DNA from: a virus
Taxonomy: Duplodnaviria > Caudoviricetes
Direction: 5' to 3' (one strand)
Virus record (IMG/VR): IMGVR_UViG_2974736276_000001
Span: 32,001 to 96,000 of that record
Length of the DNA stretch: 64,000 nucleotides
Of this stretch, positions 1 to 64,000 are shown piece after piece (positions within the stretch are counted from its first letter, which is position 1; every line of letters starts with the position of its first letter). Below the pieces are notes generated by a model, which made no database searches, was not told where the DNA came from, and was given only the letters and a program-made list of their open reading frames with translations. The position numbers and the translations under genes are program-made.

Positions 1-43
1 CCGCATTCATTACAGCCAATGAAAATGTCTAAATTAATTTCTT

Positions 44-235
44 TTACCATAATTTCCACCAAGGTTTGATTTGAGAATCATCAGCCCAAACACGTGTATC
101 AGGATGTACGTAAGACATAATACGTCTTGTGTTTTCTGCTGATTTCCTAGAAGTTTTAACCATCAATTCAGAATTTAAAATGATTCCAAATCCTGCATTG
201 ATTTTCAGTTTACTGAACTTTACTTGTTTGAGCAT
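44..235 (-). CDS. T4 a-gt.3-like hypothetical protein
   Basis: ORF ending KPWWKLW; syntenic position downstream of gene 55. Confidence 0.5.
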   Translation of the reverse strand: MLKQVKFSKLKINAGFGIILNSELMVKTSRKSAENTRRIMSYVHPDTRVWADDSQIKPWWKLW

Positions 236-569
236 TGATTAATTCCCATACTTGTTTACGAGTAGTCTGCCAACCAGCGAGGATTAATTCATTGGTGTGA
301 GGTTGACGATATAGTTTACGCAATTTACGAATAGCATATGAATATGAATCGTAGTTGTTTTCTAACACTGCAGCCTGAGCAAGTCTGTTCAGACGTTCGA
401 TTTCACGACGATGCTTACGAATGAATGAACTGCCTTGAGCAAGAGCCATTTGGCGATTACGTTCTTCAATAGAAGAGATTTCATCATCAGTCATACCATG
501 CTGAGTCAGAACATCTTTGATTTCGTCTTTTGATTCTTGTGGCAATGTATCAATAAAATCTTGTTGCAT
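210..569 (-). CDS. a-gt.4: T4 a-gt.4-like conserved hypothetical protein
   Basis: Sequence resemblance and synteny before gp55. Confidence 0.65.
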   Translation of the reverse strand: MQQDFIDTLPQESKDEIKDVLTQHGMTDDEISSIEERNRQMALAQGSSFIRKHRREIERLNRLAQAAVLENNYDSYSYAIRKLRKLYRQPHTNELILAGWQTTRKQVWELINAQTSKVQ

Positions 570-570
570 T

Positions 571-834
571 CTATAACCTTATGGGTTCATATTCAATAGT
601 GACCGAGAAGTCTTGTTCAGTCACATTATACTGGCATTTTATTTCTGCATAACTGGAAGTTATCTCAGAATCACCAGGATTTTTGGGGTCGATGTCTATC
701 GGAAGTTTCTCAACATCCCTTAAGTACATCTTTAAAAGATAAGGGATGGCGTCGAGCTCGCCAACTTCGTCAATAAGACCATTGAGGTTAATTATCATCC
801 TCATATAAAAAATCCAAAGAAGGGGAAGAACCAA
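571..834 (-). CDS. a-gt.5: T4 a-gt.5-like protein (true start probably at an internal Met)
   Basis: [12 protein letters not shown] motif; directly downstream of gene 55. Confidence 0.6.
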
Positions 835-1330
835 TGTCCTCTGCGCTCTTTTTAGACCCTGGCGCTGGTTTCACTGAGTTTTCATATTGTTGCAATTTAT
901 CGTAAATGTCTTGAATGAATGTCTCATCGGCGATTGAGGCCATATCATCACAACGTGAGTCGTAGACATTGTGTACGAAGTAACTGTATTTCTTTGCCAT
1001 TTCTTTACGTTCTTTTTTGATACGCTGGATAAAGGCATTGAAACAAGCTTGAGTTATATACGCATGTGGGTTGTTGTACTTACTTTCATCGAAGTTAATT
1101 AAGCCTTTAATTGCAGCTTCAATTCCGTCATCAACCATTTCTTGCTTCCAGGACTGGGTATATCCAGAGAAGTTAAAACGCTTTGATAGACCTTCAGAAA
1201 TAAGCATGATTGCTAGTCCCATCTTATCAGACATTCTAACAATTTTCTCAGGATTGGGATTATCCTTGATACGTTGTTTCCAGTCGATAATTTCTTGGAG
1301 TAGCTCTTTATTATTTACATAGTTTGCCAT
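788..1330 (-). CDS. 55: Late transcription sigma factor gp55
   Basis: YVNNKELL...[19 protein letters not shown]...[14 protein letters not shown]...acidic SLDFLY clamp-binding tail. Confidence 0.97.
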
Positions 1331-1348
1331 AATGCCTCAATACTGTGA

Positions 1349-1418
1349 TCTGGAGCTACGCTCCAGAATTATTAATTATCTCTATTATATACTCTATATA
1401 AGAATTAAATAATAAAAA
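1349..1418. repeat. AT-rich motif plus TCTGGAG/CTCCAGA hairpin cassette, copy 1
   Basis: ctctatataagaattaaataataaaaa (1392-1418) and hairpin 1349-1367 recur at 42431-42532. Confidence 0.75.
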
Positions 1419-1423
1419 GATAC

Positions 1424-2866
1424 TTATGCTTTACGACCCTTCTGTAGCCATTCAGAAACTATCATATAATCCTCGGTGCTATTAACATCGAGTTTCCTTC
1501 CAAGTTTCCTCAACAGATACATGTACTTATAACGTTCTTTCTGTGTCATATCGAACATGCTCTGAAATGACTTCCTATCTCGAGTCTGCTTTTTATCAGG
1601 AGTCTTAATGATATAAGTATCGTTGATTTCAGCATTTGGAAAGTAGTGTTCTTTCATGTATAGAGCCAACTTCATATCTGGCACATATAGATTCACTACT
1701 GCGTTGCTCTTACTGTTCCTGATATTACTTCGAGCACATAATTGAAATGCCGGCTCAAGATACTTCGAAACAATATAAGCATCTACTAAAGAATTTTCTT
1801 CGAGATCTGCGGATGTGGCCAGTTCTCTGAGTAGCGGTATTTGCCATGGGAGCGGATTAAAGCTGAACATAACAGCCACATTTTTATAACTGCTATACGC
1901 ATTGAGACCATGTGGGTTGTAAGGTACTTCTGTCCCTCGCGTAAATCGTGCTCGATAGCTGTTACGAGTATAGATAAAATCTTTTTCATCGATTAATCCT
2001 TCGATTACAGTTTTCATCCTGTTATAGTTTGATATTCCATCACGTTCTTTATCAGCCGAGTACTTAGACCAATTATCAGCGAGCATCACATTAATCTTTA
2101 CACGTGACGAGTTCGGATATTCCTTGAACAGAAGTCTTTCAACCAAAGGAGACTCAACGAATTCCCATTTATTGAAGTGTTTCAATACCATTCCAGTGAA
2201 TGTATCTTTCAAGTTAGCAGAAGCTATCGTTATCTTGTCAAATGATTCCCAGGATGATGTAGAGACGTCGTTGATGAAGTAAGTGTATGAACCATTGTCA
2301 GTGATCTGTAATTTCACTGGAATGCCCTGCAGGAGTGCTCGATACAGAGGATAAAGAGTAACCATGATATCATCACGACCACGAGAACCTTCAGCAGCAA
2401 GATGTTCAATTATTTCTCTGTTCTCTTCCTTTAATACCAAAGAGTCAAGCACACCCGATTCTGCATTAATCGGTTCGCAGTAATCGAGAATAGAATCCAA
2501 TGATACTGTGAAACAATTTCGTGCAAATGTTACAAGTTCCGGAACCTCATCGATATATAACGAAAATCCTTTCAATGAATTAAAATCACTGAAGTTCAAT
2601 AATGCTGCATGAGTAATGAATAGCACAGAAGCGCCATTAGTTACACAGTCTAAAATGCCATTATTGACTGAATTCGCTGAATGCTTGTGGTCAGCATCAA
2701 TAAGAACCCCAGAACCTCCAAGATTTTCAAAATATTCAAAAGACTGACGAGACAATTGGCGAGAAATAGAAGCGATGACAGCTCGTTCACCGCTCTCTAA
2801 TATATGCTCAAGAATTGCTTTAGTCTTTCCTGCTGCTGGGATAGCTGTCAAGACTTCAATTTTCAT
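1424..2866 (-). CDS. SF2 helicase-like / origin-binding-like P-loop protein
   Basis: Walker A AIPAAGKT, Walker B LYIDE, motif VI-like FQLCARSNIR, basic C-terminus. Confidence 0.7.
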   Translation of the reverse strand: MKIEVLTAIPAAGKTKAILEHILESGERAVIASISRQLSRQSFEYFENLGGSGVLIDADHKHSANSVNNGILDCVTNGASVLFITHAALLNFSDFNSLKGFSLYIDEVPELVTFARNCFTVSLDSILDYCEPINAESGVLDSLVLKEENREIIEHLAAEGSRGRDDIMVTLYPLYRALLQGIPVKLQITDNGSYTYFINDVSTSSWESFDKITIASANLKDTFTGMVLKHFNKWEFVESPLVERLLFKEYPNSSRVKINVMLADNWSKYSADKERDGISNYNRMKTVIEGLIDEKDFIYTRNSYRARFTRGTEVPYNPHGLNAYSSYKNVAVMFSFNPLPWQIPLLRELATSADLEENSLVDAYIVSKYLEPAFQLCARSNIRNSKSNAVVNLYVPDMKLALYMKEHYFPNAEINDTYIIKTPDKKQTRDRKSFQSMFDMTQKERYKYMYLLRKLGRKLDVNSTEDYMIVSEWLQKGRKA

Positions 2867-2990
2867 ATTTTGCACATAACCATGAAATTGTAATTGCTAT
2901 AGCGAATAGGCATAAAATAAATCCAGGAACTAGACTAGTCGTATATGCCCAACCCAAAATGAATCCGAGTATCAAATAGAAAGTTTTCAT
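2856..2990 (-). CDS. Small membrane protein (44 aa)
   Basis: Hand-translated MKTFYLILGFILGWAYTTSLVPGFILCLFAIAITISWLCAKYEN; ATGA overlap with upstream ORF. Confidence 0.55.
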   Translation of the reverse strand: MKTFYLILGFILGWAYTTSLVPGFILCLFAIAITISWLCAKYEN

Positions 2991-3253
2991 TTTGTCAAGA
3001 ATCCATAAAGCATAATAACATGTTGCCAAATTTCTACAGCTTCTTGTTCAGAGATGCGAATACCAGTTTCAGAAATAAAGTTTTCGAGGAACCCGTTAGA
3101 ATCCAGTTCAACAAACGCATTCACTGAATCACACGACCATTGGATAAAATCCCACTTCTCTTCAGCATTAAATAAAATCTGACCTGGACCTGTAGTTCTA
3201 ACAATAGAAAATTCACCAACATCTTTAACAACAAAACTAATTTGCTTAATCAT
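2987..3253 (-). CDS. Hypothetical protein
   Basis: Tightly packed minus-strand ORF. Confidence 0.6.
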   Translation of the reverse strand: MIKQISFVVKDVGEFSIVRTTGPGQILFNAEEKWDFIQWSCDSVNAFVELDSNGFLENFISETGIRISEQEAVEIWQHVIMLYGFLTK

Positions 3254-3554
3254 CTTTTGCCCGCTCTGTTAACCATTCTTCCCGATATCCGGGCACCGTG
3301 AGTTCTATTGTACTGCTATAAGAATCAAAGCACACCCGAACAGATTTACCGTAGGCGCCAAGCAATTGGAACAATAACACGATATCCATGTCTGTTCCAA
3401 TTTTTTCAGGCAAAGGCCAAATAGGTTCCTTTCCACCAATGAATGCAGGCTTCAAAGTTGGACCAAATTTAGCACACAATCGATAAGCAGCAGAGTGATA
3501 TGTGCAATAAGGTTTAAATCCATTATCAGATTTAAAGATTACTTTAACCTTCAT
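3246..3554 (-). CDS. Hypothetical protein
   Basis: Packed ORF. Confidence 0.6.
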   Translation of the reverse strand: MKVKVIFKSDNGFKPYCTYHSAAYRLCAKFGPTLKPAFIGGKEPIWPLPEKIGTDMDIVLLFQLLGAYGKSVRVCFDSYSSTIELTVPGYREEWLTERAKDD

Positions 3555-3777
3555 AGTATTCTCTCAACTCTTCAATAGTCATTGCTTCAGACCAATTCGC
3601 ATCAAAGAACCGAACATCGTCCCATCGGACTGATTTATTATTTGGATAAAAACGAACTTCATGAAAAGGATGATTATTTAAAAAATTTTCGCATTGCTTT
3701 AAATTTCCATAATTCACCATATAATTAATAAAAATTTTTAAACCTATTTTTTGAGCTACCATTGCAACAATAATCAT
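3544..3777 (-). CDS. Hypothetical protein
   Basis: Packed ORF. Confidence 0.6.
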   Translation of the reverse strand: MIIVAMVAQKIGLKIFINYMVNYGNLKQCENFLNNHPFHEVRFYPNNKSVRWDDVRFFDANWSEAMTIEELREYYEG

Positions 3778-3808
3778 AAACTTTCCGCCAGTTGCTCAAC
3801 TAAGTCAC

Positions 3809-4036
3809 TCATTTCAATTCCCTCGCAGCTTTAATTGCAGCTTCAACAGTCGGGAATGTGTCAACATAATGAGGATCATTATTATCAAATTCCCAGAGCG
3901 AAAATTCCCAGCGGTCATCTTGATAAATCAACCTACCCTGATCAGAATAACCAGGAGTAGTCAAATATTGAGCGCCGCGTTCATTGCGAATAGCTACCAG
4001 ACCTTCTACACTTGCTACCTGTTCAAGAAATGTCAT
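3809..4036 (-). CDS. Hypothetical protein
   Basis: ATGA overlap with 55.2. Confidence 0.6.
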   Translation of the reverse strand: MTFLEQVASVEGLVAIRNERGAQYLTTPGYSDQGRLIYQDDRWEFSLWEFDNNDPHYVDTFPTVEAAIKAARELK

Positions 4037-4392
4037 TTTGCCGCCTTAACAATTTTCAGATCAACGAATTTTTTCTTGCGTTGATTCTTCATTTTGCGAA
4101 TAGTTGAGTCAGAGATTTCACCAGCTTTCCATGCAGCTGATTGAACACCAAATGCTTCTACATCGAACTCAGAAAGAATGTAAGCCACGACCAGTTCACG
4201 AATACGAGCTTTACCGATCTTTTGATCATTTTCTTTCATTGTACCGTGTAGTTCATTTTCCCACTGATCGAGAATTTCTGGAGTGACGAACTTACCAGAT
4301 TCAATGATTGCTTCTACTTTAGAGTAAGCGAAAGAGTTCAGTGCGTTTTTGATAGCTTGAGTCATGGTATTTTCCTCGTGTTTGTTTGACAT
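4033..4392 (-). CDS. 55.2: gp55.2-like protein (topoisomerase I inhibitor in T4)
   Basis: VTPEILDQWENELHGTMKENDQKIGKARIRELVVAYILSEF resembles T4 55.2. Confidence 0.8.
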   Translation of the reverse strand: MSNKHEENTMTQAIKNALNSFAYSKVEAIIESGKFVTPEILDQWENELHGTMKENDQKIGKARIRELVVAYILSEFDVEAFGVQSAAWKAGEISDSTIRKMKNQRKKKFVDLKIVKAAK

Positions 4393-4422
4393 AGGATTCT
4401 ACACCGAGAACCCTATAGCAAA

Positions 4423-4701
4423 CTAGAATTTGTTAACTTTAATCCAATTGTAAACTTCAGTCACAATTTCATCTGGCATGTAGCAATGAGTTTTATCTTG
4501 AACACCCCATTCTACGAACTTTTGACAAGCAGCTTCAAGAGATTCATCATTGAAAGGTTTTCGACCTTGCTTAGACCAAGAAGGACCTTGAATAGGAGCA
4601 CCAGAATCCTTTACTCGAAACCTTACAGAAATACTTTGGCTGCTCATGCGAATCTGTACTTCTGCGCCACGATAACCAGGCCAGCTCATATATTTGTACA
4701 T
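4423..4701 (-). CDS. Hypothetical protein
   Basis: Packed ORF. Confidence 0.6.
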   Translation of the reverse strand: MYKYMSWPGYRGAEVQIRMSSQSISVRFRVKDSGAPIQGPSWSKQGRKPFNDESLEAACQKFVEWGVQDKTHCYMPDEIVTEVYNWIKVNKF

Positions 4702-4702
4702 T

Positions 4703-4978
4703 TTATACCAACTTAGCTAATTGATTAATGAAGTGATTGACATCTTCACCAGGAATTCCCAAGTCTTCTAACTGCTGGGACAATTTCAGAGTAATTTCAG
4801 AACTGAGTTTTTCTTCAAAATCATTCGAGCAGGTGAAGAATGAAGGCTTACCTTCTACCTTGACACCAAACAGCCAGGATTCGCCACGCTTGATTAGATC
4901 AAGAACGAATGATTTGCCGTTGGTCAGTTCACCTTCAAAGATTTGAGTTTGCTTGTTCAGTTTCATGGTAATCTCCAA
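4703..4978 (-). CDS. Hypothetical early protein
   Basis: First ORF after an early promoter; GGAG RBS. Confidence 0.65.
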   Translation of the reverse strand: MEITMKLNKQTQIFEGELTNGKSFVLDLIKRGESWLFGVKVEGKPSFFTCSNDFEEKLSSEITLKLSQQLEDLGIPGEDVNHFINQLAKLV

Positions 4979-5004
4979 TTTCCAAGTCGGTATTGACTTG
5001 ATGG

Positions 5005-5045
5005 AGCTATACTAACACATTGGTGGAGGATGTAAACAGGTTTAT
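5005..5045 (-). promoter_or_regulatory. T4-type early promoter
   Basis: GTTTACA...TAGTAT followed by AGCTCCATCAAG on the minus strand. Confidence 0.8.
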
Positions 5046-5063
5046 GAAAAGAATTTTTCAGGA

Positions 5064-5372
5064 CTACGAATAGTCCTGAATGATGGAAGGATCAGCGTTG
5101 TTCAAGAGGAGTAAATCTTTGAAATCGTTAAAATTTCTGATGCGTACATCATCAATGAAGATAACGGGATACGCTATATTAAGAGAGGTTTGTCCCATTC
5201 GAGAAGCTAATTTCTCGATAGCAGGACGGTCGTACGAGGGCTTATCAGAGACACTCTGCATCACCGGAATAAAAGTGTATATGAATCCAAGGTCGTCTAG
5301 TAAGCCTTTCACTCGACGACACCCGTAACACCTGCCGACGGATTCGGGAATACCGTAGACATCTATCTTCAT
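5064..5372 (-). CDS. nrdH: Glutaredoxin NrdH
   Basis: YGIPESVGRCYGC CxxC motif; YPVIFID. Confidence 0.9.
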   Translation of the reverse strand: MKIDVYGIPESVGRCYGCRRVKGLLDDLGFIYTFIPVMQSVSDKPSYDRPAIEKLASRMGQTSLNIAYPVIFIDDVRIRNFNDFKDLLLLNNADPSIIQDYS

Positions 5373-5578
5373 TGCTTTTCGGCAACTTTCTTTTCTAGAG
5401 AAATCTTACGTTCTTCAAGGAATTCTTTCAGAGCTTTCAGATCATTCTCTGGGAAAATGTGAGCAGCAAGAACTAGTAGAGCAACTACTGGAATCAGTGC
5501 AGCTACTACAACAATAACCGCGATAGAAGCAAGAACAAATCCGAGTGCACCACGGAATTCATCCAAAATCTTTTTCAT
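5369..5578 (-). CDS. 55.8: gp55.8-like membrane protein
   Basis: Hydrophobic segment; synteny next to nrdH. Confidence 0.6.
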   Translation of the reverse strand: MKKILDEFRGALGFVLASIAVIVVVAALIPVVALLVLAAHIFPENDLKALKEFLEERKISLEKKVAEKQ

Positions 5579-5714
5579 ATGAATAGATACTCTTAATGTA
5601 AGTTGTTGAATTAGTTAACAGGTAATGCCAGAATGAATAGATACATGCTCATAAATTCTGGGCCAAATGAACTAAGAAATGCATTGTTTGTTTCAATAAG
5701 CGCTTCTAGTAATC

Positions 5715-6188
5715 TCATTTTAACGATTTCCTCAGTTGTTTTTTATATGAATTAGCTAATGATACTTTAGAATCACCTTCATTGAAAGTGAATCCTTTAC
5801 TCAGCATCTCTTTAATCATGTCTTCACGACCTAGACGAGAAAATGCTTTAGATCTGTCAGCCACAAATTGCGGATGAATGTTGTTATCAGAATAATCTGT
5901 TTTAAGGTACTTCAGCAAGTTCTCTAACCATTCGAGGTAGTCAACATCTCGACCTTTAAGACCAGAACGGCTGAACTTGTGCTTCATTTGACCTTCAGCT
6001 GCGTTACACAGATTACATAATAATCCACGAACCTTACCAGCCTTATCACCATTCAAATCATGGTCATGGTCTAAATGATTGCTCTGAACATCCTCATTCA
6101 AAGGACGACCACATACTGGACAGATACCATTTTGGTCATCATAGAATTTTTGTTTTTCTTGTTGGTATAACTTTCCAGTCAATAACAT
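5715..6188 (-). CDS. 49: Recombination endonuclease VII
   Basis: CPVC...HLDHDH...VRGLLCNLCNAAEG. Confidence 0.97.
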   Translation of the reverse strand: MLLTGKLYQQEKQKFYDDQNGICPVCGRPLNEDVQSNHLDHDHDLNGDKAGKVRGLLCNLCNAAEGQMKHKFSRSGLKGRDVDYLEWLENLLKYLKTDYSDNNIHPQFVADRSKAFSRLGREDMIKEMLSKGFTFNEGDSKVSLANSYKKQLRKSLK

Positions 6189-6227
6189 TACACTTACCTT
6201 AAAGATATTAGATAAGTGTATTTATGC
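6189..6227 (-). promoter_or_regulatory. Late promoter variant (CATAAATA) with RBS-sequestering hairpin for gene 49
   Basis: TACACTTA...TAAGTGTA inverted repeat covers the RBS and abuts the ATG, as in T4 gene 49. Confidence 0.75.
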
Positions 6228-6517
6228 TAGATTATTTCGAACAGCTCTAGATCTTTGATATGATAATCAGTGAAGATTGCCCATTTAAGCTGGTCTCTAA
6301 ATTTGTCTTTACCATGATTGACAGTTTCAAGATCAAGATAGATATTTTTGCTTACATTGAAAAATTCTGTTATTCCCCAATGATCACCGTCTTCGCAATC
6401 AGTATAGATTGCGTTAATGACTTTAATAGTATCACCAGCTTCTAAATAATCAGAAAGTTCACCGATCATTGACCATTTAACAATTGCTGGATTAACTCTT
6501 AAATATTTTCCAATCAT
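6227..6517 (-). CDS. Pin N-terminal-domain-like paralog
   Basis: GKYLRV...EAGDTIKV...CEDG..GI...WAIF resembles the Pin N-terminus. Confidence 0.5.
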   Translation of the reverse strand: MIGKYLRVNPAIVKWSMIGELSDYLEAGDTIKVINAIYTDCEDGDHWGITEFFNVSKNIYLDLETVNHGKDKFRDQLKWAIFTDYHIKDLELFEII

Positions 6518-6984
6518 TTTAACCTCGACTCAAGTTCACGAATATACTCAGAAGCTGCCTGCATCAAGTCATATTCTTCTGAGTCACAACCTTCTTGTGC
6601 AGCAAAGGCAGACAATGCATAAGCAATATCAACTTCATGACCATGGAAATGATTCAAACGAATTTTCCCGATCTGTGGAGTTTCTTTAATTGGGTAAGAA
6701 ATATTCGGCGCATTGATTTCTTCAATTTTCGAATCGCGCATATGAATTATACACCAGAACCAAGGTTCATCATTTTCATCTACAGGATTTTCCAATTTAA
6801 AGTTAATGTCAAAAATCTTTGAAGTTCTCAGACACATTAACTTAGTAACACCGACTGCATCAGAATAAATGGTTCCTTCGGTACGAAGAATCTGAAATTC
6901 AAAGCCAGTCTTAATCTCTGGCCATTGCGCAATGGTTTCTTCGTCATCTTCTAAAAGACGATAACATTTACCGATGTAATTCAT
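6514..6984 (-). CDS. pin: Pin, inhibitor of host Lon protease
   Basis: WPEI..GF.F...IAYALSAFAAQEG.D..EYDLMQAASEYIRELE. Confidence 0.85.
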   Translation of the reverse strand: MNYIGKCYRLLEDDEETIAQWPEIKTGFEFQILRTEGTIYSDAVGVTKLMCLRTSKIFDINFKLENPVDENDEPWFWCIIHMRDSKIEEINAPNISYPIKETPQIGKIRLNHFHGHEVDIAYALSAFAAQEGCDSEEYDLMQAASEYIRELESRLK

Positions 6985-7397
6985 TTGGCCGCCAATTGAG
7001 TTTCAAGTTCATTGATATAAACCAGTGCATCAGCATGTACACTAGACCGTGAATTAATCAAAGCATTTTTGATGTGAGCAACTCGTTGAACTTGATTTGG
7101 CTCACAATGAATTTCTTCATGCGGTAATGCACGACGAATTAATTCTTCTTCATCAGAATCAGTATCTGAATTCATTACAAAGAAAGCCCAATATCGAGAA
7201 CCACTATCTTTACGAATGTCAAGCACTGCACCAGTATTAACATCTAAGATACGCACAATACCCGTTGGGTCATCTTCGTCCATTTCAAGTACTTTGAACT
7301 GAAATCCTTCAACAATTTCAGGAAATTCATGGAATAAACCTGTGTCATCATTAACTAAAATGTATTGATTATTGATATAGCTCATAACGTTCCTCAT
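6981..7397 (-). CDS. Pin-like paralog
   Basis: DTGL..FPEIVEGFQFKV...TGI...YWAF...YINELETQL. Confidence 0.65.
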   Translation of the reverse strand: MRNVMSYINNQYILVNDDTGLFHEFPEIVEGFQFKVLEMDEDDPTGIVRILDVNTGAVLDIRKDSGSRYWAFFVMNSDTDSDEEELIRRALPHEEIHCEPNQVQRVAHIKNALINSRSSVHADALVYINELETQLAAK

Positions 7398-7566
7398 AAT
7401 CTAGAAGTTCACAATCAGTGGGATCATTATAATCCTCCTGCTCTGAAGCATAATCTTCAGGTGGTTCAGGCTCTAAAGTTTCCCATCGAGCGCTGAACCA
7501 AGGTTTTGGACCAATCACGGCTGTGCTTGTGGCTCCGGAACTTTGTTCAATGGAACAGTATTCCAA
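7369..7566 (-). CDS. 49.1: gp49.1-like acidic protein (start probably near 7518)
   Basis: KPWFSARWETLEPE motif. Confidence 0.75.
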   Translation of the reverse strand: MEYCSIEQSSGATSTAVIGPKPWFSARWETLEPEPPEDYASEQEDYNDPTDCELLDYEERYELYQ

Positions 7567-7880
7567 ACACGAACAATTTTCTTCACTTCTTTTTCTTCAA
7601 GTGTAACTATTGAAATGTCAGGAGCATCATACGATTCCCAACCTTGATAGTAGTCGCCCGAGCGAGATTCATTAACTGCAATGTACACTTCGTGTTTAGT
7701 ATCATAATAGACGCTTTGACGATATTGCATTTTGTGATTCTGTGTCCAGTCTTCTTGCTCTACAACTTGAAAACGATCTTCATCGTCTTCTATTTCATGA
7801 GACCATGTTCCAGACCAACTGCTTTGTGATACATATTCTTCGCGAATTTCCGCTAGAATTTCATTTGCTGTTAAACTCAT
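7515..7880 (-). CDS. 49.2: gp49.2-like protein
   Basis: EDWTQNHKMQYRQSVYY..KH.VYIAVNESRSG. Confidence 0.85.
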   Translation of the reverse strand: MSLTANEILAEIREEYVSQSSWSGTWSHEIEDDEDRFQVVEQEDWTQNHKMQYRQSVYYDTKHEVYIAVNESRSGDYYQGWESYDAPDISIVTLEEKEVKKIVRVWNTVPLNKVPEPQAQP

Positions 7881-8163
7881 AATTTTCTACCTCGTGCCAT
7901 GAACAATCAATTTCCGCATCTACACCATCAGGGAATTCAATACCAATTACGTTATCATCTTGGTCATATACTTCTTCACCAATATAAGACCATTGTACAC
8001 CATGTAAAATATTACCTTGCAGTACTCGCCACTCACCCCATGCATGAAGAGTTAAACTATCAGTATCAGCTCTACGTCGCAATTCATTCAATACTGCTAT
8101 CTCTAAATCAACTTGATCACCAGCTGGAAGAGTTAAATCAATACTCATATTTTCACCATGCAC
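7861..8163 (-). CDS. Hypothetical acidic protein
   Basis: Packed ORF. Confidence 0.55.
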   Translation of the reverse strand: MHGENMSIDLTLPAGDQVDLEIAVLNELRRRADTDSLTLHAWGEWRVLQGNILHGVQWSYIGEEVYDQDDNVIGIEFPDGVDAEIDCSWHEVENYEFNSK

Positions 8164-8339
8164 TCAGAAGTTTTCCATTTAGGAGAATATTCTCCCTGCG
8201 GATAATATTCGGGACGAACTTTACAGCGTTCATACTTAGGACAAATTTTAGCAATATAAGCTATAGTTAATCCATTACCACCAAAATAAATTGCTACTCG
8301 GTCACCTATGAACAATTCATTGCCAAGGAAATCTTTCAT
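8145..8339 (-). CDS. Small beta-rich (KOW/SH3-like) hypothetical protein
   Basis: MKDFLGNELFIGDRV; GGAG RBS. Confidence 0.6.
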   Translation of the reverse strand: MKDFLGNELFIGDRVAIYFGGNGLTIAYIAKICPKYERCKVRPEYYPQGEYSPKWKTSECMVKI

Positions 8340-8398
8340 TTTAACTCCAATGTATTACACATGATACATATAAGTTTAATATGTATCATGCATTGAAC

Positions 8399-8677
8399 TT
8401 AGAACTTGTACTTCATTAATTCAGTGAAACCACCAATATGCTCGCCGGTATCTTCACGGAAGATTTGAGGCATAGTCAAACCAGTTTTGCTTTCACGACC
8501 AAGACGATGCAACAGTTCAGCAATAACTTCTTCGTTAAAAACTGGGCCATTTTCATCTTTACCTGTTACGACTGAGATAAATTCAAAATCATGTCCTTTT
8601 GCTTTACAAAAGCGCTTTGAATTATCACATGGTGTGCATTTATGGATTGTTGAGTCGTAACCGAAAATTGTCAACAT
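8399..8677 (-). CDS. nrdC: Thioredoxin/glutaredoxin NrdC
   Basis: GYDSTIHKCTPCDNSKR...GLTMPQIF...HIGGF. Confidence 0.93.
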   Translation of the reverse strand: MLTIFGYDSTIHKCTPCDNSKRFCKAKGHDFEFISVVTGKDENGPVFNEEVIAELLHRLGRESKTGLTMPQIFREDTGEHIGGFTELMKYKF

Positions 8678-8909
8678 CTAAAAGTTCCTCTTGTAATTGT
8701 TTGACATGAGCAGGATTACTCAGATCAATATTATTCTTTTTAATATACTGCAAAACTGACCATGACACACCAGAAGCAGCTTTCATTCTTCGTCTCAGAA
8801 GATCTTTTTCCAAAACATCAACAAGATCTTCTGGGAACAGCATTCCTAAATAACGATAAGCGCCATTATATAATTCTTTCGTAGCTTCAGGATTAATTTT
8901 GCCCATCAA
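8640..8909 (-). CDS. Hypothetical protein
   Basis: Packed ORF. Confidence 0.55.
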   Translation of the reverse strand: MMGKINPEATKELYNGAYRYLGMLFPEDLVDVLEKDLLRRRMKAASGVSWSVLQYIKKNNIDLSNPAHVKQLQEELLDVDNFRLRLNNP

Positions 8910-10030
8910 AGCGCCTCAAGAATCTGTTTGAATTTGCGTTGCTGAGTAGACTTTTGATTAATCTGCTCTGTGATTGTATCACGGTGGCTAATAAGCGAAC
9001 CTAACTCATCAGATAATTCAGCTACCTTTTTCTCAAAGAATCGACGAATATCATCTTCGTTAATTTCAGATACGGAACTAACACCCACTAATTGAGCTGG
9101 AGAAGTCTCTACAACTTTTTCTTCTTTAGGAGCTTCATTCTTCATGCCCATATTAATTCTAAAATTAGCCAGCACATAGTTTCTGCAATTAGGAAGATTA
9201 GCATGATTACCAGTTCCTACATGCAAGCCTGAAACATGCGGCATATTTTCCAGTGCAGCTTTAACAATTGACTGAATTCGATTATGGGTATTAGTCTTTC
9301 CTTTTTTAGACACATGACGGAATTTAATCGACACATCATAGATGTCATTTGAATGTTGCAATACCTCAATGTAATAACGAAGTTCAGCATCATTAAAACA
9401 TTCTTTTTCATATGAAGAATTAGTTCTGCACATTTGAAGAGGAACGTTAACTCGAGTTCGATCTTGTCCAGAAAGAGCTATACCATTTTTAAAAAGATAG
9501 CTCATGCCCGACGCAATAATATCTCGAGCAACTTCAGCATTACTGCTTTCTTCACTACGCCATGATGAAATGCTACGAATTCTTACGCTCGCTCTAATAA
9601 ATTCAGCATTTCCAGCTCGACCGATGAATTGATTATGGCTGAATTGTTTTAACAATGATTTAGACGAATCTACCGCGTTCCAAGCTGAAATAAATCCACC
9701 ACTAACAAGAATCCGAGTCAGTTGCTCGATTTCATCAATCCATCGAGAGGAAGATCCATTCAGTGGAAATTTTGGTTTAATAACATTCTTCAAATTAGAA
9801 TAACAACCAAACTTAGAACCATTCAACCAAGAATAAATTTCTTTATGATAATTTGATTTAAGCATCAAATCAAAGTTCTTACCAAAATGATCTTTCGCAT
9901 GTGATTGAATTTCAGAAAGAATTCTAACTCGAATTTCTTTCGCAGTTGATTTTTCGTGGCCCATATTCTTTACAATATGTTTTATTTCAGGAATAGCTAC
10001 GATTGAATCGAATAATTTTTGTGCATTCAT
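8906..10030 (-). CDS. nrdC.3-nrdC.6 family-like protein with C-terminal coiled coil
   Basis: Size, position and C-terminal heptads. Confidence 0.55.
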   Translation of the reverse strand: MNAQKLFDSIVAIPEIKHIVKNMGHEKSTAKEIRVRILSEIQSHAKDHFGKNFDLMLKSNYHKEIYSWLNGSKFGCYSNLKNVIKPKFPLNGSSSRWIDEIEQLTRILVSGGFISAWNAVDSSKSLLKQFSHNQFIGRAGNAEFIRASVRIRSISSWRSEESSNAEVARDIIASGMSYLFKNGIALSGQDRTRVNVPLQMCRTNSSYEKECFNDAELRYYIEVLQHSNDIYDVSIKFRHVSKKGKTNTHNRIQSIVKAALENMPHVSGLHVGTGNHANLPNCRNYVLANFRINMGMKNEAPKEEKVVETSPAQLVGVSSVSEINEDDIRRFFEKKVAELSDELGSLISHRDTITEQINQKSTQQRKFKQILEAL

Positions 10031-10239
10031 TTTTTAATCCTTATTTCATAGATAATTGCATCACAAAGATTTAATACACCTGCTCCAGTGTCAATATACT
10101 GATCTTCTCCATTTTGAACAACCGGAGCCCAAACATCATATGAGTCATAATCAGTTGCATAGCACACTTCAATTACAGGAGCCAATAAAGGCTCCACATT
10201 CATATCTTCAAGCAGTTGATTTTTCATCTTCACCTTCAA
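10027..10239 (-). CDS. Hypothetical protein
   Basis: Packed ORF. Confidence 0.5.
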   Translation of the reverse strand: MKVKMKNQLLEDMNVEPLLAPVIEVCYATDYDSYDVWAPVVQNGEDQYIDTGAGVLNLCDAIIYEIRIKK

Positions 10240-10419
10240 ATTACAAAAAGAGTATTTTATAACGCTTCAACACCAGCTGCATCACGTAACTCATAGGATG
10301 CAATATGTTCCGATGTAAAGACCTCATCACCCAGACGAATTTCGATGTCTAATCCACCATTCCACCCGTGAAACTTTACATCAAGAAAAAGATTTTCTCT
10401 TAACCATTGAATTTGTTCT

Positions 10420-10680
10420 TCAGTCATTTTTCCATTCCAAAGTTCTAGCTATTCGGTGAGGAGCGATATTCCAAAAAGAGTCTTTACACTTTGTTGCACA
10501 GAACTTGTGTTGATAGGTTTTCTTTTTGATAGCCTTTCCACACCAAGGGCAGTTAATCTTATCACCGACTTTAGCTATATCATTTTTGAGGTACTGCTTT
10601 TTGCATTGATAGAAGAGAAGCTCTAACTCCTCTTCTTCTGTGGGCTCATATTCCCACGCTTCATCAAGACCGTAGCCCAT
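10420..10680 (-). CDS. Zinc-finger protein
   Basis: CPWC...FCATKC. Confidence 0.65.
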   Translation of the reverse strand: MGYGLDEAWEYEPTEEEELELLFYQCKKQYLKNDIAKVGDKINCPWCGKAIKKKTYQHKFCATKCKDSFWNIAPHRIARTLEWKND

Positions 10681-11387
10681 TATTCTTTTAACTCATACTT
10701 TTGAATTTCTTCTTCATCGAAGATGGCTTTATCGCCATCTAAAAGAAGGTCAATCCACATGCGGGCAGTGCTATTATTACGAGTAGTGTTCTTATAAAGA
10801 ATGTCTTCTGGCTTGCAATAGAACCAAACACCATCTTCAGCGCCAATCATATAACCACGATACTTCATGGTCACATAAGAACCATCGTCATACTTATCAT
10901 TAAAGTCAGTCAGTGAATCAGACTTTTCACCAAAGTTAACGCCTTGTGCCTTTTCGTAATCACGATCATTGAAGTCTTTAGAGTACCAAGATTCATGAGT
11001 TTTAATGTTCAGTTCATGGTCATTACGAGTGCCTGTACAGCGTCCAATATCGCGACGTGAGTAACGACCAATGCCGAATTGATCAGACATAGTTTCATAA
11101 CTTTTTCCGGCATTATGAACTTTCATCATCTTAACTTTAAGACCACCAAGTGTTTCATACTCTTGGCCGAGCTGAAGATACGATGGGCTATCATAAGAAA
11201 CCACTGATGTTACCTGAATGTTAGTTACTTCAGGATGTTGGTTCTGCACCAACTTAGCAATAGCATTATAACCATCAGTTGCCATAATAGTTTCTTTAGA
11301 TAATTTGCCGTTCCAAACATCATAAACAAACATCTTATATTCTACAGTGAATTCAACTTCTTTAATTTCATGATTAACATCAAACAT
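10680..11387 (-). CDS. Hypothetical protein
   Basis: 235-aa ORF with stop/start overlaps. Confidence 0.7.
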   Translation of the reverse strand: MFDVNHEIKEVEFTVEYKMFVYDVWNGKLSKETIMATDGYNAIAKLVQNQHPEVTNIQVTSVVSYDSPSYLQLGQEYETLGGLKVKMMKVHNAGKSYETMSDQFGIGRYSRRDIGRCTGTRNDHELNIKTHESWYSKDFNDRDYEKAQGVNFGEKSDSLTDFNDKYDDGSYVTMKYRGYMIGAEDGVWFYCKPEDILYKNTTRNNSTARMWIDLLLDGDKAIFDEEEIQKYELKE

Positions 11388-11854
11388 TATGATTTCCTCG
11401 CCAACTCTTCTTTAAACGTTTTGACTAATTCTACACCGTAATTAGCCAATGCATACTCAACCAGGGATTCACGAATGACCTTCGGAGTGACTGCAAACTG
11501 TTGGTAATAGTTCCATAAGCCTTGCTCTTGCTTAAACACTCGATTCATCCGAGTGATCGCTTCGTCAGCTGATTTCATGAAAGCTACTAATACTTTCAAC
11601 ATGTATTCAGACTTGACTTGAGACGCAAATACTGCATTCATTTTAATAGCAACTTCTAATTCGCGATAAGCCGAATTCATTTCTGCCAAATAACGAACGT
11701 CTTTCTCAGATAATTTGTTATAGCGATAAAGCTCTTCGCAAATATCGATAGTGCGCTTTTCAATTTTAGTAATTGTAGTCGCTACGCCACCAAAGATTTG
11801 CTGAGGAGGATATTGCATACATTTACGAACGAATACATCAGTTCCATTAAGCAT
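11387..11854 (-). CDS. Hypothetical protein
   Basis: Packed ORF. Confidence 0.65.
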   Translation of the reverse strand: MLNGTDVFVRKCMQYPPQQIFGGVATTITKIEKRTIDICEELYRYNKLSEKDVRYLAEMNSAYRELEVAIKMNAVFASQVKSEYMLKVLVAFMKSADEAITRMNRVFKQEQGLWNYYQQFAVTPKVIRESLVEYALANYGVELVKTFKEELARKS

Positions 11855-12089
11855 TTACAGCCTCTTCATTACATTTAGCATTGCTAACTAAGATCAGAAG
11901 AACTAATGCTGCGCCGCTAATCCAGAAAGTCGGATCGTGAGCAATAGCATGAGTAGTAGCTTCGATTTTGTCAGAAAAGTGATCAGCAAAAAGACGGAAA
12001 TCAATTTTAGTCATGAACCACTTATAATCAAAGTTGCCTTCACCAGTCCAAACGTTGTACAGCGATTTAATCATTTCAAAAATATTCAT
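11847..12089 (-). CDS. Hypothetical membrane protein
   Basis: C-terminal hydrophobic helix; GAGGAG RBS after an early promoter. Confidence 0.65.
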   Translation of the reverse strand: MNIFEMIKSLYNVWTGEGNFDYKWFMTKIDFRLFADHFSDKIEATTHAIAHDPTFWISGAALVLLILVSNAKCNEEAVNA

Positions 12090-12109
12090 GTTATTCTCCT
12101 CAGTTTTGA

Positions 12110-12152
12110 TAAGGCTATAGTATTACACTATAGCCCGGCTGTACACTATTAT
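12110..12152 (-). promoter_or_regulatory. Early promoter
   Basis: GTGTACA...TACTAT. Confidence 0.7.
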
Positions 12153-13138
12153 TTCAGCATAGTTACTTCAGCGATATCTTTCCAGTTTTTGTTGTCTGTT
12201 GCTACAAAGTCTGCGATATAGAGAGCAGTACGAAGAGATACGTTACGAAGGCGAGCTACGTTATCCTTCATCCACATTACAACTTCAATCACATCTGAAT
12301 TCTTTAAGCCACGTTTCTGAAGCATATCAGTAGTCATGATAACATCTTCAACACGAATCATGATTTCTTCATTAGTGTGGACACAAAGGTCCAAGTAAAC
12401 TGAACGAGATACCAAAGCATTGATGTGTGGAGACAGTTTAGAACCTTTCTCTAATTCACGATCAACATCAACGTTAGTGATAAACACTACAGTTCCTTCG
12501 AACTCAAATTCATTAGGGATGCTCTTATCATCTAAGTAGCTTGAAGCTGTTCCCCAACATACTTTACGTTTCTCACCAGAATCCAAAGCTGCTTTAAGCA
12601 AGTTCAGAATATCCATGTCTGAGAATACATCAACATCATCAATCATTAACACAGAGTTTGCTGAACGATTTTCGTAGAGTTTGCAGTAAAGACCGATGCC
12701 TGAAATTTTACCATTCAGAAGGTTGTATTCAATCTGACCAGCATTTTTAGCATTAGTCAATGCTTTATCTAAGCTGTAAGTCTTACCGATACCTGCAGCA
12801 CCTGAGATAATCAGAGAGCGTACATTTCCGGTGATGATTCCTTTTGACATCATAGACATTACATTGAAACGCTTGCGAATTGTTTCTTTGATTTCGTCTA
12901 CTGAACGAATCACTTCAACTTTACGTTCAGCACCAGTCATTTCGATATCAGACTTGAACACCCAAACACCACGTTCTTTACCATCAATCATTACAAACAC
13001 TTTACCATCACCGTTTACTGCTTCATGCTCTGGCAGAGAGTCTGGGAACCATGTTTTAGTCATGGTGAAAGTTCCAGAAATTTCTTTACCTGCATACTTA
13101 CCGGTGTTGATAGTTACTGTTGACATTTTATTCTCCAA
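12149..13138 (-). CDS. nrdC.10: nrdC.10-like AAA+ ATPase
   Basis: SGAAGIGKT, LMIDDVD, LNLLKAALDSG. Confidence 0.88.
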   Translation of the reverse strand: MENKMSTVTINTGKYAGKEISGTFTMTKTWFPDSLPEHEAVNGDGKVFVMIDGKERGVWVFKSDIEMTGAERKVEVIRSVDEIKETIRKRFNVMSMMSKGIITGNVRSLIISGAAGIGKTYSLDKALTNAKNAGQIEYNLLNGKISGIGLYCKLYENRSANSVLMIDDVDVFSDMDILNLLKAALDSGEKRKVCWGTASSYLDDKSIPNEFEFEGTVVFITNVDVDRELEKGSKLSPHINALVSRSVYLDLCVHTNEEIMIRVEDVIMTTDMLQKRGLKNSDVIEVVMWMKDNVARLRNVSLRTALYIADFVATDNKNWKDIAEVTMLK

Positions 13139-13159
13139 TGATTTAGTCTGTATTGACTT

Positions 13160-13205
13160 GATGGAGCTATAATATCATGGTGAGCAAGAGTGTACACTAC
13201 TTTGT
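13160..13205 (-). promoter_or_regulatory. Early promoter
   Basis: AAAGTAGTGTACAC...TATTAT AGCTCCATCAAG. Confidence 0.8.
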
Positions 13206-13216
13206 GAATAAAAAGC

Positions 13217-13236
13217 AAAAACCTCCCGAAGGAGGT
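13217..13236 (-). terminator. Intrinsic terminator
   Basis: ACCTCC TTCG GGAGGT then TTTT. Confidence 0.85.
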
Positions 13237-13505
13237 CAAGGTTTGCGAGGAGGTTGTGGAGAGATTTTGATTTTTGATTTAGGTTTGAACTTGTTCATAT
13301 GCCAGTTTGCAATTCTCACAGGAGTGTATAGAACACCTCTAACGATATAAGAAAGCATCCAGGCAACCATCACTGGCAACCAAAAGCATGTGATGAACCA
13401 GAAGTCTGATGCATCATTAACAGAATTATCTTTAAGAGCTTTTAAAGTGATCAAGTAGCCAACAATCAAATAAACTATTACTACAAGAGCAATCAATAAA
13501 ATCAT
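13236..13505 (-). CDS. Membrane protein
   Basis: Two hydrophobic segments. Confidence 0.65.
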   Translation of the reverse strand: MILLIALVVIVYLIVGYLITLKALKDNSVNDASDFWFITCFWLPVMVAWMLSYIVRGVLYTPVRIANWHMNKFKPKSKIKISPQPPRKP

Positions 13506-13670
13506 TCTTTCACCAGTTTAGTAACTACTTCGGCTATCGCTAACCGAAGTACTTTATTTGTGGCAGAGATGCGAGGCGTCTTTGCATCAACAAAGGGCGA
13601 GATGACATACCAGATATCATCTACAGAACCTTTTACGATTGAAAGATTGTATTGCTCGATCAGCTCGATA

Positions 13671-14684
13671 TTAGCGTAACCCATAATAACCCTTAACATT
13701 CTCAAGATAAACTTGTTCAGTAAAGTCATGCCAGAACTTCATATCAACTTGGCTCGGCATACCATTTTTACGAGCTTGTTCAGATAAAATTTCTACAGAA
13801 GAAACTACTTCTTCCAATGCTTCCTGAACTTCTTTAAAATCGATATTACCTGCTTTAACTTGTTTAAGCAGTTCAGCATCAGCTAAAGGATATTTCAAGT
13901 CACCAGTGCGATAGATTTCTTGCAACTGATAACCACCGCGAAGTGCATGACTCAGAGCTTTCCAGTCGATACCTTCATTCCGTTCAGCTTGTCGTGCACG
14001 TTCACCGAATTCTTTGTCCAGTTTATAGACGGATGATTTCATCATTTCAACTGAAATTGAAGCTTGGAACTTACGACCCAGAACTTCATAGAACACCTGA
14101 TCGCCACCTTTATCGTCTTTAGTATGAACCCAATATGCAAATTCATTGACCGGCAGAGTAGATGCAATATCTTTAACACGCTGGCGGCGTTCAGATTGGC
14201 CCATAGAACTAATTTCAAGAACATTGTTATCAGTTTTATTCAGAACATTAACGACTTCAGTTAATGCTGCAACACGAGAACCTTTAACACCGTACTTTGA
14301 AGCTTGTTTACGAACATACCCGAGATATGCTTTCATATCTGTAGTATAGAAACGTGCACGGTTTGCTTTAATGAATTCCCAGACTTCAGGTAATTCAGAA
14401 TGAACGATCATATTGTCTGGAGTATGAAGCATATCCAGAGCAACAGTTTCGCCTTTAGAAGCCAAGTTAAAGAAATATTTCAGGCTGAACAACTCATGAT
14501 CAACATCATCTTTAGTGTTGCGAGATGCAGAATCATTAGTGTTCATATTCATATGATTCTTTACTGAATCTGTCATGATTTCACGTGCAGAAGGAATATA
14601 GATTTCTTTGAAATCAACATCACTTTCTGGTGTAGAGGTTCCATAAAGATGGGAACCAAAATATGCTTTAATTACTGTCTTCAC
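13671..14684 (-). CDS. nrdC.11: nrdC.11-like nucleotidyltransferase
   Basis: FGSHLYGTSTPESDVD (GS..DxD); DWKALSHALR. Confidence 0.9.
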   Translation of the reverse strand: MKTVIKAYFGSHLYGTSTPESDVDFKEIYIPSAREIMTDSVKNHMNMNTNDSASRNTKDDVDHELFSLKYFFNLASKGETVALDMLHTPDNMIVHSELPEVWEFIKANRARFYTTDMKAYLGYVRKQASKYGVKGSRVAALTEVVNVLNKTDNNVLEISSMGQSERRQRVKDIASTLPVNEFAYWVHTKDDKGGDQVFYEVLGRKFQASISVEMMKSSVYKLDKEFGERARQAERNEGIDWKALSHALRGGYQLQEIYRTGDLKYPLADAELLKQVKAGNIDFKEVQEALEEVVSSVEILSEQARKNGMPSQVDMKFWHDFTEQVYLENVKGYYGLR

Positions 14685-15277
14685 TCAGTCACCTCATAAA
14701 CTTTAATAACATCATAACGGCCATAGTCATACCAGTTAGCTTCAATCATGAATGTTCTTGATTGATCACCAGTATCGCGAAGTTCAAAAATTTTATCACC
14801 TAATTTAAATGAAGTGCTAAAGAATGTATCATGATTAATCATCATTACTTGCATACTGGTTTCAATTAGCTTCATGCAAATTCCCACTGACCATTTTTGT
14901 AGATAATTGCCGGAGTAAACTTATCTGAATAAGACGTTTCACCTTTGAGAATATCATAGGTACATTTTATCACATAACCATCATCAAAAGTCAATGTTGC
15001 TACAGGATAAGTCTTGAACAGACGTTTTTCTACTGAAGCCCAGAATACTGCCGGACGATCGTTGATAGTACATGTGTCGAGTTCTTTAATCATTTGAATT
15101 CCTTTGATATCTCGATGACATTAGGATACATCAATTCAAGCTCATCTAGGATTCTTCGTTCACCAGGAAGAGTTGATTGAGTAATATAAAGAGAAGCAGC
15201 ACGAGTCATTTTACTTCCATCGCCATATACTTTTTCTGCTGCTTCATAGTGTGCTTTAGAGTAATTCATATATTTGC

Positions 15278-15826
15278 TCATTTGATTTCACTCTTCAGTT
15301 TAGAAACAAGACCAAATGCAGTATAACCGCTTTCATCTTTCGGGTCAATTACCTGGCTCTTGAAACCACCGTATTGAAGTTCACGCTGAACAAATACTTT
15401 ACCATCACCTGCTACTGCAAGCACCTGATAATCGCATCCGTCTTTACGAAGGGTATCACCAGCAATCACAGGCAAACACACTTCTACATTCTTTTTAATA
15501 TCAATACAATCAAAGTTCCAAGGAGATGAACCGCGATTCAGAGAAATATAATCGTCCTTAAACTTAATAGGATGGGTAGTACCAACAGTATAATCAGAAT
15601 TGCTAATACGAGTATAACGTTGATTTTCAATGTCAAGAATAAAATCAGCTTCAGCATTTGAGCCGGAGATGACAATAGATGTTGAATTTGCTACAATACG
15701 AGTAACTTTAATTATTGTTGTTTTTTCGCCCTGAGCAGTATTATAAGAAAAATTAACCGAATCGCCAGTTTTCAGAGTATGAATAACTTTACGAGTTTCT
15801 CTTTTGGACACACATAGTACATTCAT
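15278..15826 (-). CDS. mobD.1-like hypothetical protein
   Basis: PVIAGDTL...VLAV...VQR resembles the T4 mobD.1 C-terminus; synteny. Confidence 0.5.
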   Translation of the reverse strand: MNVLCVSKRETRKVIHTLKTGDSVNFSYNTAQGEKTTIIKVTRIVANSTSIVISGSNAEADFILDIENQRYTRISNSDYTVGTTHPIKFKDDYISLNRGSSPWNFDCIDIKKNVEVCLPVIAGDTLRKDGCDYQVLAVAGDGKVFVQRELQYGGFKSQVIDPKDESGYTAFGLVSKLKSEIK

Positions 15827-16027
15827 TTTGGAATCACCGAATTTAAATAATCACGAAGTTTAGCAGCTTCAGCAACAGTTAGACCTACTGAATAATGTTC
15901 TGTAGGTGAGAACTGCACAATAGTCAGACCTTCAAAATTTTGTTGATTCATATCTTTCCAATACAAATCAACCGCACGATCTGGTGAGATAATCCGGGCG
16001 GCGCTACCCACCCAGTTCATTGAAGTA

Positions 16028-16471
16028 TTACTTGTCATTAGTGAATTCCAGAGAAGGGCAAAACTTATCGTGTTTAGCTTCAACCCAGGCAGTCACCAGA
16101 GACTTAGGTTTAGGTGGAATACCCGCAGCTTGACGTGCTTCTTTCTTCTCTTGCTTACGCTCTTTATAGCGATTAACTAGATAAGCAATTCCAATACCAC
16201 CACCAACGACTGTAGCAATAATAGCAACAATTGTCAAACCACCTGCAAAGAACGATGCAATCCAGAACCAAAAACCAGCAACCAAACCAGCTTTAGCTAC
16301 AATTTCTGTACCAAGAGATACAAAGAAAAACGTAATCAATGATACCAAAAATAAGTTGACTACGATAATCAAAAGCAACTTGCGAACATAAGGACAAAGG
16401 CTAGTTGGTACAGGTTTGTCTGAGATTTTGTTGATCAGACGATAATGCCAAGAAGATTTAGTAATATTCAT
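16028..16471 (-). CDS. Membrane protein
   Basis: SWHYRL...SLCPY, two TM segments, KFCP. Confidence 0.7.
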   Translation of the reverse strand: MNITKSSWHYRLINKISDKPVPTSLCPYVRKLLLIIVVNLFLVSLITFFFVSLGTEIVAKAGLVAGFWFWIASFFAGGLTIVAIIATVVGGGIGIAYLVNRYKERKQEKKEARQAAGIPPKPKSLVTAWVEAKHDKFCPSLEFTNDK

Positions 16472-17375
16472 TATTTGTATTCCTTATTCAATTCACTGAG
16501 AAGCTGTTTAATTTGTTTTTCGTCGAGAGCAATAATATCATTACCTTGTTTAAGCGTAATACCGGCTTTCTCGAAAGTTACAGATGTCTGATCTAGCGGT
16601 GCTAATGAAGGATCACTGTTAATAAAAAATGTTCCAAATTTCATGCTATATTTCTCACTATGTTATAATGGGTCCAAGGGGTTTCAGGCATATTTACTAA
16701 TTCGGTTAGTAATAAAAGATGGAAAATCTTTTTCTCTAATTACTCTTGTACAATAAGGCAATGACTCATGATTCTTGACAAAGCGCTCCTGCTGGCTTGC
16801 CAGACAAGTTGTTACACACAAGAACAATGAACCTGTTTTACCTTTAAAGATACACACTTCAATACGTTCACCATCATATTCTTGTGTAACAAGAAGGTCG
16901 CCTACATCATACGTATTAGACATACAAATTCTCCAGTAACTGGGTTGAAGTTACAATTTCAGTGGTGCCATGATAACGATTGTACAAGTACACCAGCTTG
17001 TTGCATTCATCATCATCTAAATCCATTTTAAATTTAATTTTGACAATAATGGATGCAAAATCGCCACAGAACTCTTCTGCAACTTCTATTGAAATCATTT
17101 TATGCAAATGAATGTATTCTTGAGCAACATCCATTCTTAATTGAGAAAGTCTATACATTTTTCACCTCAACTTTCAGTTATTTTTTCTGCAGATGAGAAA
17201 TTTTCATCAAATCTTCAGCGTTCAGATTCTTACCTTTTATTACCTTAGAAAGAATCTTATTGTGGTCTTTAACAAATTCATCTGCTACAAATTTTGAAAA
17301 CGTTTTAAGCAAAAAATCATGCTCTTTGTTTATGGCTACTCTCAATTCATTAACTTTCATGATATTCTCCTAGAT

Positions 17376-17648
17376 TTATCTCAACTGTGAGTCTTTAGAA
17401 CCGCGTCTGTTATAAGCTGATGTAGCTATCTTATCATACTTTGATTGGCAATGTACACAATATTTGCAACCTTTTACTAAAGCTCTACGAGTCTCAGGAA
17501 TCGGTTCACCACACATTTCATCTTCACAAAATTCTGCAGACTGTTTCTTAGCCTGCAGTTCAAGTTGAAGACGGGTCCAGTCAACTGCATCATTCACAGT
17601 GGCTTCACGAGTTGCGAAGCCTTCATCACTTGGTCCCCAGCCGTTCAT
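17376..17648 (-). CDS. TraR/DksA C4 zinc-finger protein (YbiI-like)
   Basis: GW...C..CGEPIPETRR...CVHCQ...YNRRGSKDSQLR as in enterobacterial YbiI. Confidence 0.88.
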   Translation of the reverse strand: MNGWGPSDEGFATREATVNDAVDWTRLQLELQAKKQSAEFCEDEMCGEPIPETRRALVKGCKYCVHCQSKYDKIATSAYNRRGSKDSQLR

Positions 17649-18076
17649 TATTCCCAACCTAACCAAGTTTTTGGTGCACCACGTTTATTGAATTCTTTCT
17701 GATCAACTTCATCACTGAACACACCGCAATTAAGCTCTCGCAAGAACAGCTGAGCATCTTGATGAGTCCAGAAGAAACGATTCAAGTTATACACTGTACC
17801 ATCACGAGAAATTCCGCCATCACGCAGAGAAGCATTTCGTTTGTCACCTTTTACCAAAACAACACCTGCATGATTAAAATGAGTGAAAACACCATCCATC
17901 CACAATACTTCACCCGGAATACCTTCATGAGGTTCGTTATAGACATTAGACATGATTTCGAATTCAGTGATATCATTCACATTGAACAAACGATTACGTG
18001 GTGCACCGATAATATGGAAAAGCTTTACACCTGGAACCAATTTGTGGACTTCGTTGAATTTGATTGCTTTAGACAT
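17648..18076 (-). CDS. Hypothetical early protein
   Basis: First ORF after the early promoter at about 18105-18137. Confidence 0.65.
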   Translation of the reverse strand: MSKAIKFNEVHKLVPGVKLFHIIGAPRNRLFNVNDITEFEIMSNVYNEPHEGIPGEVLWMDGVFTHFNHAGVVLVKGDKRNASLRDGGISRDGTVYNLNRFFWTHQDAQLFLRELNCGVFSDEVDQKEFNKRGAPKTWLGWE

Positions 18077-18094
18077 GATGTTTCTCCATTTTGG

Positions 18095-18140
18095 TTGATG
18101 GAGCTATAGTACTACGGAAGAGAGGGGATGTAAACAGGTA
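18095..18140 (-). promoter_or_regulatory. Early promoter
   Basis: GTTTACA...TACTAT AGCTCCATCAA. Confidence 0.8.
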
Positions 18141-18160
18141 GGTGAAAATTTTTTGAAAAG

Positions 18161-18180
18161 AAAAGGGCCTTGCGGCCCTT
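18161..18180 (-). terminator. Intrinsic terminator after rI
   Basis: AAGGGCC GCAA GGCCCTT TT. Confidence 0.85.
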
Positions 18181-18463
18181 AGGAGTTGTCAGGGTCGAAC
18201 TCAACCTTCATGACAGATGCGTACTCGATACCTGCACGCTGTCCATTGTTCTTGCATTGAGAAACGCATGTTTCCTTTTCCCATTTGCTTTTTATGAACG
18301 TGAAGAACTGTTCGGATTCTTGTTTGCTTGGTTCTTTAAATTTCGAATACACCGCCATAGCGCCTTCTACATACTGATTGAAGGCTTCGCCGTCAGCGTG
18401 TACTGATGGTGAAAATCCTACACCGAAAAATAAAGCCACGCATACTAATCGAATAAAGGCCAT
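18179..18463 (-). CDS. rI: Lysis inhibition antiholin RI
   Basis: Signal peptide followed by FNQYVEGAM.VY..F...C...C. Confidence 0.9.
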   Translation of the reverse strand: MAFIRLVCVALFFGVGFSPSVHADGEAFNQYVEGAMAVYSKFKEPSKQESEQFFTFIKSKWEKETCVSQCKNNGQRAGIEYASVMKVEFDPDNS

Positions 18464-18472
18464 TCGGCCTCC

Positions 18473-18691
18473 CTATTTTTGTCCGGTATTTACTTTATGC
18501 TGCAACACAGCCTTGACTTCACTGAGGTACTGTTCAAGATTTCTTTTACGCGTGTAATCAGCTTTGGAGCCCAGTTGACGAAATTCTTCATCTAAACGAG
18601 CAATAGAATGACCAAGCTCACGACGAATCTCGTCAAGTTGTTCTACTTTTAAGTTAGCTAATTTCTTTTCAGACAGCTTTTCCATGAACAC
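18473..18691 (-). CDS. rI.1: rI.1-like protein
   Basis: [10 protein letters not shown]...[12 protein letters not shown]. Confidence 0.85.
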
Positions 18692-18711
18692 CTCTTGTCA
18701 GTTATTTGTAT

Positions 18712-19062
18712 TTATTGCACAGTGATTGTGCTATTTGCCGCAACTTGCTGCATTGTTTCTGTACACTTAGCAGTGAATATACCTTCAAAGTTACGTTGTA
18801 CCCAGGTCCTTTTGCTGATCTTGTCAATTAAATTAGTGTATGAATCTCTTAGCGAGAGAACTCCAATTTTATTTGGGCATACTGAATTGGTGATAACGTA
18901 TGTGACAGCCATCATCTCGATTTCTTTCTTGTATTCATCCTTTGGAATTCCTTCGGGAATAAGAAACATCACTGTTATTCCTACCACAATTCCAAATAAT
19001 GCAGCTTTACCCGTTGGGTACTTCATTGCTGTCTTTACTCTGGCGATCATTTTATTCTCCAA
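18712..19062 (-). CDS. Membrane-anchored hypothetical protein
   Basis: N-terminal TM segment, two Cys. Confidence 0.6.
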   Translation of the reverse strand: MENKMIARVKTAMKYPTGKAALFGIVVGITVMFLIPEGIPKDEYKKEIEMMAVTYVITNSVCPNKIGVLSLRDSYTNLIDKISKRTWVQRNFEGIFTAKCTETMQQVAANSTITVQ

Positions 19063-19081
19063 TGGGGCTCACGCCCCTTGA

Positions 19082-19447
19082 TTAGTCCCAATTTGAAGCC
19101 ATGGCACGACGAGCTTTACGGTCACCTTGTTCGTCGTAGGTATAGTCCAAATCCATTTTCAGAGATTTAGCGATAGCCATTTTGTGATACATACGAGGAT
19201 TTTTCTCGATGTAACGCTTCCATCGACATGTGACTGGGAATCCATCACGATGACGTTCTTTCTTTTTCTGTTCGATTTCTTTGCTAAATTTAATGTTACG
19301 CTCAATCTGTTCATAAACGTACTTATTTACTTGTGCTCGCGTAACATCTGTTTTTCTATACCATGTCCATTCAGTATAACGAAATGGATTATTCAGCTGC
19401 TCGATTTCAAACAGGTAACGGCCTTTATTACGGATAGTTCTTGACAT
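19082..19447 (-). CDS. Highly basic hypothetical protein (MSRTIR...)
   Basis: 121-aa K/R-rich ORF, GAGG RBS. Confidence 0.7.
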   Translation of the reverse strand: MSRTIRNKGRYLFEIEQLNNPFRYTEWTWYRKTDVTRAQVNKYVYEQIERNIKFSKEIEQKKKERHRDGFPVTCRWKRYIEKNPRMYHKMAIAKSLKMDLDYTYDEQGDRKARRAMASNWD

Positions 19448-19462
19448 ATATACCTCGAATAG

Positions 19463-19501
19463 TTAGTTTCCTATTCGATAGTATCCTGTGTAATGTTTCA
19501 T
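19463..19501 (-). CDS. Putative 12-aa leader peptide MKHYTGYYRIGN
   Basis: Strong SD GAGGTG; ORF overlaps the 5' arm of a hairpin covering the downstream RBS. Confidence 0.65.
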   Translation of the reverse strand: MKHYTGYYRIGN

Positions 19502-19567
19502 TTAATCACCTCGAGTATTGAACCGATAATTAATACTATCACAATAAATGATGATGCAATCAAATAG

Positions 19568-20155
19568 TTAATCGTAGACGCCGGTAAGTTCGCACCAATG
19601 TTTACGACATAGTGAAACATATCTATCATTACCACCAACCTCTATTTGATCGCCACTTGTTACAGCATTTCCTTCTTCATCGATACGTGCTACCATCGTA
19701 GCTTTCTTACCACAATGACATACACCTTTCAGCTCACAGAGCTTATCAGCGACTGCGAGAAGGAATTTAGAGCCTTCGAATAGGTTACCCATAAAGTCAG
19801 TTCTCAGTCCATAACACATCACTGGAACATCATAGAGGTCAGCAATCTTACACAACTGGAAGATATTTTCTTGTGTCAAGAATTGAGCTTCATCAACATA
19901 AACGCAGTGAATATCTCGTACACTATTAGCATACTTAAAGAACTCAAAAATATCCATGTCTTTTGTAATCAAATTAGCTTCTTGACGAAGACCTATGCGA
20001 GACACAATTTCACATGCAGAATCACGAGTATCAATATCAGGTTTGAGAAGCAATGTTCCCATACCACGTTCTTTATAGTTATTTGCAGATGTTAATAAAA
20101 ATGCAGATTTTCCTGCATTCATAGAAGCATAGTGGAAATATAACTTAGCCATCAA
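19568..20155 (-). CDS. tk: Thymidine kinase
   Basis: YASMNAGKS, VDEAQF, YGLRTDF, CHCG...CRKH. Confidence 0.97.
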   Translation of the reverse strand: MMAKLYFHYASMNAGKSAFLLTSANNYKERGMGTLLLKPDIDTRDSACEIVSRIGLRQEANLITKDMDIFEFFKYANSVRDIHCVYVDEAQFLTQENIFQLCKIADLYDVPVMCYGLRTDFMGNLFEGSKFLLAVADKLCELKGVCHCGKKATMVARIDEEGNAVTSGDQIEVGGNDRYVSLCRKHWCELTGVYD

Positions 20156-20312
20156 AGCTCCTTAATAAAATTCTGTAGATTGGTTCTATGCCTTTTGGCA
20201 TCTTCAAGCACTTCTTTCCAATCCGAGTCGCAACCATCAGTACGATCTACTATAAATTCAGCGTCAAGGAGTTCATCGATCAAGTTCCATAGCTGTTCTT
20301 TTTGTTCAGAAG

Positions 20313-20510
20313 TCATTTTATCCACTCTGGATGTTCTTGGAATACACCTTCACCTTTATGATTTTTGCATCCTTTATTGGAGCAATAAACCCACCAGTCC
20401 CATCTGCCAAATTCGCCAATAGACATTTCATCATTACAGCAACAATGAATCACCGGCCATTGACAGTGTCTGCATTCTAGGTCAGTCATTTTAGCACTAT
20501 TAATTCTCAT
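20313..20510 (-). CDS. tk.3-like Cys-rich protein
   Basis: C..C...CN...DWWVYCSN..C..HKGEG. Confidence 0.7.
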   Translation of the reverse strand: MRINSAKMTDLECRHCQWPVIHCCCNDEMSIGEFGRWDWWVYCSNKGCKNHKGEGVFQEHPEWIK

Positions 20511-20843
20511 TAAAGTCCCTCAATAATTGCGCGAATTTTAGCAAGTGTTTCTTCGGTATATTTCTGCGCTTGTAACCATTCACCGTATGTACCACATTCT
20601 GCACGTTCTGCTTGATACCCACGGTCATCGCCGTATTCTTCAATCAATTTCATTAAAGCTTCTTTTTCAAGAATATTCATTGAATCAAATCCTGCAGATA
20701 ATTATCTAAAACAATGCGAGCCCTTTTAGCAGCCTGCTGAATTTCAGCATACTCAGGATCGCCTTCGATAGTTACAGTTAGAGTAGTTTCACGAAATACT
20801 ACTTCGTCTACTAGTTCCATGATGTATTCTAATTGAACTGGAT

Positions 20844-21056
20844 TCATAACCATTTTACCAAGATAACTAGTTCAGGCACATGAACTAATTTCTTTTTCTT
20901 GTTAATGAAAGTATATTCAACGAAGGTGCCTTCATATTCTTTCTCTTTGACAGTTGAATTTGCCATAGGAGATTTCGTTGTTCTACGTTCAGTCCACGTT
21001 CGAATGACAGTAGGCTTATTCTTTGGATCTGTATAATGCGGATAATGAACTTGCAT
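20844..21056 (-). CDS. Hypothetical protein
   Basis: Packed ORF. Confidence 0.55.
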   Translation of the reverse strand: MQVHYPHYTDPKNKPTVIRTWTERRTTKSPMANSTVKEKEYEGTFVEYTFINKKKKLVHVPELVILVKWL

Positions 21057-21583
21057 TAGATCTGACCTTTTTCAAGAGCCATCAGAAATTCCAAGTCATG
21101 CTTCAATTGATTATCAGCTTTAGTTGGAATAGGAGCATCTGGACAATAATCTACTACAATGATATTCATATTCGGAGCAGCAAGGTTGATCAGCTTCTCA
21201 ATTAATTTCCAGTCACCACCCGCAATACCAGCACCGATTCGAGGAATGTACAGAGAACGCGTACTATTCTTGCGAATTTTACTTAAGTATTTAAATACAT
21301 TGAAAATTGCGCCGTAGTCGACATTAGGACCTGGCTCATACTGAGTGTATAAGTTATAGCACATATTCACATCATTATCGTGAACAGCATGAGTTAAATC
21401 ACCCAGCTTTGCTCTTGAACCAGAGACTGTATCTCGGTCTATTGCTTCAATTTGCTTGAATGCTTGAGCAAGCTGAAATGCTACTCCAGCTCCCATCATG
21501 CAAAAGCAATTGCATCCGTGTGCGATATCATTACCGGACCGGAAGACCTCGACAATGTTTCCTTTAACGTATTCAACAATCAT
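21056..21583 (-). CDS. tk.4: Macro domain (ADP-ribose hydrolase) tk.4
   Basis: IAHGCNCF.MMGAGVA; PRIGAGIAGGDW. Confidence 0.92.
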   Translation of the reverse strand: MIVEYVKGNIVEVFRSGNDIAHGCNCFCMMGAGVAFQLAQAFKQIEAIDRDTVSGSRAKLGDLTHAVHDNDVNMCYNLYTQYEPGPNVDYGAIFNVFKYLSKIRKNSTRSLYIPRIGAGIAGGDWKLIEKLINLAAPNMNIIVVDYCPDAPIPTKADNQLKHDLEFLMALEKGQI

Positions 21584-21996
21584 TCTATATCCTTAGCTAT
21601 CAATCTGTGGTCAAATCGATAAGTAGCAGAATTATCACCTTCGTATACACGCACATACATTATTCTGCATGATACGATCTTTGTAAAGTTGCTATAGTCA
21701 TTCGGTGGAACAACTATAACGATTCCTTTGATTTCTCCTGAAGCAGATAAACCACAAGCTCTGATATTAAAACCTGCAGAGCTCATTGATAATCTATCGT
21801 CAGTATCAAAATTATAAAATGTTATTCCGTAAAGCTTACTCTCAGGAGCATATGCTATTTCAGCATGCCTTTGAGCTTCAAAATTAGATTCAATTAATTC
21901 TCCCTGTGTAGCGTAAAGACTCTCTGGATAACCAGAGAGCTTATTCCAAGCGAATGCACTAAATGATACAAGAATCATTAGAAGCAAACTTTTCAT
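21580..21996 (-). CDS. Secreted/periplasmic hypothetical protein
   Basis: Signal peptide ending AFA. Confidence 0.65.
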   Translation of the reverse strand: MKSLLLMILVSFSAFAWNKLSGYPESLYATQGELIESNFEAQRHAEIAYAPESKLYGITFYNFDTDDRLSMSSAGFNIRACGLSASGEIKGIVIVVPPNDYSNFTKIVSCRIMYVRVYEGDNSATYRFDHRLIAKDIE

Positions 21997-22310
21997 TTTT
22001 CTGCAAGACCTTTAACATAGAGCATCAACAACTGATCTCTATAAGCTGAACACAAGTCTGCATTGGGTGCTTTAGCACAAAACGTAGACAACCGACTCTT
22101 CTTGTCTATTACCAGTTTGTTCAGATCAGCATTCTTCTTTCCACCATCTTTTTGACCTGCATGATATGCTGAATCAAGTTCAAGTGAAAGGATGTCTATA
22201 CACTCCAAGTTAGATGAGCAAAAACGCTTAGCGATTTCTAAAGACTGATCATAAGCATTTGCTGCTGATACTGAAAATAAAATCGAAAGCAATAGACATA
22301 ATTTCTTCAT
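21993..22310 (-). CDS. vs: Valyl-tRNA synthetase modifier Vs
   Basis: Signal-like N-terminus; IAKRFC...CIDILSLELD; synteny. Confidence 0.8.
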   Translation of the reverse strand: MKKLCLLLSILFSVSAANAYDQSLEIAKRFCSSNLECIDILSLELDSAYHAGQKDGGKKNADLNKLVIDKKSRLSTFCAKAPNADLCSAYRDQLLMLYVKGLAEK

Positions 22311-22858
22311 TCTATTACCACCTCTAACATCTTGTTCGACTTAAGATAATTGGCCTTCTCTAATACATGAGAAGCATAAGCATTCCCGGCCTTCCACTTC
22401 CATCCAGCATTGTAAGACGCTATAGCCTTACGCATATTTCCGTTATGCACGTTTAGCCAATAACTTAACTCAATGTACGCCCATGATGCAGAATTACTTC
22501 GTTTCTTGACCATTTCAATAAGCTGTGCGTCAGTCATTTTCCAACCAATTTGATCTACTCTGGATCTAATCGTTGGGAGGTAATTCTGGAACATACCGTA
22601 TGCTTCATGTCCCTTATTATTCTGGTGTTTTAATCCTGCTGAGCTCTCTTGCCATGCTAAAGCAGCCATGATATATCCGAGCCCAGAATTATCGTAACGT
22701 GTTTTATGATTTTTGAATTTGCCGTCCTTTGAGAATTGTTCTCCAAACTGGTACGCAAATTGCAAGTTATCAAGTTGAACATTACTGAAAGTGTGCTGCT
22801 CAGCAGCAAAAGTGTTCAGTGAGAACGCTAGTGCCAGCGCAGCAATCGCTTTTTTCAT
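22307..22858 (-). CDS. vs.1: Vs.1 lytic transglycosylase-like protein
   Basis: AALAWQESSAG, YGMFQ, AIASYNAG; start likely at MKKAIA. Confidence 0.9.
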   Translation of the reverse strand: MKKAIAALALAFSLNTFAAEQHTFSNVQLDNLQFAYQFGEQFSKDGKFKNHKTRYDNSGLGYIMAALAWQESSAGLKHQNNKGHEAYGMFQNYLPTIRSRVDQIGWKMTDAQLIEMVKKRSNSASWAYIELSYWLNVHNGNMRKAIASYNAGWKWKAGNAYASHVLEKANYLKSNKMLEVVIE

Positions 22859-22865
22859 GTTTACC

Positions 22866-23330
22866 TCATAGATAAATTTCGTGGGTACTGATCTTTCCTT
22901 TAAGACGTTTATTATTAACGAATGCCATGCGGCAGCAAAGTCCAAAGCTTTTAGTATTTGGTTCTGACTTGTTTACAGTCATTCCCAGCCACAGATTTTT
23001 GTCTGTGATTTCTAAACGCATTGGTCTATATTTGACGTTCGGATCTAGCTCTTTTTCTACATCAGGCATCGGCGGCAATTGAAGAAAATCAATCACTTCC
23101 TTCACATGACCTGATAACTTTTTGAACAGATCAAACACATATGTTTCATCAATCTCACGCTGAATCGCTCGGTCCAGTAAGTGAGATGAATATTTGACAT
23201 GAAAATCGATGCCAGTTCCTGTTGACTTGCATGCTTCACGAATTTGACGATTGATTTTTTCGAATTCGTCCACAAAGATGCGACGAAGTTTGTTGCGACG
23301 AATGTATACTTCTGGATTGATCTCTGACAT
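22866..23330 (-). CDS. regB: RegB endoribonuclease
   Basis: YIRRNKLRRIF...KYSSHLLDRAIQREIDE. Confidence 0.93.
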   Translation of the reverse strand: MSEINPEVYIRRNKLRRIFVDEFEKINRQIREACKSTGTGIDFHVKYSSHLLDRAIQREIDETYVFDLFKKLSGHVKEVIDFLQLPPMPDVEKELDPNVKYRPMRLEITDKNLWLGMTVNKSEPNTKSFGLCCRMAFVNNKRLKGKISTHEIYL

Positions 23331-23354
23331 TTTTAAGCTCCTCTTGTTGGTGTA

Positions 23355-23395
23355 AGACTATATTACTACAGCAAGAGGAGAGTGTACACTACTTT
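23355..23395 (-). promoter_or_regulatory. Early promoter for regB
   Basis: AAAGTAGTGTACAC...TAATAT. Confidence 0.75.
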
Positions 23396-23624
23396 ATGAA
23401 ACTTTTTCGTGAGTTTCGTTATCATACTCAACGATAGTGATAGGTTCGTCGATACCGAATCCTTCTACAGAAAGATAAGTTGTAGCATCAACGTATTCAC
23501 GCTTTACTGGGTCGAAGTATCCTTGTGCGTGGGATTCAAAGAAATCCTGTTCGCCAGAATTCGAAAACCAGCCACAGAAAGTTGAGACCAGGTGATCAGG
23601 GATGTTGATATTAATGGTCGCCAT
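23394..23624 (-). CDS. vs-region conserved small protein (vs.5-like)
   Basis: F..WFSNSGEQ.F...GI.EPI.IVEYD. Confidence 0.7.
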   Translation of the reverse strand: MATININIPDHLVSTFCGWFSNSGEQDFFESHAQGYFDPVKREYVDATTYLSVEGFGIDEPITIVEYDNETHEKVS

Positions 23625-23962
23625 TCGGGATTAACCTTTTCAATTTTACGATCAAAACAGATAAGTGAAACAGTCTCAAGACCATCAAACTTATTGTCAA
23701 CGAAGATAACCCGAAGATTATCGTATTTGTTCAGCCAACTTACTTCAGGAGCGGTGGAAATAAAATGCAGATCTTTGAACGGGCCATCAATAAAACGATA
23801 GCGATGAAATGCTAGACCAACCTCTGGTTTCTCATAGCAGTTCCATATCTGGAAATTTTTCAGAAGACGACGATTATCAGCAGCGCCACTCTTGATCAAA
23901 GTCTCTACAAGTTCAATCAGCTTTGGTTGTTTCATCAATATTTTCCTCATCTTTCGGTTCAA
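23504..23962 (-). CDS. vs.7: vs.7-like protein
   Basis: G.FK...TAP...FVD..F.GL...SL..FD. Confidence 0.7.
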   Translation of the reverse strand: MNRKMRKILMKQPKLIELVETLIKSGAADNRRLLKNFQIWNCYEKPEVGLAFHRYRFIDGPFKDLHFISTAPEVSWLNKYDNLRVIFVDNKFDGLETVSLICFDRKIEKVNPEWRPLISTSLITWSQLSVAGFRILANRISLNPTHKDTSTQ

Positions 23963-24067
23963 TTAAGCCATAACGTTCCATGGCTTCAAGCAGCTCTTCG
24001 TGTGACATTGTGTCAATTTTGCGAATGGATTTTGCAAGCCACTCCTACATCATGTCATGACGTTCCA

Positions 24068-24580
24068 TTATTGCATTCCAATCACAAAGAAAAGAGGCAT
24101 TTCAGATGAATTTGTTTTCACCTTATCTTCACATGATTTATAATATCGATACATTTCAATAATTCGAATTGGTTCATCGATAATAATTAATGGTCGTTGT
24201 AAAATTATTCCATCAAACTGGGTATCATCCTGCGATAAAAATGTTCGTTTAGTTGACGCAATTATTTTACGCTGAGTATCTTTACCAATTCTAAAAACAT
24301 CTTTATAAGCCCTTTGAATTCTTTTTGATAATTCCATTGACTGAGACACATTTCCAGAAATGACAATTACATCATTGCCTTCTGCCATCCAGTCCTTGCA
24401 GAATTGAGTAACAGCTTCACTCTTTCCAGTTTGTCGACCAGCATCTACTCGCAATGTGCAATATTCTTGCATAATACAAATTCGATCAAGATATTTAGTA
24501 TGTTCTTTGGCTAACACAGCGTCTGCATGCGAACGAAAGGCATGCATCAGGGTTAGGTAAATCGGTGTTAAGTATTTCAT
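24068..24580 (-). CDS. vs.8: vs.8-like P-loop protein
   Basis: YLTLMHAF...TLRVDAGRQTGKS...IIIDEP. Confidence 0.8.
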   Translation of the reverse strand: MKYLTPIYLTLMHAFRSHADAVLAKEHTKYLDRICIMQEYCTLRVDAGRQTGKSEAVTQFCKDWMAEGNDVIVISGNVSQSMELSKRIQRAYKDVFRIGKDTQRKIIASTKRTFLSQDDTQFDGIILQRPLIIIDEPIRIIEMYRYYKSCEDKVKTNSSEMPLFFVIGMQ

Positions 24581-24589
24581 AGGTTTCTC

Positions 24590-24740
24590 TTTAGTTGGGC
24601 CATTCCTTGGCACATGAGTAGTCCATTCGATACCGTATGTAAACCTCTTACCGCATTGCGCTCGACCTTGTTACAGGTGGGGAAAGGTCCTTCACTAGAG
24701 GAACGAATGTTCATAGGAGAGGGTCGGTTTGCCTTTATTG
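24590..24740 (-). ncRNA. Structured leader RNA between denV and vs.8
   Basis: Long GC-richer intergenic region with ACCT GTAACA AGGT and GCCA AGGAA TGGC hairpins. Confidence 0.5.
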
Positions 24741-24741
24741 T

Positions 24742-25146
24742 TTACAGGATTGATTTCCCGTAAAATTTATACCAATGTGGCTTCATAGCAATCTTCTCAT
24801 CAAGACGAGATTGCGATAAAGCAATGTCTGCTTCAGACGGAACGAAATCATTCATGAATCGCAACGGAATATCAGCCACATCTACATGCGTGTTGGTGAT
24901 ATTGATTGCACGTTTTAAGCATTCCTCTATAATAGCATTTTGTCTTAAAAACAAAAAGCCTATTTTGTCATAAAAGAATTTAACATGCCCTGAACCAAGC
25001 CGAAACTCTGATGGGATATCGTCGAACTTATGTTTCTTAGCAACACGTTCACGCACTGCTCCAAAGACCCTAGGCAACTCACGATACTCTGCCATTAAGT
25101 GTTGGTCCATGAGAGTTTCTACGGGTGTTAGGTTAATTCTTGTCAT
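24742..25146 (-). CDS. denV: Endonuclease V (pyrimidine dimer glycosylase)
   Basis: MTRINL...[16 protein letters not shown]...GHVKFFYDK. Confidence 0.97.
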
Positions 25147-25207
25147 ATTGATGCCCTCCATTAACTGGAAGACATCATATCACAGAACTATCTGGATGTA
25201 AACTATA

Positions 25208-25507
25208 TTATTTCAGCCAGCTTCTTACAAGTTTAGCTACATCCTTTTCCGCAACGTTCAGTTTCGTGTCAATCATTTTTCCCCCAGCAGCGCGAGTTTG
25301 CTTAACACTAGCCGTGCCTGTAGCAGAATCCCATGTAACGTATACTTGTCCATTATTGATAGCGAATCCTGTACTGTCCTTATTATTGCTAGAAGTGTAG
25401 GAGAATTTAGCATCACCAATAACTGAACCAACTTCCTTTTTAATTCTCATAACAGACGGATGGCCAATCTGTATGCTTTCTGCCAAAAATTCTTTGTAAG
25501 TTTTCAT
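25208..25507 (-). CDS. Internal head protein (IP family)
   Basis: Capsid-targeting sequence MKTYKEFLAE; ipII/III position. Confidence 0.85.
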   Translation of the reverse strand: MKTYKEFLAESIQIGHPSVMRIKKEVGSVIGDAKFSYTSSNNKDSTGFAINNGQVYVTWDSATGTASVKQTRAAGGKMIDTKLNVAEKDVAKLVRSWLK

Positions 25508-25515
25508 ATTTTCTC

Positions 25516-26004
25516 TTATTTGTATGCGGCTAATGTGCCAGTCTTAAAGACAGAAATCACACGTTTAGCACGATTAGGCGTCTGCGTATACCATTTAGAC
25601 TTGGCTAGATTGACTGCTGCCTGGTCCCACTGTTTGTTCTGAAGAAGTTTCATTGAAGTAGTGAATCCTGCAGCACCTGTAGTTCCAAGCTGGAACACAA
25701 AGTTGATCAACGCCATCTGACGAACTTCATCTAACACAGCCCATACTGGAGCTAGAACAGTGTTAGACTTTATATCACGTGTAGCAGAAGCTACGTCTTT
25801 CTGGAAAAGAGCTTCAGCTTCAGCCATGGTGATAGTACCATTCGTTGAGCGTCCAACTTCTTTATCCAACTGACGAATAGCAGCTGCACGATCAGAACTT
25901 TTCACCAAAAGGTGACCAATACCGACAGTGTAGTAATTAAGCGTGTCAAGATAAATTGATAGCTTAATGCCTTCGTCAAATTTTAGCATTTCAAAAATAG
26001 TCAT
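25516..26004 (-). CDS. e: Endolysin (T4 lysozyme)
   Basis: [12 protein letters not shown]...YYTVGIGHL...[13 protein letters not shown]; AAGGAG RBS. Confidence 0.96.
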
Positions 26005-26010
26005 AGATGT

Positions 26011-26034
26011 CTCCTTAGTAACAGGAGTATTTAT
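26011..26034 (-). promoter_or_regulatory. Late promoter variant AATAAATA plus RBS-occluding hairpin for e
   Basis: AATAAATA CTCCT GTTACTA AGGAG ACATCT ATG. Confidence 0.75.
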
Positions 26035-26041
26035 TGACTCA

Positions 26042-26515
26042 TTAATGACCGTCGTGGACGGTGAGGTGATTGGTGTAGTAACTAAAGATGTCGTTGGCGA
26101 GGATGATACCAAGGACTTTACCCAAGCTACGACCTGTTCTATCAATGATTTCATTTAAAGGAATCCAGGCAAATTTATCAAATTCTGGATAACTGCCGTA
26201 AGGAGTATGGAATAACTCTGTACAGACACTCTGAGATACATCAGGAAGATCCTGGCCATTGTACATGAAAAGGTGTATATCTTTATTACTAGAGTAGTCG
26301 AAGTGCCCCAGGTCCTTCAGGTCCTCTGATTTGATAGTATGAGAGGTCTCTTCTAGACATTCCCGAACAGCAGCCTGAAGAACAGTTTCATTTTCTTCTA
26401 CATGTCCTTTAGGAATATCCCACTTCTCTGGATATACATTTGTTGCTCGACCCATAAAGATCTTGGTTCTATCTTTATTTAAAAAGATCACGCCAGCAGA
26501 TAATTCTTTTTGCAT
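26042..26515 (-). CDS. nudE: Nudix hydrolase NudE (e.1)
   Basis: WDIPKGHVE...[10 protein letters not shown] Nudix box. Confidence 0.92.
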
Positions 26516-26754
26516 TATCGATTTTTCCATGATAAGTCAGCTACATCTTCCATCACATCAAAAAGGAATGATTTTACATCTTCCGATTCGTTCTTAGATA
26601 CTTCAATACTGAAGTCTGCAATGGGCCCGTTATAATCTATCATTTCTCGTAGTTCTGATTTAATTAGATCTGCAGAAAATTCATTCTCTGCATCGTCAAA
26701 ACAAAATAGACGGGAATCACTATTTTCCCATTTGATATACACAGCACTAGCCAT
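26515..26754 (-). CDS. Acidic hypothetical protein
   Basis: Packed ORF. Confidence 0.6.
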   Translation of the reverse strand: MASAVYIKWENSDSRLFCFDDAENEFSADLIKSELREMIDYNGPIADFSIEVSKNESEDVKSFLFDVMEDVADLSWKNR

Positions 26755-27062
26755 TATAATTCTTCCAAATATTTGTCAACATTGAATTCTTTCTTATCTA
26801 CACGACCAAGATGAACATTACGTGCTGCATGATACATTAACTCATAATTCTTACGAGTTAATTTACCCATGAATCGATCAATCAGATAATCCCAGTCATC
26901 AGGAATCTGTTGAATTACACCGTAAACTTCCGCACCATTGACAATGGAAATAAATTTAACTGCAATTTCATAATGAGATGGAGACATCCAACCCCAATTA
27001 TGAGATACACAACCGACTTCAACACCATCTTTATATGCTTTAGTAAATGTTGGAGAACTCAT
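26754..27062 (-). CDS. Hypothetical protein
   Basis: Packed ORF. Confidence 0.6.
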   Translation of the reverse strand: MSSPTFTKAYKDGVEVGCVSHNWGWMSPSHYEIAVKFISIVNGAEVYGVIQQIPDDWDYLIDRFMGKLTRKNYELMYHAARNVHLGRVDKKEFNVDKYLEEL

Positions 27063-27071
27063 TTTCTCACC

Positions 27072-27392
27072 TCATTTTCTCAATGAATTTACAAATTCTA
27101 ATGTATCATTAGTTAATATATTGCGTTTGAATCGGAGCTTTTCTAATCGATCAATAAGTGATCTGAACAACAATCCGCTAATCAACCCTGTAAGACCTGG
27201 GCCAGGCAAAATAGAGAAAATACAAATTGCTGCGCCCAAAAGATCCTTTTCACTTTGAGGAGCATTAATCATTTCATTAGCAATAGGCCACCAAAAGAAC
27301 AATGAAAGAATACCGATCGCAAAGGCAATCAGTGATGACAAAACAACTCTGGATTCTTTACTGATTTTCCATTTAGTGTTTAGCATTACCAT
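27072..27392 (-). CDS. e.2-e.4-type membrane protein
   Basis: Two TM segments plus EFVNSLRK tail. Confidence 0.6.
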   Translation of the reverse strand: MVMLNTKWKISKESRVVLSSLIAFAIGILSLFFWWPIANEMINAPQSEKDLLGAAICIFSILPGPGLTGLISGLLFRSLIDRLEKLRFKRNILTNDTLEFVNSLRK

Positions 27393-28072
27393 CCCTCCAT
27401 CGGGAATTCCAGGTAAACTTGAGCATTAACACGAATCTCATTAGAGATTTTCTTCACTCGGTCTGTGTTACGAGACAGACGACCAAACCAACGCCAACCG
27501 TTAGAAACTGCCTTAGAACCAGTATGCCATGTCTGCCAATCGAATTTCAGTAATGTACGATCTGGTGCTTCATGCTGAGTCAATGTTCCGGCTTCAATAT
27601 GAGCTAATGCTTCTTTATGCCATTGACGATAAATCAAGTCACCGTCTTTCACTTCTTTGAATTCTGCCTCACCTACCAGGAAATGAGTAGGACATACATC
27701 AGCATTTACCAGACCAAGGATGTGTTCTGACTTGTAACGTGGGTTATCATAATCAGGTTGACCGGCAGTGATGAAGTGTTGTCCAACTGGAATGTCTGGG
27801 CGTGGTACATCATCATGATGGAAACCTGGAATTGCTGGGTACCAACCAGGCATCAGCATGTGTACGCGAGAATCAAAGACTACTTCAGAATTATTCCAAT
27901 CATCGGGAAGATTCATGATGAAGCTGCGAGTAATTGGACCACCATTTTTATACGCAAAGTCTAGATCGCTGTTAAAGAACATTGGTTCATTTTTAATAGC
28001 ATCATTATTGATGCGGCCTGCGAATCCACCTACTGAACTGAATTGAGAGTTAAAGATTTTATTGCCTTTCAT
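27386..28072 (-). CDS. Putative 2OG-Fe(II) oxygenase-fold protein
   Basis: PGFHHDD (HxD)...WHTG (distal H)...RWFGR. Confidence 0.6.
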   Translation of the reverse strand: MKGNKIFNSQFSSVGGFAGRINNDAIKNEPMFFNSDLDFAYKNGGPITRSFIMNLPDDWNNSEVVFDSRVHMLMPGWYPAIPGFHHDDVPRPDIPVGQHFITAGQPDYDNPRYKSEHILGLVNADVCPTHFLVGEAEFKEVKDGDLIYRQWHKEALAHIEAGTLTQHEAPDRTLLKFDWQTWHTGSKAVSNGWRWFGRLSRNTDRVKKISNEIRVNAQVYLEFPMEGW

Positions 28073-28410
28073 TTTGAATTCCTCACTTGTTTAACAAACT
28101 CATTGACTTCAGATGTTAGCTTTATACGTCTAGCTCGTTCTACGTCTTTTTGCAATTTGATAGATTCTTCGGCTTCTTTCTTTCTTTCATCTGAACAAAA
28201 GATACGTTCAGCAGCAGAAACAAAAAATATTCCAGAGCCAAATGTTGCCATTATCATAATTGGAAAAAATGCAAAAAACACTAAGAACGGATTAATATAG
28301 TTCAATAGTAATGCACAAGTCACAAATGTTACTGGTGCTGCTATAAATGCTGTACTGAACCAAAGAACTAAATCAGATACTTTACCTTCAAAAAAATCTG
28401 CTCTGGTCAT
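28069..28410 (-). CDS. e.2-e.4-type membrane protein
   Basis: Two TM segments, charged tail EFVKQVRN. Confidence 0.65.
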   Translation of the reverse strand: MTRADFFEGKVSDLVLWFSTAFIAAPVTFVTCALLLNYINPFLVFFAFFPIMIMATFGSGIFFVSAAERIFCSDERKKEAEESIKLQKDVERARRIKLTSEVNEFVKQVRNSK

Positions 28411-28775
28411 TTTCTACAATCCTCGATGAATCTTTCAAATTCGCGTTTAGCTTTGTTCTCAGCAACTCTAATCTTATTAAGCTTTTCCAGCGACCGAGTA
28501 GTTATATTATCACGAATTCTGGCTGGTGTAAACCAGATAATTTCAGCAAGTTTGACGTACCATTCAAAGATTATCGCAAATGCTGTGAACAAAAGAAATC
28601 CAAAGAATATGGGTGTAAAGACATCATCTCCTACTAAAGGATAAATTATCTTCATTCCAAAGAAAGCTGCGATACAAACAAAAAATGCAATAATTATGTT
28701 AACTGGTCCAGTACGAAGTTCATTAAATTTATACATTTTGACCTCAGACTTTAACAGATTCTCGGCACATCGCAA
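28407..28775 (-). CDS. e.2-e.4-type membrane protein
   Basis: Two TM segments, tail RFIEDCRK. Confidence 0.65.
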   Translation of the reverse strand: MRCAENLLKSEVKMYKFNELRTGPVNIIIAFFVCIAAFFGMKIIYPLVGDDVFTPIFFGFLLFTAFAIIFEWYVKLAEIIWFTPARIRDNITTRSLEKLNKIRVAENKAKREFERFIEDCRK

Positions 28776-29325
28776 TGAAATCAGATAACAGTTCTACGCG
28801 AGCTTCCGGATTTCTATTTTCAATTTTCTTGACTTTTGCAAACACTGCCAAAAGCTTTTCCACATTTTGGTCATAATCTGAATGCGGATAAGAAGAAAGC
28901 TCGTATTTTCCATTATCACCTGCACTGTAAACCAAAGAGACAGGAAATTTTTTACCATCAATGTTACACTCAACATTAAAAATCAAATTAGATCTTATTG
29001 TGCGACCATCACCGAGTTCAAAGTATTCTCCTGATGCAGTGTTCAAACGAACAGTATGATACTTTGTATGATACCCCTTTGTTACAACTGCACCATAAGT
29101 ACAAATGAGTTCTTTAGCTACAGATTCAAAGTTCTTTGCAACATATATCAAAGGGTTTAAAGGAGTATTTGAATGTCTATTTTTAATGTAGTAATAATCA
29201 TCACTAACTATAAATTTATCTAAACAATCGCTTTTTACAAGAAAATCAACAAGATTATTTGGATATTTTTTGAATTGATTTCTGATTTGATATTCTTTGC
29301 TCATAATTGACTCCGATTTATTCAC
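28744..29325 (-). CDS. e.5-like hypothetical protein
   Basis: Position; tail DFIAMCR. Confidence 0.55.
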   Translation of the reverse strand: MNKSESIMSKEYQIRNQFKKYPNNLVDFLVKSDCLDKFIVSDDYYYIKNRHSNTPLNPLIYVAKNFESVAKELICTYGAVVTKGYHTKYHTVRLNTASGEYFELGDGRTIRSNLIFNVECNIDGKKFPVSLVYSAGDNGKYELSSYPHSDYDQNVEKLLAVFAKVKKIENRNPEARVELLSDFIAMCRESVKV

Positions 29326-29332
29326 TCCAAAA

Positions 29333-29353
29333 GATGGGGACCGAAGTCCCCAT
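29333..29353 (-). terminator. Intrinsic terminator
   Basis: TGGGGAC TTCG GTCCCCA TCTTTT. Confidence 0.8.
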
Positions 29354-29358
29354 AATTA

Positions 29359-29967
29359 TTAGCCGCGAGACCGCAGTTCTTCCAGGTATTCAGCAACATC
29401 TGCTGAAGTAGTCTGAATTTCCGCAGGCACTTCTGAAGTGTTAAAGGTATCAACACGACGAAGAATTGTTTCAACATCAACATTGGTCAGTTCAGCAGAC
29501 TTGATTACATCAGCTACTGATTCCAGACCCAGTGAATCTGCACTGCGAGCTTCACGAATGTATTCCAGTTTCACTGCCAGATCAGCACGCTGATCATCTA
29601 ATTTAACTACCGCTGATTTAATTTCTTCTTGCAGACCATCGATCTCATCAGCCTTTTTATCAAGAGCTTTTGCAGTATTACGATACAGCAGAGCAAGTTT
29701 CAAATGAGTAGTAAGATCAGTGGTTGGTTGAGTCTTACTGAGATGAATAATCTCTTTTTCTTTTGAAGCTTGACGAGTACGTTTTTCTTCTGCCAGAGCT
29801 TTCAGACGAACTTTTTCTGCTTTGGAGTTAACAAAACGAGTTTGTAGTACATGAATCTTGTCAATCAAGATGTTTGCCGCTTCAGTGTACTGGTCTTCAA
29901 CAGAAGTGTTGCGAGACATGAAGGTACCCAGTTTAGCGCGGATGAAAGCAACGAGTTTCTTAAGCAT
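29359..29967 (-). CDS. e.6: e.6 coiled-coil (PspA-like) protein
   Basis: LKKLVAFIRAKLGTFM..N.SVEDQYT. Confidence 0.85.
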   Translation of the reverse strand: MLKKLVAFIRAKLGTFMSRNTSVEDQYTEAANILIDKIHVLQTRFVNSKAEKVRLKALAEEKRTRQASKEKEIIHLSKTQPTTDLTTHLKLALLYRNTAKALDKKADEIDGLQEEIKSAVVKLDDQRADLAVKLEYIREARSADSLGLESVADVIKSAELTNVDVETILRRVDTFNTSEVPAEIQTTSADVAEYLEELRSRG

Positions 29968-30033
29968 AATATTTTCCTATTTGTTTAAAGTGAGATCATT
30001 ATAAATCAGTTTAAAATTAAAGTACACTACTTT

Positions 30034-30311
30034 TCACATTCTTTGATAAATGCAAGATGTCAATAAATCAAATGCTAATGGGCACATATCCATCCACATT
30101 TTTACCTGGCGTTCTTCACAAGGTTCAATCTCTTCAGGCTTGAACTCTATCGCAGACATCAAACCATAAGGATCTGCGAACTGTGAATCTGTGCCGACAA
30201 TCAAATAAACGTCATTATATTTCAAAAGATACTTATGAACCGCCGCGACACCTTTAGTCTTGGAGACAGTACGATAAAAGATATGGGTGTCATTCATTTC
30301 TTCATCTTCAT
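30034..30311 (-). CDS. Hypothetical protein
   Basis: ORF; start probably at the ATGA overlap. Confidence 0.5.
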
Positions 30312-30526
30312 GCATCAGCTTTTTCCTTACGCAGATAAACCGTTTTGCCACCATTCCAGTAGCTATAAAGAACATCAGCACGAAGGTCTTTTTGTTCAAC
30401 TAGCCACGCAAGAATTTTTCCACTTGCGGCCTGTTCAATCACAAGAACCCGCAAGAATGCTTGATAATTTTCAGCAGTCAAAGTGAGTGTCAATCCGCTT
30501 GAGTATGCAAGAGTAAATTTAAACAT
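30308..30526 (-). CDS. Hypothetical protein
   Basis: Packed ORF. Confidence 0.55.
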   Translation of the reverse strand: MFKFTLAYSSGLTLTLTAENYQAFLRVLVIEQAASGKILAWLVEQKDLRADVLYSYWNGGKTVYLRKEKADA

Positions 30527-30918
30527 TATTCTTGGCCTTCATCAATCCAGTCATATTCATATGAAGTCACTTGAAGACCTTCAACGCGAGAATTCTTATA
30601 GATTGCAAAGTGATCGCATACATCACCATCACTGTTCAGATCGAGTTGAATCAGAACACTTTTAGAAGTACCATGACCTTTGCAGCCATGATGAGTCTGT
30701 ACTTCTTCAATCAGCTCTTCAAGAGCAGCTTTTGCAGCAAATGTCTTTTGTTGAAGAGAATCAGCATACATACTAAGAACACGTTGAATAGACAACTTAT
30801 CACCAACCAGATCAATTGTTACAACGTTATCAAACTGGCTGTAAATAGTGTAAGAAACAAAGTGATGCAAGTTCTTTTGCTGTTCAGCGTTCATTTTAAG
30901 TACTGTGCTAAATTTCAT
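30526..30918 (-). CDS. e.7/e.8-region hypothetical early protein
   Basis: GAGG RBS after the early promoter at about 30960-30995. Confidence 0.6.
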   Translation of the reverse strand: MKFSTVLKMNAEQQKNLHHFVSYTIYSQFDNVVTIDLVGDKLSIQRVLSMYADSLQQKTFAAKAALEELIEEVQTHHGCKGHGTSKSVLIQLDLNSDGDVCDHFAIYKNSRVEGLQVTSYEYDWIDEGQE

Positions 30919-30947
30919 TATGTTATCCTCAGATTTAGTCCGTTTGG

Positions 30948-30996
30948 ACTTGATGGAGCTATAGTACAACAAGTCATTTGGTCTGTACACTACTTT
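30948..30996 (-). promoter_or_regulatory. Early promoter
   Basis: AAAGTAGTGTACA...TACTAT AGCTCCATCAAGTC. Confidence 0.8.
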
Positions 30997-31055
30997 GTGA
31001 AAATTTTTCACTGGTCTAGAAACAGCAATGCCCAGAACAATGTCTGGGCAGTATC

Positions 31056-31316
31056 TTACGGTCGAATGATTTTCGCTAGTTCTTCCATGTGATGGCGAAC
31101 TTCTTTCTTGTGATCAGCATGGTCTTTAGAACCTTCGCCTTTTTTATCTTTAGCATCAGCATCTTTTAGAAGCTTGACGAGTTCATCACGTCGACCTTCT
31201 TTACCAGCTTTAGTTTCTGCTTTACTGAAGAATTTTACTGCTTCACCTACATCTTTAAACTCTGGTACGCGTTTAACGTCTTCTGACTCTGTTAAGAATT
31301 CTTTATATGTTTTCAT
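31056..31316 (-). CDS. Internal head protein (IP family)
   Basis: CTS MKTYKEFLTE; late promoter TATAAATA at 31346-31353. Confidence 0.85.
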   Translation of the reverse strand: MKTYKEFLTESEDVKRVPEFKDVGEAVKFFSKAETKAGKEGRRDELVKLLKDADAKDKKGEGSKDHADHKKEVRHHMEELAKIIRP

Positions 31317-31357
31317 TTAATTCACCGACTGTTGGAAGATATCGGTATTTATACTAC

Positions 31358-31382
31358 AAAGCCCAGAACAAAGTCTGGGCTT
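31358..31382 (-). terminator. Terminator hairpin (near-identical copy at 31030-31049)
   Basis: GCCCAGA CTTTGT TCTGGGC TTT. Confidence 0.75.
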
Positions 31383-31389
31383 AAAATCG

Positions 31390-31575
31390 ACAGCATCACG
31401 TACTGGCACATGACCTGCGAATATTCATTAACTCTAGCTCGGAGGCATCAGTCTCACCAGAGAAATATAGCGTGTACCGGAGATGCCTTACAGGGCAGAG
31501 CTTTTATGCCTAATCAAAGAACACTTTTCGGGACGAACCCGCCGACTATATACACGACTCAGTGATAGCAGCTGT
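31390..31575 (-). ncRNA. About 185-nt multibranch structured RNA
   Basis: Closing stem ACAGC/GCTGT plus ATCAC/GTGAT, three internal hairpins, possible pseudoknot. Confidence 0.6.
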
Positions 31576-31589
31576 AACCGCACATCAAA

Positions 31590-31805
31590 TTATAACAGAA
31601 TTGCTGGAGCAGGAGAAACTGGGAAAACCGGAGCATTCTTAATTTCATTAACTTTAGTATGAAGTTTATCAATCTTAACTTCAACTTTGTCTACTGCATC
31701 TTGCACAACTCTTTCAACTTTTCGGGTAGAACTATTACGAGTGACTAATGCACCGATAACAAACCCTATAACAAAAATAGCTACATGTAGCAAAAACGTT
31801 TCCAT
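31590..31805 (-). CDS. Small single-pass membrane protein, late-expressed
   Basis: N-terminal TM plus coiled coil; TATAAATA at 31830-31837 and RBS hairpin. Confidence 0.75.
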   Translation of the reverse strand: METFLLHVAIFVIGFVIGALVTRNSSTRKVERVVQDAVDKVEVKIDKLHTKVNEIKNAPVFPVSPAPAILL

Positions 31806-31886
31806 ATATCCTCCTGTATTTACAGGAAGTATTTATAGAGCACCCAGGTCAATGCTCAATCAGTGTAAAGCCTGGCGTTAAGAATT

Positions 31887-31961
31887 TGGAGCTGCCGATG
31901 GGAGTCGAACCCACGTCTACTGGGTGGAAGCCAGGGATAATAGCCACTATACGACGACAGC
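31887..31961 (-). tRNA. tRNA-Gly(TCC)
   Basis: Cloverleaf, loop CT-TCC-AC, GTTCGA, CCA. Confidence 0.92.
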
Positions 31962-32040
31962 AATTTAACGGTGTTTACTATCCGCAAAGCACCGGCAGAG
32001 ATATTCCCTTTATTTTAAGACTCTGGTTTCTCTGCTTTAC

Positions 32041-32244
32041 CTAGTCTATTACTAGGAAGAAGTCAATTGACCAGACATCATATGTGACATCATAAGCCCG
32101 ACTTTGTCCTTTGTAATAATTATAAATCTTATCTTCAGCTTGTTCTTCTGATTCAGCTTCTACTGAGACGAATTTTTCTTCAGTCTTATAATCATCGTCC
32201 ATATACTCTTGTTTACGGACTTTAATCTTAGCTTGATATTGCAT
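32041..32244 (-). CDS. Acidic hypothetical protein
   Basis: MQYQAKIKV..., GAGG RBS right after tRNA-Trp. Confidence 0.65.
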   Translation of the reverse strand: MQYQAKIKVRKQEYMDDDYKTEEKFVSVEAESEEQAEDKIYNYYKGQSRAYDVTYDVWSIDFFLVID

Positions 32245-32260
32245 AATTTCCTCACGAATT

Positions 32261-32334
32261 TGGCAGGCCCACAAGGATTCGAACCCTGGCTTCTGAGGTT
32301 GGAGCTCAGCGTACTACCACTATACGATAGACCT
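32261..32334 (-). tRNA. tRNA-Trp(CCA)
   Basis: CTGAG CT-CCA-AC CTCAG; CCA end. Confidence 0.93.
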
Positions 32335-32340
32335 AAAATT

Positions 32341-32416
32341 TGGTGCCTGCAGCAGGCTTCGAACCCACGACCCCTTCATTACAAGTGAAGTGCTCTACCA
32401 ACTGAGCTATACAGGC
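32341..32416 (-). tRNA. tRNA-Thr(TGT)
   Basis: CTTCA CT-TGT-AA TGAAG; CCA. Confidence 0.93.
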
Positions 32417-32420
32417 AAAT

Positions 32421-32496
32421 TGGTCAGGACAGCTGGACTCGAACCAGCGACCGACTGCTTAGAAGGCAGATGCTCTGTCCTCTGAGCTATGTCCCG
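32421..32496 (-). tRNA. tRNA-Arg(TCT)
   Basis: CTGC CT-TCT-AA GCAG; CCA. Confidence 0.93.
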
Positions 32497-32502
32497 AAGA
32501 AT

Positions 32503-32532
32503 TAATTATACTCTTTTATTTATAAAGCAATT
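32503..32532 (-). promoter_or_regulatory. Overlapping middle (MotA box plus TATAAT) and late (TATAAATA) promoters
   Basis: ATTGCTTTATAAATAAAAGAGTATAAT. Confidence 0.8.
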
Positions 32533-32911
32533 ATGGAACAAACACCCGACGGTGAGTAAGAGAGCCATAGTCATAGATGTAGCGATATTCAACTTCAAGA
32601 CCAGCAGCCTTTGCAGCTTCAATACCGTAATGCATGCCGCGAGTGATACCAAAATCAACATACACTACTGATCCATTTGCAACTTTCTTCCAGGCTAGTC
32701 CAGCATCGATACCCCATTGACGTTCAGAAGGAACATAGTCATTCAAGATTCCAGGCTGAGTGTAAAGCAAATGAGACGCAATTGGTGCTTCACCTTGGGA
32801 TAAAGAATGTCGTACACAGGCACGAGCATATTCAACATTCTGTTCTTCAGTACGAGAGATACCATTAAATTCGTATGGAGCAAAAGGAGATTCAAGGATT
32901 ACAAGTTTCAT
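32531..32911 (-). CDS. Nucleoside 2-deoxyribosyltransferase-like (DUF4406-type) protein
   Basis: VILESPF...GEAPIASHLLYTQ...ER..GI.AGLAW...GITRGM..GI. Confidence 0.65.
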   Translation of the reverse strand: MKLVILESPFAPYEFNGISRTEEQNVEYARACVRHSLSQGEAPIASHLLYTQPGILNDYVPSERQWGIDAGLAWKKVANGSVVYVDFGITRGMHYGIEAAKAAGLEVEYRYIYDYGSLTHRRVFVP

Positions 32912-33351
32912 AGCAATTCTCTTAATCGATAAAGCTGATTACAGAACTCTCGTTCAGTCAATACAGTCTCGTTGATTTTATTCTTACCCATTGAGTGAGT
33001 AAGCGTGGATTTATTTGTTGCTTTAAGAGCGCGTTTGAAACCATCATTTGTTCCAAGAGCATCAAATGCTTGTGTCAGCAATGTTTGATATGCTTCTGAA
33101 CTGCGCTGCATTGGAACGCCTTTCCAATACAATGTCTGGTCACGGAACCATTTCTTTTTCTTGCCTTTAAACTTAGCTGACTTACCAACTAAAGTACAAA
33201 CATGTGCTTGCACATCAGGATTGCTAAACTTCAGCGACTGGAGGAATCCTTCCATTGATGCACATTCAACACCATCAAAAGTGAATGGATGAGGAGCAAA
33301 ATTACTTAAAGCACATGAAGGATATGCACTACCTGAACCAATGTCCATCAT
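32908..33351 (-). CDS. NADAR-family protein, T4 gp30.3-like
   Basis: YPSCALSNFAPHPF.FDG...SMEGFLQSLK...TLYWKG...R.S..YQ. Confidence 0.85.
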   Translation of the reverse strand: MMDIGSGSAYPSCALSNFAPHPFTFDGVECASMEGFLQSLKFSNPDVQAHVCTLVGKSAKFKGKKKKWFRDQTLYWKGVPMQRSSEAYQTLLTQAFDALGTNDGFKRALKATNKSTLTHSMGKNKINETVLTEREFCNQLYRLRELL

Positions 33352-33566
33352 TCAGCACCATAAAATTCAGCAATGTCGTAAAAGTCTGTAATGATATTCT
33401 CAATTTCTTTTTCAAAATAAATTAGATGTGGAATGTAATTTATTGGTGCTAGATGATTAGCACATTGTAAACACTGATTACCTAATGCATCTTCATAAAT
33501 CACAGCCTTGGAATGGCCGCCTGATTTCCACTCGATAATAGCAAAACCTAAAGGATACTTTTTCAC
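33348..33566 (-). CDS. Hypothetical protein
   Basis: GTG start with GAGG RBS. Confidence 0.6.
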   Translation of the reverse strand: MKKYPLGFAIIEWKSGGHSKAVIYEDALGNQCLQCANHLAPINYIPHLIYFEKEIENIITDFYDIAEFYGAE

Positions 33567-33589
33567 AATGTTTTCCTCACAAGAATAAG

Positions 33590-33715
33590 TGTACCAGAGG
33601 GACTTGAACCCCCAAGATTGCAGCCTCTCGTCGGGTTACCTCTTACTCAGCTGGATGCTTAAACCAGCGTTTCAACAGAGTTCGCCAATGTGTCTACCGG
33701 TTTCACCATGGTACG
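33590..33715 (-). ncRNA. tRNA-like RNA with anticodon arm replaced by a multibranch domain of about 70 nt
   Basis: Acceptor GTACCA/TGGTAC, Leu-type D arm, T arm GGGGG TTCAAGT CCCTC, no CCA. Confidence 0.75.
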
Positions 33716-33787
33716 TGTCTGTGACATATCCGGAATGTCGGAATTAACATCTCACTCTCATATAGTCACATCTTTTACAGACTCTAG

Positions 33788-33854
33788 TGGAGATACCCGG
33801 AATTGAACCGAGGTCAGCGAATTTTGCGCCGTAATTGCACTATACTATATCCCC
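33788..33854 (-). ncRNA. 67-nt tRNA-Ala-like RNA with 3-bp anticodon stem
   Basis: GGGGATA/TATCTCC-A (G3:U70, A73), T arm, GCG CAAAATT CGC. Confidence 0.7.
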
Positions 33855-33859
33855 GAATT

Positions 33860-33934
33860 TGGTGGCCCTGGCAGGAATCGAACCTGCATCAAGCGATTAT
33901 GAGTCGCTAGCTTGAACCGTCCAGCTACAGGGCC
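33860..33934 (-). tRNA. tRNA-CAT, likely Ile2 (lysidine) or elongator Met
   Basis: GGCCCTG acceptor as in Ile2 tRNAs; CT-CAT-AA; CCA. Confidence 0.88.
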
Positions 33935-33942
33935 TAATCTTT

Positions 33943-34025
33943 AGTGCGTGCTCTATGCCAGGGTTACCCCTCGCTGGGACTCGAACCCATTAAACCGTAT
34001 TTCCTGAAGTCACTTTTCGGGCACT
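33943..34025 (-). ncRNA. T-loop-containing structured RNA
   Basis: AGTGC/GCACT closing stem; TGGG TTCGAGT CCCA; AGGG GTAA CCCT. Confidence 0.6.
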
Positions 34026-34179
34026 TAATTGATAACAGTGAGGGGTGATCAGTCCATCCTCGAGTAATGGGTTTCCTTAAAGTACTCCGCCGCTCGGTTA
34101 GTCTCGCACCTAGCTAAGATTGCTCTTAGGAGGCTCAGCTCTCGTCTCGCAGACATACACTGTTATCAATTAAATGCCC
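34019..34179 (-). ncRNA. About 160-nt RNA closed by a 22-bp stem
   Basis: GGGCATTTAATTGATAACAGTG / CACTGTTATCAATTAAGTGCCC with internal GNRA hairpins. Confidence 0.75.
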
Positions 34180-34240
34180 TCTTTCGAGGGCTTGCCTTTC
34201 GGCTACCTTGTCGGGCGTTTCCACCTGCTAGGCAAGTGTT
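34176..34240 (-). ncRNA. Small GNRA-rich RNA resembling the T4 p2 segment
   Basis: ACACTTGCCTAGCAGGTGGAAACGCCCGACAAGGTAGCCGAAAGGC followed by GCCCTC GAAA GAGGGC. Confidence 0.6.
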
Positions 34241-34257
34241 CTTTTACTTGATGGATT

Positions 34258-34325
34258 AATAATAACACTAATATTTTATAGCACTTATATGAAAAAGCCC
34301 CGTAACAGATTTCTCTGTCCAGGGC
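34258..34325 (-). promoter_or_regulatory. Terminator followed by a middle-type promoter
   Basis: GCCCTG...CGGGGC TTTTT then TGCTATA...TATTAT. Confidence 0.6.
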
Positions 34326-34330
34326 GTCAT

Positions 34331-34405
34331 TGGAGGCGGGAGAAGGAGTTGCACCTACGACCTCGAGGTTATGAGCCTCGCATTCTACTACTGAACTATC
34401 CCGCT
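34331..34405 (-). tRNA. Initiator-like tRNA-fMet(CAT)
   Basis: A1xC72 mismatch, GCGGG acceptor, CT-CAT-AA; atypical T loop TGCAACT. Confidence 0.8.
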
Positions 34406-34737
34406 ATTGAAGCATTTAAATTTTTATGAATTAATATTACACTAGATTCACTATATACACAATTCTGTAATGAAGTAATGCGCCAAGAACCAAACGGCAT
34501 TACTCTAAAACCTTCAGGTGTAAAACCTACTAATAGAGCTACTACTAAACTATTACCACGCGAAACACTTACTAAATCACCTGGTGAAACTTCTCTTTTA
34601 ATCTTATCCAAGCGAGATTCATTGGTTAAAGTTGCCAATGATTTTGGAATAACCAGAGCAGCATTTTCTAATACATCTTGAGCTTGTAGACCTTCATACT
34701 TATTGTAGAAATCTTTAGCTGATTTAGTAATTGACAT
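34396..34737 (-). CDS. Hypothetical protein
   Basis: MSITKSAKD...; stop overlaps the tRNA 5' end. Confidence 0.6.
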   Translation of the reverse strand: MSITKSAKDFYNKYEGLQAQDVLENAALVIPKSLATLTNESRLDKIKREVSPGDLVSVSRGNSLVVALLVGFTPEGFRVMPFGSWRITSLQNCVYSESSVILIHKNLNASIAG

Positions 34738-34754
34738 TGTATTTCTCTCATAAT

Positions 34755-34839
34755 TGGTACATCTGATGGGACTCGAACCCATAATCCTCTAGGGCGGGAG
34801 ATTTTAAGTCTCCTGTGTATTCCATTCCACCACAGATGC
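34755..34839 (-). tRNA. tRNA-Leu(TAA)
   Basis: GGAGA CT-TAA-AA TCTCC, long V arm, CCA. Confidence 0.93.
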
Positions 34840-34846
34840 ATTGAAT

Positions 34847-34921
34847 TGGTGGGGACCACTGGTAACGATCCAGTCTCTCAGGCTTTTCAGGCGAGCGCTA
34901 ATCCATCTCAGCTAGGACCCC
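34847..34921 (-). tRNA. tRNA-Phe(GAA), atypical
   Basis: CT-GAA-AA, CCA; two anticodon-stem mismatches, U5:U68, T loop ATCGTTA. Confidence 0.7.
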
Positions 34922-34927
34922 GTTAAA

Positions 34928-35173
34928 TTAAACTAAATGAAGCTCATTAGACATCCACAATTGAGCAAAACGTTCTGAAACTAAAGTAATTCTTGAAGGC
35001 GTTTTAACTCGAGTGCTTACATTTTCAATTTCAACACCGTGAGCATTTTTACCTAATACTTTACCAACTGTTACTTCACCCCAGTCACTCATACCTCGAG
35101 CTTTCAGTGGAGTAAGAACATAATCACCAATATAAACCGGTTTGTTGTACTTGTCTTGAATTACTGGTACCAT
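34928..35173 (-). CDS. Small KOW/SH3-like hypothetical protein
   Basis: DKYNKPVYIGDYV; GAGG RBS. Confidence 0.65.
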   Translation of the reverse strand: MVPVIQDKYNKPVYIGDYVLTPLKARGMSDWGEVTVGKVLGKNAHGVEIENVSTRVKTPSRITLVSERFAQLWMSNELHLV

Positions 35174-35192
35174 TATATTTTCCTCATTTAAT

Positions 35193-35269
35193 TGGTCTCA
35201 TACGCTATTACAATGCGCTCCGCACGGAAATGAGAAGTCGTAACTGCTCAGCACCTTATTAATATGAGA
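35193..35269 (-). ncRNA. 77-nt CCA-ended tRNA-sized RNA without canonical D/T loops
   Basis: TCTCATA/TATGAGA-CCA with three inner hairpins. Confidence 0.7.
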
Positions 35270-35274
35270 TTTTT

Positions 35275-35349
35275 TGGTACTCTTACCGGGAATCGAACCC
35301 GGATTTCAAGATTGAAAGTCTTGCGACCTAACCGTTAGTCGATAAGAGC
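35275..35349 (-). tRNA. tRNA-Glu(TTC)
   Basis: CAAGA CT-TTC-AA TCTTG; CCA. Confidence 0.93.
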
Positions 35350-35355
35350 ATTAAT

Positions 35356-35448
35356 TGGAGGAAGTGAAGGGATTCGAACCCTTGGGCCTGCTTTCACAGA
35401 CCGCCGGTTTTCAAGACCGGTGCAATAATCCATCTCTGCCACACTTCC
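35356..35448 (-). tRNA. tRNA-Ser(TGA)
   Basis: CCGGT CT-TGA-AA ACCGG, long V arm. Confidence 0.93.
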
Positions 35449-35453
35449 AAATT

Positions 35454-35540
35454 TGGTGGGGACGGTAGGACTCGAACCTACGAAGTCGCGATGACAGGAG
35501 GGTTACAGCCTCCACCCTTTGCCGCTCGGGTCACATCCCC
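35454..35540 (-). tRNA. tRNA-Tyr(GTA)
   Basis: GGAGG CT-GTA-AC CCTCC, V arm, CCA. Confidence 0.93.
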
Positions 35541-35543
35541 AAA

Positions 35544-35987
35544 TTATTTCTTATTACGATTTTTACCTGAATTAGTAGGGGTTAAAGCATGACAATTAGA
35601 ACAGAGAATTCGTAAATTCTCAAATTCATTATTATAATGTTCACCATCTATATGATCTAATTCTAATGGAGCAGGTTGTCCCATCCATTCAGTAATACCG
35701 CAAATTTCGCATTTTCTTTCTTTTAAACCTTCCTCAAATAAACGATTCTTTAATTTGAAGGAAGATATTGAACTATTTTTAAATAGAAAATCTTTAGCAC
35801 TTTTCTTTAAAGGAGAACCACATCCTTTAGAGCCAGGATTACCTGCATACACTATACCCCATTTACGCAATAATCGTTTAAGTGTATCATTATTACAGTT
35901 AAGTATAACACACATTTTACTAATTGACGTGTGTTTGCTTATTAATTCTAATATTTCTTCTTTTCTAGCTTCTACATCTTTTCTCAA
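35544..35987 (-). mobile_element. Free-standing HNH homing endonuclease gene between tRNAs
   Basis: CEICG...LELDHIDG...NN...NLRILCSNCH. Confidence 0.9.
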
Positions 35988-35989
35988 TT

Positions 35990-36077
35990 TGGTACCTCAG
36001 GGGAGACTCGAACTCCCAATTGCCTTTCGGACGCCAGGACCTAAACCTGGTGTGTCTGCCAATTCCACCACTAAGGC
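35990..36077 (-). tRNA. tRNA-Leu(TAG)
   Basis: CCAGG TT-TAG-GT CCTGG, V arm, CCA. Confidence 0.93.
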
Positions 36078-36154
36078 ATTACTAAGCATTTAAATGAATA
36101 GATCAATTAGCGATTAATCTATTGGTTTAACTGCTTGAGCTAGTTAAGTGTGTT

Positions 36155-36233
36155 TGGTGGAGAATAAGAGATTCGAACTCTTCTGATATCCTCGGTGCAA
36201 GCGAGGTGTCCACTCCAAGCAGACCCATTCCCC
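36155..36233 (-). tRNA. tRNA-Ala(TGC)
   Basis: G3:U70; CCTCG CT-TGC-AC CGAGG; G8 and 7-nt variable loop are atypical. Confidence 0.88.
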
Positions 36234-36415
36234 TAATTGTACATATTAAGAATAAACTTTTTTGTTGCTTTAATTGAACTGCAATCAATACTTTCAAAGC
36301 TTCCGAAAATATTAGTTTTAACATTACCATTCTGCTTTTTATTGATTCTCATTATTTTAGAATCAAATCTATAAACAGAAATTGTGCCATCAGATTCATC
36401 AACAAAGGTTATCAT
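36233..36415 (-). CDS. Hypothetical protein
   Basis: MITFVDESDG... ORF filling a tRNA spacer. Confidence 0.5.
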   Translation of the reverse strand: MITFVDESDGTISVYRFDSKIMRINKKQNGNVKTNIFGSFESIDCSSIKATKKFILNMYN

Positions 36416-36432
36416 GTTATTCTCATTTAAAT

Positions 36433-36510
36433 TGGTCGGAGCGGCAGGATTCGAACCTGCGACCCGAGACATCCAAAGTCCCTACGCTGACCAGACTGCG
36501 CTACGCTCCG
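36433..36510 (-). tRNA. tRNA-Pro(TGG)
   Basis: CGGAGCG acceptor; TT-TGG-AT; CCA. Confidence 0.93.
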
Positions 36511-36515
36511 AAATT

Positions 36516-36591
36516 TGGTGGGAGTAGCAAGATTCGAACTTGCGACCTACGAGTTATCGGCTCGGTGCTCTACCAGCTGAGCTATACTCCC
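36516..36591 (-). tRNA. tRNA-Ile(GAT)
   Basis: CGAG CC-GAT-AA CTCG (C33); CCA. Confidence 0.9.
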
Positions 36592-36657
36592 ATTCGAAGA
36601 AAACTTTTATCCATGCACGCATTAGATTTAAAGATTTACATCTTCTGAATATTTATT

Positions 36658-36733
36658 TGGTGCATCGTCATGGAGTCGAACCATGGACCTCGGGATTAAA
36701 AGTCCCTTGCTCTACCAGCTGAGCTAACGACGC
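36658..36733 (-). tRNA. tRNA-Lys(TTT)
   Basis: GGGA CT-TTT-AA TCCC; CCA. Confidence 0.93.
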
Positions 36734-36735
36734 AT

Positions 36736-37005
36736 TTACCAGATTATAGGTTTCCTGATATACGGATTATATTCAGGATCACGATAAATATTGTGTTTTA
36801 CAAGTTCATCATCAACTTGTTTATAGAATTCAAAATGAACACTATTAAATCCGCCTTGAAGACCAGCAAGTGTAATAGTTGTACTTGATTGACCCATACT
36901 AATACTATCTACGACAAGCATAGAATTTAATTCAAAATCTTCAACTTTCTTCTGATCATGTGCATAACCAGAAGTAGGAGATACAAATTTAGCATATAAC
37001 GTCAT
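36736..37005 (-). CDS. T4 trna.3-like hypothetical protein
   Basis: MTLYAK...GY..DQ...SS...FN.V.F.F. Confidence 0.65.
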   Translation of the reverse strand: MTLYAKFVSPTSGYAHDQKKVEDFELNSMLVVDSISMGQSSTTITLAGLQGGFNSVHFEFYKQVDDELVKHNIYRDPEYNPYIRKPIIW

Positions 37006-37020
37006 TTTAATTTCCTCATT

Positions 37021-37251
37021 AATAATCCGGGTTATAGAGATACAAATCGGTGTAACCATCTAGAACCATATTTCAGGGGAAGAAGAATTACTCAGGGTGA
37101 CCAGTTCCTTGCTAACCATTCTCTACAACAGTCTCTATTCGCTAACACAGACATCGTTGAGTAGGACTGTGCGCTCGATTATTACCGCCGGAAGAAGCCT
37201 CAATGTGCTGTTGCCGGTTAATCTTTCTCCTATCGAAGGAACGGAATTATT
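37021..37251 (-). ncRNA. About 230-nt structured RNA
   Basis: AATAATTCCG/CGGATTATT closing stem; inner CCGG/CCGG, ACAGTC/GACTGT, AGAAT/ATTCT stems. Confidence 0.6.
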
Positions 37252-37255
37252 TTTA

Positions 37256-37320
37256 TAATCAAAGGCCGATAGTTTAACTCGGCACCCTAACACCAAAGTG
37301 TCTCGCTTTTCATTTGATTA
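37256..37320 (-). ncRNA. 65-nt three-way-junction RNA
   Basis: TAATCAAA/TTTGATTA; GACAC TTTG GTGTT; GCCGA/TCGGC. Confidence 0.6.
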
Positions 37321-37323
37321 ATT

Positions 37324-37399
37324 TGGCGGACCTAACGGGATTCGAACCCGTGACGCTCCCGTGACAGGGGAGTATTTTAACCGCTGAAACTATAGGTCC
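37324..37399 (-). tRNA. tRNA-Asp(GTC)
   Basis: CTCCC CT-GTC-AC GGGAG; GCCA. Confidence 0.93.
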
Positions 37400-37403
37400 A
37401 AAT

Positions 37404-37485
37404 TGGCTGGGGTGGAGGGATTCGAACCCACATTGTCATAGACACGGATTAACAGTCCGCCGCCAAACCGTTTGGCTACACCCCA
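37404..37485 (-). tRNA. tRNA-Asn(GTT) with long variable arm
   Basis: GCGGA CT-GTT-AA TCCGT; V arm GTC TAT GAC. Confidence 0.9.
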
Positions 37486-37682
37486 GTAGAATGAACTCGA
37501 TGAATATCAGCAAGTTCATCAAAAATACTTTTTAGACAAGAGTGAACAAAAACTTTTTCACTTGCACTCATTGTACTATTATTTATAACGCGTTTCATAC
37601 GCTCTTTTAGCTTTTTCTTACGATTACGAACAGTATTTTCTTCTGCTCTTGGGTGCATCGCAAGACTACTCAACCTTTTCAC
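37476..37682 (-). CDS. Basic hypothetical protein
   Basis: ORF whose stop overlaps the tRNA-Asn 5' end. Confidence 0.5.
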   Translation of the reverse strand: MKRLSSLAMHPRAEENTVRNRKKKLKERMKRVINNSTMSASEKVFVHSCLKSIFDELADIHRVHSTGV

Positions 37683-37872
37683 CAGTCCAAACTTGGTTTA
37701 CTACACCTTGTAGACCGTGACTGAAATCAACATTCTGATAAATTTTATAACCAGCAAAACCTACACCAATCCAGAATACGAGTATAACTGCAAGCATAAT
37801 GCGCCATACCCAAACAATAAAAGAACGATTGCGGTTAAAACGTTTATTAAAATCAGAGTGATTTGAAATCAT
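37666..37872 (-). CDS. Membrane protein
   Basis: Single TM segment; follows promoters at 37900-37985. Confidence 0.65.
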   Translation of the reverse strand: MISNHSDFNKRFNRNRSFIVWVWRIMLAVILVFWIGVGFAGYKIYQNVDFSHGLQGVVNQVWTGEKVE

Positions 37873-37897
37873 AATGTTTATCTCATTTGTTGGTAGA

Positions 37898-37986
37898 AGT
37901 TAATAATATATCAGAATTCGTAAAGCATATTACTATTCTGTACTTGATAGAGATTATAACACACCTACAAGTAATGTACACTATTT
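37898..37986 (-). promoter_or_regulatory. Tandem early (GTGTACA...TATAAT) and middle (ATGCTTTA...TATTAT) promoters
   Basis: Motifs read on the minus strand. Confidence 0.7.
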
Positions 37987-38003
37987 TAGTAAAATAACTA
38001 AGC

Positions 38004-38102
38004 ACAGTAAGGAAGGACGCCACTAATACATTCCTTCATATCGTCACGGTCAGCGGCGATTATGTTCACTTGCGATGAACAAATTTTCCGTGGTCTTACT
38101 GT
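38004..38102 (-). ncRNA. About 100-nt pseudoknotted RNA
   Basis: ACAGTAAG/CTTACTGT closing stem; CACGG/CCGTG; GAAGGA/TCCTTC; CGCCGCTGA/TTAGTGGCG loop-loop pairing. Confidence 0.7.
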
Positions 38103-38104
38103 AA

Positions 38105-38177
38105 TCAAGGGCGAGAATCGAACTCGCAACCAGTCAGCCCGAAGCCTCCCACTCTACCTATTTGAGCTGTCACTTGA
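38105..38177 (-). pseudogene. tRNA-like RNA with intact D and T arms, collapsed anticodon stem, no CCA
   Basis: GCTC AAATAGGTA GAGT; GCGAG TTCGATT CTCGC; TCAAG/CTTGA. Confidence 0.7.
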
Positions 38178-38180
38178 ATT

Positions 38181-38246
38181 TGGCGGGCACTTTCCGCACT
38201 CCATCACGCGTTGGAAGCCAAGGAGTGTTATCGGCTAAGTAACCCA
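38181..38246 (-). ncRNA. 66-nt CCA-ended bulged hairpin RNA
   Basis: GGG.TACTT..CCG..CACTCC / GGAGTG CGG AAGTG CCC-GCCA. Confidence 0.7.
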
Positions 38247-38251
38247 TTGTC

Positions 38252-38342
38252 TGGCGGAAGAAGAGAGATTTGAACTCTCAAGGCATTTAAAATACTCAGC
38301 TCGTTTCCAACGAGTTTTCGTCACCAATCGATTTGTTCTTCC
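38252..38342 (-). tRNA. tRNA-Ser(GGA)
   Basis: CTCG TT-GGA-AA CGAG, long V arm, GCCA; atypical D arm. Confidence 0.85.
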
Positions 38343-38347
38343 AAATT

Positions 38348-38437
38348 TGGAGGAAGCGATGGGATTCGAACCCATGGACCCGTTTTCACGGGCCTCTTCC
38401 TTAGCAGGGAAGTGCAATTCCACTCTGCCACGCTTCC
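38348..38437 (-). tRNA. tRNA-Ser(GCT)
   Basis: CTTCC CT-GCT-AA GGAAG, long V arm. Confidence 0.93.
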
Positions 38438-38441
38438 TAAT

Positions 38442-38517
38442 TGGGGTGACCGACCGGGTACGATCCGGCAACATCCGCAATCACAGTGCGGGGTTCTACC
38501 AATTGAACTACGGCCAC
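38442..38517 (-). tRNA. tRNA-His(GTG)
   Basis: CCGCA CT-GTG-AT TGCGG; C73; T loop ATCGTAC; no genomic G-1. Confidence 0.9.
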
Positions 38518-38625
38518 ATCAATACTCACTCCACCAATCATGATGGCTTTAGGCAAATATTTCAGAGTAACCCGCGGTGGTTAACTTGTATCAAACCGAA
38601 ATATCGTATCAAGTAAGTATTGATG
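38518..38625 (-). ncRNA. About 108-nt RNA closed by a 14-16 bp stem
   Basis: CATCAATACTTACT/AGTGAGTATTGATG; inner ATATTTCGG/CTGAAATAT, TAACC/GGTTA, CCATCA/TGGTGG. Confidence 0.7.
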
Positions 38626-38741
38626 TGACAATAAGCATCCGTGCTCAATAGCCAAGAGTAAAATCGGGCATCATCCAGAACTTCATGTTCGTCGTGACGG
38701 CTTGTGAAACCTAATCACCAAAGGTGCTCTCACATAGGTTT
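38623..38741 (-). ncRNA. About 115-nt structured RNA
   Basis: AAACCTA/TAGGTTT, CACC/GGTG, AAGC-CGT/ACGG-GCTT, GAAC/GTTC. Confidence 0.5.
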
Positions 38742-38750
38742 TGTTCGTAT

Positions 38751-38847
38751 AGGTGATTAAAGATGGGGTCGAACCATCAACTCGTACGCTGCTCTTCCTG
38801 GCAGTGTGGTTGCTCCGCATGCACCATATTAAGTACGCATTTAATCA
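38751..38847 (-). ncRNA. tRNA-like RNA: acceptor plus T arm with a two-hairpin insert
   Basis: TGATTAAA/TTTAATCA; GATGG TTCGACC CCATC; CGTAC/GTACG. Confidence 0.75.
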
Positions 38848-38848
38848 T

Positions 38849-38923
38849 TGGCTGGGGTACCTGGATTCGAACCAGAGATGCCGATATCAAAGACCGGTGC
38901 CGTAACCACTTGGCTATACCCCA
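38849..38923 (-). tRNA. tRNA-Gln(TTG)
   Basis: U1-A72; CCGGT CT-TTG-AT ATCGG; GCCA. Confidence 0.93.
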
Positions 38924-38952
38924 ATTAAGACCGGATTCACCCGGTCAAGTAA

Positions 38953-39123
38953 TTATACTACAGTTGTTGCCCTACGTCCTGTGAATAGAGATACCAGGAA
39001 GATGATAATACCGACAACGAATACTAACTTAGCTGCCATTGCTGCTGTACCTGCCAATGCACCAAAACCAAGTGCTGCAGCGACCAGAGCGACAATTAGA
39101 AAAATAATACCGTAATGTAACAT
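38953..39123 (-). CDS. ytjA: YtjA/UPF0391 (DUF1328) small membrane protein, 56 aa
   Basis: Hand-translated [56 protein letters not shown]; GAGGT RBS. Confidence 0.9.
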
Positions 39124-39145
39124 ACTTACCTCACTTATTTAGTCC

Positions 39146-39252
39146 GGACGAGTGGAATCGAACCACCCTATCAACAAGTTAGCGCTTCCTGATATTTTAA
39201 GAAACCCAAGATACTAATCTGTCTTTGGAGAGATCGCTAAATCTCTTAGTCC
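39146..39252 (-). ncRNA. T-arm-containing RNA with three hairpins and a possible pseudoknot
   Basis: GGAC/GTCC; GGGTGG TTCGATT CCACTC; AGAGAT TTAGCG ATCTCT loop complementary to CGCTAA. Confidence 0.7.
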
Positions 39253-39301
39253 ATCGCGAGGTTTTCTCTTTGTTTCGACCAGTTTGATTGATTGGTAAGT
39301 T

Positions 39302-39333
39302 TATTTATATTACAATATTTTACTCAAAGCATT
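39302..39333 (-). promoter_or_regulatory. Middle plus late promoters heading the tRNA/ncRNA cluster
   Basis: ATGCTTTG...TAATATAAATA. Confidence 0.75.
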
Positions 39334-39602
39334 CTGAACAATTCACCTGATTTCCAGGCTTCAACAAATGCACCAGAGACTTTACGAATCTCTGAAGATT
39401 TAGGGCGAATATGTGTTCCCCAATTATAACTACCACAACTAGACACATGTTCTTTAATGGTAATCATACCTTTATAAAAATCTTTAATCTCAATAAAGAC
39501 AATCGGAGGACGAGATTCTTTAGAATTCGCCTTGTCGGTAATCATTATAATATCACCGACTTCTAGCACATTACCATACATATCAACAATTTGCTTTGAC
39601 AT
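39324..39602 (-). CDS. KOW/SH3-like hypothetical protein
   Basis: DMYGNVLEVGDII. Confidence 0.65.
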   Translation of the reverse strand: MSKQIVDMYGNVLEVGDIIMITDKANSKESRPPIVFIEIKDFYKGMITIKEHVSSCGSYNWGTHIRPKSSEIRKVSGAFVEAWKSGELFRML

Positions 39603-39987
39603 TTTTCAGCACCTCTAGAATAAAAGTACGTTGCTCATAACGATTAACAGATGGCAACATGTATACTTCTTGGTCTTCATTAATAAATGTTGGAGCAGGA
39701 ACCCATCCAAAGAATGGGAGAGCTAACATTGCTGCATGCACTTCATCATATTCTTTTTGAATCGCTGCAAGAATACCTTTGCGAGTCATGAACATTACAT
39801 CGTTCAGCTTAGTGCTATTGCGATTCTTAACGACTTTATAAAAACCATGTTCATTTTTATAAAATACGACAGCAGCGCTGAGCAATGCTTCCATATTTAC
39901 TTCAAGGCGATTATTAGTAAAAAAGATTTTGCCTTCAATGATAAAGTAAATTTCGTTGTTATGCATAAAGTCTTTCATCATATTCAT
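39583..39987 (-). CDS. Hypothetical protein
   Basis: Packed ORF. Confidence 0.55.
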   Translation of the reverse strand: MNMMKDFMHNNEIYFIIEGKIFFTNNRLEVNMEALLSAAVVFYKNEHGFYKVVKNRNSTKLNDVMFMTRKGILAAIQKEYDEVHAAMLALPFFGWVPAPTFINEDQEVYMLPSVNRYEQRTFILEVLKNVKANC

Positions 39988-40172
39988 TTCAAACTCTCTA
40001 CTGAACCATAATCTTCGATGCAATAACCATTATTGAATGAAACAATCTGATAAGTTTCATCCATAGTTTCAACAGCGGCTTCACGGGCAGCTTCAATTGA
40101 TTCAAAATCACCCTTACAATCGTTCATACCGCCTTGTGGATAGTATTGACTGAAGGTAAAAAGATAGTACAT
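39984..40172 (-). CDS. Hypothetical protein
   Basis: YYPQGGMND.KGDF motif; GGAG RBS. Confidence 0.65.
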   Translation of the reverse strand: MYYLFTFSQYYPQGGMNDCKGDFESIEAAREAAVETMDETYQIVSFNNGYCIEDYGSVESLK

Positions 40173-40349
40173 TAGACTGTCTCCATTGCTTTGGAATATT
40201 CATGGCGACCTTCATAAAACCCCAGGTCATATTCATCTTGGTCAATTTCATCTTCAAAAGATTGATGTTCGTTCAAGCGAAAACCATCTTGAAATCCAAT
40301 GAACCAAGGTGTTTGTTGCATTGTCATTTTATTCTCCAGTTGTTTAACT

Positions 40350-40421
40350 TGTAGCTATAGTATACTGGTTGATGTGTAATGTAAACAGCTAAAACGAAAA
40401 AAGAGAACCCGAAGGTTCTCT
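40350..40421 (-). promoter_or_regulatory. Terminator (AGAGAACC TTCG GGTTCTCT) followed by an early promoter
   Basis: Hairpin plus U-tract; GTTTACA...TACTAT. Confidence 0.8.
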
Positions 40422-40422
40422 A

Positions 40423-41109
<687 letters not shown>

Positions 41110-41113
<4 letters not shown>

Positions 41114-41817
41114 AGTGATTCCAAAGTTTGATTAATTTTTTCTTTAAATTCATCTAATGTACTATCGTTAGTAATAACAATATCATTAGGGCCGATAGGA
41201 AGTCCGACTTCCGTAATGTGAAAATCTTTTTGAACGCCAGTGTCTTTGCGAACTACATGAATAACTGTAGCACCCATCGCTCGAGCAAAAGCTAATTCAT
41301 GGTTTTGACGAGTATCAGGAACAATGAAAATTTCTTTTTCAGAGTTGAACTGATCTGCGTACTCTAATGCAAATAATTTAACCCAAAACATGCGATCGAA
41401 ACAATTGACAACCAGATCAGTCCCAAGGGTCTGCATAAGACGTCTAATTGACCATGCTTCAGTATTATTTAATACTAGATCGTCGATCACTGTTGGACGA
41501 GTACTTTCTGGCCAACGAAGACCATACTGACGACTAAGATAACTAAGAGAGTCACGCATGATTTGTGCTACTTGAATATTACTCAAAGGCAATAACTTTT
41601 CGCGGTCAATTCCTTGACCATCCCAGTCTTCGGGAGTTAATTCAAATGGAAGGCCTAAATCCTGCTGGCGATAATCAATGCCATTCCAACCATGTTCTAA
41701 TGCCTTTTTAATCGGTGTAGCTAACTTATAATCTACAGTTGAATATGTGTCATTGATGAATTTCACGGCTGTATCTTTGCCAGAACGTTTCTTTCCGACA
41801 ATAAAGATTAATTTCAT
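41110..41817 (-). CDS. 1: dNMP kinase
   Basis: GKKRSGKDT; RRLMQTLGTD; DTRQ.HE. Confidence 0.95.
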
Positions 41818-41819
41818 TT

Positions 41820-42407
41820 TTACCTCATCGATGGATGTACAGAAACACCTGCTGTTACCTTGGCGTCTCCTGCTTGGTCTATACTTTGTCTACCTGTGAT
41901 AATTATACCATCTTTTTCTACTTCGAAGTATTTGAAAGGCATGATTGCTGTACACGTCATAGCGATATCAGTGTCTTCGATTAAAGAGAATTCTATCTCA
42001 GAAAGATCGCTGCACCAAGCTCCGTAATAATGAACACTCATCACAATGTTGGTCTTGTCGTTATCCAGAACATGGAAAGTCACTACTGGTTTCATTTTAT
42101 CTGTATGCCAGCCTGAGCGATCACGATCAACGTAGTTATTTATTGAAAGCATCCACTTATACATGTCAAGCCATGCTTCTAGATTTTCATCTACAAGGAA
42201 TCTTACTGTCAATGGTTCAAACTCGGTTGTACTACCAGGAAGCATAGAACGATGCATACCTTGGGTAGAACCAGGAACATCACTGACCGGAACTCGAATA
42301 GAAGCAATAGGAGATGACTGTATGTTCAGCTTAAAAGCATTTGTCAGTCCAGCATCATTCACTTCCATTACAAAGTTCGTGGTATTGGTTTGGTTAAATG
42401 TTGACAT
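41820..42407 (-). CDS. 3: Tail tube terminator gp3
   Basis: FNQTNTTNF...FLVDENLEAW. Confidence 0.93.
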   Translation of the reverse strand: MSTFNQTNTTNFVMEVNDAGLTNAFKLNIQSSPIASIRVPVSDVPGSTQGMHRSMLPGSTTEFEPLTVRFLVDENLEAWLDMYKWMLSINNYVDRDRSGWHTDKMKPVVTFHVLDNDKTNIVMSVHYYGAWCSDLSEIEFSLIEDTDIAMTCTAIMPFKYFEVEKDGIIITGRQSIDQAGDAKVTAGVSVHPSMR

Positions 42408-42430
42408 TTATTATTTTACCCGTGGATAAT

Positions 42431-42532
42431 CTCTATATAAGAATAAAGTAATAAAAATCTGGAGACGTTCGTCTCCAGAATATTGTTTATTACATAATGA
42501 TTATAGTATTCTTTATAAGAATAAAGTAATAA
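42431..42532. repeat. AT-rich motif (two copies) flanking a TCTGGAG/CTCCAGA hairpin, cassette copy 2
   Basis: tataagaataaagtaataa twice (about 42436-42454 and 42514-42532); hairpin 42458-42479. Confidence 0.8.
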
Positions 42533-43207
42533 CTATGATTTTACTAGTGCTCTCAGCTGAGCTCTTCCCAAGAATGGGTATAATTCCAGTATAGGATTTA
42601 CCCAGTACCTAGGATGTTGTTTAGATTTCAATTCAATGAGAAAACTCTTAACCTCTTCCATAGAACTAAGACCGAAATTTTTGCATATATTTTCTCGCTC
42701 TTTATTCCACCGCCTTTCTAAAAGGTCTTTCTGAACGTTTTTATTCTTAAATACGCTATTTTTAATACGATTAGAATTATGCTTTGTTCCCTTTGTGGGA
42801 CTAAAGTGCCTTCCTCTTTTAAATCCATCAGGAACGTTTTCATGTGGGAATAACTTTATTGACCTTGTACCATCATTCCAGTAAATTTTTCCTGTTTGAT
42901 TTTTTGATATGTTTTCAGAATGCTTTTTTCTTAACCAAGCATACTGTTTATTATTAGAACGCTGCATATTTTTATTCCCTTGACACATAGAGAGCGCAGA
43001 GAAAGATAATCCGCTATGTCCGGGATGAATTTTTACTAGCAACTGGTGCGCTATAAAATGCTCTTCGGCGGTAAGATTAACTATGTTATCCGGATCGTCT
43101 GTCCCGCCTAAGCATTTTGGAACAATATGATGTCTTTCTTTATAATCGGTTAACACTCGGGCCTTAGCCCGAGTTATTAATTTTTCATAATGATTTTTAT
43201 AATTCAT
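42533..43207 (-). mobile_element. HNH homing endonuclease (Mob-like) with NUMOD-type DNA-binding tail
   Basis: YKERHHIVPKCLGG.D...N.V.LTAEEHFIAHQLL; YWNDG...GFKRGR. Confidence 0.9.
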
Positions 43208-44037
43208 ACATCTCGCCAAACTTTATTCGCAGAATAACGCTTACCTTGACTCTGGAAGCTCTGCAGAGGTAACATCACGACATTAGCCCAATCAGCTGGT
43301 TTGATTTCGACTAGTTGTCCTTTAATGTTCTGTGGCAGATAAGCTTTTATCATCTTATCTGCACCTTTAAATCCTTTCACTTTTGACCAATCAATCTTTA
43401 ACTTCGTGCTATTCGTGATTGTTGGAGTAGATGCATATTGTTTCAGTAGTTCTTCTAAGAACTGTTGGCGAGCCTTCGGTGGAATGTAGTGCAAGTTCAG
43501 CCCATACATTAATGTAGATGAACCTTGCTTTCCTAGACCGAGGTATATAATCAAAGGGAATTTATCCCAGTATGGCAAAGTATCTTTGTGCTTAGCATCA
43601 TACATATATGCATACAATTTACCAGGTTGCGGCTTGGTTACTTTATGACCTCTGATATTTTTACTTAGAGTATCAGCGAACCATTTAGCAGATTTGTTAT
43701 TGACAGCAGCACCTTCATTCTTTATCTTATCTCTGATAGAACTTCTGAAGCTGTTAATTAGAATGAGTTGTCTTTCTGCTTTCGTTAACTTATTTCCGGG
43801 TGTTTTCTCGAGCTTTTCTATCTTGATTGCAGTCTTTATTGCAGAAGAATAACGAGACATTGCCTTGGTGAAAGAAGCGTAATTTATTCCTTTCTTATCT
43901 GCGAATTCTTTAGATGAAACACCCTTCAATTTAGCATGATGAAACTCTACACCAATCTGAACCCATTGAGTTTCGTTTTTCGATGGTGCTCTTGCTCTCG
44001 GTGTCGAGGCTTCATTGATGATCTCAAAAATAGCCAT
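43204..44037 (-). CDS. 2: DNA end protector gp2
   Basis: [18 protein letters not shown]...[12 protein letters not shown]. Confidence 0.95.
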
Positions 44038-44486
44038 CAGCCTTTCCATCCTATTTTCTTAAGTGATTTTTCTGTCAGCAATCTAAATTTTATATTGTGT
44101 TTGTCTGCTTGTACCTGCGCAGCTTTCCATTTATCTTGGTTTACACTCCAAGTATAGACTTCATCAATATATCTTTTCTTTGCGCTGGTTGTTAATTTAG
44201 AAGGCGGGACAGGTGGTTGTGTTTCTTTGAAAGGTTTAACCTCAAAGAAGAATTCCTGACCGTCATCAAACTTTGCCCAGAAATCCATGAAATATCTTCT
44301 CTTCTTACCGTCAGCATTGCTGAAATAAGGAATGATAGTTTCTTCGCTATTCCATTTGACTACGTTAGGATGATTATCTAACCATCTCATAACGTATTGT
44401 TCCCAAGAAGAACGGTAGGTGATTTTTCTGAAGTCACCTTTATATTTCTGTAAATTCTGGGGCATAAATCTCCCGCTATAAGCCAT
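44037..44486 (-). CDS. 4: Head completion nuclease gp4
   Basis: MAYSGRF.P.N..KYKGD...YRSSWE. Confidence 0.95.
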
Positions 44487-44500
44487 GAGAGTTCCCCTTT

Positions 44501-44531
44501 TATAAATATACTAAAACCTATCATATTTATA
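44501..44531. promoter_or_regulatory. Divergent late promoters
   Basis: TATAAATA on + (44501) and on - (44524-44531). Confidence 0.9.
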
Positions 44532-44542
44532 GGAGATAAATT

Positions 44543-45118
44543 TTGATCTTTTCATTTTTCGACCCAATTCAATATTCAGCCAAGACTGTTAGCGCATCAG
44601 CTCCTACATTAACGCTTACTGACATCTTTAGAAATTATAGAGCATACTTTAACCGAGTAGTAGTTAACTATCGTCTTAAAACGTATTACATCAGCGGCGC
44701 ACCTCGTCCTGAAGATTTATCATATCAGCTTTACGGAAACACTCAGTACTACTGGTTGCTTTTGATGGCTAATAACATTTACGATCCATATCATGGGTGG
44801 ATTCAGTCTCAGGAAGCTTCTTATCAAGGCGCTATCCAAAGATATTCTCAAGTCGGTGGAGAGCAAGTTCTATATCATATTAATGCCGAAGGAGAAAAAT
44901 ACTGGAACTTAGTAGAGTATCCAGAAAATTCTAATTTATGGTATGACAAAGGTGATGTAGATCATGAGTATCTTCAATACAATGGTGCATTAGCTCCTAT
45001 TGATACTTATGAAGATGCTATTCGTCGTAACGAAGCTAAACGTTCAATTAAAATAGTCGATCCGAGTGACGTAGAATCATTCATTTCTGCTCTTATCAAA
45101 GAGATGGAGAAAGAATAA
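44543..45118 (+). CDS. 53: Baseplate wedge gp53
   Basis: PRPEDLSYQLYGNTQYYWLLL. Confidence 0.95.
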   Translation: MIFSFFDPIQYSAKTVSASAPTLTLTDIFRNYRAYFNRVVVNYRLKTYYISGAPRPEDLSYQLYGNTQYYWLLLMANNIYDPYHGWIQSQEASYQGAIQRYSQVGGEQVLYHINAEGEKYWNLVEYPENSNLWYDKGDVDHEYLQYNGALAPIDTYEDAIRRNEAKRSIKIVDPSDVESFISALIKEMEKE

Positions 45119-46869
45119 TGTTTTTAATGAGAAACAACATCGAGTATTTCATCGGTGTAGTAGAAGATCGCATGGACCCTTTAAAGCAGGGTCGTGTACG
45201 TGTACGCGTATTTGGCGATCATCCACCTATGAAAGCACAAGGTGCAGTCAATGGTATTCCCACATCTGATTTAGGCTGGATGAGTATTGTACAATCTACT
45301 AACTCTGCCGCGATGTCAGGTATCGGTGGTGCAGTGACTGGAATGGTAGAAGGAACAAAGGTTTACGGCCACTGGCTTGACAAGTATCACACGAATGGAA
45401 TCATCATTGGAAGTATAGGTAGTCAGCACCTGAGTAAACCTAATAACACTCTAGGCTTCTCTGATCCTACAGGTCAGTATCCACTTTACCTCGGTAACGA
45501 CACCAACCCGTTAAACGAGGGAGGCACGGTGGGTGATGGTTATACTACTAACATTATCCAAGACTCAAACCTCGACACGGGTATTAACCCTGATGATACA
45601 GATCTTTCTGATATTCCCGAAGATCCAGATCCAGATTACACGATTGAAGCTATGCTTCGTCGTGATGAAGGTCTACGAGTTAAAGTGTATTGGGACACCG
45701 AAGGTTATCCTACTATCGGTATCGGTCACTTAATTACATCTACTCAAACAAGAGATATGGCAGCAATTAACGCTGAACTATCGAAACAAGTCGGTCGTAC
45801 TGTAACTGGTAATCCAGGAACAATCTCAGTAGAAGAAGCATCAGCGTTATTCAAGAAAGATGTTGAAAAAATGCTTGCTGATATTGTTCGTAATGCTACT
45901 GTCGGACCAGTTTGGGCTAAGATGAATGGTTCACGCAAATTAGCATTAGAAAATATGTGTTTCCAGATGGGTGTAGGTGGTGTAGCTAAATTCCAAAGAA
46001 TGCTTGCTGCAATGTTTATCGGTGACTGGAAATCTGCTTATAAAGAAGCACGCAGTTCAGTGTGGTATTCTCAGACTAAAGGTCGTGCATCTCGTGTTTC
46101 AAATATTATTCTCGTCGGTAACTTAGAGTCATACGGAATTATGGCACCAGCTCGTACTGCAAAATCTGTAGGTGCAGCTGCAACAGCAATTTCAAATGAC
46201 AATCCAGAAGATCCGTATACTCCTACAGATTCTCGTATTCTGTTTAAAGAACCTGAGTCGAGCTATAAAGGCGAATATCCTTATGTTCAGACTATGCATA
46301 CTGAAGGTGGTCATGTACAGGAATTCGATAACACACCAGGATATGAACGCTACAGACTTTATCATCCGACTGGATCATATGTTGAAGTAGCACCAGATGG
46401 TCGCAGAACAACCAAATCAGTTGCTGATGATTATTTCATGGTCCAAGGTGACGGTAACAAATATATCGCCGGCGATTCTCATACTAACGTTGGTGGTGAT
46501 GAAGTTTACTATAACATGGGTAATCTTCGTCGTCAGACTGACGGAACAGAAAACATTTTTATTAGAGGAGACGATACAAAAACTGTTGAAGGTGATGGTA
46601 CTGTCATAATTAAAGGAAATCTTAAAATTATCGTTCAAGGTGATGCATCTATCGAAGTTCAAGGTAATGCAGACGTTGACGTAAAAGGTAATTGTGACAC
46701 CACTGTTGAAGGTGATTATTCTTTGAAAGTAGGCGGAAATGTTACTTGGACTGTCGGCGGTACAGTATCGCAGAATGTCACAGGTGCATGGACTCAAACT
46801 ATGCAAACTATGTCTTCAAAAGCAAGTGGAAACTACGCTATTGACGGTTCACGTGTCGATATTGGCTAA
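45118..46869 (+). CDS. 5: Baseplate hub / tail lysozyme gp5
   Basis: GVVEDRMDPLK.GRVRVR; lysozyme domain; VxGxxxxx beta-helix repeats. Confidence 0.97.
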   Translation: MFLMRNNIEYFIGVVEDRMDPLKQGRVRVRVFGDHPPMKAQGAVNGIPTSDLGWMSIVQSTNSAAMSGIGGAVTGMVEGTKVYGHWLDKYHTNGIIIGSIGSQHLSKPNNTLGFSDPTGQYPLYLGNDTNPLNEGGTVGDGYTTNIIQDSNLDTGINPDDTDLSDIPEDPDPDYTIEAMLRRDEGLRVKVYWDTEGYPTIGIGHLITSTQTRDMAAINAELSKQVGRTVTGNPGTISVEEASALFKKDVEKMLADIVRNATVGPVWAKMNGSRKLALENMCFQMGVGGVAKFQRMLAAMFIGDWKSAYKEARSSVWYSQTKGRASRVSNIILVGNLESYGIMAPARTAKSVGAAATAISNDNPEDPYTPTDSRILFKEPESSYKGEYPYVQTMHTEGGHVQEFDNTPGYERYRLYHPTGSYVEVAPDGRRTTKSVADDYFMVQGDGNKYIAGDSHTNVGGDEVYYNMGNLRRQTDGTENIFIRGDDTKTVEGDGTVIIKGNLKIIVQGDASIEVQGNADVDVKGNCDTTVEGDYSLKVGGNVTWTVGGTVSQNVTGAWTQTMQTMSSKASGNYAIDGSRVDIG

Positions 46870-47363
46870 TGGCAGATATCATACCCGTAAATACATCGCT
46901 CCCCCAAATTCAAGAAGGGGGAGCAGTTTCTCAATCATTTTCAGCTCAATTGGCAGCAAATGAAACTTTAGTAGATTTAAAAATTACTAAATATGAAAGC
47001 ACAGATGGTATTATAGTCGGCGATACTTCATTCTCTGGAACTTATAATAGTGTATTTTCTTTTGAAGCAGGTGCATTAAAATATCGCCAAGGTGATGAAC
47101 TTAAAACTGCTTCATCCTGGGATGAATTACCTGCTGATTCAGATCTGTATGAATGGATAGCTCCTAGAAGCCTCAAGAGGACTTTTTCATACACAGTTGT
47201 AATGACATACAATATTACAACAGAAACCTCTACAGGTGAATCTGGAGGAACATCTACTACCGTTCAAGAACAAACTATTACTAAGACTTACACCCAGCTT
47301 GTTTACGGCAATTGGAACAAGTGGGCAGACAAACTTAGAGCACACGTTTACGCTAGAGGATAA
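46869..47363 (+). CDS. 5.1: gp5.1-like protein
   Basis: Synteny and sequence. Confidence 0.85.
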
Positions 47364-47364
47364 C

Positions 47365-47658
47365 ATGGCGGGATTATCTTTTAACCAAGCCTTAACAGCA
47401 GGTCATGATGACTTTCCACCTACTGTTGTTAATTCTACTCAATCAAAAGTTTTCGTAGGTGGAATTCCAGTCTTGGTTGAAGGAGATCAAATTACTCCTC
47501 ATACTAGAATAGTTGAACCTTACGATACACATACAGGTTCAGTTCAACCAAGAACATCTAAAATTTATGTTACTGGAAAAAAGGCCGCTCAAATGGCTGA
47601 CCCTATTTCATGCGGCGATACAATTGCCCAATCTTCAAGTAAGGTGTTTATAAAATAA
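47365..47658 (+). CDS. 5.4: PAAR spike tip gp5.4
   Basis: GHDDFPPT...ITPH...H...MADPISCGD. Confidence 0.93.
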
Positions 47659-49616
47659 TGGCAACTACAACTAATCAACCAGTAAATTATCAATTAACAC
47701 GCACCGTGAATGCTATCCCTGATGTATTTTCGGGTGCTACATTTGAAGAAATCAAATCAGATCTTTTGGACTGGATTTCTTCTCAAGACGAGTTCAAGGA
47801 TTATGATTTCGTTGGTTCTCGTTTAAACATTCTTTTGGATTTACTTGCGTATAACACACTTTATATTCAGCAATTCAGTAACACTGCTGTATATGAATCA
47901 TTTATTCGTACTGCAAACTTACGTAGTTCAGTAGTTCAAGCTGCACAAGACGCAGGATATTTCCCAGCATCTAGATCAGCTGCAGAATCAGCAATTCTTT
48001 TAACATGCACTCACAGCTTAAATCCAACGAGTATTCGCATTCCTCGTGGTACTAAGTTCCTGGCTTACGCTCGTGATGCATCTGCTGATCCATATTCATT
48101 CGTTGTTCTAGAAGATGTTATTGCAGTACGTGACATCAATTCGCAGTATTTGCCTATTGTTAAATTGGCGCAAGGTAGATTTATTCGTACTCAATTAACA
48201 TACGATCCAGCTACGCCTATTTTAATTCGCGATGAAGACATTGATCGAAATCAAGTTCGTGTATTTGTCGATGGCGCAGAATGGACTAACTGGACGCGTA
48301 AATCAATGGTGCATGCTGGTTCAGCATCTACAATTTATTACATGCGCGAGACTATTGACGGACACACTGAATTTTATTTCGGTGAAGGTACTCAAAACAC
48401 TGACGTTACTTCGGGTGTATTGAATGTTAACTATGTTGGTGGCCTTAAACCTCTGCAAGGCGCTACAGTTGTTATTGAATATCTTCGTACTGACGGTGAA
48501 GAAGCAAACGGTGCTACTGATTTTAGTTATGCAGATTCACTTCAATATATTTCGGTAGTTAAAGTCACAGAGAATTATGATAGCTCTGCGGATTATGTAG
48601 GTGCTGATGGCGGCGGCGATCCAGAGAATATTGAGCGTATTCGTGAATTGGCTGTAGTTAAGCGTGAAGCTCAAATGCGTGCAGTAACAGCTACTGATTA
48701 TGAAACATTCGTATCTGAAAGATTTGGTTCTATTGTTCAAGCAGTACAATGTTTTACTGACAATAACAAACCTGGTTATGCATTCATCGCTATTAAACCT
48801 AAATCAGGATTACTTCTTACTCAGGTTCAGCGTGAAGATGTACAAGATTATCTTGCAGATTATAATCTTGCACCTATCACTCCAGCTGTTATTTCACCAA
48901 ACTATCTGTTTTTGAAACATGATATTAAAGTGACTTACTCTGTGAATAAACTTCAAGAATCTGAGCAGTGGTTGCAGAACCAAATCATTACTAAAATTGA
49001 TGATTATTATACTGCTGATGTAGAAGTGTTTAATGCTTCATTCGCTAAATCCAAGATGCTAACTTATATTGATGAAGCTGATCATAGTATTATCGGTTCT
49101 AATGCAACTATCAGTATGGTTCGTGAAGTAGATAACTTCTATTCTACTCCTGAATCTGGTATTAAATATTATAATACAGTATCTTCTCAATCAGTTGTAT
49201 CTGATGTCTTCTCATTCATTGCAACAAGCGAATTATCGTATGACATTAGAATCGCTGCTACTGCGGCTGATGCATCTGGTGATGGTAAAATTGTCGTAGG
49301 TCCATTCCGCGATGGTGATATCACAGAGAATGAAAACATAAAGCCATACACAGGAACAGATTTTAATAAATTGACAGTGACTGACGGCCGCGATAAATAT
49401 TACGTGATTGGTGAAATCAATTACTTCTCGGATTACATTTACTGGAACTTCGGTGCCATTGATGTTGAATCAGATAAGTTTGAAGTCCAGTCAATCGAAT
49501 TATTCGCTGGACCAACATCAGATGTCATTTTCTCTAGTGATGGTTCATTAATTGTATTTGAGAATGATCTTCGTCCTCAATACACCACGATTACAATGGA
49601 GCCTATTACCCAATGA
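47658..49616 (+). CDS. 6: Baseplate wedge gp6
   Basis: DYDFVGSRLNILLDLLAYNT. Confidence 0.97.
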   Translation: MATTTNQPVNYQLTRTVNAIPDVFSGATFEEIKSDLLDWISSQDEFKDYDFVGSRLNILLDLLAYNTLYIQQFSNTAVYESFIRTANLRSSVVQAAQDAGYFPASRSAAESAILLTCTHSLNPTSIRIPRGTKFLAYARDASADPYSFVVLEDVIAVRDINSQYLPIVKLAQGRFIRTQLTYDPATPILIRDEDIDRNQVRVFVDGAEWTNWTRKSMVHAGSASTIYYMRETIDGHTEFYFGEGTQNTDVTSGVLNVNYVGGLKPLQGATVVIEYLRTDGEEANGATDFSYADSLQYISVVKVTENYDSSADYVGADGGGDPENIERIRELAVVKREAQMRAVTATDYETFVSERFGSIVQAVQCFTDNNKPGYAFIAIKPKSGLLLTQVQREDVQDYLADYNLAPITPAVISPNYLFLKHDIKVTYSVNKLQESEQWLQNQIITKIDDYYTADVEVFNASFAKSKMLTYIDEADHSIIGSNATISMVREVDNFYSTPESGIKYYNTVSSQSVVSDVFSFIATSELSYDIRIAATAADASGDGKIVVGPFRDGDITENENIKPYTGTDFNKLTVTDGRDKYYVIGEINYFSDYIYWNFGAIDVESDKFEVQSIELFAGPTSDVIFSSDGSLIVFENDLRPQYTTITMEPITQ

Positions 49617-52600
49617 CTATAAAAGCACCCTTCGTTACCAGTTTACGAATTGGTAAGCTGTCAGCGAATCAGGTACTTATTCAGTGGGATAGCGTTGGTT
49701 CTAATTTCTATTACTTTGTAGAAATTGCACAAACTCGTGATCAGAATGGGGTGGAGTTATCCACCTCTGATTATCAGTGGCGTAACCTCGGCTATACACC
49801 AGATAATGACTGGTTCGAAGAAACATATATTACCCCTTTGTCATATTTCAAAATGCGTGTTAGTGTTGCAGCTGAAGGGTTTGATCGCTCAGATTGGGTT
49901 ACGACTGAAGAGTTCCAGACTTTTGAAACCAATGCATACACATTCGAAATGATGAATGAACTGACATTGGTAAATAAATTCATCTCAGAAAAATTTACAA
50001 AAAATAACACGAGTTACGTTGATTTCAATACTGATACTATCGTAGCTTCTTTGATGAATGAATCATTCCAATTCAGTACAGAATATTCTGATATTTCTTC
50101 TATCAGCAACTATATTGTGTCTGAAGATGAGTATCATGAAATTCAAGGAGAAATCGAGAAGGTTTGCGTAGATAAAGATCGTACTATGCTTGCCGAGATC
50201 GATGGTGTCCTTTACTTATTTGAAAGATTCCAACCGGTTGTTAAAGTTTCTCAAGACAAAGGACAGAACTGGTACTACGTCAAGTTGTTCAATGATCGTG
50301 TAGGGAACCCAGTATCAAGAACATGTATCTACCAATCAGTTAATACTTCTTATGTTCTAGGATACGACAGGATCTTCTATGGCCGTCAATCTAACGATGT
50401 TAGATGGTCAGCTGATGATGTTAGATTCTCATCTCAAGACGTTACATTTGCGCAGCTCGGTGATCAGTTACATCTAGGATTTGATGTTGAAATCTTTGGA
50501 ACATACGCACGTTTACCTGGTGACGTAGCGAAATATGCTGAAGCATTAGCATGTACTGACGATAATCTGTATGTAGTTTCTCGTGATACAGTTCGTTATG
50601 TTAAATTAAGTAATGCTCCGATCGATACAGATCCGACTAGCACTACTTTCGGTGAAAAATTATTTGAGACAGACGTCCTGAATATCACAGGAAATGATAA
50701 AGCTGTCTGTTATAAAATGGATTCAATTAACAACAAGTTATATGCATTGATAACTGGTGAAGTAAAATCATATGGTCTGGACCCAACAGTGCCAGCTAAC
50801 GTGATTGATTCAGAGTCAAAAGGTGTTTATATTCTTGATGGCGATAAGTTCGTTCGTATCTTTGGTAATACCGAAGAAGAACGTCGTCGTATTGAACATA
50901 CCTGGACTAATATGTCTACTAATGGTGATGAAATATTCTTTAACTCAGCAGATTTCCGTTTCAATAATCTTGTTGCTGATCCAGAAACTGTAGCAAAATA
51001 CTCTGATCACGTAACATCAGCCGTGAAGTATATCCAAGACATTGAATTTCATCATCAGAAGCATTACAATATGATGTCATTCAGAGCTGGTATTGATTCT
51101 GATTATAGAACATTTACTCCAGGTCGTATGAGATATTACGCTGAGCCTTGGTTCAATTACATGCGCCGTAGCGGTGGACGTAACTGGATTAATAACTCTA
51201 ATCACGCAGTGGTAGTCTACAATGATGTTATCTTCCAGAAGAATGTAGAGAACTATGGTCCTTCATCTCCTAGTCGTATAACTCATGAAGTCTGGAATAA
51301 AGGCGAAGCCACATTCACCATGCCTAATGTTAATTTCAATGGTTTCATTAAATACGCATCTGGTGTTATGTTCCATAAAACATCTGGTGAATTGATAGCG
51401 TTCTATCAATTCAATTATCGTGTACGTGATGATGTAGATATTCTGTGGAAACCTAAGAACATCTTCTTCACTGCCGAATTGCAGAATCAGACGCATGAAA
51501 CTCCCTGGACTCCAGAAACTGATTCAGGTTTACGTGACCCAGACCTTCGTCCTCTGTTAAACAAGATGATGCCAGATGCTTATCTGCTTGAAGATTCTAA
51601 TTTCGAGAAATTCTCTGAGTACTATTTGCAGTTCCTTTCTGATGGTTACGGAACGAGCTACAATAACTTGTTGAATTTAATTCGTAATAAGTATCCTCGT
51701 GAAGAGCATGCATGGGAATATCTGTGGTCTGAAGTTTATAAGCGTAACATTTACTTAGACAAAGCTCGCCGCGATGAAGTATCAAGATTCTTTGAATCTC
51801 GTCGTTCAGATTTCTATTCGACTAAAGGTATTGAAGATTCATATAAATTCCTTTTCCGTCTTTTGTACAATGAAGATGTTGAAATTGATATTGAATCCAA
51901 GAATACTACCGAATATGACATCATCGTTGATTCTAATAACGTAAGTCAAGATCTAATTGGTAGAACCATTTACACTCCTTCTGGACGTTGTAATGTTACT
52001 TATGTTGAACGTAGCTACGTTAAAGGTAAGCTTCAGTGGACAATAACTATCCACAATATGTTAGGTCGATTCATTGTCGGACAAGAAGTTAAATCTGAGA
52101 ACTCAGCGTTTGAAGGTATGATTGTTCGTGGTGTTCGTGGTAAAGAACTGATCAGTAATTCAATCGATTACATCAATCGCGATCGTAGCTATTATGTAAT
52201 GAGAATTCGTTCAGTACTTCCTACTTCACGTTGGAAGAATGACGTATTGCGTTTTGTTCATCCAGTAGGCTTTGGATTTATCGGTGTCACTCTGTTAACG
52301 ATGTTTATTAACGTTGGACTAACGATGAAGCATACTGAAACTATTATCAATATGTACAAGAACTATCGATTCGATGCAGGTATTCCTACGATGTGGCCTG
52401 ATAGAATTGCTTCACTTGACGCTAATGGTAATATAGAACATGACCCAATCAACGGCAAACCATTGTATTTGACTTCTCCTAACGCTGGTAAAGAATTCCC
52501 TGTGCCAGATGATTATAACGAAGAGAACAATGATTCAATGCTCTGGGATTTAAATCCTACTGAACGTCGTAGAGACATGAGCCCATTATTCGATCAGTCA

Positions 52601-52708
52601 GCTGTTACTTTCTCTCAGTTCAGAGATTTAGTCAACAAGCGTTTGAAAGACGACATTGGTAATCCACGCGATCCAAGTGATCCAACACAGGTTCTAATAG
52701 ATGAGTGA
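49613..52708 (+). CDS. 7: Baseplate wedge gp7
   Basis: 1031 aa; FVHPVGFGF. Confidence 0.96.
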   Translation: MTIKAPFVTSLRIGKLSANQVLIQWDSVGSNFYYFVEIAQTRDQNGVELSTSDYQWRNLGYTPDNDWFEETYITPLSYFKMRVSVAAEGFDRSDWVTTEEFQTFETNAYTFEMMNELTLVNKFISEKFTKNNTSYVDFNTDTIVASLMNESFQFSTEYSDISSISNYIVSEDEYHEIQGEIEKVCVDKDRTMLAEIDGVLYLFERFQPVVKVSQDKGQNWYYVKLFNDRVGNPVSRTCIYQSVNTSYVLGYDRIFYGRQSNDVRWSADDVRFSSQDVTFAQLGDQLHLGFDVEIFGTYARLPGDVAKYAEALACTDDNLYVVSRDTVRYVKLSNAPIDTDPTSTTFGEKLFETDVLNITGNDKAVCYKMDSINNKLYALITGEVKSYGLDPTVPANVIDSESKGVYILDGDKFVRIFGNTEEERRRIEHTWTNMSTNGDEIFFNSADFRFNNLVADPETVAKYSDHVTSAVKYIQDIEFHHQKHYNMMSFRAGIDSDYRTFTPGRMRYYAEPWFNYMRRSGGRNWINNSNHAVVVYNDVIFQKNVENYGPSSPSRITHEVWNKGEATFTMPNVNFNGFIKYASGVMFHKTSGELIAFYQFNYRVRDDVDILWKPKNIFFTAELQNQTHETPWTPETDSGLRDPDLRPLLNKMMPDAYLLEDSNFEKFSEYYLQFLSDGYGTSYNNLLNLIRNKYPREEHAWEYLWSEVYKRNIYLDKARRDEVSRFFESRRSDFYSTKGIEDSYKFLFRLLYNEDVEIDIESKNTTEYDIIVDSNNVSQDLIGRTIYTPSGRCNVTYVERSYVKGKLQWTITIHNMLGRFIVGQEVKSENSAFEGMIVRGVRGKELISNSIDYINRDRSYYVMRIRSVLPTSRWKNDVLRFVHPVGFGFIGVTLLTMFINVGLTMKHTETIINMYKNYRFDAGIPTMWPDRIASLDANGNIEHDPINGKPLYLTSPNAGKEFPVPDDYNEENNDSMLWDLNPTERRRDMSPLFDQSAVTFSQFRDLVNKRLKDDIGNPRDPSDPTQVLIDE

Positions 52709-53711
52709 TTCAAGTGTAATTTATCGTGCTATTGTCACATCTAAATTCCGTACTGAAAAGATGCACAATTTTTATCAAAGTACAGGTGACGGTGAAGACA
52801 AGAACTCGTTATACGTTACATTCGGAAAATCTAGCCCATGGGCAGATAATGAATCGGAGGCGGGGTTTGCCCCGCCATATCCTTCCGATAATACGAATGG
52901 CGTAGTAGATATGTGGACAAATATGCTCGGTGCAGTAAAGGTTCTTCCTTCAATGCTCGATGCAATTACTCCACGAAAAGATTGGGGCGATATTGATTAT
53001 CCGAACCCTAAAAACTTCCATATTGGCGATATCGTAGTAAGTAATAGCGCTCCTTACAATAGGACTGACGTTGGTGCTGGTTGGATGGTTTATCGTTGTG
53101 TAGATGTTCCATCAGTCGGTACATGCTCAATTACTGATATCAAAGCTAAATCAGAATGTATTATGCTTGGTGGAAAATGGACTGCTTCGAGTGAAGCTAT
53201 TTATCCTCCAGCGGGACGAGGCGATACCGTAGGTTCTACTGAAGTTAATATGGGCGATGGTTATCTTTGGGAATTCTTATATGAGATTCCACCTGATGTT
53301 TCTATTAACAGATGTACGAACGAATATATTGTTGTGCCTTGGCCTTCTGAAGTTGAAGAAGATCCTAAACGTTGGGGATACGATGTAAACCTGACATGGC
53401 AGCAAGATGATTACGGTGTAATTTATCGAGTAAAAGCAAATACCATTCGATTCAAAGCTTATCTTGACTCGGTGTATTTCCCTGAAGCATCTCTTCCCGG
53501 TAATACAGGATTCCGCCAGCTTTCAATTATTGTTAACCCGTTGGAAGCTAAAGTTAAATCAACAGATCCTAACGTTAAAGCTGAAGATCTTTACTATAAT
53601 GTCATTGATCTAGAGCGTCAATCTGGTGAAATGATTTACATGGAAAATCGTCAACCAATTATTCGTGCTATGGACCAAAGCGAAGAAGTTAACATCATCT
53701 TCGAATTCTAA
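52701..53711 (+). CDS. 8: Baseplate wedge gp8
   Basis: IYRAIVTSKFRTEKM. Confidence 0.96.
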   Translation: MSDSSVIYRAIVTSKFRTEKMHNFYQSTGDGEDKNSLYVTFGKSSPWADNESEAGFAPPYPSDNTNGVVDMWTNMLGAVKVLPSMLDAITPRKDWGDIDYPNPKNFHIGDIVVSNSAPYNRTDVGAGWMVYRCVDVPSVGTCSITDIKAKSECIMLGGKWTASSEAIYPPAGRGDTVGSTEVNMGDGYLWEFLYEIPPDVSINRCTNEYIVVPWPSEVEEDPKRWGYDVNLTWQQDDYGVIYRVKANTIRFKAYLDSVYFPEASLPGNTGFRQLSIIVNPLEAKVKSTDPNVKAEDLYYNVIDLERQSGEMIYMENRQPIIRAMDQSEEVNIIFEF

Positions 53712-53713
53712 TT

Positions 53714-53749
53714 AAGGGACCTTCGGGTCCCTTTTCCCGTTTATAAATA
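53714..53749 (+). terminator. Terminator followed by late promoter TATAAATA
   Basis: AAGGGACC TTCG GGTCCCTT TT; TATAAATA at 53742. Confidence 0.85.
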
Positions 53750-53777
53750 TTACTATGATTAATATTGAGGTACTTTT

Positions 53778-54644
53778 ATGGCTATCCAGAACGCAGATAA
53801 AAAACAGCTTATAGATGTCGGTGAGATTGGTAATGCCTCTACCGGCGATATTTTATTCGATGGTGGTGAGAAAATCAACGCTGTCTTCAATCAGATGTAT
53901 AACACCTTCGGTAATAAGACTCTATCAGAAACTGCAGAAGGTGTAGGCCTACAAACTCTTTACGGTACTGGATATTTCCAGAAAGGAACTCAATTAGAGC
54001 TCTCTGCTGTAATTCCTAATGGCTCGCAATATGATATTGACACAAGTTCGGGATCACAGATAATTCGTTTATCAAAGGGTGTTCGTGGCGAATTTGTTCG
54101 TTTCTCTAATTCAAATGGTAGTTGGTCTGTTAATAATCCTTTGCTTATTTCAGCGAATGACTCATTTAAAGGTATTTCAGGCCAATTACGTGTTACTTCG
54201 CCATATTCTATTGTTGAATGCTGGTGTATTTCAGATGCTAATGGTGTTTCAACTTGGGACTACTCAATTAAGAGTATGTTTGGTGATGGTGTTGCTGCAA
54301 TTAACACTACTGTTGAATTGACTACTGAAGCAAAAACTTTAAGCATTTGCCATAAGTCTGAATATAACTTAATTAAACTTTTAATGACCGCTTCTTCTAT
54401 AACAGGAAGTAAGCAGAAATCATCTGAAGTAAATCTATTAGTTGATGCAGTTAATAACATCGTTTATAACACAGAATTCGCTTCTATCAGAGTCGGTGGA
54501 ACAAATGACGATGATGAAATTTATGACGCAACTTTTTCAATTAATGCTTCAGGGTTTGTCACAGTAGCAGTTAGAACAAGTACCGCAGGTATGAAGCTCG
54601 CTATTAAAACTATCGATACACAGAAAATCGGGGTATCTCAATAA
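53778..54644 (+). CDS. 9: Baseplate tail fiber connector gp9
   Basis: LIDVGEIGNASTGDILFDGG. Confidence 0.95.
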   Translation: MAIQNADKKQLIDVGEIGNASTGDILFDGGEKINAVFNQMYNTFGNKTLSETAEGVGLQTLYGTGYFQKGTQLELSAVIPNGSQYDIDTSSGSQIIRLSKGVRGEFVRFSNSNGSWSVNNPLLISANDSFKGISGQLRVTSPYSIVECWCISDANGVSTWDYSIKSMFGDGVAAINTTVELTTEAKTLSICHKSEYNLIKLLMTASSITGSKQKSSEVNLLVDAVNNIVYNTEFASIRVGGTNDDDEIYDATFSINASGFVTVAVRTSTAGMKLAIKTIDTQKIGVSQ

Positions 54645-56461
54645 TGAAACAAAATATATCGGTCGGTAATGTTGTTGATGACGGTACAGGAGATTACCTT
54701 CGTAAAGGTGGTCTTAAAATCAATAACAACTTTGACGAATTATATTACGAATTAGGCGATGGTTCAACTCCATTTTCTGCCGGTGCTTGGAAAACTTGGA
54801 AAGTAACTGACGGTACTACACTGAATATTAAATTCGGTCAATCTTATGTAGTTAATACCCAAGAAGGAAATATCAACGTAGTACTTCCTAAAGGTACTCC
54901 GTCAGATTACAATAAAGTTGTTCGTCTGCGTGATGTGTTTAGCACTTGGAATAAAGAACCAGTGTCAGTATCTCCTGCTTCTGGCGATACCATGAAAGGC
55001 TCAGCTGCTCCAGTTATTTTCAATAAGAACTTACAAGATCTGGAATTAGTTTACTGCTCTCCTGGTCGTTGGGAATATCTTGAAAATAAATTCGTCAACA
55101 AGATTACAAGTTCAGATCTTTCAGTTGTGACTAGCAAATCATTTATTGCTACTGAAGGTCAAACAGATTTCCTAGATATTCTTGAAGGTAATTCCTACAA
55201 TGTCTTGAATACTTGGGTTTATCGCCGTGGTAACCGCCTGTATTATGTTGCTCCAAATAATACCTACGATGCAGATAACTCAGACTTCGGTTCACCTGGA
55301 ACAGCTGACGGTGAATTGGTTATTCTGAACGGTAAAGATATTCGTCTTAAAGTTCCATGTACTGAAGGTGAAACCATCGTTATTGAAACTTTCCTTGACG
55401 GTGTTAGTACTTTCCAAAGTTCTTATAACAGAGCTTCCATCCAGATGATGTCAAGTGATTTCACGACTGACAAGAGCGTATCTGGTGTTAGATGGGTAGG
55501 TGACCTTTCAACTAAGACATCTATCACTCTGGATGATCTGGGGATCTCTGTAGGTACTAACGTAAATCAGTATTCATTAGAAATTGTGCTAAATGGACGT
55601 CTTCTTACCCAAGCTGGCGATGCTAATCTTCCATTAGCTCGTTGTGATGGCGCATTTGGTCTTTCTGATGCAGAATGTTCAGCTAACGGTGGAATTTGGG
55701 TTGATTCAGACGCTGACTTCTCAATTTCACTTAATAATGATTTGGTTTCAGGATTTAATTTCGATCAACCATTTGAACATGGTGATATTCTAGTAGTTCG
55801 TTGGTACAATAATAACATCGGTACTACAATGGGTATTGATGAAATAACCGCGGTTACTGATTCACGATATGTTAACTCACAGGAAACTGTATCTTTAACT
55901 AATCGAATTGAATATACTGATTACACAAATCCTAGTCAGAAAACCAAACGTGCAGTGGCTGATGAAATCGGTGTAACTATTTCAAACGTTAGAATGATGT
56001 TTGATTCAATTTATCCAATCGGAACATTGTACACTAACGCACATAACCCTGCGAACCCTGCAGATTATATGGGCTTTGGTACTTGGGTTCTGTATGGACA
56101 AGGTAAAGCTTTAGTTGGTTGGAATTCTGATGAATCCGATCCGTACTTTGCTCTAAATAATAATGACCTCGATTCAGCAGGTATTCCTTCTCATTCTGCA
56201 GGCGGAACAGTAGGTACAACAAAGGTTGAGCTAAAAGCAAATAATATTCCTTCTCTTTCATCTACCGATAAAGTATTAATCGCAGATGATGACGGAACTA
56301 TTGTTGTAGGCGGATGCCAATTTGATCCTGATTCTGAAGGTCCTGGTTATGATAAATACCGTGAAGGTATAGTAACAGTTAATCCAGGAACAACTACTGC
56401 AGTAGAAGTGGAAATTATTCAACCTTCTGTAACAGGATATCGCTGGATAAGGGTAGCATAA
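54644..56461 (+). CDS. 10: Baseplate wedge/tail pin gp10
   Basis: GNVVDDGTGDYLRKGG. Confidence 0.96.
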   Translation: MKQNISVGNVVDDGTGDYLRKGGLKINNNFDELYYELGDGSTPFSAGAWKTWKVTDGTTLNIKFGQSYVVNTQEGNINVVLPKGTPSDYNKVVRLRDVFSTWNKEPVSVSPASGDTMKGSAAPVIFNKNLQDLELVYCSPGRWEYLENKFVNKITSSDLSVVTSKSFIATEGQTDFLDILEGNSYNVLNTWVYRRGNRLYYVAPNNTYDADNSDFGSPGTADGELVILNGKDIRLKVPCTEGETIVIETFLDGVSTFQSSYNRASIQMMSSDFTTDKSVSGVRWVGDLSTKTSITLDDLGISVGTNVNQYSLEIVLNGRLLTQAGDANLPLARCDGAFGLSDAECSANGGIWVDSDADFSISLNNDLVSGFNFDQPFEHGDILVVRWYNNNIGTTMGIDEITAVTDSRYVNSQETVSLTNRIEYTDYTNPSQKTKRAVADEIGVTISNVRMMFDSIYPIGTLYTNAHNPANPADYMGFGTWVLYGQGKALVGWNSDESDPYFALNNNDLDSAGIPSHSAGGTVGTTKVELKANNIPSLSSTDKVLIADDDGTIVVGGCQFDPDSEGPGYDKYREGIVTVNPGTTTAVEVEIIQPSVTGYRWIRVA

Positions 56462-57147
56462 TGACTAAAATTTTTAGTAAGACACGCGAAGGAGCCAAGG
56501 TTTATTCGCGTGAAGCAGATTATTTGGAATACCGTCAAGATAGCGATCCTTTGATCGCTAATACTAATGACATTGGTTCTGTTTCAACAGATCAACTTGA
56601 ATTAGGTGTAGAATATCCTACAATTCAGGGTGCAATTCAAGATTTAAAAACAGTAGCAGTTGGTAATATCGGTGATGTGAAAATTAACACTACCGGAAAT
56701 ATGCCAGGCGCAGTTTCTCAGGTAGGATCAGTTCAATTTACTGGATCAGTTAATATCATTAACACTAATTATGATCCAGAAAATCCTGTTGAATTAAAAC
56801 AGATTATCACTATTCTTGGCGTTCCTGTAGAAATAATTCAGGGCGAAACTGCTGACCAAGTCGCAGTTAAATTTGTTGCAGCTGCCCAGGAATATGAAAC
56901 AAAGGGAATTGTGTTTACTCAAATTCAGCAGAGTTCTTCTGATCCTACTGTAGTTGAATTTGTTCATGCTGATTATCGTGTTCATTCATATACAGACTTT
57001 TTGAAATATGGATTAACTGCAACATTCACAGTTTCTTCTCCACCACAAAATGGTCAGGGTTCATGGGTTTTACTAGGACAAGAATCAAAAACATTCACAG
57101 GCGCAACTGATCCAGTTACCCTTTATTACTATAAGAGATATGCGTAA
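56461..57147 (+). CDS. 11: Baseplate gp11
   Basis: SREADYL; ends YYKRYA; synteny. Confidence 0.9.
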   Translation: MTKIFSKTREGAKVYSREADYLEYRQDSDPLIANTNDIGSVSTDQLELGVEYPTIQGAIQDLKTVAVGNIGDVKINTTGNMPGAVSQVGSVQFTGSVNIINTNYDPENPVELKQIITILGVPVEIIQGETADQVAVKFVAAAQEYETKGIVFTQIQQSSSDPTVVEFVHADYRVHSYTDFLKYGLTATFTVSSPPQNGQGSWVLLGQESKTFTGATDPVTLYYYKRYA

Positions 57148-58481
57148 TGTCACAAAATAACTTAAATCACTACAGTGACTTATCAAAATATAAAATCTTT
57201 GAGCCGGCCAATACTTCTTGGCCGGAAGATGTCAAAGATGTACAATCTGCGCTAGCATTAATCGGTGATTGGGCTCGTACAGACGTAGGTCTTCCAAATG
57301 CGACAGAATCAGTTGTAGGTGTTTCTCGATTAGCTACTCAACAGGAAGTTAATGATGGAGAAATTGATGATGCAATCGTTACTCCTAAAACATTAAAAGT
57401 TCGTCTTGGAAATCCAGTTGCAACTACAACAGTTCTTGGATTAACACAATACGCTACTAATGCTGAAGCGGCTGCATTAACTCTCGATACTCGTTCTATT
57501 ACTGCAGCTTCTTTAGGATATGTGTTTAATAACGTAACTGCAAATGTAAGTCGTTTTGGTACAGTTAAATTAACGAGTTCAGCTCAGGCACAAGCAGGAA
57601 CAGATGACACTTCTGCTACTTCTCCAGCTCGTGTAAAAGAAATGATTGCTAAATTTGCTCCAGTGGCGCCATCATATTCTACTGCAAACGAAACTACATT
57701 GGGATTAACCAGATTATCTACTATCGGTCAAACTCAACAAGGAACACTGCGTGATGGATTTGCTGTATCTCCATATTCATTTGTAAATTCTAGAGCGAAT
57801 CAAACTCTGGTCGGTACAACTCGTATGGCTACATTATCAGAAGTCAATGCAGGGAATGATACTACTATAGCAGTTTCTCCATCTACATTAATGAATGCTA
57901 GAGGAGCAATTAATAAGTATGGTGTAGTTAAATTATCAAATTCATATAACGGTGATGGTACTACTGCACTTGCATCTACTGCACCTGTAGTTTATAACAA
58001 CCTTCAAATTAATGGACACCCACTAACTGGAAACTTTAATATAACTTCTGACGATGTTTGGTGTTGGAATAGACAGCAATCAGATGATCGCTATCTTTTT
58101 AAAAATCAGGGTGGAAACTGGTCCCGTAGCTACGCAGCTAATTATGTTCAGGGCGGAAACTGGATGTCATACGGAACTGATGTTCCCGTTAATACTAAAA
58201 TGACAATTGTTATATCAGTTAAATTCCAGCGAAATAATGATGGCGAAACAAATAGATTCTTTAATTTTGATGTTAGAGTAAATGGCGTCACCAGATTTTC
58301 TGATGGTATAAATGTTTACAATAGCAAAGGCGGTAAGTCTGGACATTCATGGCGCTTCGAAGATTATGGAACTCGCCATTATGAAACATTTGATATTCCG
58401 CCAGGGGCTCTTATTCAGATTGTTCCTACAAATACATATCTAGTTGATTATTATGGTACGTCTTTCACTTTAAGTAATTAA
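57147..58481 (+). CDS. 12: Short tail fiber gp12
   Basis: NNLNHYSD...DVQSAL; ATxxxxG repeats. Confidence 0.92.
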   Translation: MSQNNLNHYSDLSKYKIFEPANTSWPEDVKDVQSALALIGDWARTDVGLPNATESVVGVSRLATQQEVNDGEIDDAIVTPKTLKVRLGNPVATTTVLGLTQYATNAEAAALTLDTRSITAASLGYVFNNVTANVSRFGTVKLTSSAQAQAGTDDTSATSPARVKEMIAKFAPVAPSYSTANETTLGLTRLSTIGQTQQGTLRDGFAVSPYSFVNSRANQTLVGTTRMATLSEVNAGNDTTIAVSPSTLMNARGAINKYGVVKLSNSYNGDGTTALASTAPVVYNNLQINGHPLTGNFNITSDDVWCWNRQQSDDRYLFKNQGGNWSRSYAANYVQGGNWMSYGTDVPVNTKMTIVISVKFQRNNDGETNRFFNFDVRVNGVTRFSDGINVYNSKGGKSGHSWRFEDYGTRHYETFDIPPGALIQIVPTNTYLVDYYGTSFTLSN

Positions 58482-58490
58482 GGAATAAAA

Positions 58491-60263
58491 ATGATTACTG
58501 ATTTAACTCTTTTGAAAATGCCGTTCACGGACGGCGTTCCTGAAGATGTAGAACAAAAACGAATTGACTGGATTAAGAATGGTGACAAGCTTACAGCGGC
58601 TTCTACCAAATACGGTTCTGATGGTCGTTTGAACTCTGCAGCTTACGGAATTAATAAAAACGTAGAAACTAATACTGCAAATGATATTCTTATTGCTGCT
58701 AAAATCAATGAGCTGACTGATGGTGTTAATAACATCAATTCGGCTCTTGAAGTTTCAAGTGACGCAGATATTGTTAAGCAGATCGGTATAAACAAAACTA
58801 ATATTGAGACTCTTCAGACAAGCACAGCTAAAACTGAAGATGACGTAGAAACACTTCAGATTAATGCTGATCATACATCAGAAGATATTGGAGTGTTTAA
58901 TCCTGAATTAGATTCTGTTTATCGTACTCTCCGCGGAGACCTTCTGTGGATTAAAACAGAAATGGGTAAATACCCTGCACAAGACATCAATGGTTTGACA
59001 GTTATTGACGGCCCGGCTTCAGGAATGAAAGCTCGTATTATGTCAAACACTGATCAGTTGGTCAAAACGACAAATCGTTTAACTGATCTTGAGCAAAAGG
59101 TTACTGATTCTGACGTCGGTACTTTGACTAATAATGTAGCAATAATTCGTACTGAACTAGGCCCTACTTCATTAGCTACTCAACGAAATGTTTATCAACG
59201 TTTAAATGATGGTGAAACTGATATCGCTTCTGTTAAATTAGATGCAGCTTCTGTAAAAGTTGCTATCGGATTTACTAACAGTAAAACTATTAACACCAGA
59301 GTTACTGATCTTGAGACATCTAATACAAAAGTCACGACAACACTATATTCAGACGATGGTGTGGTAAATAGTCTCGAAAAATTAACTGTAGAAGTCGGAT
59401 CAACTTCTGATCCTCTGAGTCTTACTGGTAAAGTTGCTACTAATCAGAATGACATTACTTCGATCTACGCTATTATCGGCAAAGATACTTCGTCTGGAAT
59501 GAGATCTGATATTGCTTGGATTAACCAGCAAATTGGTGTGACTCAAGAAGGCGGAAATCCTACTCCCGGTTCTATTTTAAATCGTTTAGACGTATTGACT
59601 GCTAATGGTAATCAGATTGCCAGCACAGTGCAAGATGTTCAATCAGAGATTGGTAACAACACTGAAGGACTTAAAGGTAGTGTCAATACATTAAGTACCC
59701 AAATGAATGGTACTGGCGCTTCTACGACTACTATAGAAGGTGTAGGTGTATTCAACTTTTCTAAGTCTCTTTCTACCAAGATTGAAACTAAAATTGATGA
59801 AGCTCCAAATGATGGTCGTGTATATGCACGTAAATCTAAAGCATGGGTTTCTCGTCCATCTTCAGTAGCTCGTTTTGTTAAAGACACTTATACATTTGAT
59901 TTGTCTGGCGGTTCTTCTAATGTTCCATTCGCTTCATTAACTGCTTCGGCTCTTAATAGCGGATTAACTGTAGGAAGCACTTCACTTACAATCGTGGATG
60001 CTGGTGTGTTTAACATCAAACTGTTGGCAGAAGTCTCTACCGTGACACAGAATGTAAAATTCGAGGTCAAGGTAAATGGAACTACAGTATTTTCTAACGA
60101 TCCTCTCGTTGCTACTCTGTTCACTTCAGGTGCAGTTGTTCGTGTAGATGATATTGTTAAGCTTGCAGTTAACGATGTTATTACTATCGCAGTATCTTCT
60201 GTAGCAGGTGATACAAATGTTGTGTTAAATAATCTTAAGATAACTTTAACACCAACCGCTTAA
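58491..60263 (+). CDS. wac: Fibritin (whisker) with C-terminal extension
   Basis: PFTDGVP..RIDWIKNG, coiled coil, foldon-like IDEAPNDGRVYARKSKAWV. Confidence 0.93.
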   Translation: MITDLTLLKMPFTDGVPEDVEQKRIDWIKNGDKLTAASTKYGSDGRLNSAAYGINKNVETNTANDILIAAKINELTDGVNNINSALEVSSDADIVKQIGINKTNIETLQTSTAKTEDDVETLQINADHTSEDIGVFNPELDSVYRTLRGDLLWIKTEMGKYPAQDINGLTVIDGPASGMKARIMSNTDQLVKTTNRLTDLEQKVTDSDVGTLTNNVAIIRTELGPTSLATQRNVYQRLNDGETDIASVKLDAASVKVAIGFTNSKTINTRVTDLETSNTKVTTTLYSDDGVVNSLEKLTVEVGSTSDPLSLTGKVATNQNDITSIYAIIGKDTSSGMRSDIAWINQQIGVTQEGGNPTPGSILNRLDVLTANGNQIASTVQDVQSEIGNNTEGLKGSVNTLSTQMNGTGASTTTIEGVGVFNFSKSLSTKIETKIDEAPNDGRVYARKSKAWVSRPSSVARFVKDTYTFDLSGGSSNVPFASLTASALNSGLTVGSTSLTIVDAGVFNIKLLAEVSTVTQNVKFEVKVNGTTVFSNDPLVATLFTSGAVVRVDDIVKLAVNDVITIAVSSVAGDTNVVLNNLKITLTPTA

Positions 60264-60266
60264 TTA

Positions 60267-60285
60267 AGGGGCTTCGGCCCCTTTG
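60267..60285 (+). terminator. Terminator hairpin
   Basis: AAGGGGC TTCG GCCCCTT T. Confidence 0.8.
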
Positions 60286-60294
60286 AGGTATTTT

Positions 60295-61254
60295 ATGTCT
60301 GGCTACAATGCATACAACCCTAAAGATTTAAAAGACGTTATTCTGCGCCGTCTAGGTGCACCTATCGTTAACGTCGAATTAACGACTGATCAGATCTATG
60401 ACTGTATTCAGCGCGCATTAGAATTGTTCGGTGAATATCATTTCAACGGAACAAATAAGAGCTACGCTTGTTTTTGGGTTCCACACGATGACGATAAAGA
60501 AAAAATTCCTAAAGACATCTTCGAATCTCATCGACAAGGTATTTTTGATTTAGCAGGTAAGAACGTATTCGCAGTAACTAAAATTCTGCGTACTAATATC
60601 GGCTCTATCACTTCAATGGACGGACAAGCAACATATCCATGGTTCACTGATTTCCTTTTAGGAATGGCAGGAATTAATGGTGGTATGGGTGGTGCTTGCA
60701 ATAAATGGTACGGACCAAATGCATTTGGTGCTGATCTCGGCTATTTCACTCAGCTGATGCAATATTGGTCAATGATGCAGGATTTAATTTCTCCATTACC
60801 TGATTTCTGGTATAACGATAACACAGGTCAATTGCGTGTTATGGGTAACTTTATTCCTGGTGATTTGATCGTCGTGGAAGTATTCGTTAAAAGTTATATT
60901 GATGTTGAAAAAACAGTAGGTAACACTGCAGGTTATGGATTTGCGGGTGATTTCACTTCAGGTTCGTATAAAGACATCTACGAAAATCCAGATCGTGCTC
61001 TTGTTGGTCAACATGCTAATGAAGATCTTCCGATTAAACAAGGTTCATATAATAACCGTTGGGTTAAAGACTATTCAACTTGTTTAGCCAAAGAACTTAA
61101 TGGACAAATATTAGCCAAACATCAGGGCATGCAATTACCTGGTGGTATCACTATCGATGGCCAACGTTTAGTAGACGAAGCTCAGCGTGAAAAAGAAGCA
61201 CTTCGCGAAGAACTCGAATTACTCGATCCTCCATTCGGAATTCTAATCGGATGA
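60295..61254 (+). CDS. 13: Neck protein gp13
   Basis: [16 protein letters not shown]. Confidence 0.96.
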
Positions 61255-62024
61255 TAAATGATACTGGTTTGTTCGCAAAACTCGAGAACAACACAGGCTA
61301 TGACAATACCAATGAAGTTAATATTCTAAATCCGTATGTTAACTTCAATAATTATCAGAATGTTCAGTCATTGGCTGACGTTCTGGTTGCAGAAAGTATT
61401 CAGATGAGAGGAATAGAACTTTATTACATTCCTCGTGAATACGTCAATCCTGATTTGTTATTCGGTGAAGATTTGCAGTCGAAATTCACGAAGGCTTGGA
61501 AATTTGCAGGATATTTGAACAGCTTCGAAGGCTATGAAGGTGCCAATTCATTCTATAGCAAGTTCGGTCTACAAGTGAGTGATGAAGTAACTATCACTGT
61601 TAACCCAAGACTATTCAAACACCAGGTAAATGATAAAGAACCTCAATCAGGTGACTTAATTTATTTCCCGATGGATAACAGTCTATTTGAAATAAATTGG
61701 GTTCAACCATACGATCCATTCTATCAAGTTGGTCAGAACGCAATGCGCAGAATCACCGCAGGTAAATTCATTTACTCTGGTGAACAACTGCAACCTGAAT
61801 TACAACGAAATGAAGGCATTGTTATTCCTGAGTTTTCAGATCTTGATCTTAATCCTGTTAGAAATATTGATGGTCTTGCAGATATTAACGATGATCAGTA
61901 TTCTGAAGTTGATCAGATCAATAATGAAGCTAAAGAATATGTACATCCATTTGTTGTAATAAATGGTAGAGGTACTGATACGCCTCCTGCAAGCACATTC
62001 GATGACGATTTTATGAATCAATAA
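61251..62024 (+). CDS. 14: Neck protein gp14
   Basis: [10 protein letters not shown]...YYIPRE. Confidence 0.96.
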
Positions 62025-62070
62025 ATACATAAAACACAGGGCCGCAAGGCCCTTTAAAAGAGGAATTAAA

Positions 62071-62894
62071 ATGTTTGGCTACTGGTATAATTCGTCTTTA
62101 CGTCGTTATATTGTGCTTATGGGAGACCTATTTTCTCACATTCAAGTAGCTCGTAAACGAGAAGACACTGGAACTAAATTCATTAGAGTTCCTATCACAT
62201 ATGCGTCTAAAGAACACTTTATGATGCAATTAAACAAAATTACAGCGATTCAGAGTCAAGAGAATAAAGCTAAGATAGAAACTATCTTGCCGAGAATGAA
62301 CCTCCATTTGGTTGATCTCGTTTATAACCCGACTTATAAAACTGCGCAGCAGAACAGAATCACTGCATCTAAAAATGATTCGACTAAAACAGTTTCACAA
62401 TATAGTCCAACTCCTGTTAAGATGATGTTTGAACTTGGTATTTTTACTCGACACCAGGATGATATGTATCAGATTGTTGAACAGATAATGCCTTATTTCC
62501 AGCCTCACTTCAATACAACAATGACTGAGCTATTTGGAAATGAAATCACTTTCGAACGTGATATTAGAATTGTTCTTCAGTCTATTTCGCAAGACGAACA
62601 ACTTGAAGGTGATAATATCTCAAGACGTCGTTTAGAGTGGAGCATTATATTTGAAGTGAACGGATGGATTTATCCTCCAGTCACAGAGATTGACGGTGAA
62701 ATTAGAACGATTTATCTTGACTTCTTTGCTAACGCTAAAGAACTGAGTGCTCAGGGTAATTTTGAATCTGTAGATGCACAGGTCGTTCCTGTTAATGTCG
62801 AATCTCAAGAGTGGGACGGATCAATCTATAGCACGTATTCTCAAGACATCGATATTCCTGTAGATCCAGAAGCTCCTTCACCGAGGAAAAATAA

Positions 62895-62898
<4 letters not shown>
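62071..62898 (+). CDS. 15: Tail sheath stabilizer gp15
   Basis: [14 protein letters not shown]. Confidence 0.96.

Positions 62899-64000
<1,102 letters not shown>

What the first reader, a model, noticed from the sequence alone, without database searches (positions are those of the whole stretch)
31390..39300. tRNA-punctuated array of about 17 non-canonical structured RNAs
Seen: between 22 tRNA genes, most non-coding spacers are self-contained RNAs of 40-230 nt with their own closing stem, abutting tRNA ends within a few nucleotides. GNRA/UNCG loops and G:U pairs mostly work on the minus (transcribed) strand. Classes: tRNA bodies with swapped or shrunken anticodon domains (33590, 33788, 38105, 38751, 39146), CCA-ended non-tRNAs (35193, 38181), pseudoknots (31838, 38004) and long-stem-closed multibranch RNAs (31390, 34019, 37021, 38518). 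Known: T4 has only two such stable RNAs (species C and D, function unknown), and RNase P/RNase E processing of tRNAs releases spacers. Inference: the tRNAs act as processing punctuation that releases an RNA toolkit, for example decoys for anticodon nucleases or tRNA-sensing defences, protein sponges or ribozymes.
Basis: partly seen in the sequence, partly recalled or inferred. Interest (0 to 1): 0.9.

Follow-up and report, generated by a model that had tools for sequence, protein, structure and literature searches.

The report
Phage tRNA array hides tRNA-like RNAs
The tRNA gene cluster of this T4-like phage also carries about ten small RNA genes built from tRNA parts, several of them conserved in unrelated phages, and what they do is still unknown.

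Summary
The window comes from a T4-like phage (Roskildevirus). Its nearest relative is Erwinia phage IT22.

**What the region holds.** The minus strand of 31300-39330 is a tRNA operon with 22 tRNAs and about 12 small protein genes, one of them an HNH endonuclease. It also has promoter and terminator modules and real non-tRNA structured RNAs.

**RNA families with comparative support:**
- 39140-39285 is a divergent homologue of T4 species 1 RNA (rnaC).
- 33590-33715 is a tRNA-Leu-derived body with a roughly 13-bp extended arm. 21 of 29 pairs show compensatory changes across 19 sequences.
- 38103-38179 is a cloverleaf without a decoding loop. It occurs in 82 phage records from four phage groups.
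- 38181-38245 is a 65-nt hairpin ending in CCA with an invariant loop. 9 of 20 pairs are compensatory.

**Weaker candidates.** 33788, 38752 and 35193 are tRNA-like or CCA-ended units. 38518, 34024 and 38004 are stem-closed spacers. 31340-31594 is a conserved distal element.

**Not supported.**
- The count of about 17 elements.
- The 31838 "pseudoknot", which is a late promoter plus a ribosome-site hairpin.
- Any decoy function.

The tRNA-like units do not fold better than shuffled controls. No RNA-seq run was found.

**Most likely mechanism.** Host tRNA-processing enzymes release these RNAs as stable molecules of the T4 RNA C type, with unknown partners.

The parts
31887..38923 (-). tRNA operon: 22 tRNA genes, all with encoded CCA, interleaved with about 12 small protein genes
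   Evidence: ARAGORN finds 21. Rfam adds 34850-34921. CCA ends were read. Protein families: Pfam 4 of 10 ORFs above cut-off, PHROGs 8 of 10 ORFs.
39140..39285 (-). A2: divergent member of the T4 species 1 RNA (rnaC) family. Closing stem CUGGUCG/CGUCCGG with one U-U mismatch, T arm near the 3' end, no CCA. It lies 16 nt upstream of the ORF starting at 39123.
   Evidence: Model R3, built from 10 rnaC homologues, matches full length at 40.8 bits with E 2.7e-8 over 86 sources. The next best window hit scores 12.3 bits. Identical in IT22 and absent in FBB1.
39302..39309 (-). TATAAATA, the T4 late-promoter motif, just upstream of the rnaC homologue
   Evidence: The surrounding 38 nt are 95% identical in FBB1. 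The motif count is not above chance for the window as a whole (8 found, 5.6 expected).
38752..38847 (-). B1: tRNA-like RNA. It has an 8-bp acceptor stem, a UG linker, a 5-bp helix CGUAC/GUACG replacing the D and anticodon arms, and a T arm. The tail is ACCU. It starts 1 nt after tRNA-Gln.
   Evidence: 93% identical to FBB1, against 61-89% for the ORFs. One compensatory acceptor pair. MFE z -0.49.
38518..38626 (-). B3: stem-closed spacer RNA whose 3' end touches the 5' end of tRNA-His
   Evidence: 14-bp closing stem, 98 of 98 cells paired in 7 phages, 2 compensatory pairs. 0 of 2000 shuffles reach its 11-bp contiguous helix. z -3.77.
38181..38245 (-). C3: 65-nt rod-like hairpin ending GCCA, with a 19-nt loop holding the invariant motif CUUCCAMCGYGUG. 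It starts 5-6 nt after tRNA-Ser(GGA).
   Evidence: Model R1. 9 distinct sequences, 98.9% of cells paired, 9 of 20 pairs compensatory, 0 of 500 shuffles reach this. Found in Roskildevirus, Winklervirus, Vequintavirinae and the jumbo phage Muenster.
38103..38179 (-). C2: cloverleaf tRNA mimic. It has a 7-bp acceptor stem, a 5-nt linker UGAYA, an invariant D arm and a T arm. The 'anticodon' arm is a 7-position helix with a tandem G-A pair and a variable 4-6-nt cap. No CCA.
   Evidence: 8 distinct sequences, 97.6% of cells paired, 10 of 21 pairs compensatory, 5 of 500 shuffles reach this. 82 phage records. Annotated variously as tRNA-Cys, Thr, Gln, Undet, a CDS, or nothing.
38004..38102 (-). C1: 99-nt unit closed by the 8-bp stem ACAGUAAG/CUUACUGU, starting directly after C2
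   Evidence: 40 of 2000 shuffles reach it. z -3.53. The two changes in IT22 keep an inner helix paired. The pseudoknot is not supported.
35193..35269 (-). I: 77-nt unit with the 7-bp closing stem UCUCAUA/UAUGAGA followed directly by CCA. It lies 5 nt after tRNA-Glu and 19 nt before the ORF starting at 35173.
   Evidence: 35 of 2000 shuffles; z -0.95. Contigs of relatives lack exactly 35192-35273. The only homologue is IT22, so there are no covariation data.
34176..34245 (-). K2: hairpins plus an intrinsic terminator, homologous to the stretch that follows rnaC in T4
   Evidence: Most of the listed rows among the 870 matching records align to query 90-150. Annotated 'terminator' in PhAPEC2.
34024..34176 (-). 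K3: RNA closed by a long stem of about 18 bp, with a variable interior
   Evidence: 0 of 2000 shuffles reach it. z -2.03. The stem is kept in FBB1 with one compensatory change and in IT22 with one G-U.
33788..33854 (-). L2: 67-nt tRNA-like RNA with a 4-bp anticodon stem and the loop CAAAAUU. CCA reads CUA in the window but CCA in IT22.
   Evidence: Rfam tRNA 41.4 bits. Missed by default ARAGORN. Its homologue in Pantoea phage Phynn is annotated tRNA-Ser. A relative's contig lacks exactly 33785-33859.
33590..33715 (-). L: 126-nt RNA derived from tRNA-Leu. It has an acceptor stem, a 3-bp D stem with a type II D loop, a variable arm and a T arm. The anticodon loop is replaced by a three-helix arm of about 13 bp. 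No CCA.
   Evidence: Model R2 gives 22 full-length hits of at least 61 bits in 86 sources, and the next hits are tRNA-Leu genes. 19 distinct sequences, 95.7% of cells paired, 21 of 29 pairs compensatory, 0 of 500 shuffles reach this.
31340..31594 (-). N1: conserved non-coding element at the distal end of the operon. It contains the invariant motif GAGACUGAUGCCUC and ends in a terminator hairpin (31353-31382) and a late-promoter motif (31346-31353).
   Evidence: nhmmer finds it in 12 loci of Roskildevirus, Karamvirus, Jiaodavirus and EcS1. 12 of 42 predicted pairs are compensatory.
31806..31886 (-). N2: regulatory module rather than an RNA gene. A late-promoter motif (31830-31837) is followed by a hairpin that covers the Shine-Dalgarno sequence of the ORF starting at 31805.
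   Evidence: z -3.06. The T4 precedents are genes e, soc, 49 and I-TevI (passage read in PMC3014915). This reading is an inference.
37006..37189 (-). D2: conserved non-coding leader of the ORF 36736-37005
   Evidence: 91% identical to FBB1, against 73% for the ORF itself. The PHROG profile begins at residue 19 of the longest ORF. Function unknown.
36078..36154 (-). G: AT-rich long hairpin between tRNA-Leu(UAG) and tRNA-Ala
   Evidence: z -5.46, 0 of 200 shuffles fold as well. Identical in IT22.

Best explanation
The region is a T4-type tRNA operon. Between its tRNAs, small protein genes, promoters and terminators it carries a set of separate small-RNA genes made from tRNA parts.

**How they are probably made.** Each RNA keeps the features that host tRNA-processing enzymes read. 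These are a closing acceptor-like stem, usually a T arm with a D loop that can form the tRNA elbow, and in some cases an encoded CCA. The RNA is therefore probably cut out of the polycistronic transcript by RNase P and 3' processing enzymes. It would then persist as a stable RNA, as T4 RNA C and RNA D do.

**What varies.** The anticodon domain is replaced by a family-specific 'payload':
- an extended three-helix arm in L;
- a helix with a tandem G-A pair and a variable cap in C2;
- a large insert in the rnaC homologue;
- a conserved 13-nt loop on a rod in C3.

The payload most likely binds a protein or RNA partner in trans.

**Other spacers.** B3, K3 and C1 are stem-closed RNAs that abut tRNA ends. 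They probably serve processing or folding insulation.

**Shown:** the structures, their conservation, their modular gain and loss, and homology of one unit to rnaC.

**Inferred:** transcription, processing, stability and a trans-acting role. The partner is unknown.
For: **Covariation.**
- L: 21 of 29 pairs compensatory, 0 of 500 shuffles reach this, slid controls give at most 7.
- C2: 10 of 21 pairs compensatory, slid controls at most 2.
- C3: 9 of 20 pairs compensatory, slid controls at most 2.

**Homology to rnaC.** The model matches 39140-39285 full length at 40.8 bits.

**Independence of context.**
- L is followed by an ORF in the window but by tRNA-Arg in Winklervirus.
- C3 follows tRNA-Ser here and tRNA-Thr in Winklervirus. 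It precedes tRNA-Arg in Hena1 and follows an HNH gene in Muenster.
- C2 occurs in T4-like, N4-like and jumbo phages.

**tRNA features.**
- 62 of 63 orphan T arms in 86 loci lie near tRNAs on the same strand, and 50 of them have a 7-bp acceptor stem.
- Genome-wide, 5 of 6 orphan T arms lie in this cluster.
- The units are spaced from their neighbours as the tRNAs are.
- Relatives show exact cassette indels.

**Conservation.** C3, B1 and D2 are 91-93% identical to FBB1, against 61-89% for the ORFs.

**Literature.** T4 RNA C and RNA D are late, Northern-validated RNAs of unknown function (passage read in PMC9697503).
Against: - There is no expression or end-mapping evidence for this phage.
- The tRNA-like units do not fold better than shuffled sequence: z is -0.32 for L, +0.69 for C2, -0.49 for B1 and -1.01 for A2.
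- B1, I, L2 and C1 have almost no comparative data.
- L2 has lost its CCA in the window. L2, I and C3 are missing from close relatives, so they are dispensable.
- Alignments made by fitting sequences to the models lean towards the modelled structure.
- Some loci are the same phage held in two collections. Identical rows were counted once.
- No ligand, target or phenotype is known for any family, T4 RNA C included.
Confidence: 0.55

Rival explanations
1. The elements act only in cis. They are processing signals and folding insulators. tRNA-like units ('t-elements') and stem-closed spacers direct RNase P, 3' processing enzymes and RNase III to cut the long transcript. This releases tRNAs and small monocistronic mRNAs with defined ends, and the excised pieces have no role of their own.
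For: **ORFs are wedged between tRNA or tRNA-like units.**
- L ends 23 nt before the start codon at 33566.
- I ends 19 nt before the start codon at 35173.
- The rnaC homologue ends 16 nt before the start codon at 39123.
- Several ORFs end 2-6 nt before a tRNA.

**Closing stems abut tRNA ends.** The closing stems of B3 and K3 end at or near a tRNA 5' end.

**Precedent.** A search listing shows that plant mitochondria use such t-elements (PMC1920247, abstract start only).
Against: - L, C2 and C3 keep conserved sequence in their non-tRNA parts. That conservation is not needed for cutting.
- They occur in different gene contexts in different phages.
- C3 and I carry an encoded CCA, as mature stable RNAs do.
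- T4 RNA C accumulates as a discrete RNA (PMC9697503).
Confidence: 0.2
2. Anti-defence decoys, which is the first reader's idea and a special case of the best explanation. The RNAs soak up host tRNA-directed nucleases or tRNA-binding toxins, or they blind tRNA-sensing defences.
For: - Phage tRNAs are reported to counter tRNA-cleaving defences. I saw only search listings and abstract starts for PMC10264068, PMC11464382 and PMC11555353.
- A convergent mutation in rnaD arose when a T4-like phage adapted to a semi-permissive host (passages read in PMC12685909).
- The loop of C3 holds CUUCCAA (CUUCCAC in Hena1). The phage's own tRNA-Gly(UCC) has the anticodon loop CUUCCAC. That the host tRNA-Gly(UCC) loop reads CUUCCAA is recalled and was not tested.
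Against: - C2 has a 4-6-nt variable cap in place of an anticodon loop.
- The apical loop of L is not conserved.
- The C3 motif sits in a 19-nt open loop, not in a 7-nt loop on a 5-bp stem.
- No defence or counter-defence gene is linked to these RNAs.
- No experiment addresses the idea.
Confidence: 0.15
3. Neutral debris. The units are decaying tRNA duplicates and recombination scars in a fast-turning region seeded with a homing endonuclease. Any structure is inherited from tRNA ancestors.
For: - The region is a mosaic. The HNH insertion, tRNA swaps and cassette indels are seen in relatives.
- L2 has lost its CCA.
- The Phe-like gene is degenerate (36.8 bits).
- K4 holds an orphan 4-bp T arm without an acceptor stem and has z +0.29.
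- The tRNA-like units have weak folding z-scores.
Against: - Compensatory changes occur in helices that no tRNA has. In helices 3-5 of L, 10 of 13 pairs are compensatory.
- L is conserved across 5 genera. C2 and C3 are conserved across phage families.
- C3 and B1 are more conserved than the neighbouring ORFs.
Confidence: 0.1

Closest known systems
T4 species 1 RNA (RNA C, rnaC) and species 2 RNA (RNA D, rnaD)
   Same: - Small RNAs encoded inside the tRNA cluster of a T4-type phage, on the tRNA strand.
- RNA C has a closing acceptor-like stem and a T arm around a large non-tRNA insert.
- Function unknown (PMC3014915, PMC9697503).
- 39140-39285 is a member of the rnaC family by covariance model.
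   Different: - The window's rnaC homologue is the most divergent of 21 matches. It scores 40.8 bits, against 80-169 bits for the others.
- It sits at the promoter-proximal end of the cluster, not the distal end.
- No rnaD homologue was found. Similarity between N1 and rnaD is weak.
- L, C2, C3, B1 and I are not homologous to rnaC or rnaD by BLAST or by model.
Canonical tRNA (Rfam RF00005)
   Same: - Acceptor stem, T arm with a UUCRANY loop, and a D loop with GG.
- L derives from tRNA-Leu: model R2's second tier of hits are tRNA-Leu genes.
- L2 passes the Rfam gathering score.
   Different: - L, C2, B1 and the rnaC homologue have no 7-nt anticodon loop on a 5-bp stem.
- L, C2, B1 and the rnaC homologue have no encoded CCA, whereas all 22 tRNAs here have one.
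- Apart from L2, none reaches an Rfam tRNA match, even at E up to 5.
Engineered 'tRNA scaffold' RNAs, and t-elements of plant mitochondria
   Same: A tRNA body used as a handle for processing and stability, with a foreign RNA in place of the anticodon arm. Alternatively, a tRNA-like fold used as a cutting signal next to an mRNA.
   Different: - These are analogies of mechanism only.
- The scaffold papers were seen only as a search listing (PMC3401473), and t-elements only as an abstract start (PMC1920247).
- No common descent is implied and no processing was shown here.
Bacterial tRNA mimics: YrlA (Y RNA-like), skipping-rope, DUF2693-FD, salivarius-1
   Same: Non-coding RNAs that imitate the tRNA L-shape.
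   Different: - The best Rfam YrlA hits score 25.2 and 19.2 bits against a gathering score of 69, and they lie on true tRNAs.
- No hit was found to the other families.
- The topology differs: here the 5' and 3' ends form the acceptor stem.

Membership tests
T4 rnaC (species 1 RNA) family | Full-length match to a covariance model built from known rnaC homologues | tested here: met
   R3 matches window 39140-39285 at model positions 1-144 of 144, with 40.8 bits and E 2.7e-8 over 1.25 Mb. Other window hits score at most 12.3 bits.
T4 rnaC (species 1 RNA) family | A 7-position closing stem with U-U mismatches, a T arm just before the 3' strand, and no encoded CCA | tested here: met
   The stem is CUGGUCG/CGUCCGG with one U-U. 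The T arm is GGUGG-UUCGAUU-CCACU and the tail is ACUA. Family features were read.
T4 rnaC (species 1 RNA) family | Accumulates as a discrete, stable, late RNA | not testable with these tools
   No RNA run holds this phage. A TATAAATA motif lies about 17 nt upstream, which is only suggestive.
T4 rnaC (species 1 RNA) family | Membership of the other units (L, C2, C3, B1, I) | tested here: not met
   No R3 hit at E up to 10 on these units. BLAST finds only T-arm matches. The alignment of B1 with rnaC is not convincing.
T4 rnaD (species 2 RNA) | Sequence homology to T4 rnaD | tested here: inconclusive
   No BLAST hit in the window. Local alignment of rnaD to N1 members: for JD18, 5 of 300 shuffles score as high. 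The other four are not significant.
Canonical tRNA (RF00005) | Reaches the Rfam gathering score of 29 bits | tested here: not met
   Met only by L2 (41.4 bits). L, C2, C3, B1, I and the rnaC homologue give no tRNA match even at E up to 5.
Canonical tRNA (RF00005) | A 7-nt anticodon loop on a 5-bp stem | tested here: not met
   - L has a three-helix arm with a 7-9-nt non-conserved cap.
- C2 has a 4-6-nt cap.
- L2 has a 4-bp stem and the loop CAAAAUU, with no U at loop position 2 where tRNAs have U33.
Canonical tRNA (RF00005) | Encoded CCA, as in every tRNA of this cluster | tested here: not met
   All 22 tRNAs end in CCA. C3 and I have CCA. L, C2, B1 and the rnaC homologue lack it. L2 reads CUA here and CCA in IT22.
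tRNA-punctuation / t-element processing signals | RNase P and 3' endonuclease cleavage at the element, creating mRNA ends | not testable with these tools
   Only the geometry is known: L, I and the rnaC homologue end 16-23 nt before start codons.
YrlA / Y RNA-like tRNA mimics (RF02553) | Reaches the Rfam gathering score of 69 bits | tested here: not met
   The best hits score 25.2 and 19.2 bits and overlap true tRNAs.

The most novel reading that the evidence does not exclude
Phage tRNA arrays carry a horizontally exchanged toolkit of tRNA-scaffolded RNAs that disarm host factors which read tRNAs.
- C3 would display a bait resembling the tRNA-Gly(UCC) anticodon loop on a CCA-ended rod.
- L would offer a tRNA-Leu body, and C2 a generic tRNA elbow. 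These would sequester tRNA-directed nucleases, tRNA-modifying toxins or tRNA sensors.
- This would finally give T4 RNA C and RNA D a function.
Probability: 0.15. Interest if true: 0.9.

Novelty: new variant of a known kind. Interest (0 to 1): 0.62.

Why it matters
T4 RNA C and RNA D have had no known function for about fifty years. This window shows they are not oddities. One phage carries an rnaC homologue plus at least three further conserved families built on tRNA parts. Two of these families cross phage family boundaries. They are annotated inconsistently as odd tRNAs, as proteins, or not at all.

Phage tRNAs are now studied as counter-measures to tRNA-cleaving defences. A defined set of non-decoding tRNA mimics, with models, boundaries and covariation-backed structures, makes the old question directly testable. 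It would also improve phage genome annotation.

Tried and rejected
**Expression.** No RNA holder was listed for the region, so expression could not be examined. The DNA contigs laid were used only for structural variants.

**Folding energy.**
- Whole-spacer MFE z-scores were mostly weak. K scored -3.75, G -4.05, M1 -3.03 and N2 -2.83. The other ten were above -1.8.

**Motif scans.**
- Generic promoter and terminator scans were not above shuffles: 19 promoters against 22.4 expected, and 10 terminators against 6.5 expected.
- TATAAATA is not enriched in the window as a whole.

**Searches for more homologues.**
- The pattern scan of viral contigs for C3 gave 33 stretches. Only 3 of these (L085, L089, L097) scored with model R1, and they are isolates already known. 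The rest are chance matches.
- The scan for C2 gave 4 stretches, all known isolates or close kin.
- Distant BLAST of B, A2 and D found nothing informative outside Roskildevirus.
- A search of E. coli genomes with the phage tRNA-Gly found nothing. The host-loop comparison for C3 therefore rests on recall.

**Homology tests that failed or were unclear.**
- The complement of the C3 loop has no convincing target in the phage genome. There are two hits with 2 mismatches each.
- Homology of B1 to rnaC was rejected.
- Homology of N1 to rnaD is inconclusive.

**Ideas set aside.**
- L as an intron-bearing tRNA-Leu, which relaxed ARAGORN suggested. The insert is a conserved, covarying arm, and no splicing route exists for it in bacteria (established knowledge).
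- Aminoacylation of L. There is no conserved discriminator base and no CCA.
- The H-type pseudoknot at 38004. Its last loop would be 1 nt across a 6-bp helix. This comes from my own reading of the sequence, and it looks sterically unlikely.

**Literature.** Searches listed no paper that describes the L, C2 or C3 families. This is not proof that none exists. Supplements were closed and not consulted.

**Recalled, not seen in any call.**
- RNase III cleaves T4 species 1 RNA.
- RNase BN and the CCA-adding enzyme mature T4 tRNAs that lack an encoded CCA.

Full report
**What the region is**

The window belongs to a T4-like phage of the genus Roskildevirus.
- Megablast gives Erwinia phage IT22 at 93.6% identity over 83% of 31300-39400, and Erwinia phage FBB1 at about 80%.
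- The whole genome held for the window is 175,774 bases. All of its tRNA genes lie in this one cluster.
- ARAGORN finds 21 tRNAs on the minus strand between 31887 and 38923.
- Rfam's tRNA model adds 34850-34921 (36.8 bits, the position of tRNA-Phe in IT22) and 33788-33854 (41.4 bits).
- Every one of the 22 tRNAs has an encoded CCA. Neighbouring tRNAs are 4-6 nt apart.

**The spacers are not all non-coding**
- Four of 10 minus-strand ORFs pass Pfam cut-offs: DUF7768, gp30.3, HNH and DUF7248.
- Eight of 10 further ORFs match PHROG families, seven of them at E of 1.5e-13 or lower.
- About 12 small protein genes therefore sit between the tRNAs. Typically a Shine-Dalgarno sequence comes right after a tRNA or tRNA-like unit, and the stop codon lies 2-6 nt before the next tRNA.
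- The HNH gene at 35544-35987 is absent from IT22. In a relative's contig it is replaced by other sequence.
- Roughly 2.9 kb remains non-coding and non-tRNA (my own rough estimate from the coordinates).

**tRNA-like bodies are real and specific to strand and place**
- I scanned for a 5-bp stem around a UUCRANY loop. In the 64-kb window this finds 23 hairpins. Seventeen lie in called tRNAs. Five lie on the minus strand in the cluster's spacers (33597, 33796, 38111, 38762, 39151) and one lies elsewhere.
- Across the whole genome the count of such 'orphan' T arms is 6, with 5 in the cluster.
- In 86 loci, mostly T4-like and with some phages held twice, there are 63 orphan T arms. Sixty-two lie within 1.5 kb of a tRNA on the same strand, and 50 have a 7-bp acceptor stem.
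- Relaxed ARAGORN calls the window's five units as odd or 'intron-bearing' tRNAs.
- The Rfam scan at E up to 5 finds no non-tRNA family near its threshold.

**Family L (33590-33715)**
- The first seven sequences gave a tRNA-like fold. It has an acceptor stem, a 3-bp D stem with a type II D loop, a variable arm and a T arm. Three stacked helices stand in place of the anticodon loop.
- A covariance model (R2) found 22 full-length matches of 61-158 bits in 86 sources. They come from Roskildevirus, Winklervirus, Kagamiyamavirus (EcS1), Karamvirus (PG7), Jiaodavirus (JD18) and further uncultivated contigs.
- Its second tier of hits (30-45 bits) consists of tRNA-Leu genes, so L descends from tRNA-Leu.
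- On 19 distinct sequences, 95.7% of cells pair and 21 of 29 pairs show changes on both sides. None of 500 shuffles reaches this, and slid controls give at most 7.
- That alignment was fitted to the model, which favours the structure. The effect is nevertheless large, and it includes the three helices that no tRNA has.
- The apical loop is not conserved and no CCA or constant discriminator base follows. Decoding and charging are therefore unlikely.

**Family C2 (38103-38179)**
- Distant BLAST finds it in 82 phage records: T4-like phages of Klebsiella, Raoultella and Yersinia, N4-like coliphages (Bp4, ECBP1), and jumbo phages (RaK2, K64-1, Muenster).
- It is annotated as tRNA-Cys(ACA), tRNA-Thr, tRNA-Gln, 'Undet', a hypothetical protein, or nothing.
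- Eight distinct sequences share an invariant D arm, a 5-nt linker UGAYA and a T arm. The 'anticodon' arm reads G-U, then G-C or U-A, then a tandem G-A pair, then G-U, G-C and C-G, capped by 4-6 variable bases.
- The acceptor stems share no sequence, yet they pair.
- 97.6% of cells pair and 10 of 21 pairs are compensatory. Five of 500 shuffles reach this, and slid controls give at most 2.

**Family C3 (38181-38245)**
- This is a 65-nt rod of three helices that ends in GCCA. Its 19-nt loop holds the invariant motif CUUCCAMCGYGUG.
- It occurs in Roskildevirus, Winklervirus, Vequintavirinae (Hena1, pEp_SNUABM_01) and the jumbo phage Muenster.
- In the tRNA-flanked cases it lies a few nucleotides from a tRNA end.
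- Nine distinct sequences give 98.9% of cells paired and 9 of 20 compensatory pairs. None of 500 shuffles reaches this, and slid controls give at most 2.
- The heptamer CUUCCAA (CUUCCAC in Hena1) resembles the anticodon loop CUUCCAC of the phage's own tRNA-Gly(UCC). It is not presented on an anticodon-type stem.

**The T4 RNA C homologue (39140-39285)**
- T4's rnaC is conserved in many T4-like loci. It folds with a terminal acceptor-like stem and a T arm.
- A model built from ten homologues (R3) matches window 39140-39285 over its full length at 40.8 bits. The next window hits, at 12.3 bits or less, are tRNAs.
- Across 86 sources there are 21 matches, and the window and IT22 are the most divergent.
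- The unit follows a TATAAATA motif (39302-39309) and ends 16 nt before the ORF at 39123.
- In T4, RNA C and RNA D are late RNAs confirmed by Northern blot, with unknown function (passages read in PMC9697503 and PMC3014915).
- A T4-like phage adapting to a semi-permissive host repeatedly acquired a mutation in rnaD (passages read in PMC12685909).

**Units with less support**
- **B1 (38752-38847).** It has an 8-bp acceptor stem, a T arm and one helix in place of the D and anticodon arms. It is 93% identical to FBB1 with one compensatory pair.
- **L2 (33788-33854).** This is a short tRNA-like gene whose CCA reads CUA here.
- **I (35193-35269).** This 77-nt unit has a 7-bp closing stem followed by CCA, and 35 of 2000 shuffles match the stem.
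- **C1 (38004-38102).** It is closed by an 8-bp stem that 40 of 2000 shuffles match, with z -3.53.
- **B3 (38518-38626).** Its 14-bp closing stem pairs in 7 of 7 phages and ends at the first base of tRNA-His.
- **K3 (34024-34176).** Its long stem is kept in all three Roskildeviruses while the interior changes.
- **N1 (31340-31594).** This conserved distal element occurs in 12 loci.
- Contigs of relatives lack exactly 33785-33859 (L2), 35192-35273 (I) and 38177-38343 (C3 plus tRNA-Ser). The units therefore behave as cassettes with the predicted borders.

**What is not an RNA gene**
- 31806-31886 holds a late-promoter motif followed by a hairpin that covers the ribosome-binding site of the next ORF. 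This is the arrangement described for T4 genes e, soc, 49 and I-TevI.
- 34176-34245 is homologous to the hairpin-plus-terminator stretch that follows rnaC in T4.
- 37006-37189 is a conserved leader.
- E, F, D1, L0 and K4 show neither a significant closing stem nor a good z-score.

**How it most likely works**

Established knowledge of E. coli and T4 says that polycistronic tRNA transcripts are cut by RNase P at 5' ends and trimmed at 3' ends. CCA is added where it is missing. An acceptor-T minihelix with an elbow is enough for recognition.
- The units here keep exactly those features and the same spacing as the tRNAs. I therefore infer that they are released and stabilised in the same way.
- The conserved non-tRNA parts would then be the working parts.
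- The trans-acting role is an inference from conserved payload sequence and from the way the units move between gene contexts.
- A purely cis-acting role in processing remains possible, above all for B3, K3 and C1.

**Limits**
- There are no RNA data for this phage.
- The tRNA-like units do not fold better than shuffled sequence.
- The sequences are related to one another, so the shuffle counts are not probabilities.

Noticed in passing
L005 6202-6296 (Enterobacter phage PG7): The gene annotated 'tRNA-Met' (95 nt) is the 3' tRNA-like part of PG7's rnaC homologue. T4 rnaC aligns to L005 6203-6341, and model R3 scores 157 bits there.
   Followed up: partly
L081 3013-3162 (Klebsiella phage Muenster); also RaK2 and K64-1: A 'hypothetical protein' CDS overlies the C2 homologue (3079-3157). 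This is probably an RNA gene annotated as protein.
   Followed up: partly
window 35544-35987: An HNH homing-endonuclease gene with an N-terminal helix-turn-helix lies between tRNA-Leu(UAG) and tRNA-Tyr. It is absent from IT22. A relative's contig has 270 other letters in place of 35544-36076.
   Followed up: partly
window 34850-34921: The Phe-like tRNA (anticodon GAA) has a non-canonical T loop and is only 67% identical to IT22's tRNA-Phe. It may be a failing tRNA. tRNA-His also has an unusual T loop.
   Followed up: no
window 36592-36657: The Lys-Ile spacer is 100% identical to FBB1 but only 76% identical to IT22, the reverse of the genome-wide pattern. This points to mosaic recombination within the cluster.
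   Followed up: no
window 36234-36432: The Pro-Ala spacer (25% G+C) has no counterpart in IT22 or FBB1. It holds a 60-aa ORF with no PHROG family, and a relative's contig skips 36237-36511.
   Followed up: no
window 31440-31460 and homologues: The motif GAGACUGAUGCCUC is invariant across Roskildevirus, Karamvirus and Jiaodavirus in the distal element N1. T4 rnaD has a similar GACUGAUGG...CCUGAG stretch, so N1 may be an expanded rnaD relative.
   Followed up: partly
L027, L028, L032 (IMG/VR contigs): The rnaC homologue is followed within a few nucleotides by an L-family RNA. The two families can therefore be direct neighbours.
   Followed up: no
window 54758-54774 (+): This is the only T-arm-like hairpin outside the tRNA cluster in the whole genome. 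It was not examined.
   Followed up: no
L084 3006-3074 (Pantoea phage Phynn): An L2-like 'tRNA-Ser' stands alone between head and recombination genes, far from any tRNA cluster.
   Followed up: no

Follow-up and report, generated by a model that had tools for sequence, protein, structure and literature searches.

A putative structured RNA closed by a long A/U-rich clamp in the tRNA cluster of a T4-like Erwinia phage

The locus and its predicted transcription signals

The window analysed here, a stretch of 64,000 nucleotides, corresponds to bases 32001–96000 of a complete virus record of 175,774 bases. The phage is a T4-like Erwinia phage (Risoevirus/Roskildevirus) and the region of interest is its tRNA cluster, in which 21 tRNAs are found by Rfam over the window and 21 by ARAGORN within 30000–40000, all on the minus strand. 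The nearest named relatives are Erwinia phages FBB1 and IT22, the latter with 92% identity over the 571 bases of 33850–34420; both are Tevenvirinae, with the genus listed as Roskildevirus/Risoevirus. The element described below lies between two tRNA-Met genes, and the genes around it encode small phage proteins without assigned function, for example of the gp30.3 family and DUF7768. Two Rfam tRNA matches of the cluster (33788–33854 and 34850–34921, minus strand; 41.4 and 36.8 bits) are not called by ARAGORN and may be unusual or degenerate tRNAs. T-arm-like hairpins of the GGUUCGA type also occur without a full tRNA around them, at 33975–33989 and at about 38775–38790 (minus strand), and are probably remnants of decayed tRNA genes. 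The features that flank the element are, in the 5′ to 3′ order of the minus strand:

34331–34405, minus strand: upstream tRNA-Met, whose transcript is closed by the terminator that follows
34292–34325, minus strand: intrinsic terminator of the upstream tRNA-Met transcript, a long hairpin and a U5 run
34259–34283, minus strand: MotA-type middle-promoter-like site, TGCTATA (34283–34277), 12 bases, then TATTAT (34264–34259)
34188–34240, minus strand: 'postC' block of 53 bases, found by blastn between the promoter and the element
34176–34191, minus strand: H0, a GC-rich hairpin GCCCUC-GAAA-GAGGGC followed by AUUUAAUU, with a terminator-like flag and a fold of −12.7 kcal/mol
33935–34018, minus strand: lineage-specific spacer of 84 bases from the clamp to tRNA-Met, in the window and IT22
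33860–33934, minus strand: tRNA-Met(CAU), the first tRNA downstream of the element, on the same strand

The element has three full homologues, in IT22 (L001), in FBB1 (L002) and in a metagenome contig of 1,167 bases (L200). The terminator hairpin (−18.3 kcal/mol, z −5.1) has counterparts in IT22 (−16.2 kcal/mol) and FBB1 (−19.5 kcal/mol), in which the changed positions are still paired. In T4, a middle promoter consists of a MotA box near −30 followed, after 11–13 bases, by a −10 hexamer; the MotA box of the window departs from the consensus at one position. Box, spacing and −10 hexamer recur in all four sequences as TGCT(A/G/T)TA-N12-TATTAT, the box being TGCTGTA in IT22, TGCTTTA in FBB1 and TGCTGTA in L200, and MotA itself is encoded in the genome (MotA_activ, 121.7 bits). 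A terminator and a MotA-type promoter were both part of the original prediction; folding and conservation bear out the terminator and a promoter-like site of MotA type. The predicted transcription start lies near 34252, and no terminator-like site was found between the element and the tRNA-Met at 33860–33934.

The terminator and promoter together (34259–34325, minus strand) recur at 83–86% identity in Karamvirus phages (L127, 1201–1258), and in VPA32 they precede a small ORF in place of the element. The pair looks like a portable regulatory cassette. FBB1 has, between the upstream tRNA-Met and the element, a gene (L002, 1747–1983) with the annotation major outer membrane lipoprotein Lpp; in the window and IT22, nothing but the promoter and postC occupies this interval. 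The postC block is a homologue of the sequence directly 3′ of rnaC in T4 and in Mosigvirus phages (82% identity to T4 and 87% to RPN187 by blastn, over 55 columns); here it is detached from rnaC. It is present in IT22 and missing in FBB1 and L200. H0 is found in the window, IT22 and L200, with none in FBB1. In L200 it reads GCUCUC-AGUG-AGAGC at the same place, with one C-G to U-A compensatory change relative to the window. It overlaps the clamp by four bases, its own last ones and the first ones of the 5′ arm. H0 may act as a weak terminator or protect the 5′ end, and together with AUUUAAUU it could stop many transcripts before the element.

Homologues, clamp stem and core

The homologues in IT22 and FBB1 were found by blastn among 50,697 phage records. 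Searched with the window form of the element, 555 of these records match and IT22 alone covers the element; matches in the other records fall on tRNA-Met, on postC or on the terminator-promoter cassette. With the FBB1 form, two records matched. The four sequences form two pairs, the window with IT22 and FBB1 with L200. Part of the stretch is also present in 20 public DNA runs from 13 studies, with no RNA run listed among them; variants were taken from four of the 20 runs, over the covered parts only, and all four carry partial variants. In IMG/VR, pattern scans gave no match to a 22-mer, two matches to a 17-mer, both by chance and without further similarity, and at least 117 stretches with a 15-mer of the clamp arm, and none of the 119 pattern-scan loci (L008–L126) holds both arms. 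A pattern scan of the GTDB prokaryote genomes returned nothing. A covariance model trained on three sequences (R1) was run over 78 sources (the window, L001–L004, L127 and 72 T4-like IMG/VR loci picked via their gp30.3 neighbour), where it recovered only the training sequences and their reverse strands, plus two matches with E > 1 that overlap tRNA-Arg genes. Over five whole phage genomes it recovered IT22 and FBB1 (2/5), with none in the three further T4-like genomes. Judged from these sequence searches, the element family is real but narrow. No description of the element was found in the main texts of the literature searched, and titles and abstracts on Erwinia phage Cronus mention nothing on RNAs.

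The element itself is made up of the following parts, again in the 5′ to 3′ order of the minus strand:

34158–34179, minus strand: 5′ arm of the clamp stem P1 (fold, inverted-repeat listing and pair comparison)
34144–34154, minus strand: junction hairpin GUC-UGCGA-GAC after P1, in the window/IT22 subfamily only
34100–34140, minus strand: P2, a long imperfect hairpin (folds and base-strand comparison)
34058–34096, minus strand: P3, a hypervariable arm with CGAG...CUCG around about 27 bases in the window (homologues and runs)
34040–34061, minus strand: P4, GAGG-AU-GG, loop ACUGAUCA, CCCCUC (predicted fold and homologues)
34019–34040, minus strand: 3′ arm of P1 (fold, inverted-repeat listing and pair comparison)

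On the minus strand, P1 consists of 22 standard pairs, 21 Watson–Crick and one U.G. On the plus strand the U.G column becomes a C.A mismatch, precisely as the original prediction had it for a 22-bp stem at 34019–34179. When the stem is read on the plus strand, there is one non-pair in the window and there are two in IT22. Since wobble pairs occur only on the minus strand and all 21 tRNAs are there, the minus-strand orientation that had been proposed is supported. Of the 18 long-range inverted-repeat pairs listed for the 64-kb window, P1 is the longest with high identity (22 nt, 95%), and its arms are 117 bases apart. The arm sequence matches twice in the window, both times at the element, which is single-copy in the 175,774-base genome. 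An antisense RNA to the phage's own genome was rejected: beyond the locus, no shared or complementary word exceeds 12 bases, a length close to that expected by chance.

The 181-nt stretch folds at −59.1 kcal/mol on the minus strand (z −4.17) and at −65.1 kcal/mol on the plus strand (z −4.89), in both cases better than 200 of 200 shuffles. This stability signal comes from the clamp; the 117-nt core by itself is no more stable than its shuffles (window, z +1.48; IT22, −0.46; FBB1, −0.71). The fold ensembles are diffuse, with a frequency of 0.003 for the minimum-free-energy structure. The RNA had been described as GC-rich, which applies only relative to the genome (G+C of 0.52 for the core versus 0.384).

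P1 is 22 bp long in the window and IT22 and 19 bp long in FBB1 and L200. Over the 19 common pairs, three columns vary among the four full sequences and all three remain paired (G-C to A-U, U.G to U-A and A-U to G.U; one compensatory and two wobble changes). In the four metagenome runs, the sole change in P1 among the rows listed is the same A-to-G, giving G.U, in runs X5 and X7. The clamp thus appears, from these pairing-preserving changes, to be selected as RNA; the independent events are few, coming from four full sequences in two close pairs.

Three parts are kept in all homologues: the clamp P1, the base of P2 and the P4 hairpin. MAFFT leaves the 5′ half of the core unaligned between the two subfamilies and missed the register of the P2 base, the pairing of which was set by eye against the fold and checked by string extraction. 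The conserved P2 base is formed by AGCUGAGCC and GGUGCGAGACU, and its strands are nearly alike in all four sequences (AGCU.A.CC with GGU...AG.CU). They differ by a compensatory change (G-C to A-U) and a wobble change, and the window form also has an A.G mismatch. At the tip of P2, the window has CUAAGA-GCAA-UCUUAG, whereas FBB1 and L200 have a longer hairpin of unrelated sequence. The GUC-UGCGA-GAC hairpin is missing from FBB1 and L200; its sole listed change (34150, in runs X9 and X11) sits in the loop. The original prediction had named CTAAGA GCAA TCTTAG and GCGA loops; the CUAAGA-GCAA-UCUUAG and GUC-UGCGA-GAC hairpins are indeed present, in regions where the homologues diverge.

P3 is the most fluid part. 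The window, FBB1 and L200 have in common a 35-base arm closed by CGAG/CUCG, and IT22 has a different hairpin of 20 bases (CAUACA..UGUAUG). Of the differences listed for the four runs, the interval 34062–34096 accounts for 32 of 40 substitution rows and for 9 of 12 indel rows, and the flanks are almost constant. The P3 variants of these runs, as rebuilt by a script that may have left them incomplete, fold as further hairpins of two more types. P3 is a hairpin in every case, with unrelated sequences (a window/FBB1/L200 type, an IT22 type and the two read-derived types), and hairpin exchange at the P2 tip and P3 occurs even among near-identical phages. It should be noted that the P2 tip and P3 may vary simply from lack of constraint. 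The AGUA...GAA segment likened to a loop E lies in this hypervariable arm and is not conserved, being absent from IT22, FBB1 and L200. Of the 'ornate core' there remain the P2 base, a short junction and P4, the rest being replaced. As to whether homologues retain nothing but the outer stem, the outcome is in between, with about half of the core kept.

P4 is directly 5′ of the 3′ arm of the clamp, the last C of P4 being the first base of that arm. Its stems are identical in all four full sequences; in the 8-base loop, IT22 has a C-to-U change, and the four runs show the same loop change and one inserted A only. P4 and the 16S rRNA have some sequence in common: GATCACC and most of the five bases after it occur both in the P4 loop and 3′ strand (34040–34053, minus strand) and at the 3′ end of the 16S rRNA of E. 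coli K-12 (L211, 84–113), and the opposite P4 strand starts with GAGG, which resembles a ribosome-binding site. The likeness to the 16S rRNA tail may be chance (a rough estimate is about 1 in 20).

These patterns bear on two other accounts of the locus. A chance hairpin with decayed-tRNA debris in a fast-changing cluster, devoid of function, would fit the tRNA remnants (33975–33989 and about 38775–38790) and the thermodynamically ordinary core, and we regard it as very unlikely: P1 is the best inverted repeat in 64 kb, the element is kept across differing flanks, the three variable pairs are maintained and P4 is invariant over eight variants. The second account is a small protein encoded by a 35-codon frame at 34049–34156 on the minus strand, the longest one there. 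This frame is open in the window, and the arm swap of IT22 alters its length by 15 bases and leaves it in frame. Yet no ribosome-binding site is seen, the start codon is 2 bases from the 22-bp stem, FBB1 and L200 have unrelated frames of 12 and 11 codons there, and the 35-codon frame has no Pfam or PHROG match, which makes a protein highly improbable.

We may also wonder whether the element is a module of DNA, bounded by inverted repeats and shuffled by recombination, or the scar of a mobile element, its RNA fold being incidental. The similarity to FBB1, to a contig of run X5 and to contigs of run X11 ends near the repeat ends (about 34024–34025), the flanks are mosaic (lpp upstream in FBB1; postC and the tRNA remnant only in the window and IT22) and the terminator-promoter cassette recurs elsewhere. 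However, the element is present as a single copy in each of three genomes (the window's, IT22 and FBB1), no direct repeat is seen at its ends, there are no matches in IMG/VR or GTDB genomes, and the two single changes in the repeat produce G.U pairs, of benefit only to a minus-strand RNA. A DNA-level module is therefore very unlikely. A MITE-like or multi-copy mobile element was discarded, with one copy per genome in the three genomes and no direct repeat at the ends.

Comparison with known and neighbouring RNAs

Searched at the gathering score against Rfam 15 (including GOLLD, ROOL, Y RNA-like RNAs, ribozymes and riboswitches), the window gives 21 matches, all of them tRNA. In E-value mode over 33500–34500, nothing credible covers the element (RsmY with 14.1 bits for a gathering score of 57; isrB with 16.3 for 35). 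The resemblance to a retron-type ncRNA suggested in the original prediction, with the clamp as the a1/a2 repeats, did not survive. Like a retron msr-msd ncRNA, the element has inverted repeats that flank a structured segment of about 120 bases, a feature which is not retron-specific, but no PF00078 (RVT_1) reverse transcriptase is found anywhere in the 175,774-base genome, in a search whose control was positive in 3 of 14 genomes, and no Rfam model match is seen. The chance that the element is a retron RNA is negligible.

The tRNA cluster of T4 encodes two stable RNAs, RNAC (species 1, rnaC) and RNAD (species 2, rnaD), which were described decades ago and the roles of which are given as not known in the accounts available to us (PMC3014915, PMC9697503), a 2010 review among them (PMC3014915). 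The element resembles them as a non-tRNA structured RNA of 120–160 bases, on the tRNA strand of a T4-type cluster. RNAC and RNAD likewise adjoin tRNAs whose processing would free them. In RNAD, the 5′ and 3′ parts pair in the minimum-free-energy fold and the middle is replaced between T4 and RPN187, as in the element. There is no sequence or model similarity between either RNA and the element. For rnaC this was judged with a covariance model (R2) built on 14 homologues, with 37 pairs, 21 of which show compensatory changes. Its best match in the window is a true rnaC homologue at 39142–39283 on the minus strand (54.3 bits, E 7e-12). Around the element, R2 scores nothing but the spacer's T-arm (33975–33989; 6.9 bits, E 7.8). 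Homology to rnaC of the clamp with its T-arm spacer was rejected with R2. For rnaD, only two homologues are available, so similarity was judged by sequence search without a model; blastn and blastn-short with T4 rnaD against the genome and the collected loci found only T4 and RPN187. Just upstream of the rnaC homologue at 39142–39283 there is a late-promoter-like TATAAATA box, with no rnaD homologue beside it. RNAC here is thus behind a late-type TATAAATA box, whereas the element is behind a MotA-type box.

RNAC is tRNA-shaped, with acceptor and T arms, and the element is not: when a tRNA-like acceptor stem and T arm were looked for at the element ends, the fold left the candidate acceptor strands unpaired. 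A T-arm-like hairpin is seen beyond the clamp in the window and IT22, and neither FBB1 nor L200 has it. In the spacer, the T-arm alone scores (9.6 bits with the tmRNA model, 6.9 bits with the rnaC model) and ARAGORN finds no tRNA at 33935–34018, and the spacer is probably a decayed tRNA. A pseudo-tRNA with the element inserted into it was rejected, ARAGORN and the models detecting the T-arm alone.

A second clamped RNA is encoded in the same cluster:

38515–38632, minus strand: second clamped RNA, from tRNA-Gln to tRNA-His, with a 17–18-bp A/U-rich stem, about 80 bases inside and a z of −4.25

Its 3′ arm overlaps the first three bases of tRNA-His. Its arms and a CCA/UGG hairpin with the loop UCAUGAU are kept, with compensatory changes, in IT22, Serratia phage LC53 and Karamvirus phages. 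It is present in 19 phage records with Enterobacter, Salmonella, Serratia, Proteus and Erwinia phage names, from at least four named genera; no description of an RNA at 38515–38632 was found. The two RNAs both have an A/U-rich clamp of 17–22 bp, a 3′ arm that meets the first bases of a tRNA, a small conserved hairpin with a UGAU-containing loop just 5′ of the 3′ arm and a partly exchangeable core. They have no alignable similarity, and unlike the element the second RNA is far more widespread, lies between two tRNAs and is not behind a promoter.

The stems processed by RNase III in rRNA operons and phage early transcripts are long-range duplexes formed by the flanks of the RNA to be released. 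The clamp resembles them as a duplex of about two helical turns and differs in that the enclosed RNA is small and half variable and cleavage here is putative.

Proposed release from the tRNA precursor and possible roles

The clamp's 3′ arm runs into tRNA-Met in FBB1 and L200, its final base being base 1 of the tRNA, and a contig of run X5 has the same direct junction. With this arrangement, RNase P should free the RNA by cutting at the clamp foot. The spacer missing from FBB1, L200 and the X5 contig holds, in addition to the T-arm-like hairpin (33975–33989), a GUAA-loop hairpin (33957–33974). With these 84 bases from clamp to tRNA in the window, RNase P would not cut at the clamp foot there. 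RNase III needs an uninterrupted duplex of about 20 bp or more, and the uninterrupted P1 duplex of 19–22 bp is of that length.

These features could be accounted for by a leader of the tRNA precursor that acts purely in cis, the clamp serving as a site for RNase III or as a helix that protects the ends, to insulate or time the maturation of tRNA-Met, and the freed piece having no function. The position of the element 5′ of tRNA-Met in all four full sequences is consistent with such a leader, as are the length of the duplex, close to what RNase III needs, the second clamp directly 5′ of tRNA-His and the exchangeability of much of the core. On the other hand, a simple clamp would need neither an invariant P4 nor a conserved P2 base and junction, the 84-base spacer separates the clamp from the tRNA in the window and IT22, and the flank past the clamp in run X11 is unlike that of the window. 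We consider a purely cis-acting leader a minority possibility, doubtful and still to be taken seriously.

A selected structured RNA released from the tRNA precursor is, on balance, somewhat probable, as the conservation of clamp, P2 base and P4 suggests. The best reading of the comparisons is that the element would be a small RNA or leader comparable in kind to RNAC and RNAD of T4, new and narrow in its distribution. Its transcription, processing, stability and action in trans are what we infer for such an RNA. The minus strand would be transcribed from the element's own predicted MotA-type middle promoter, together with the following tRNA-Met. The predicted fold is a junction closed by the A/U-rich clamp of 19–22 bp (P1) and enclosing P2, P3 and P4, in which P2 would combine a conserved base with a free tip, P3 would be freely exchangeable and P4, beside the 3′ arm, would be invariant. 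Cleavage by RNase P at the 5′ end of the downstream tRNA would free the RNA, and the clamp, with H0 in some members, would hide both ends and yield a long-lived RNA. RNase III may trim the clamp.

How a released RNA of this kind would act is a matter for speculation. It might be a trans-acting scaffold, in which the clamp, the P2 base and P4 would dock a protein or the ribosome, and P3 and the P2 tip would serve as decoys or confer specificity, with a turnover driven by conflict with factors of the host or of rival phages; we regard this as unlikely. In one form of the scaffold reading, P4, in which a Shine-Dalgarno-like strand is paired with the strand that copies, along with the loop, the 16S rRNA tail, would mimic the mRNA-docking duplex of the ribosome.

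Within its tRNA cluster, one T4-like phage thus appears to encode three or more structured RNAs that are unrelated to each other: rnaC, the RNA clamped at tRNA-His and the element. If the scaffold or ribosome-mimic reading were true, it would provide a first function for the RNAs of T4-type tRNA clusters. A rigid scaffold with exchanged hairpins, for which natural swap variants exist and a map of kept and exchangeable parts is at hand, would be a compact system in which to ask what such RNAs do. If the element is a processing leader only, it would still be useful for annotating phage tRNA operons correctly.
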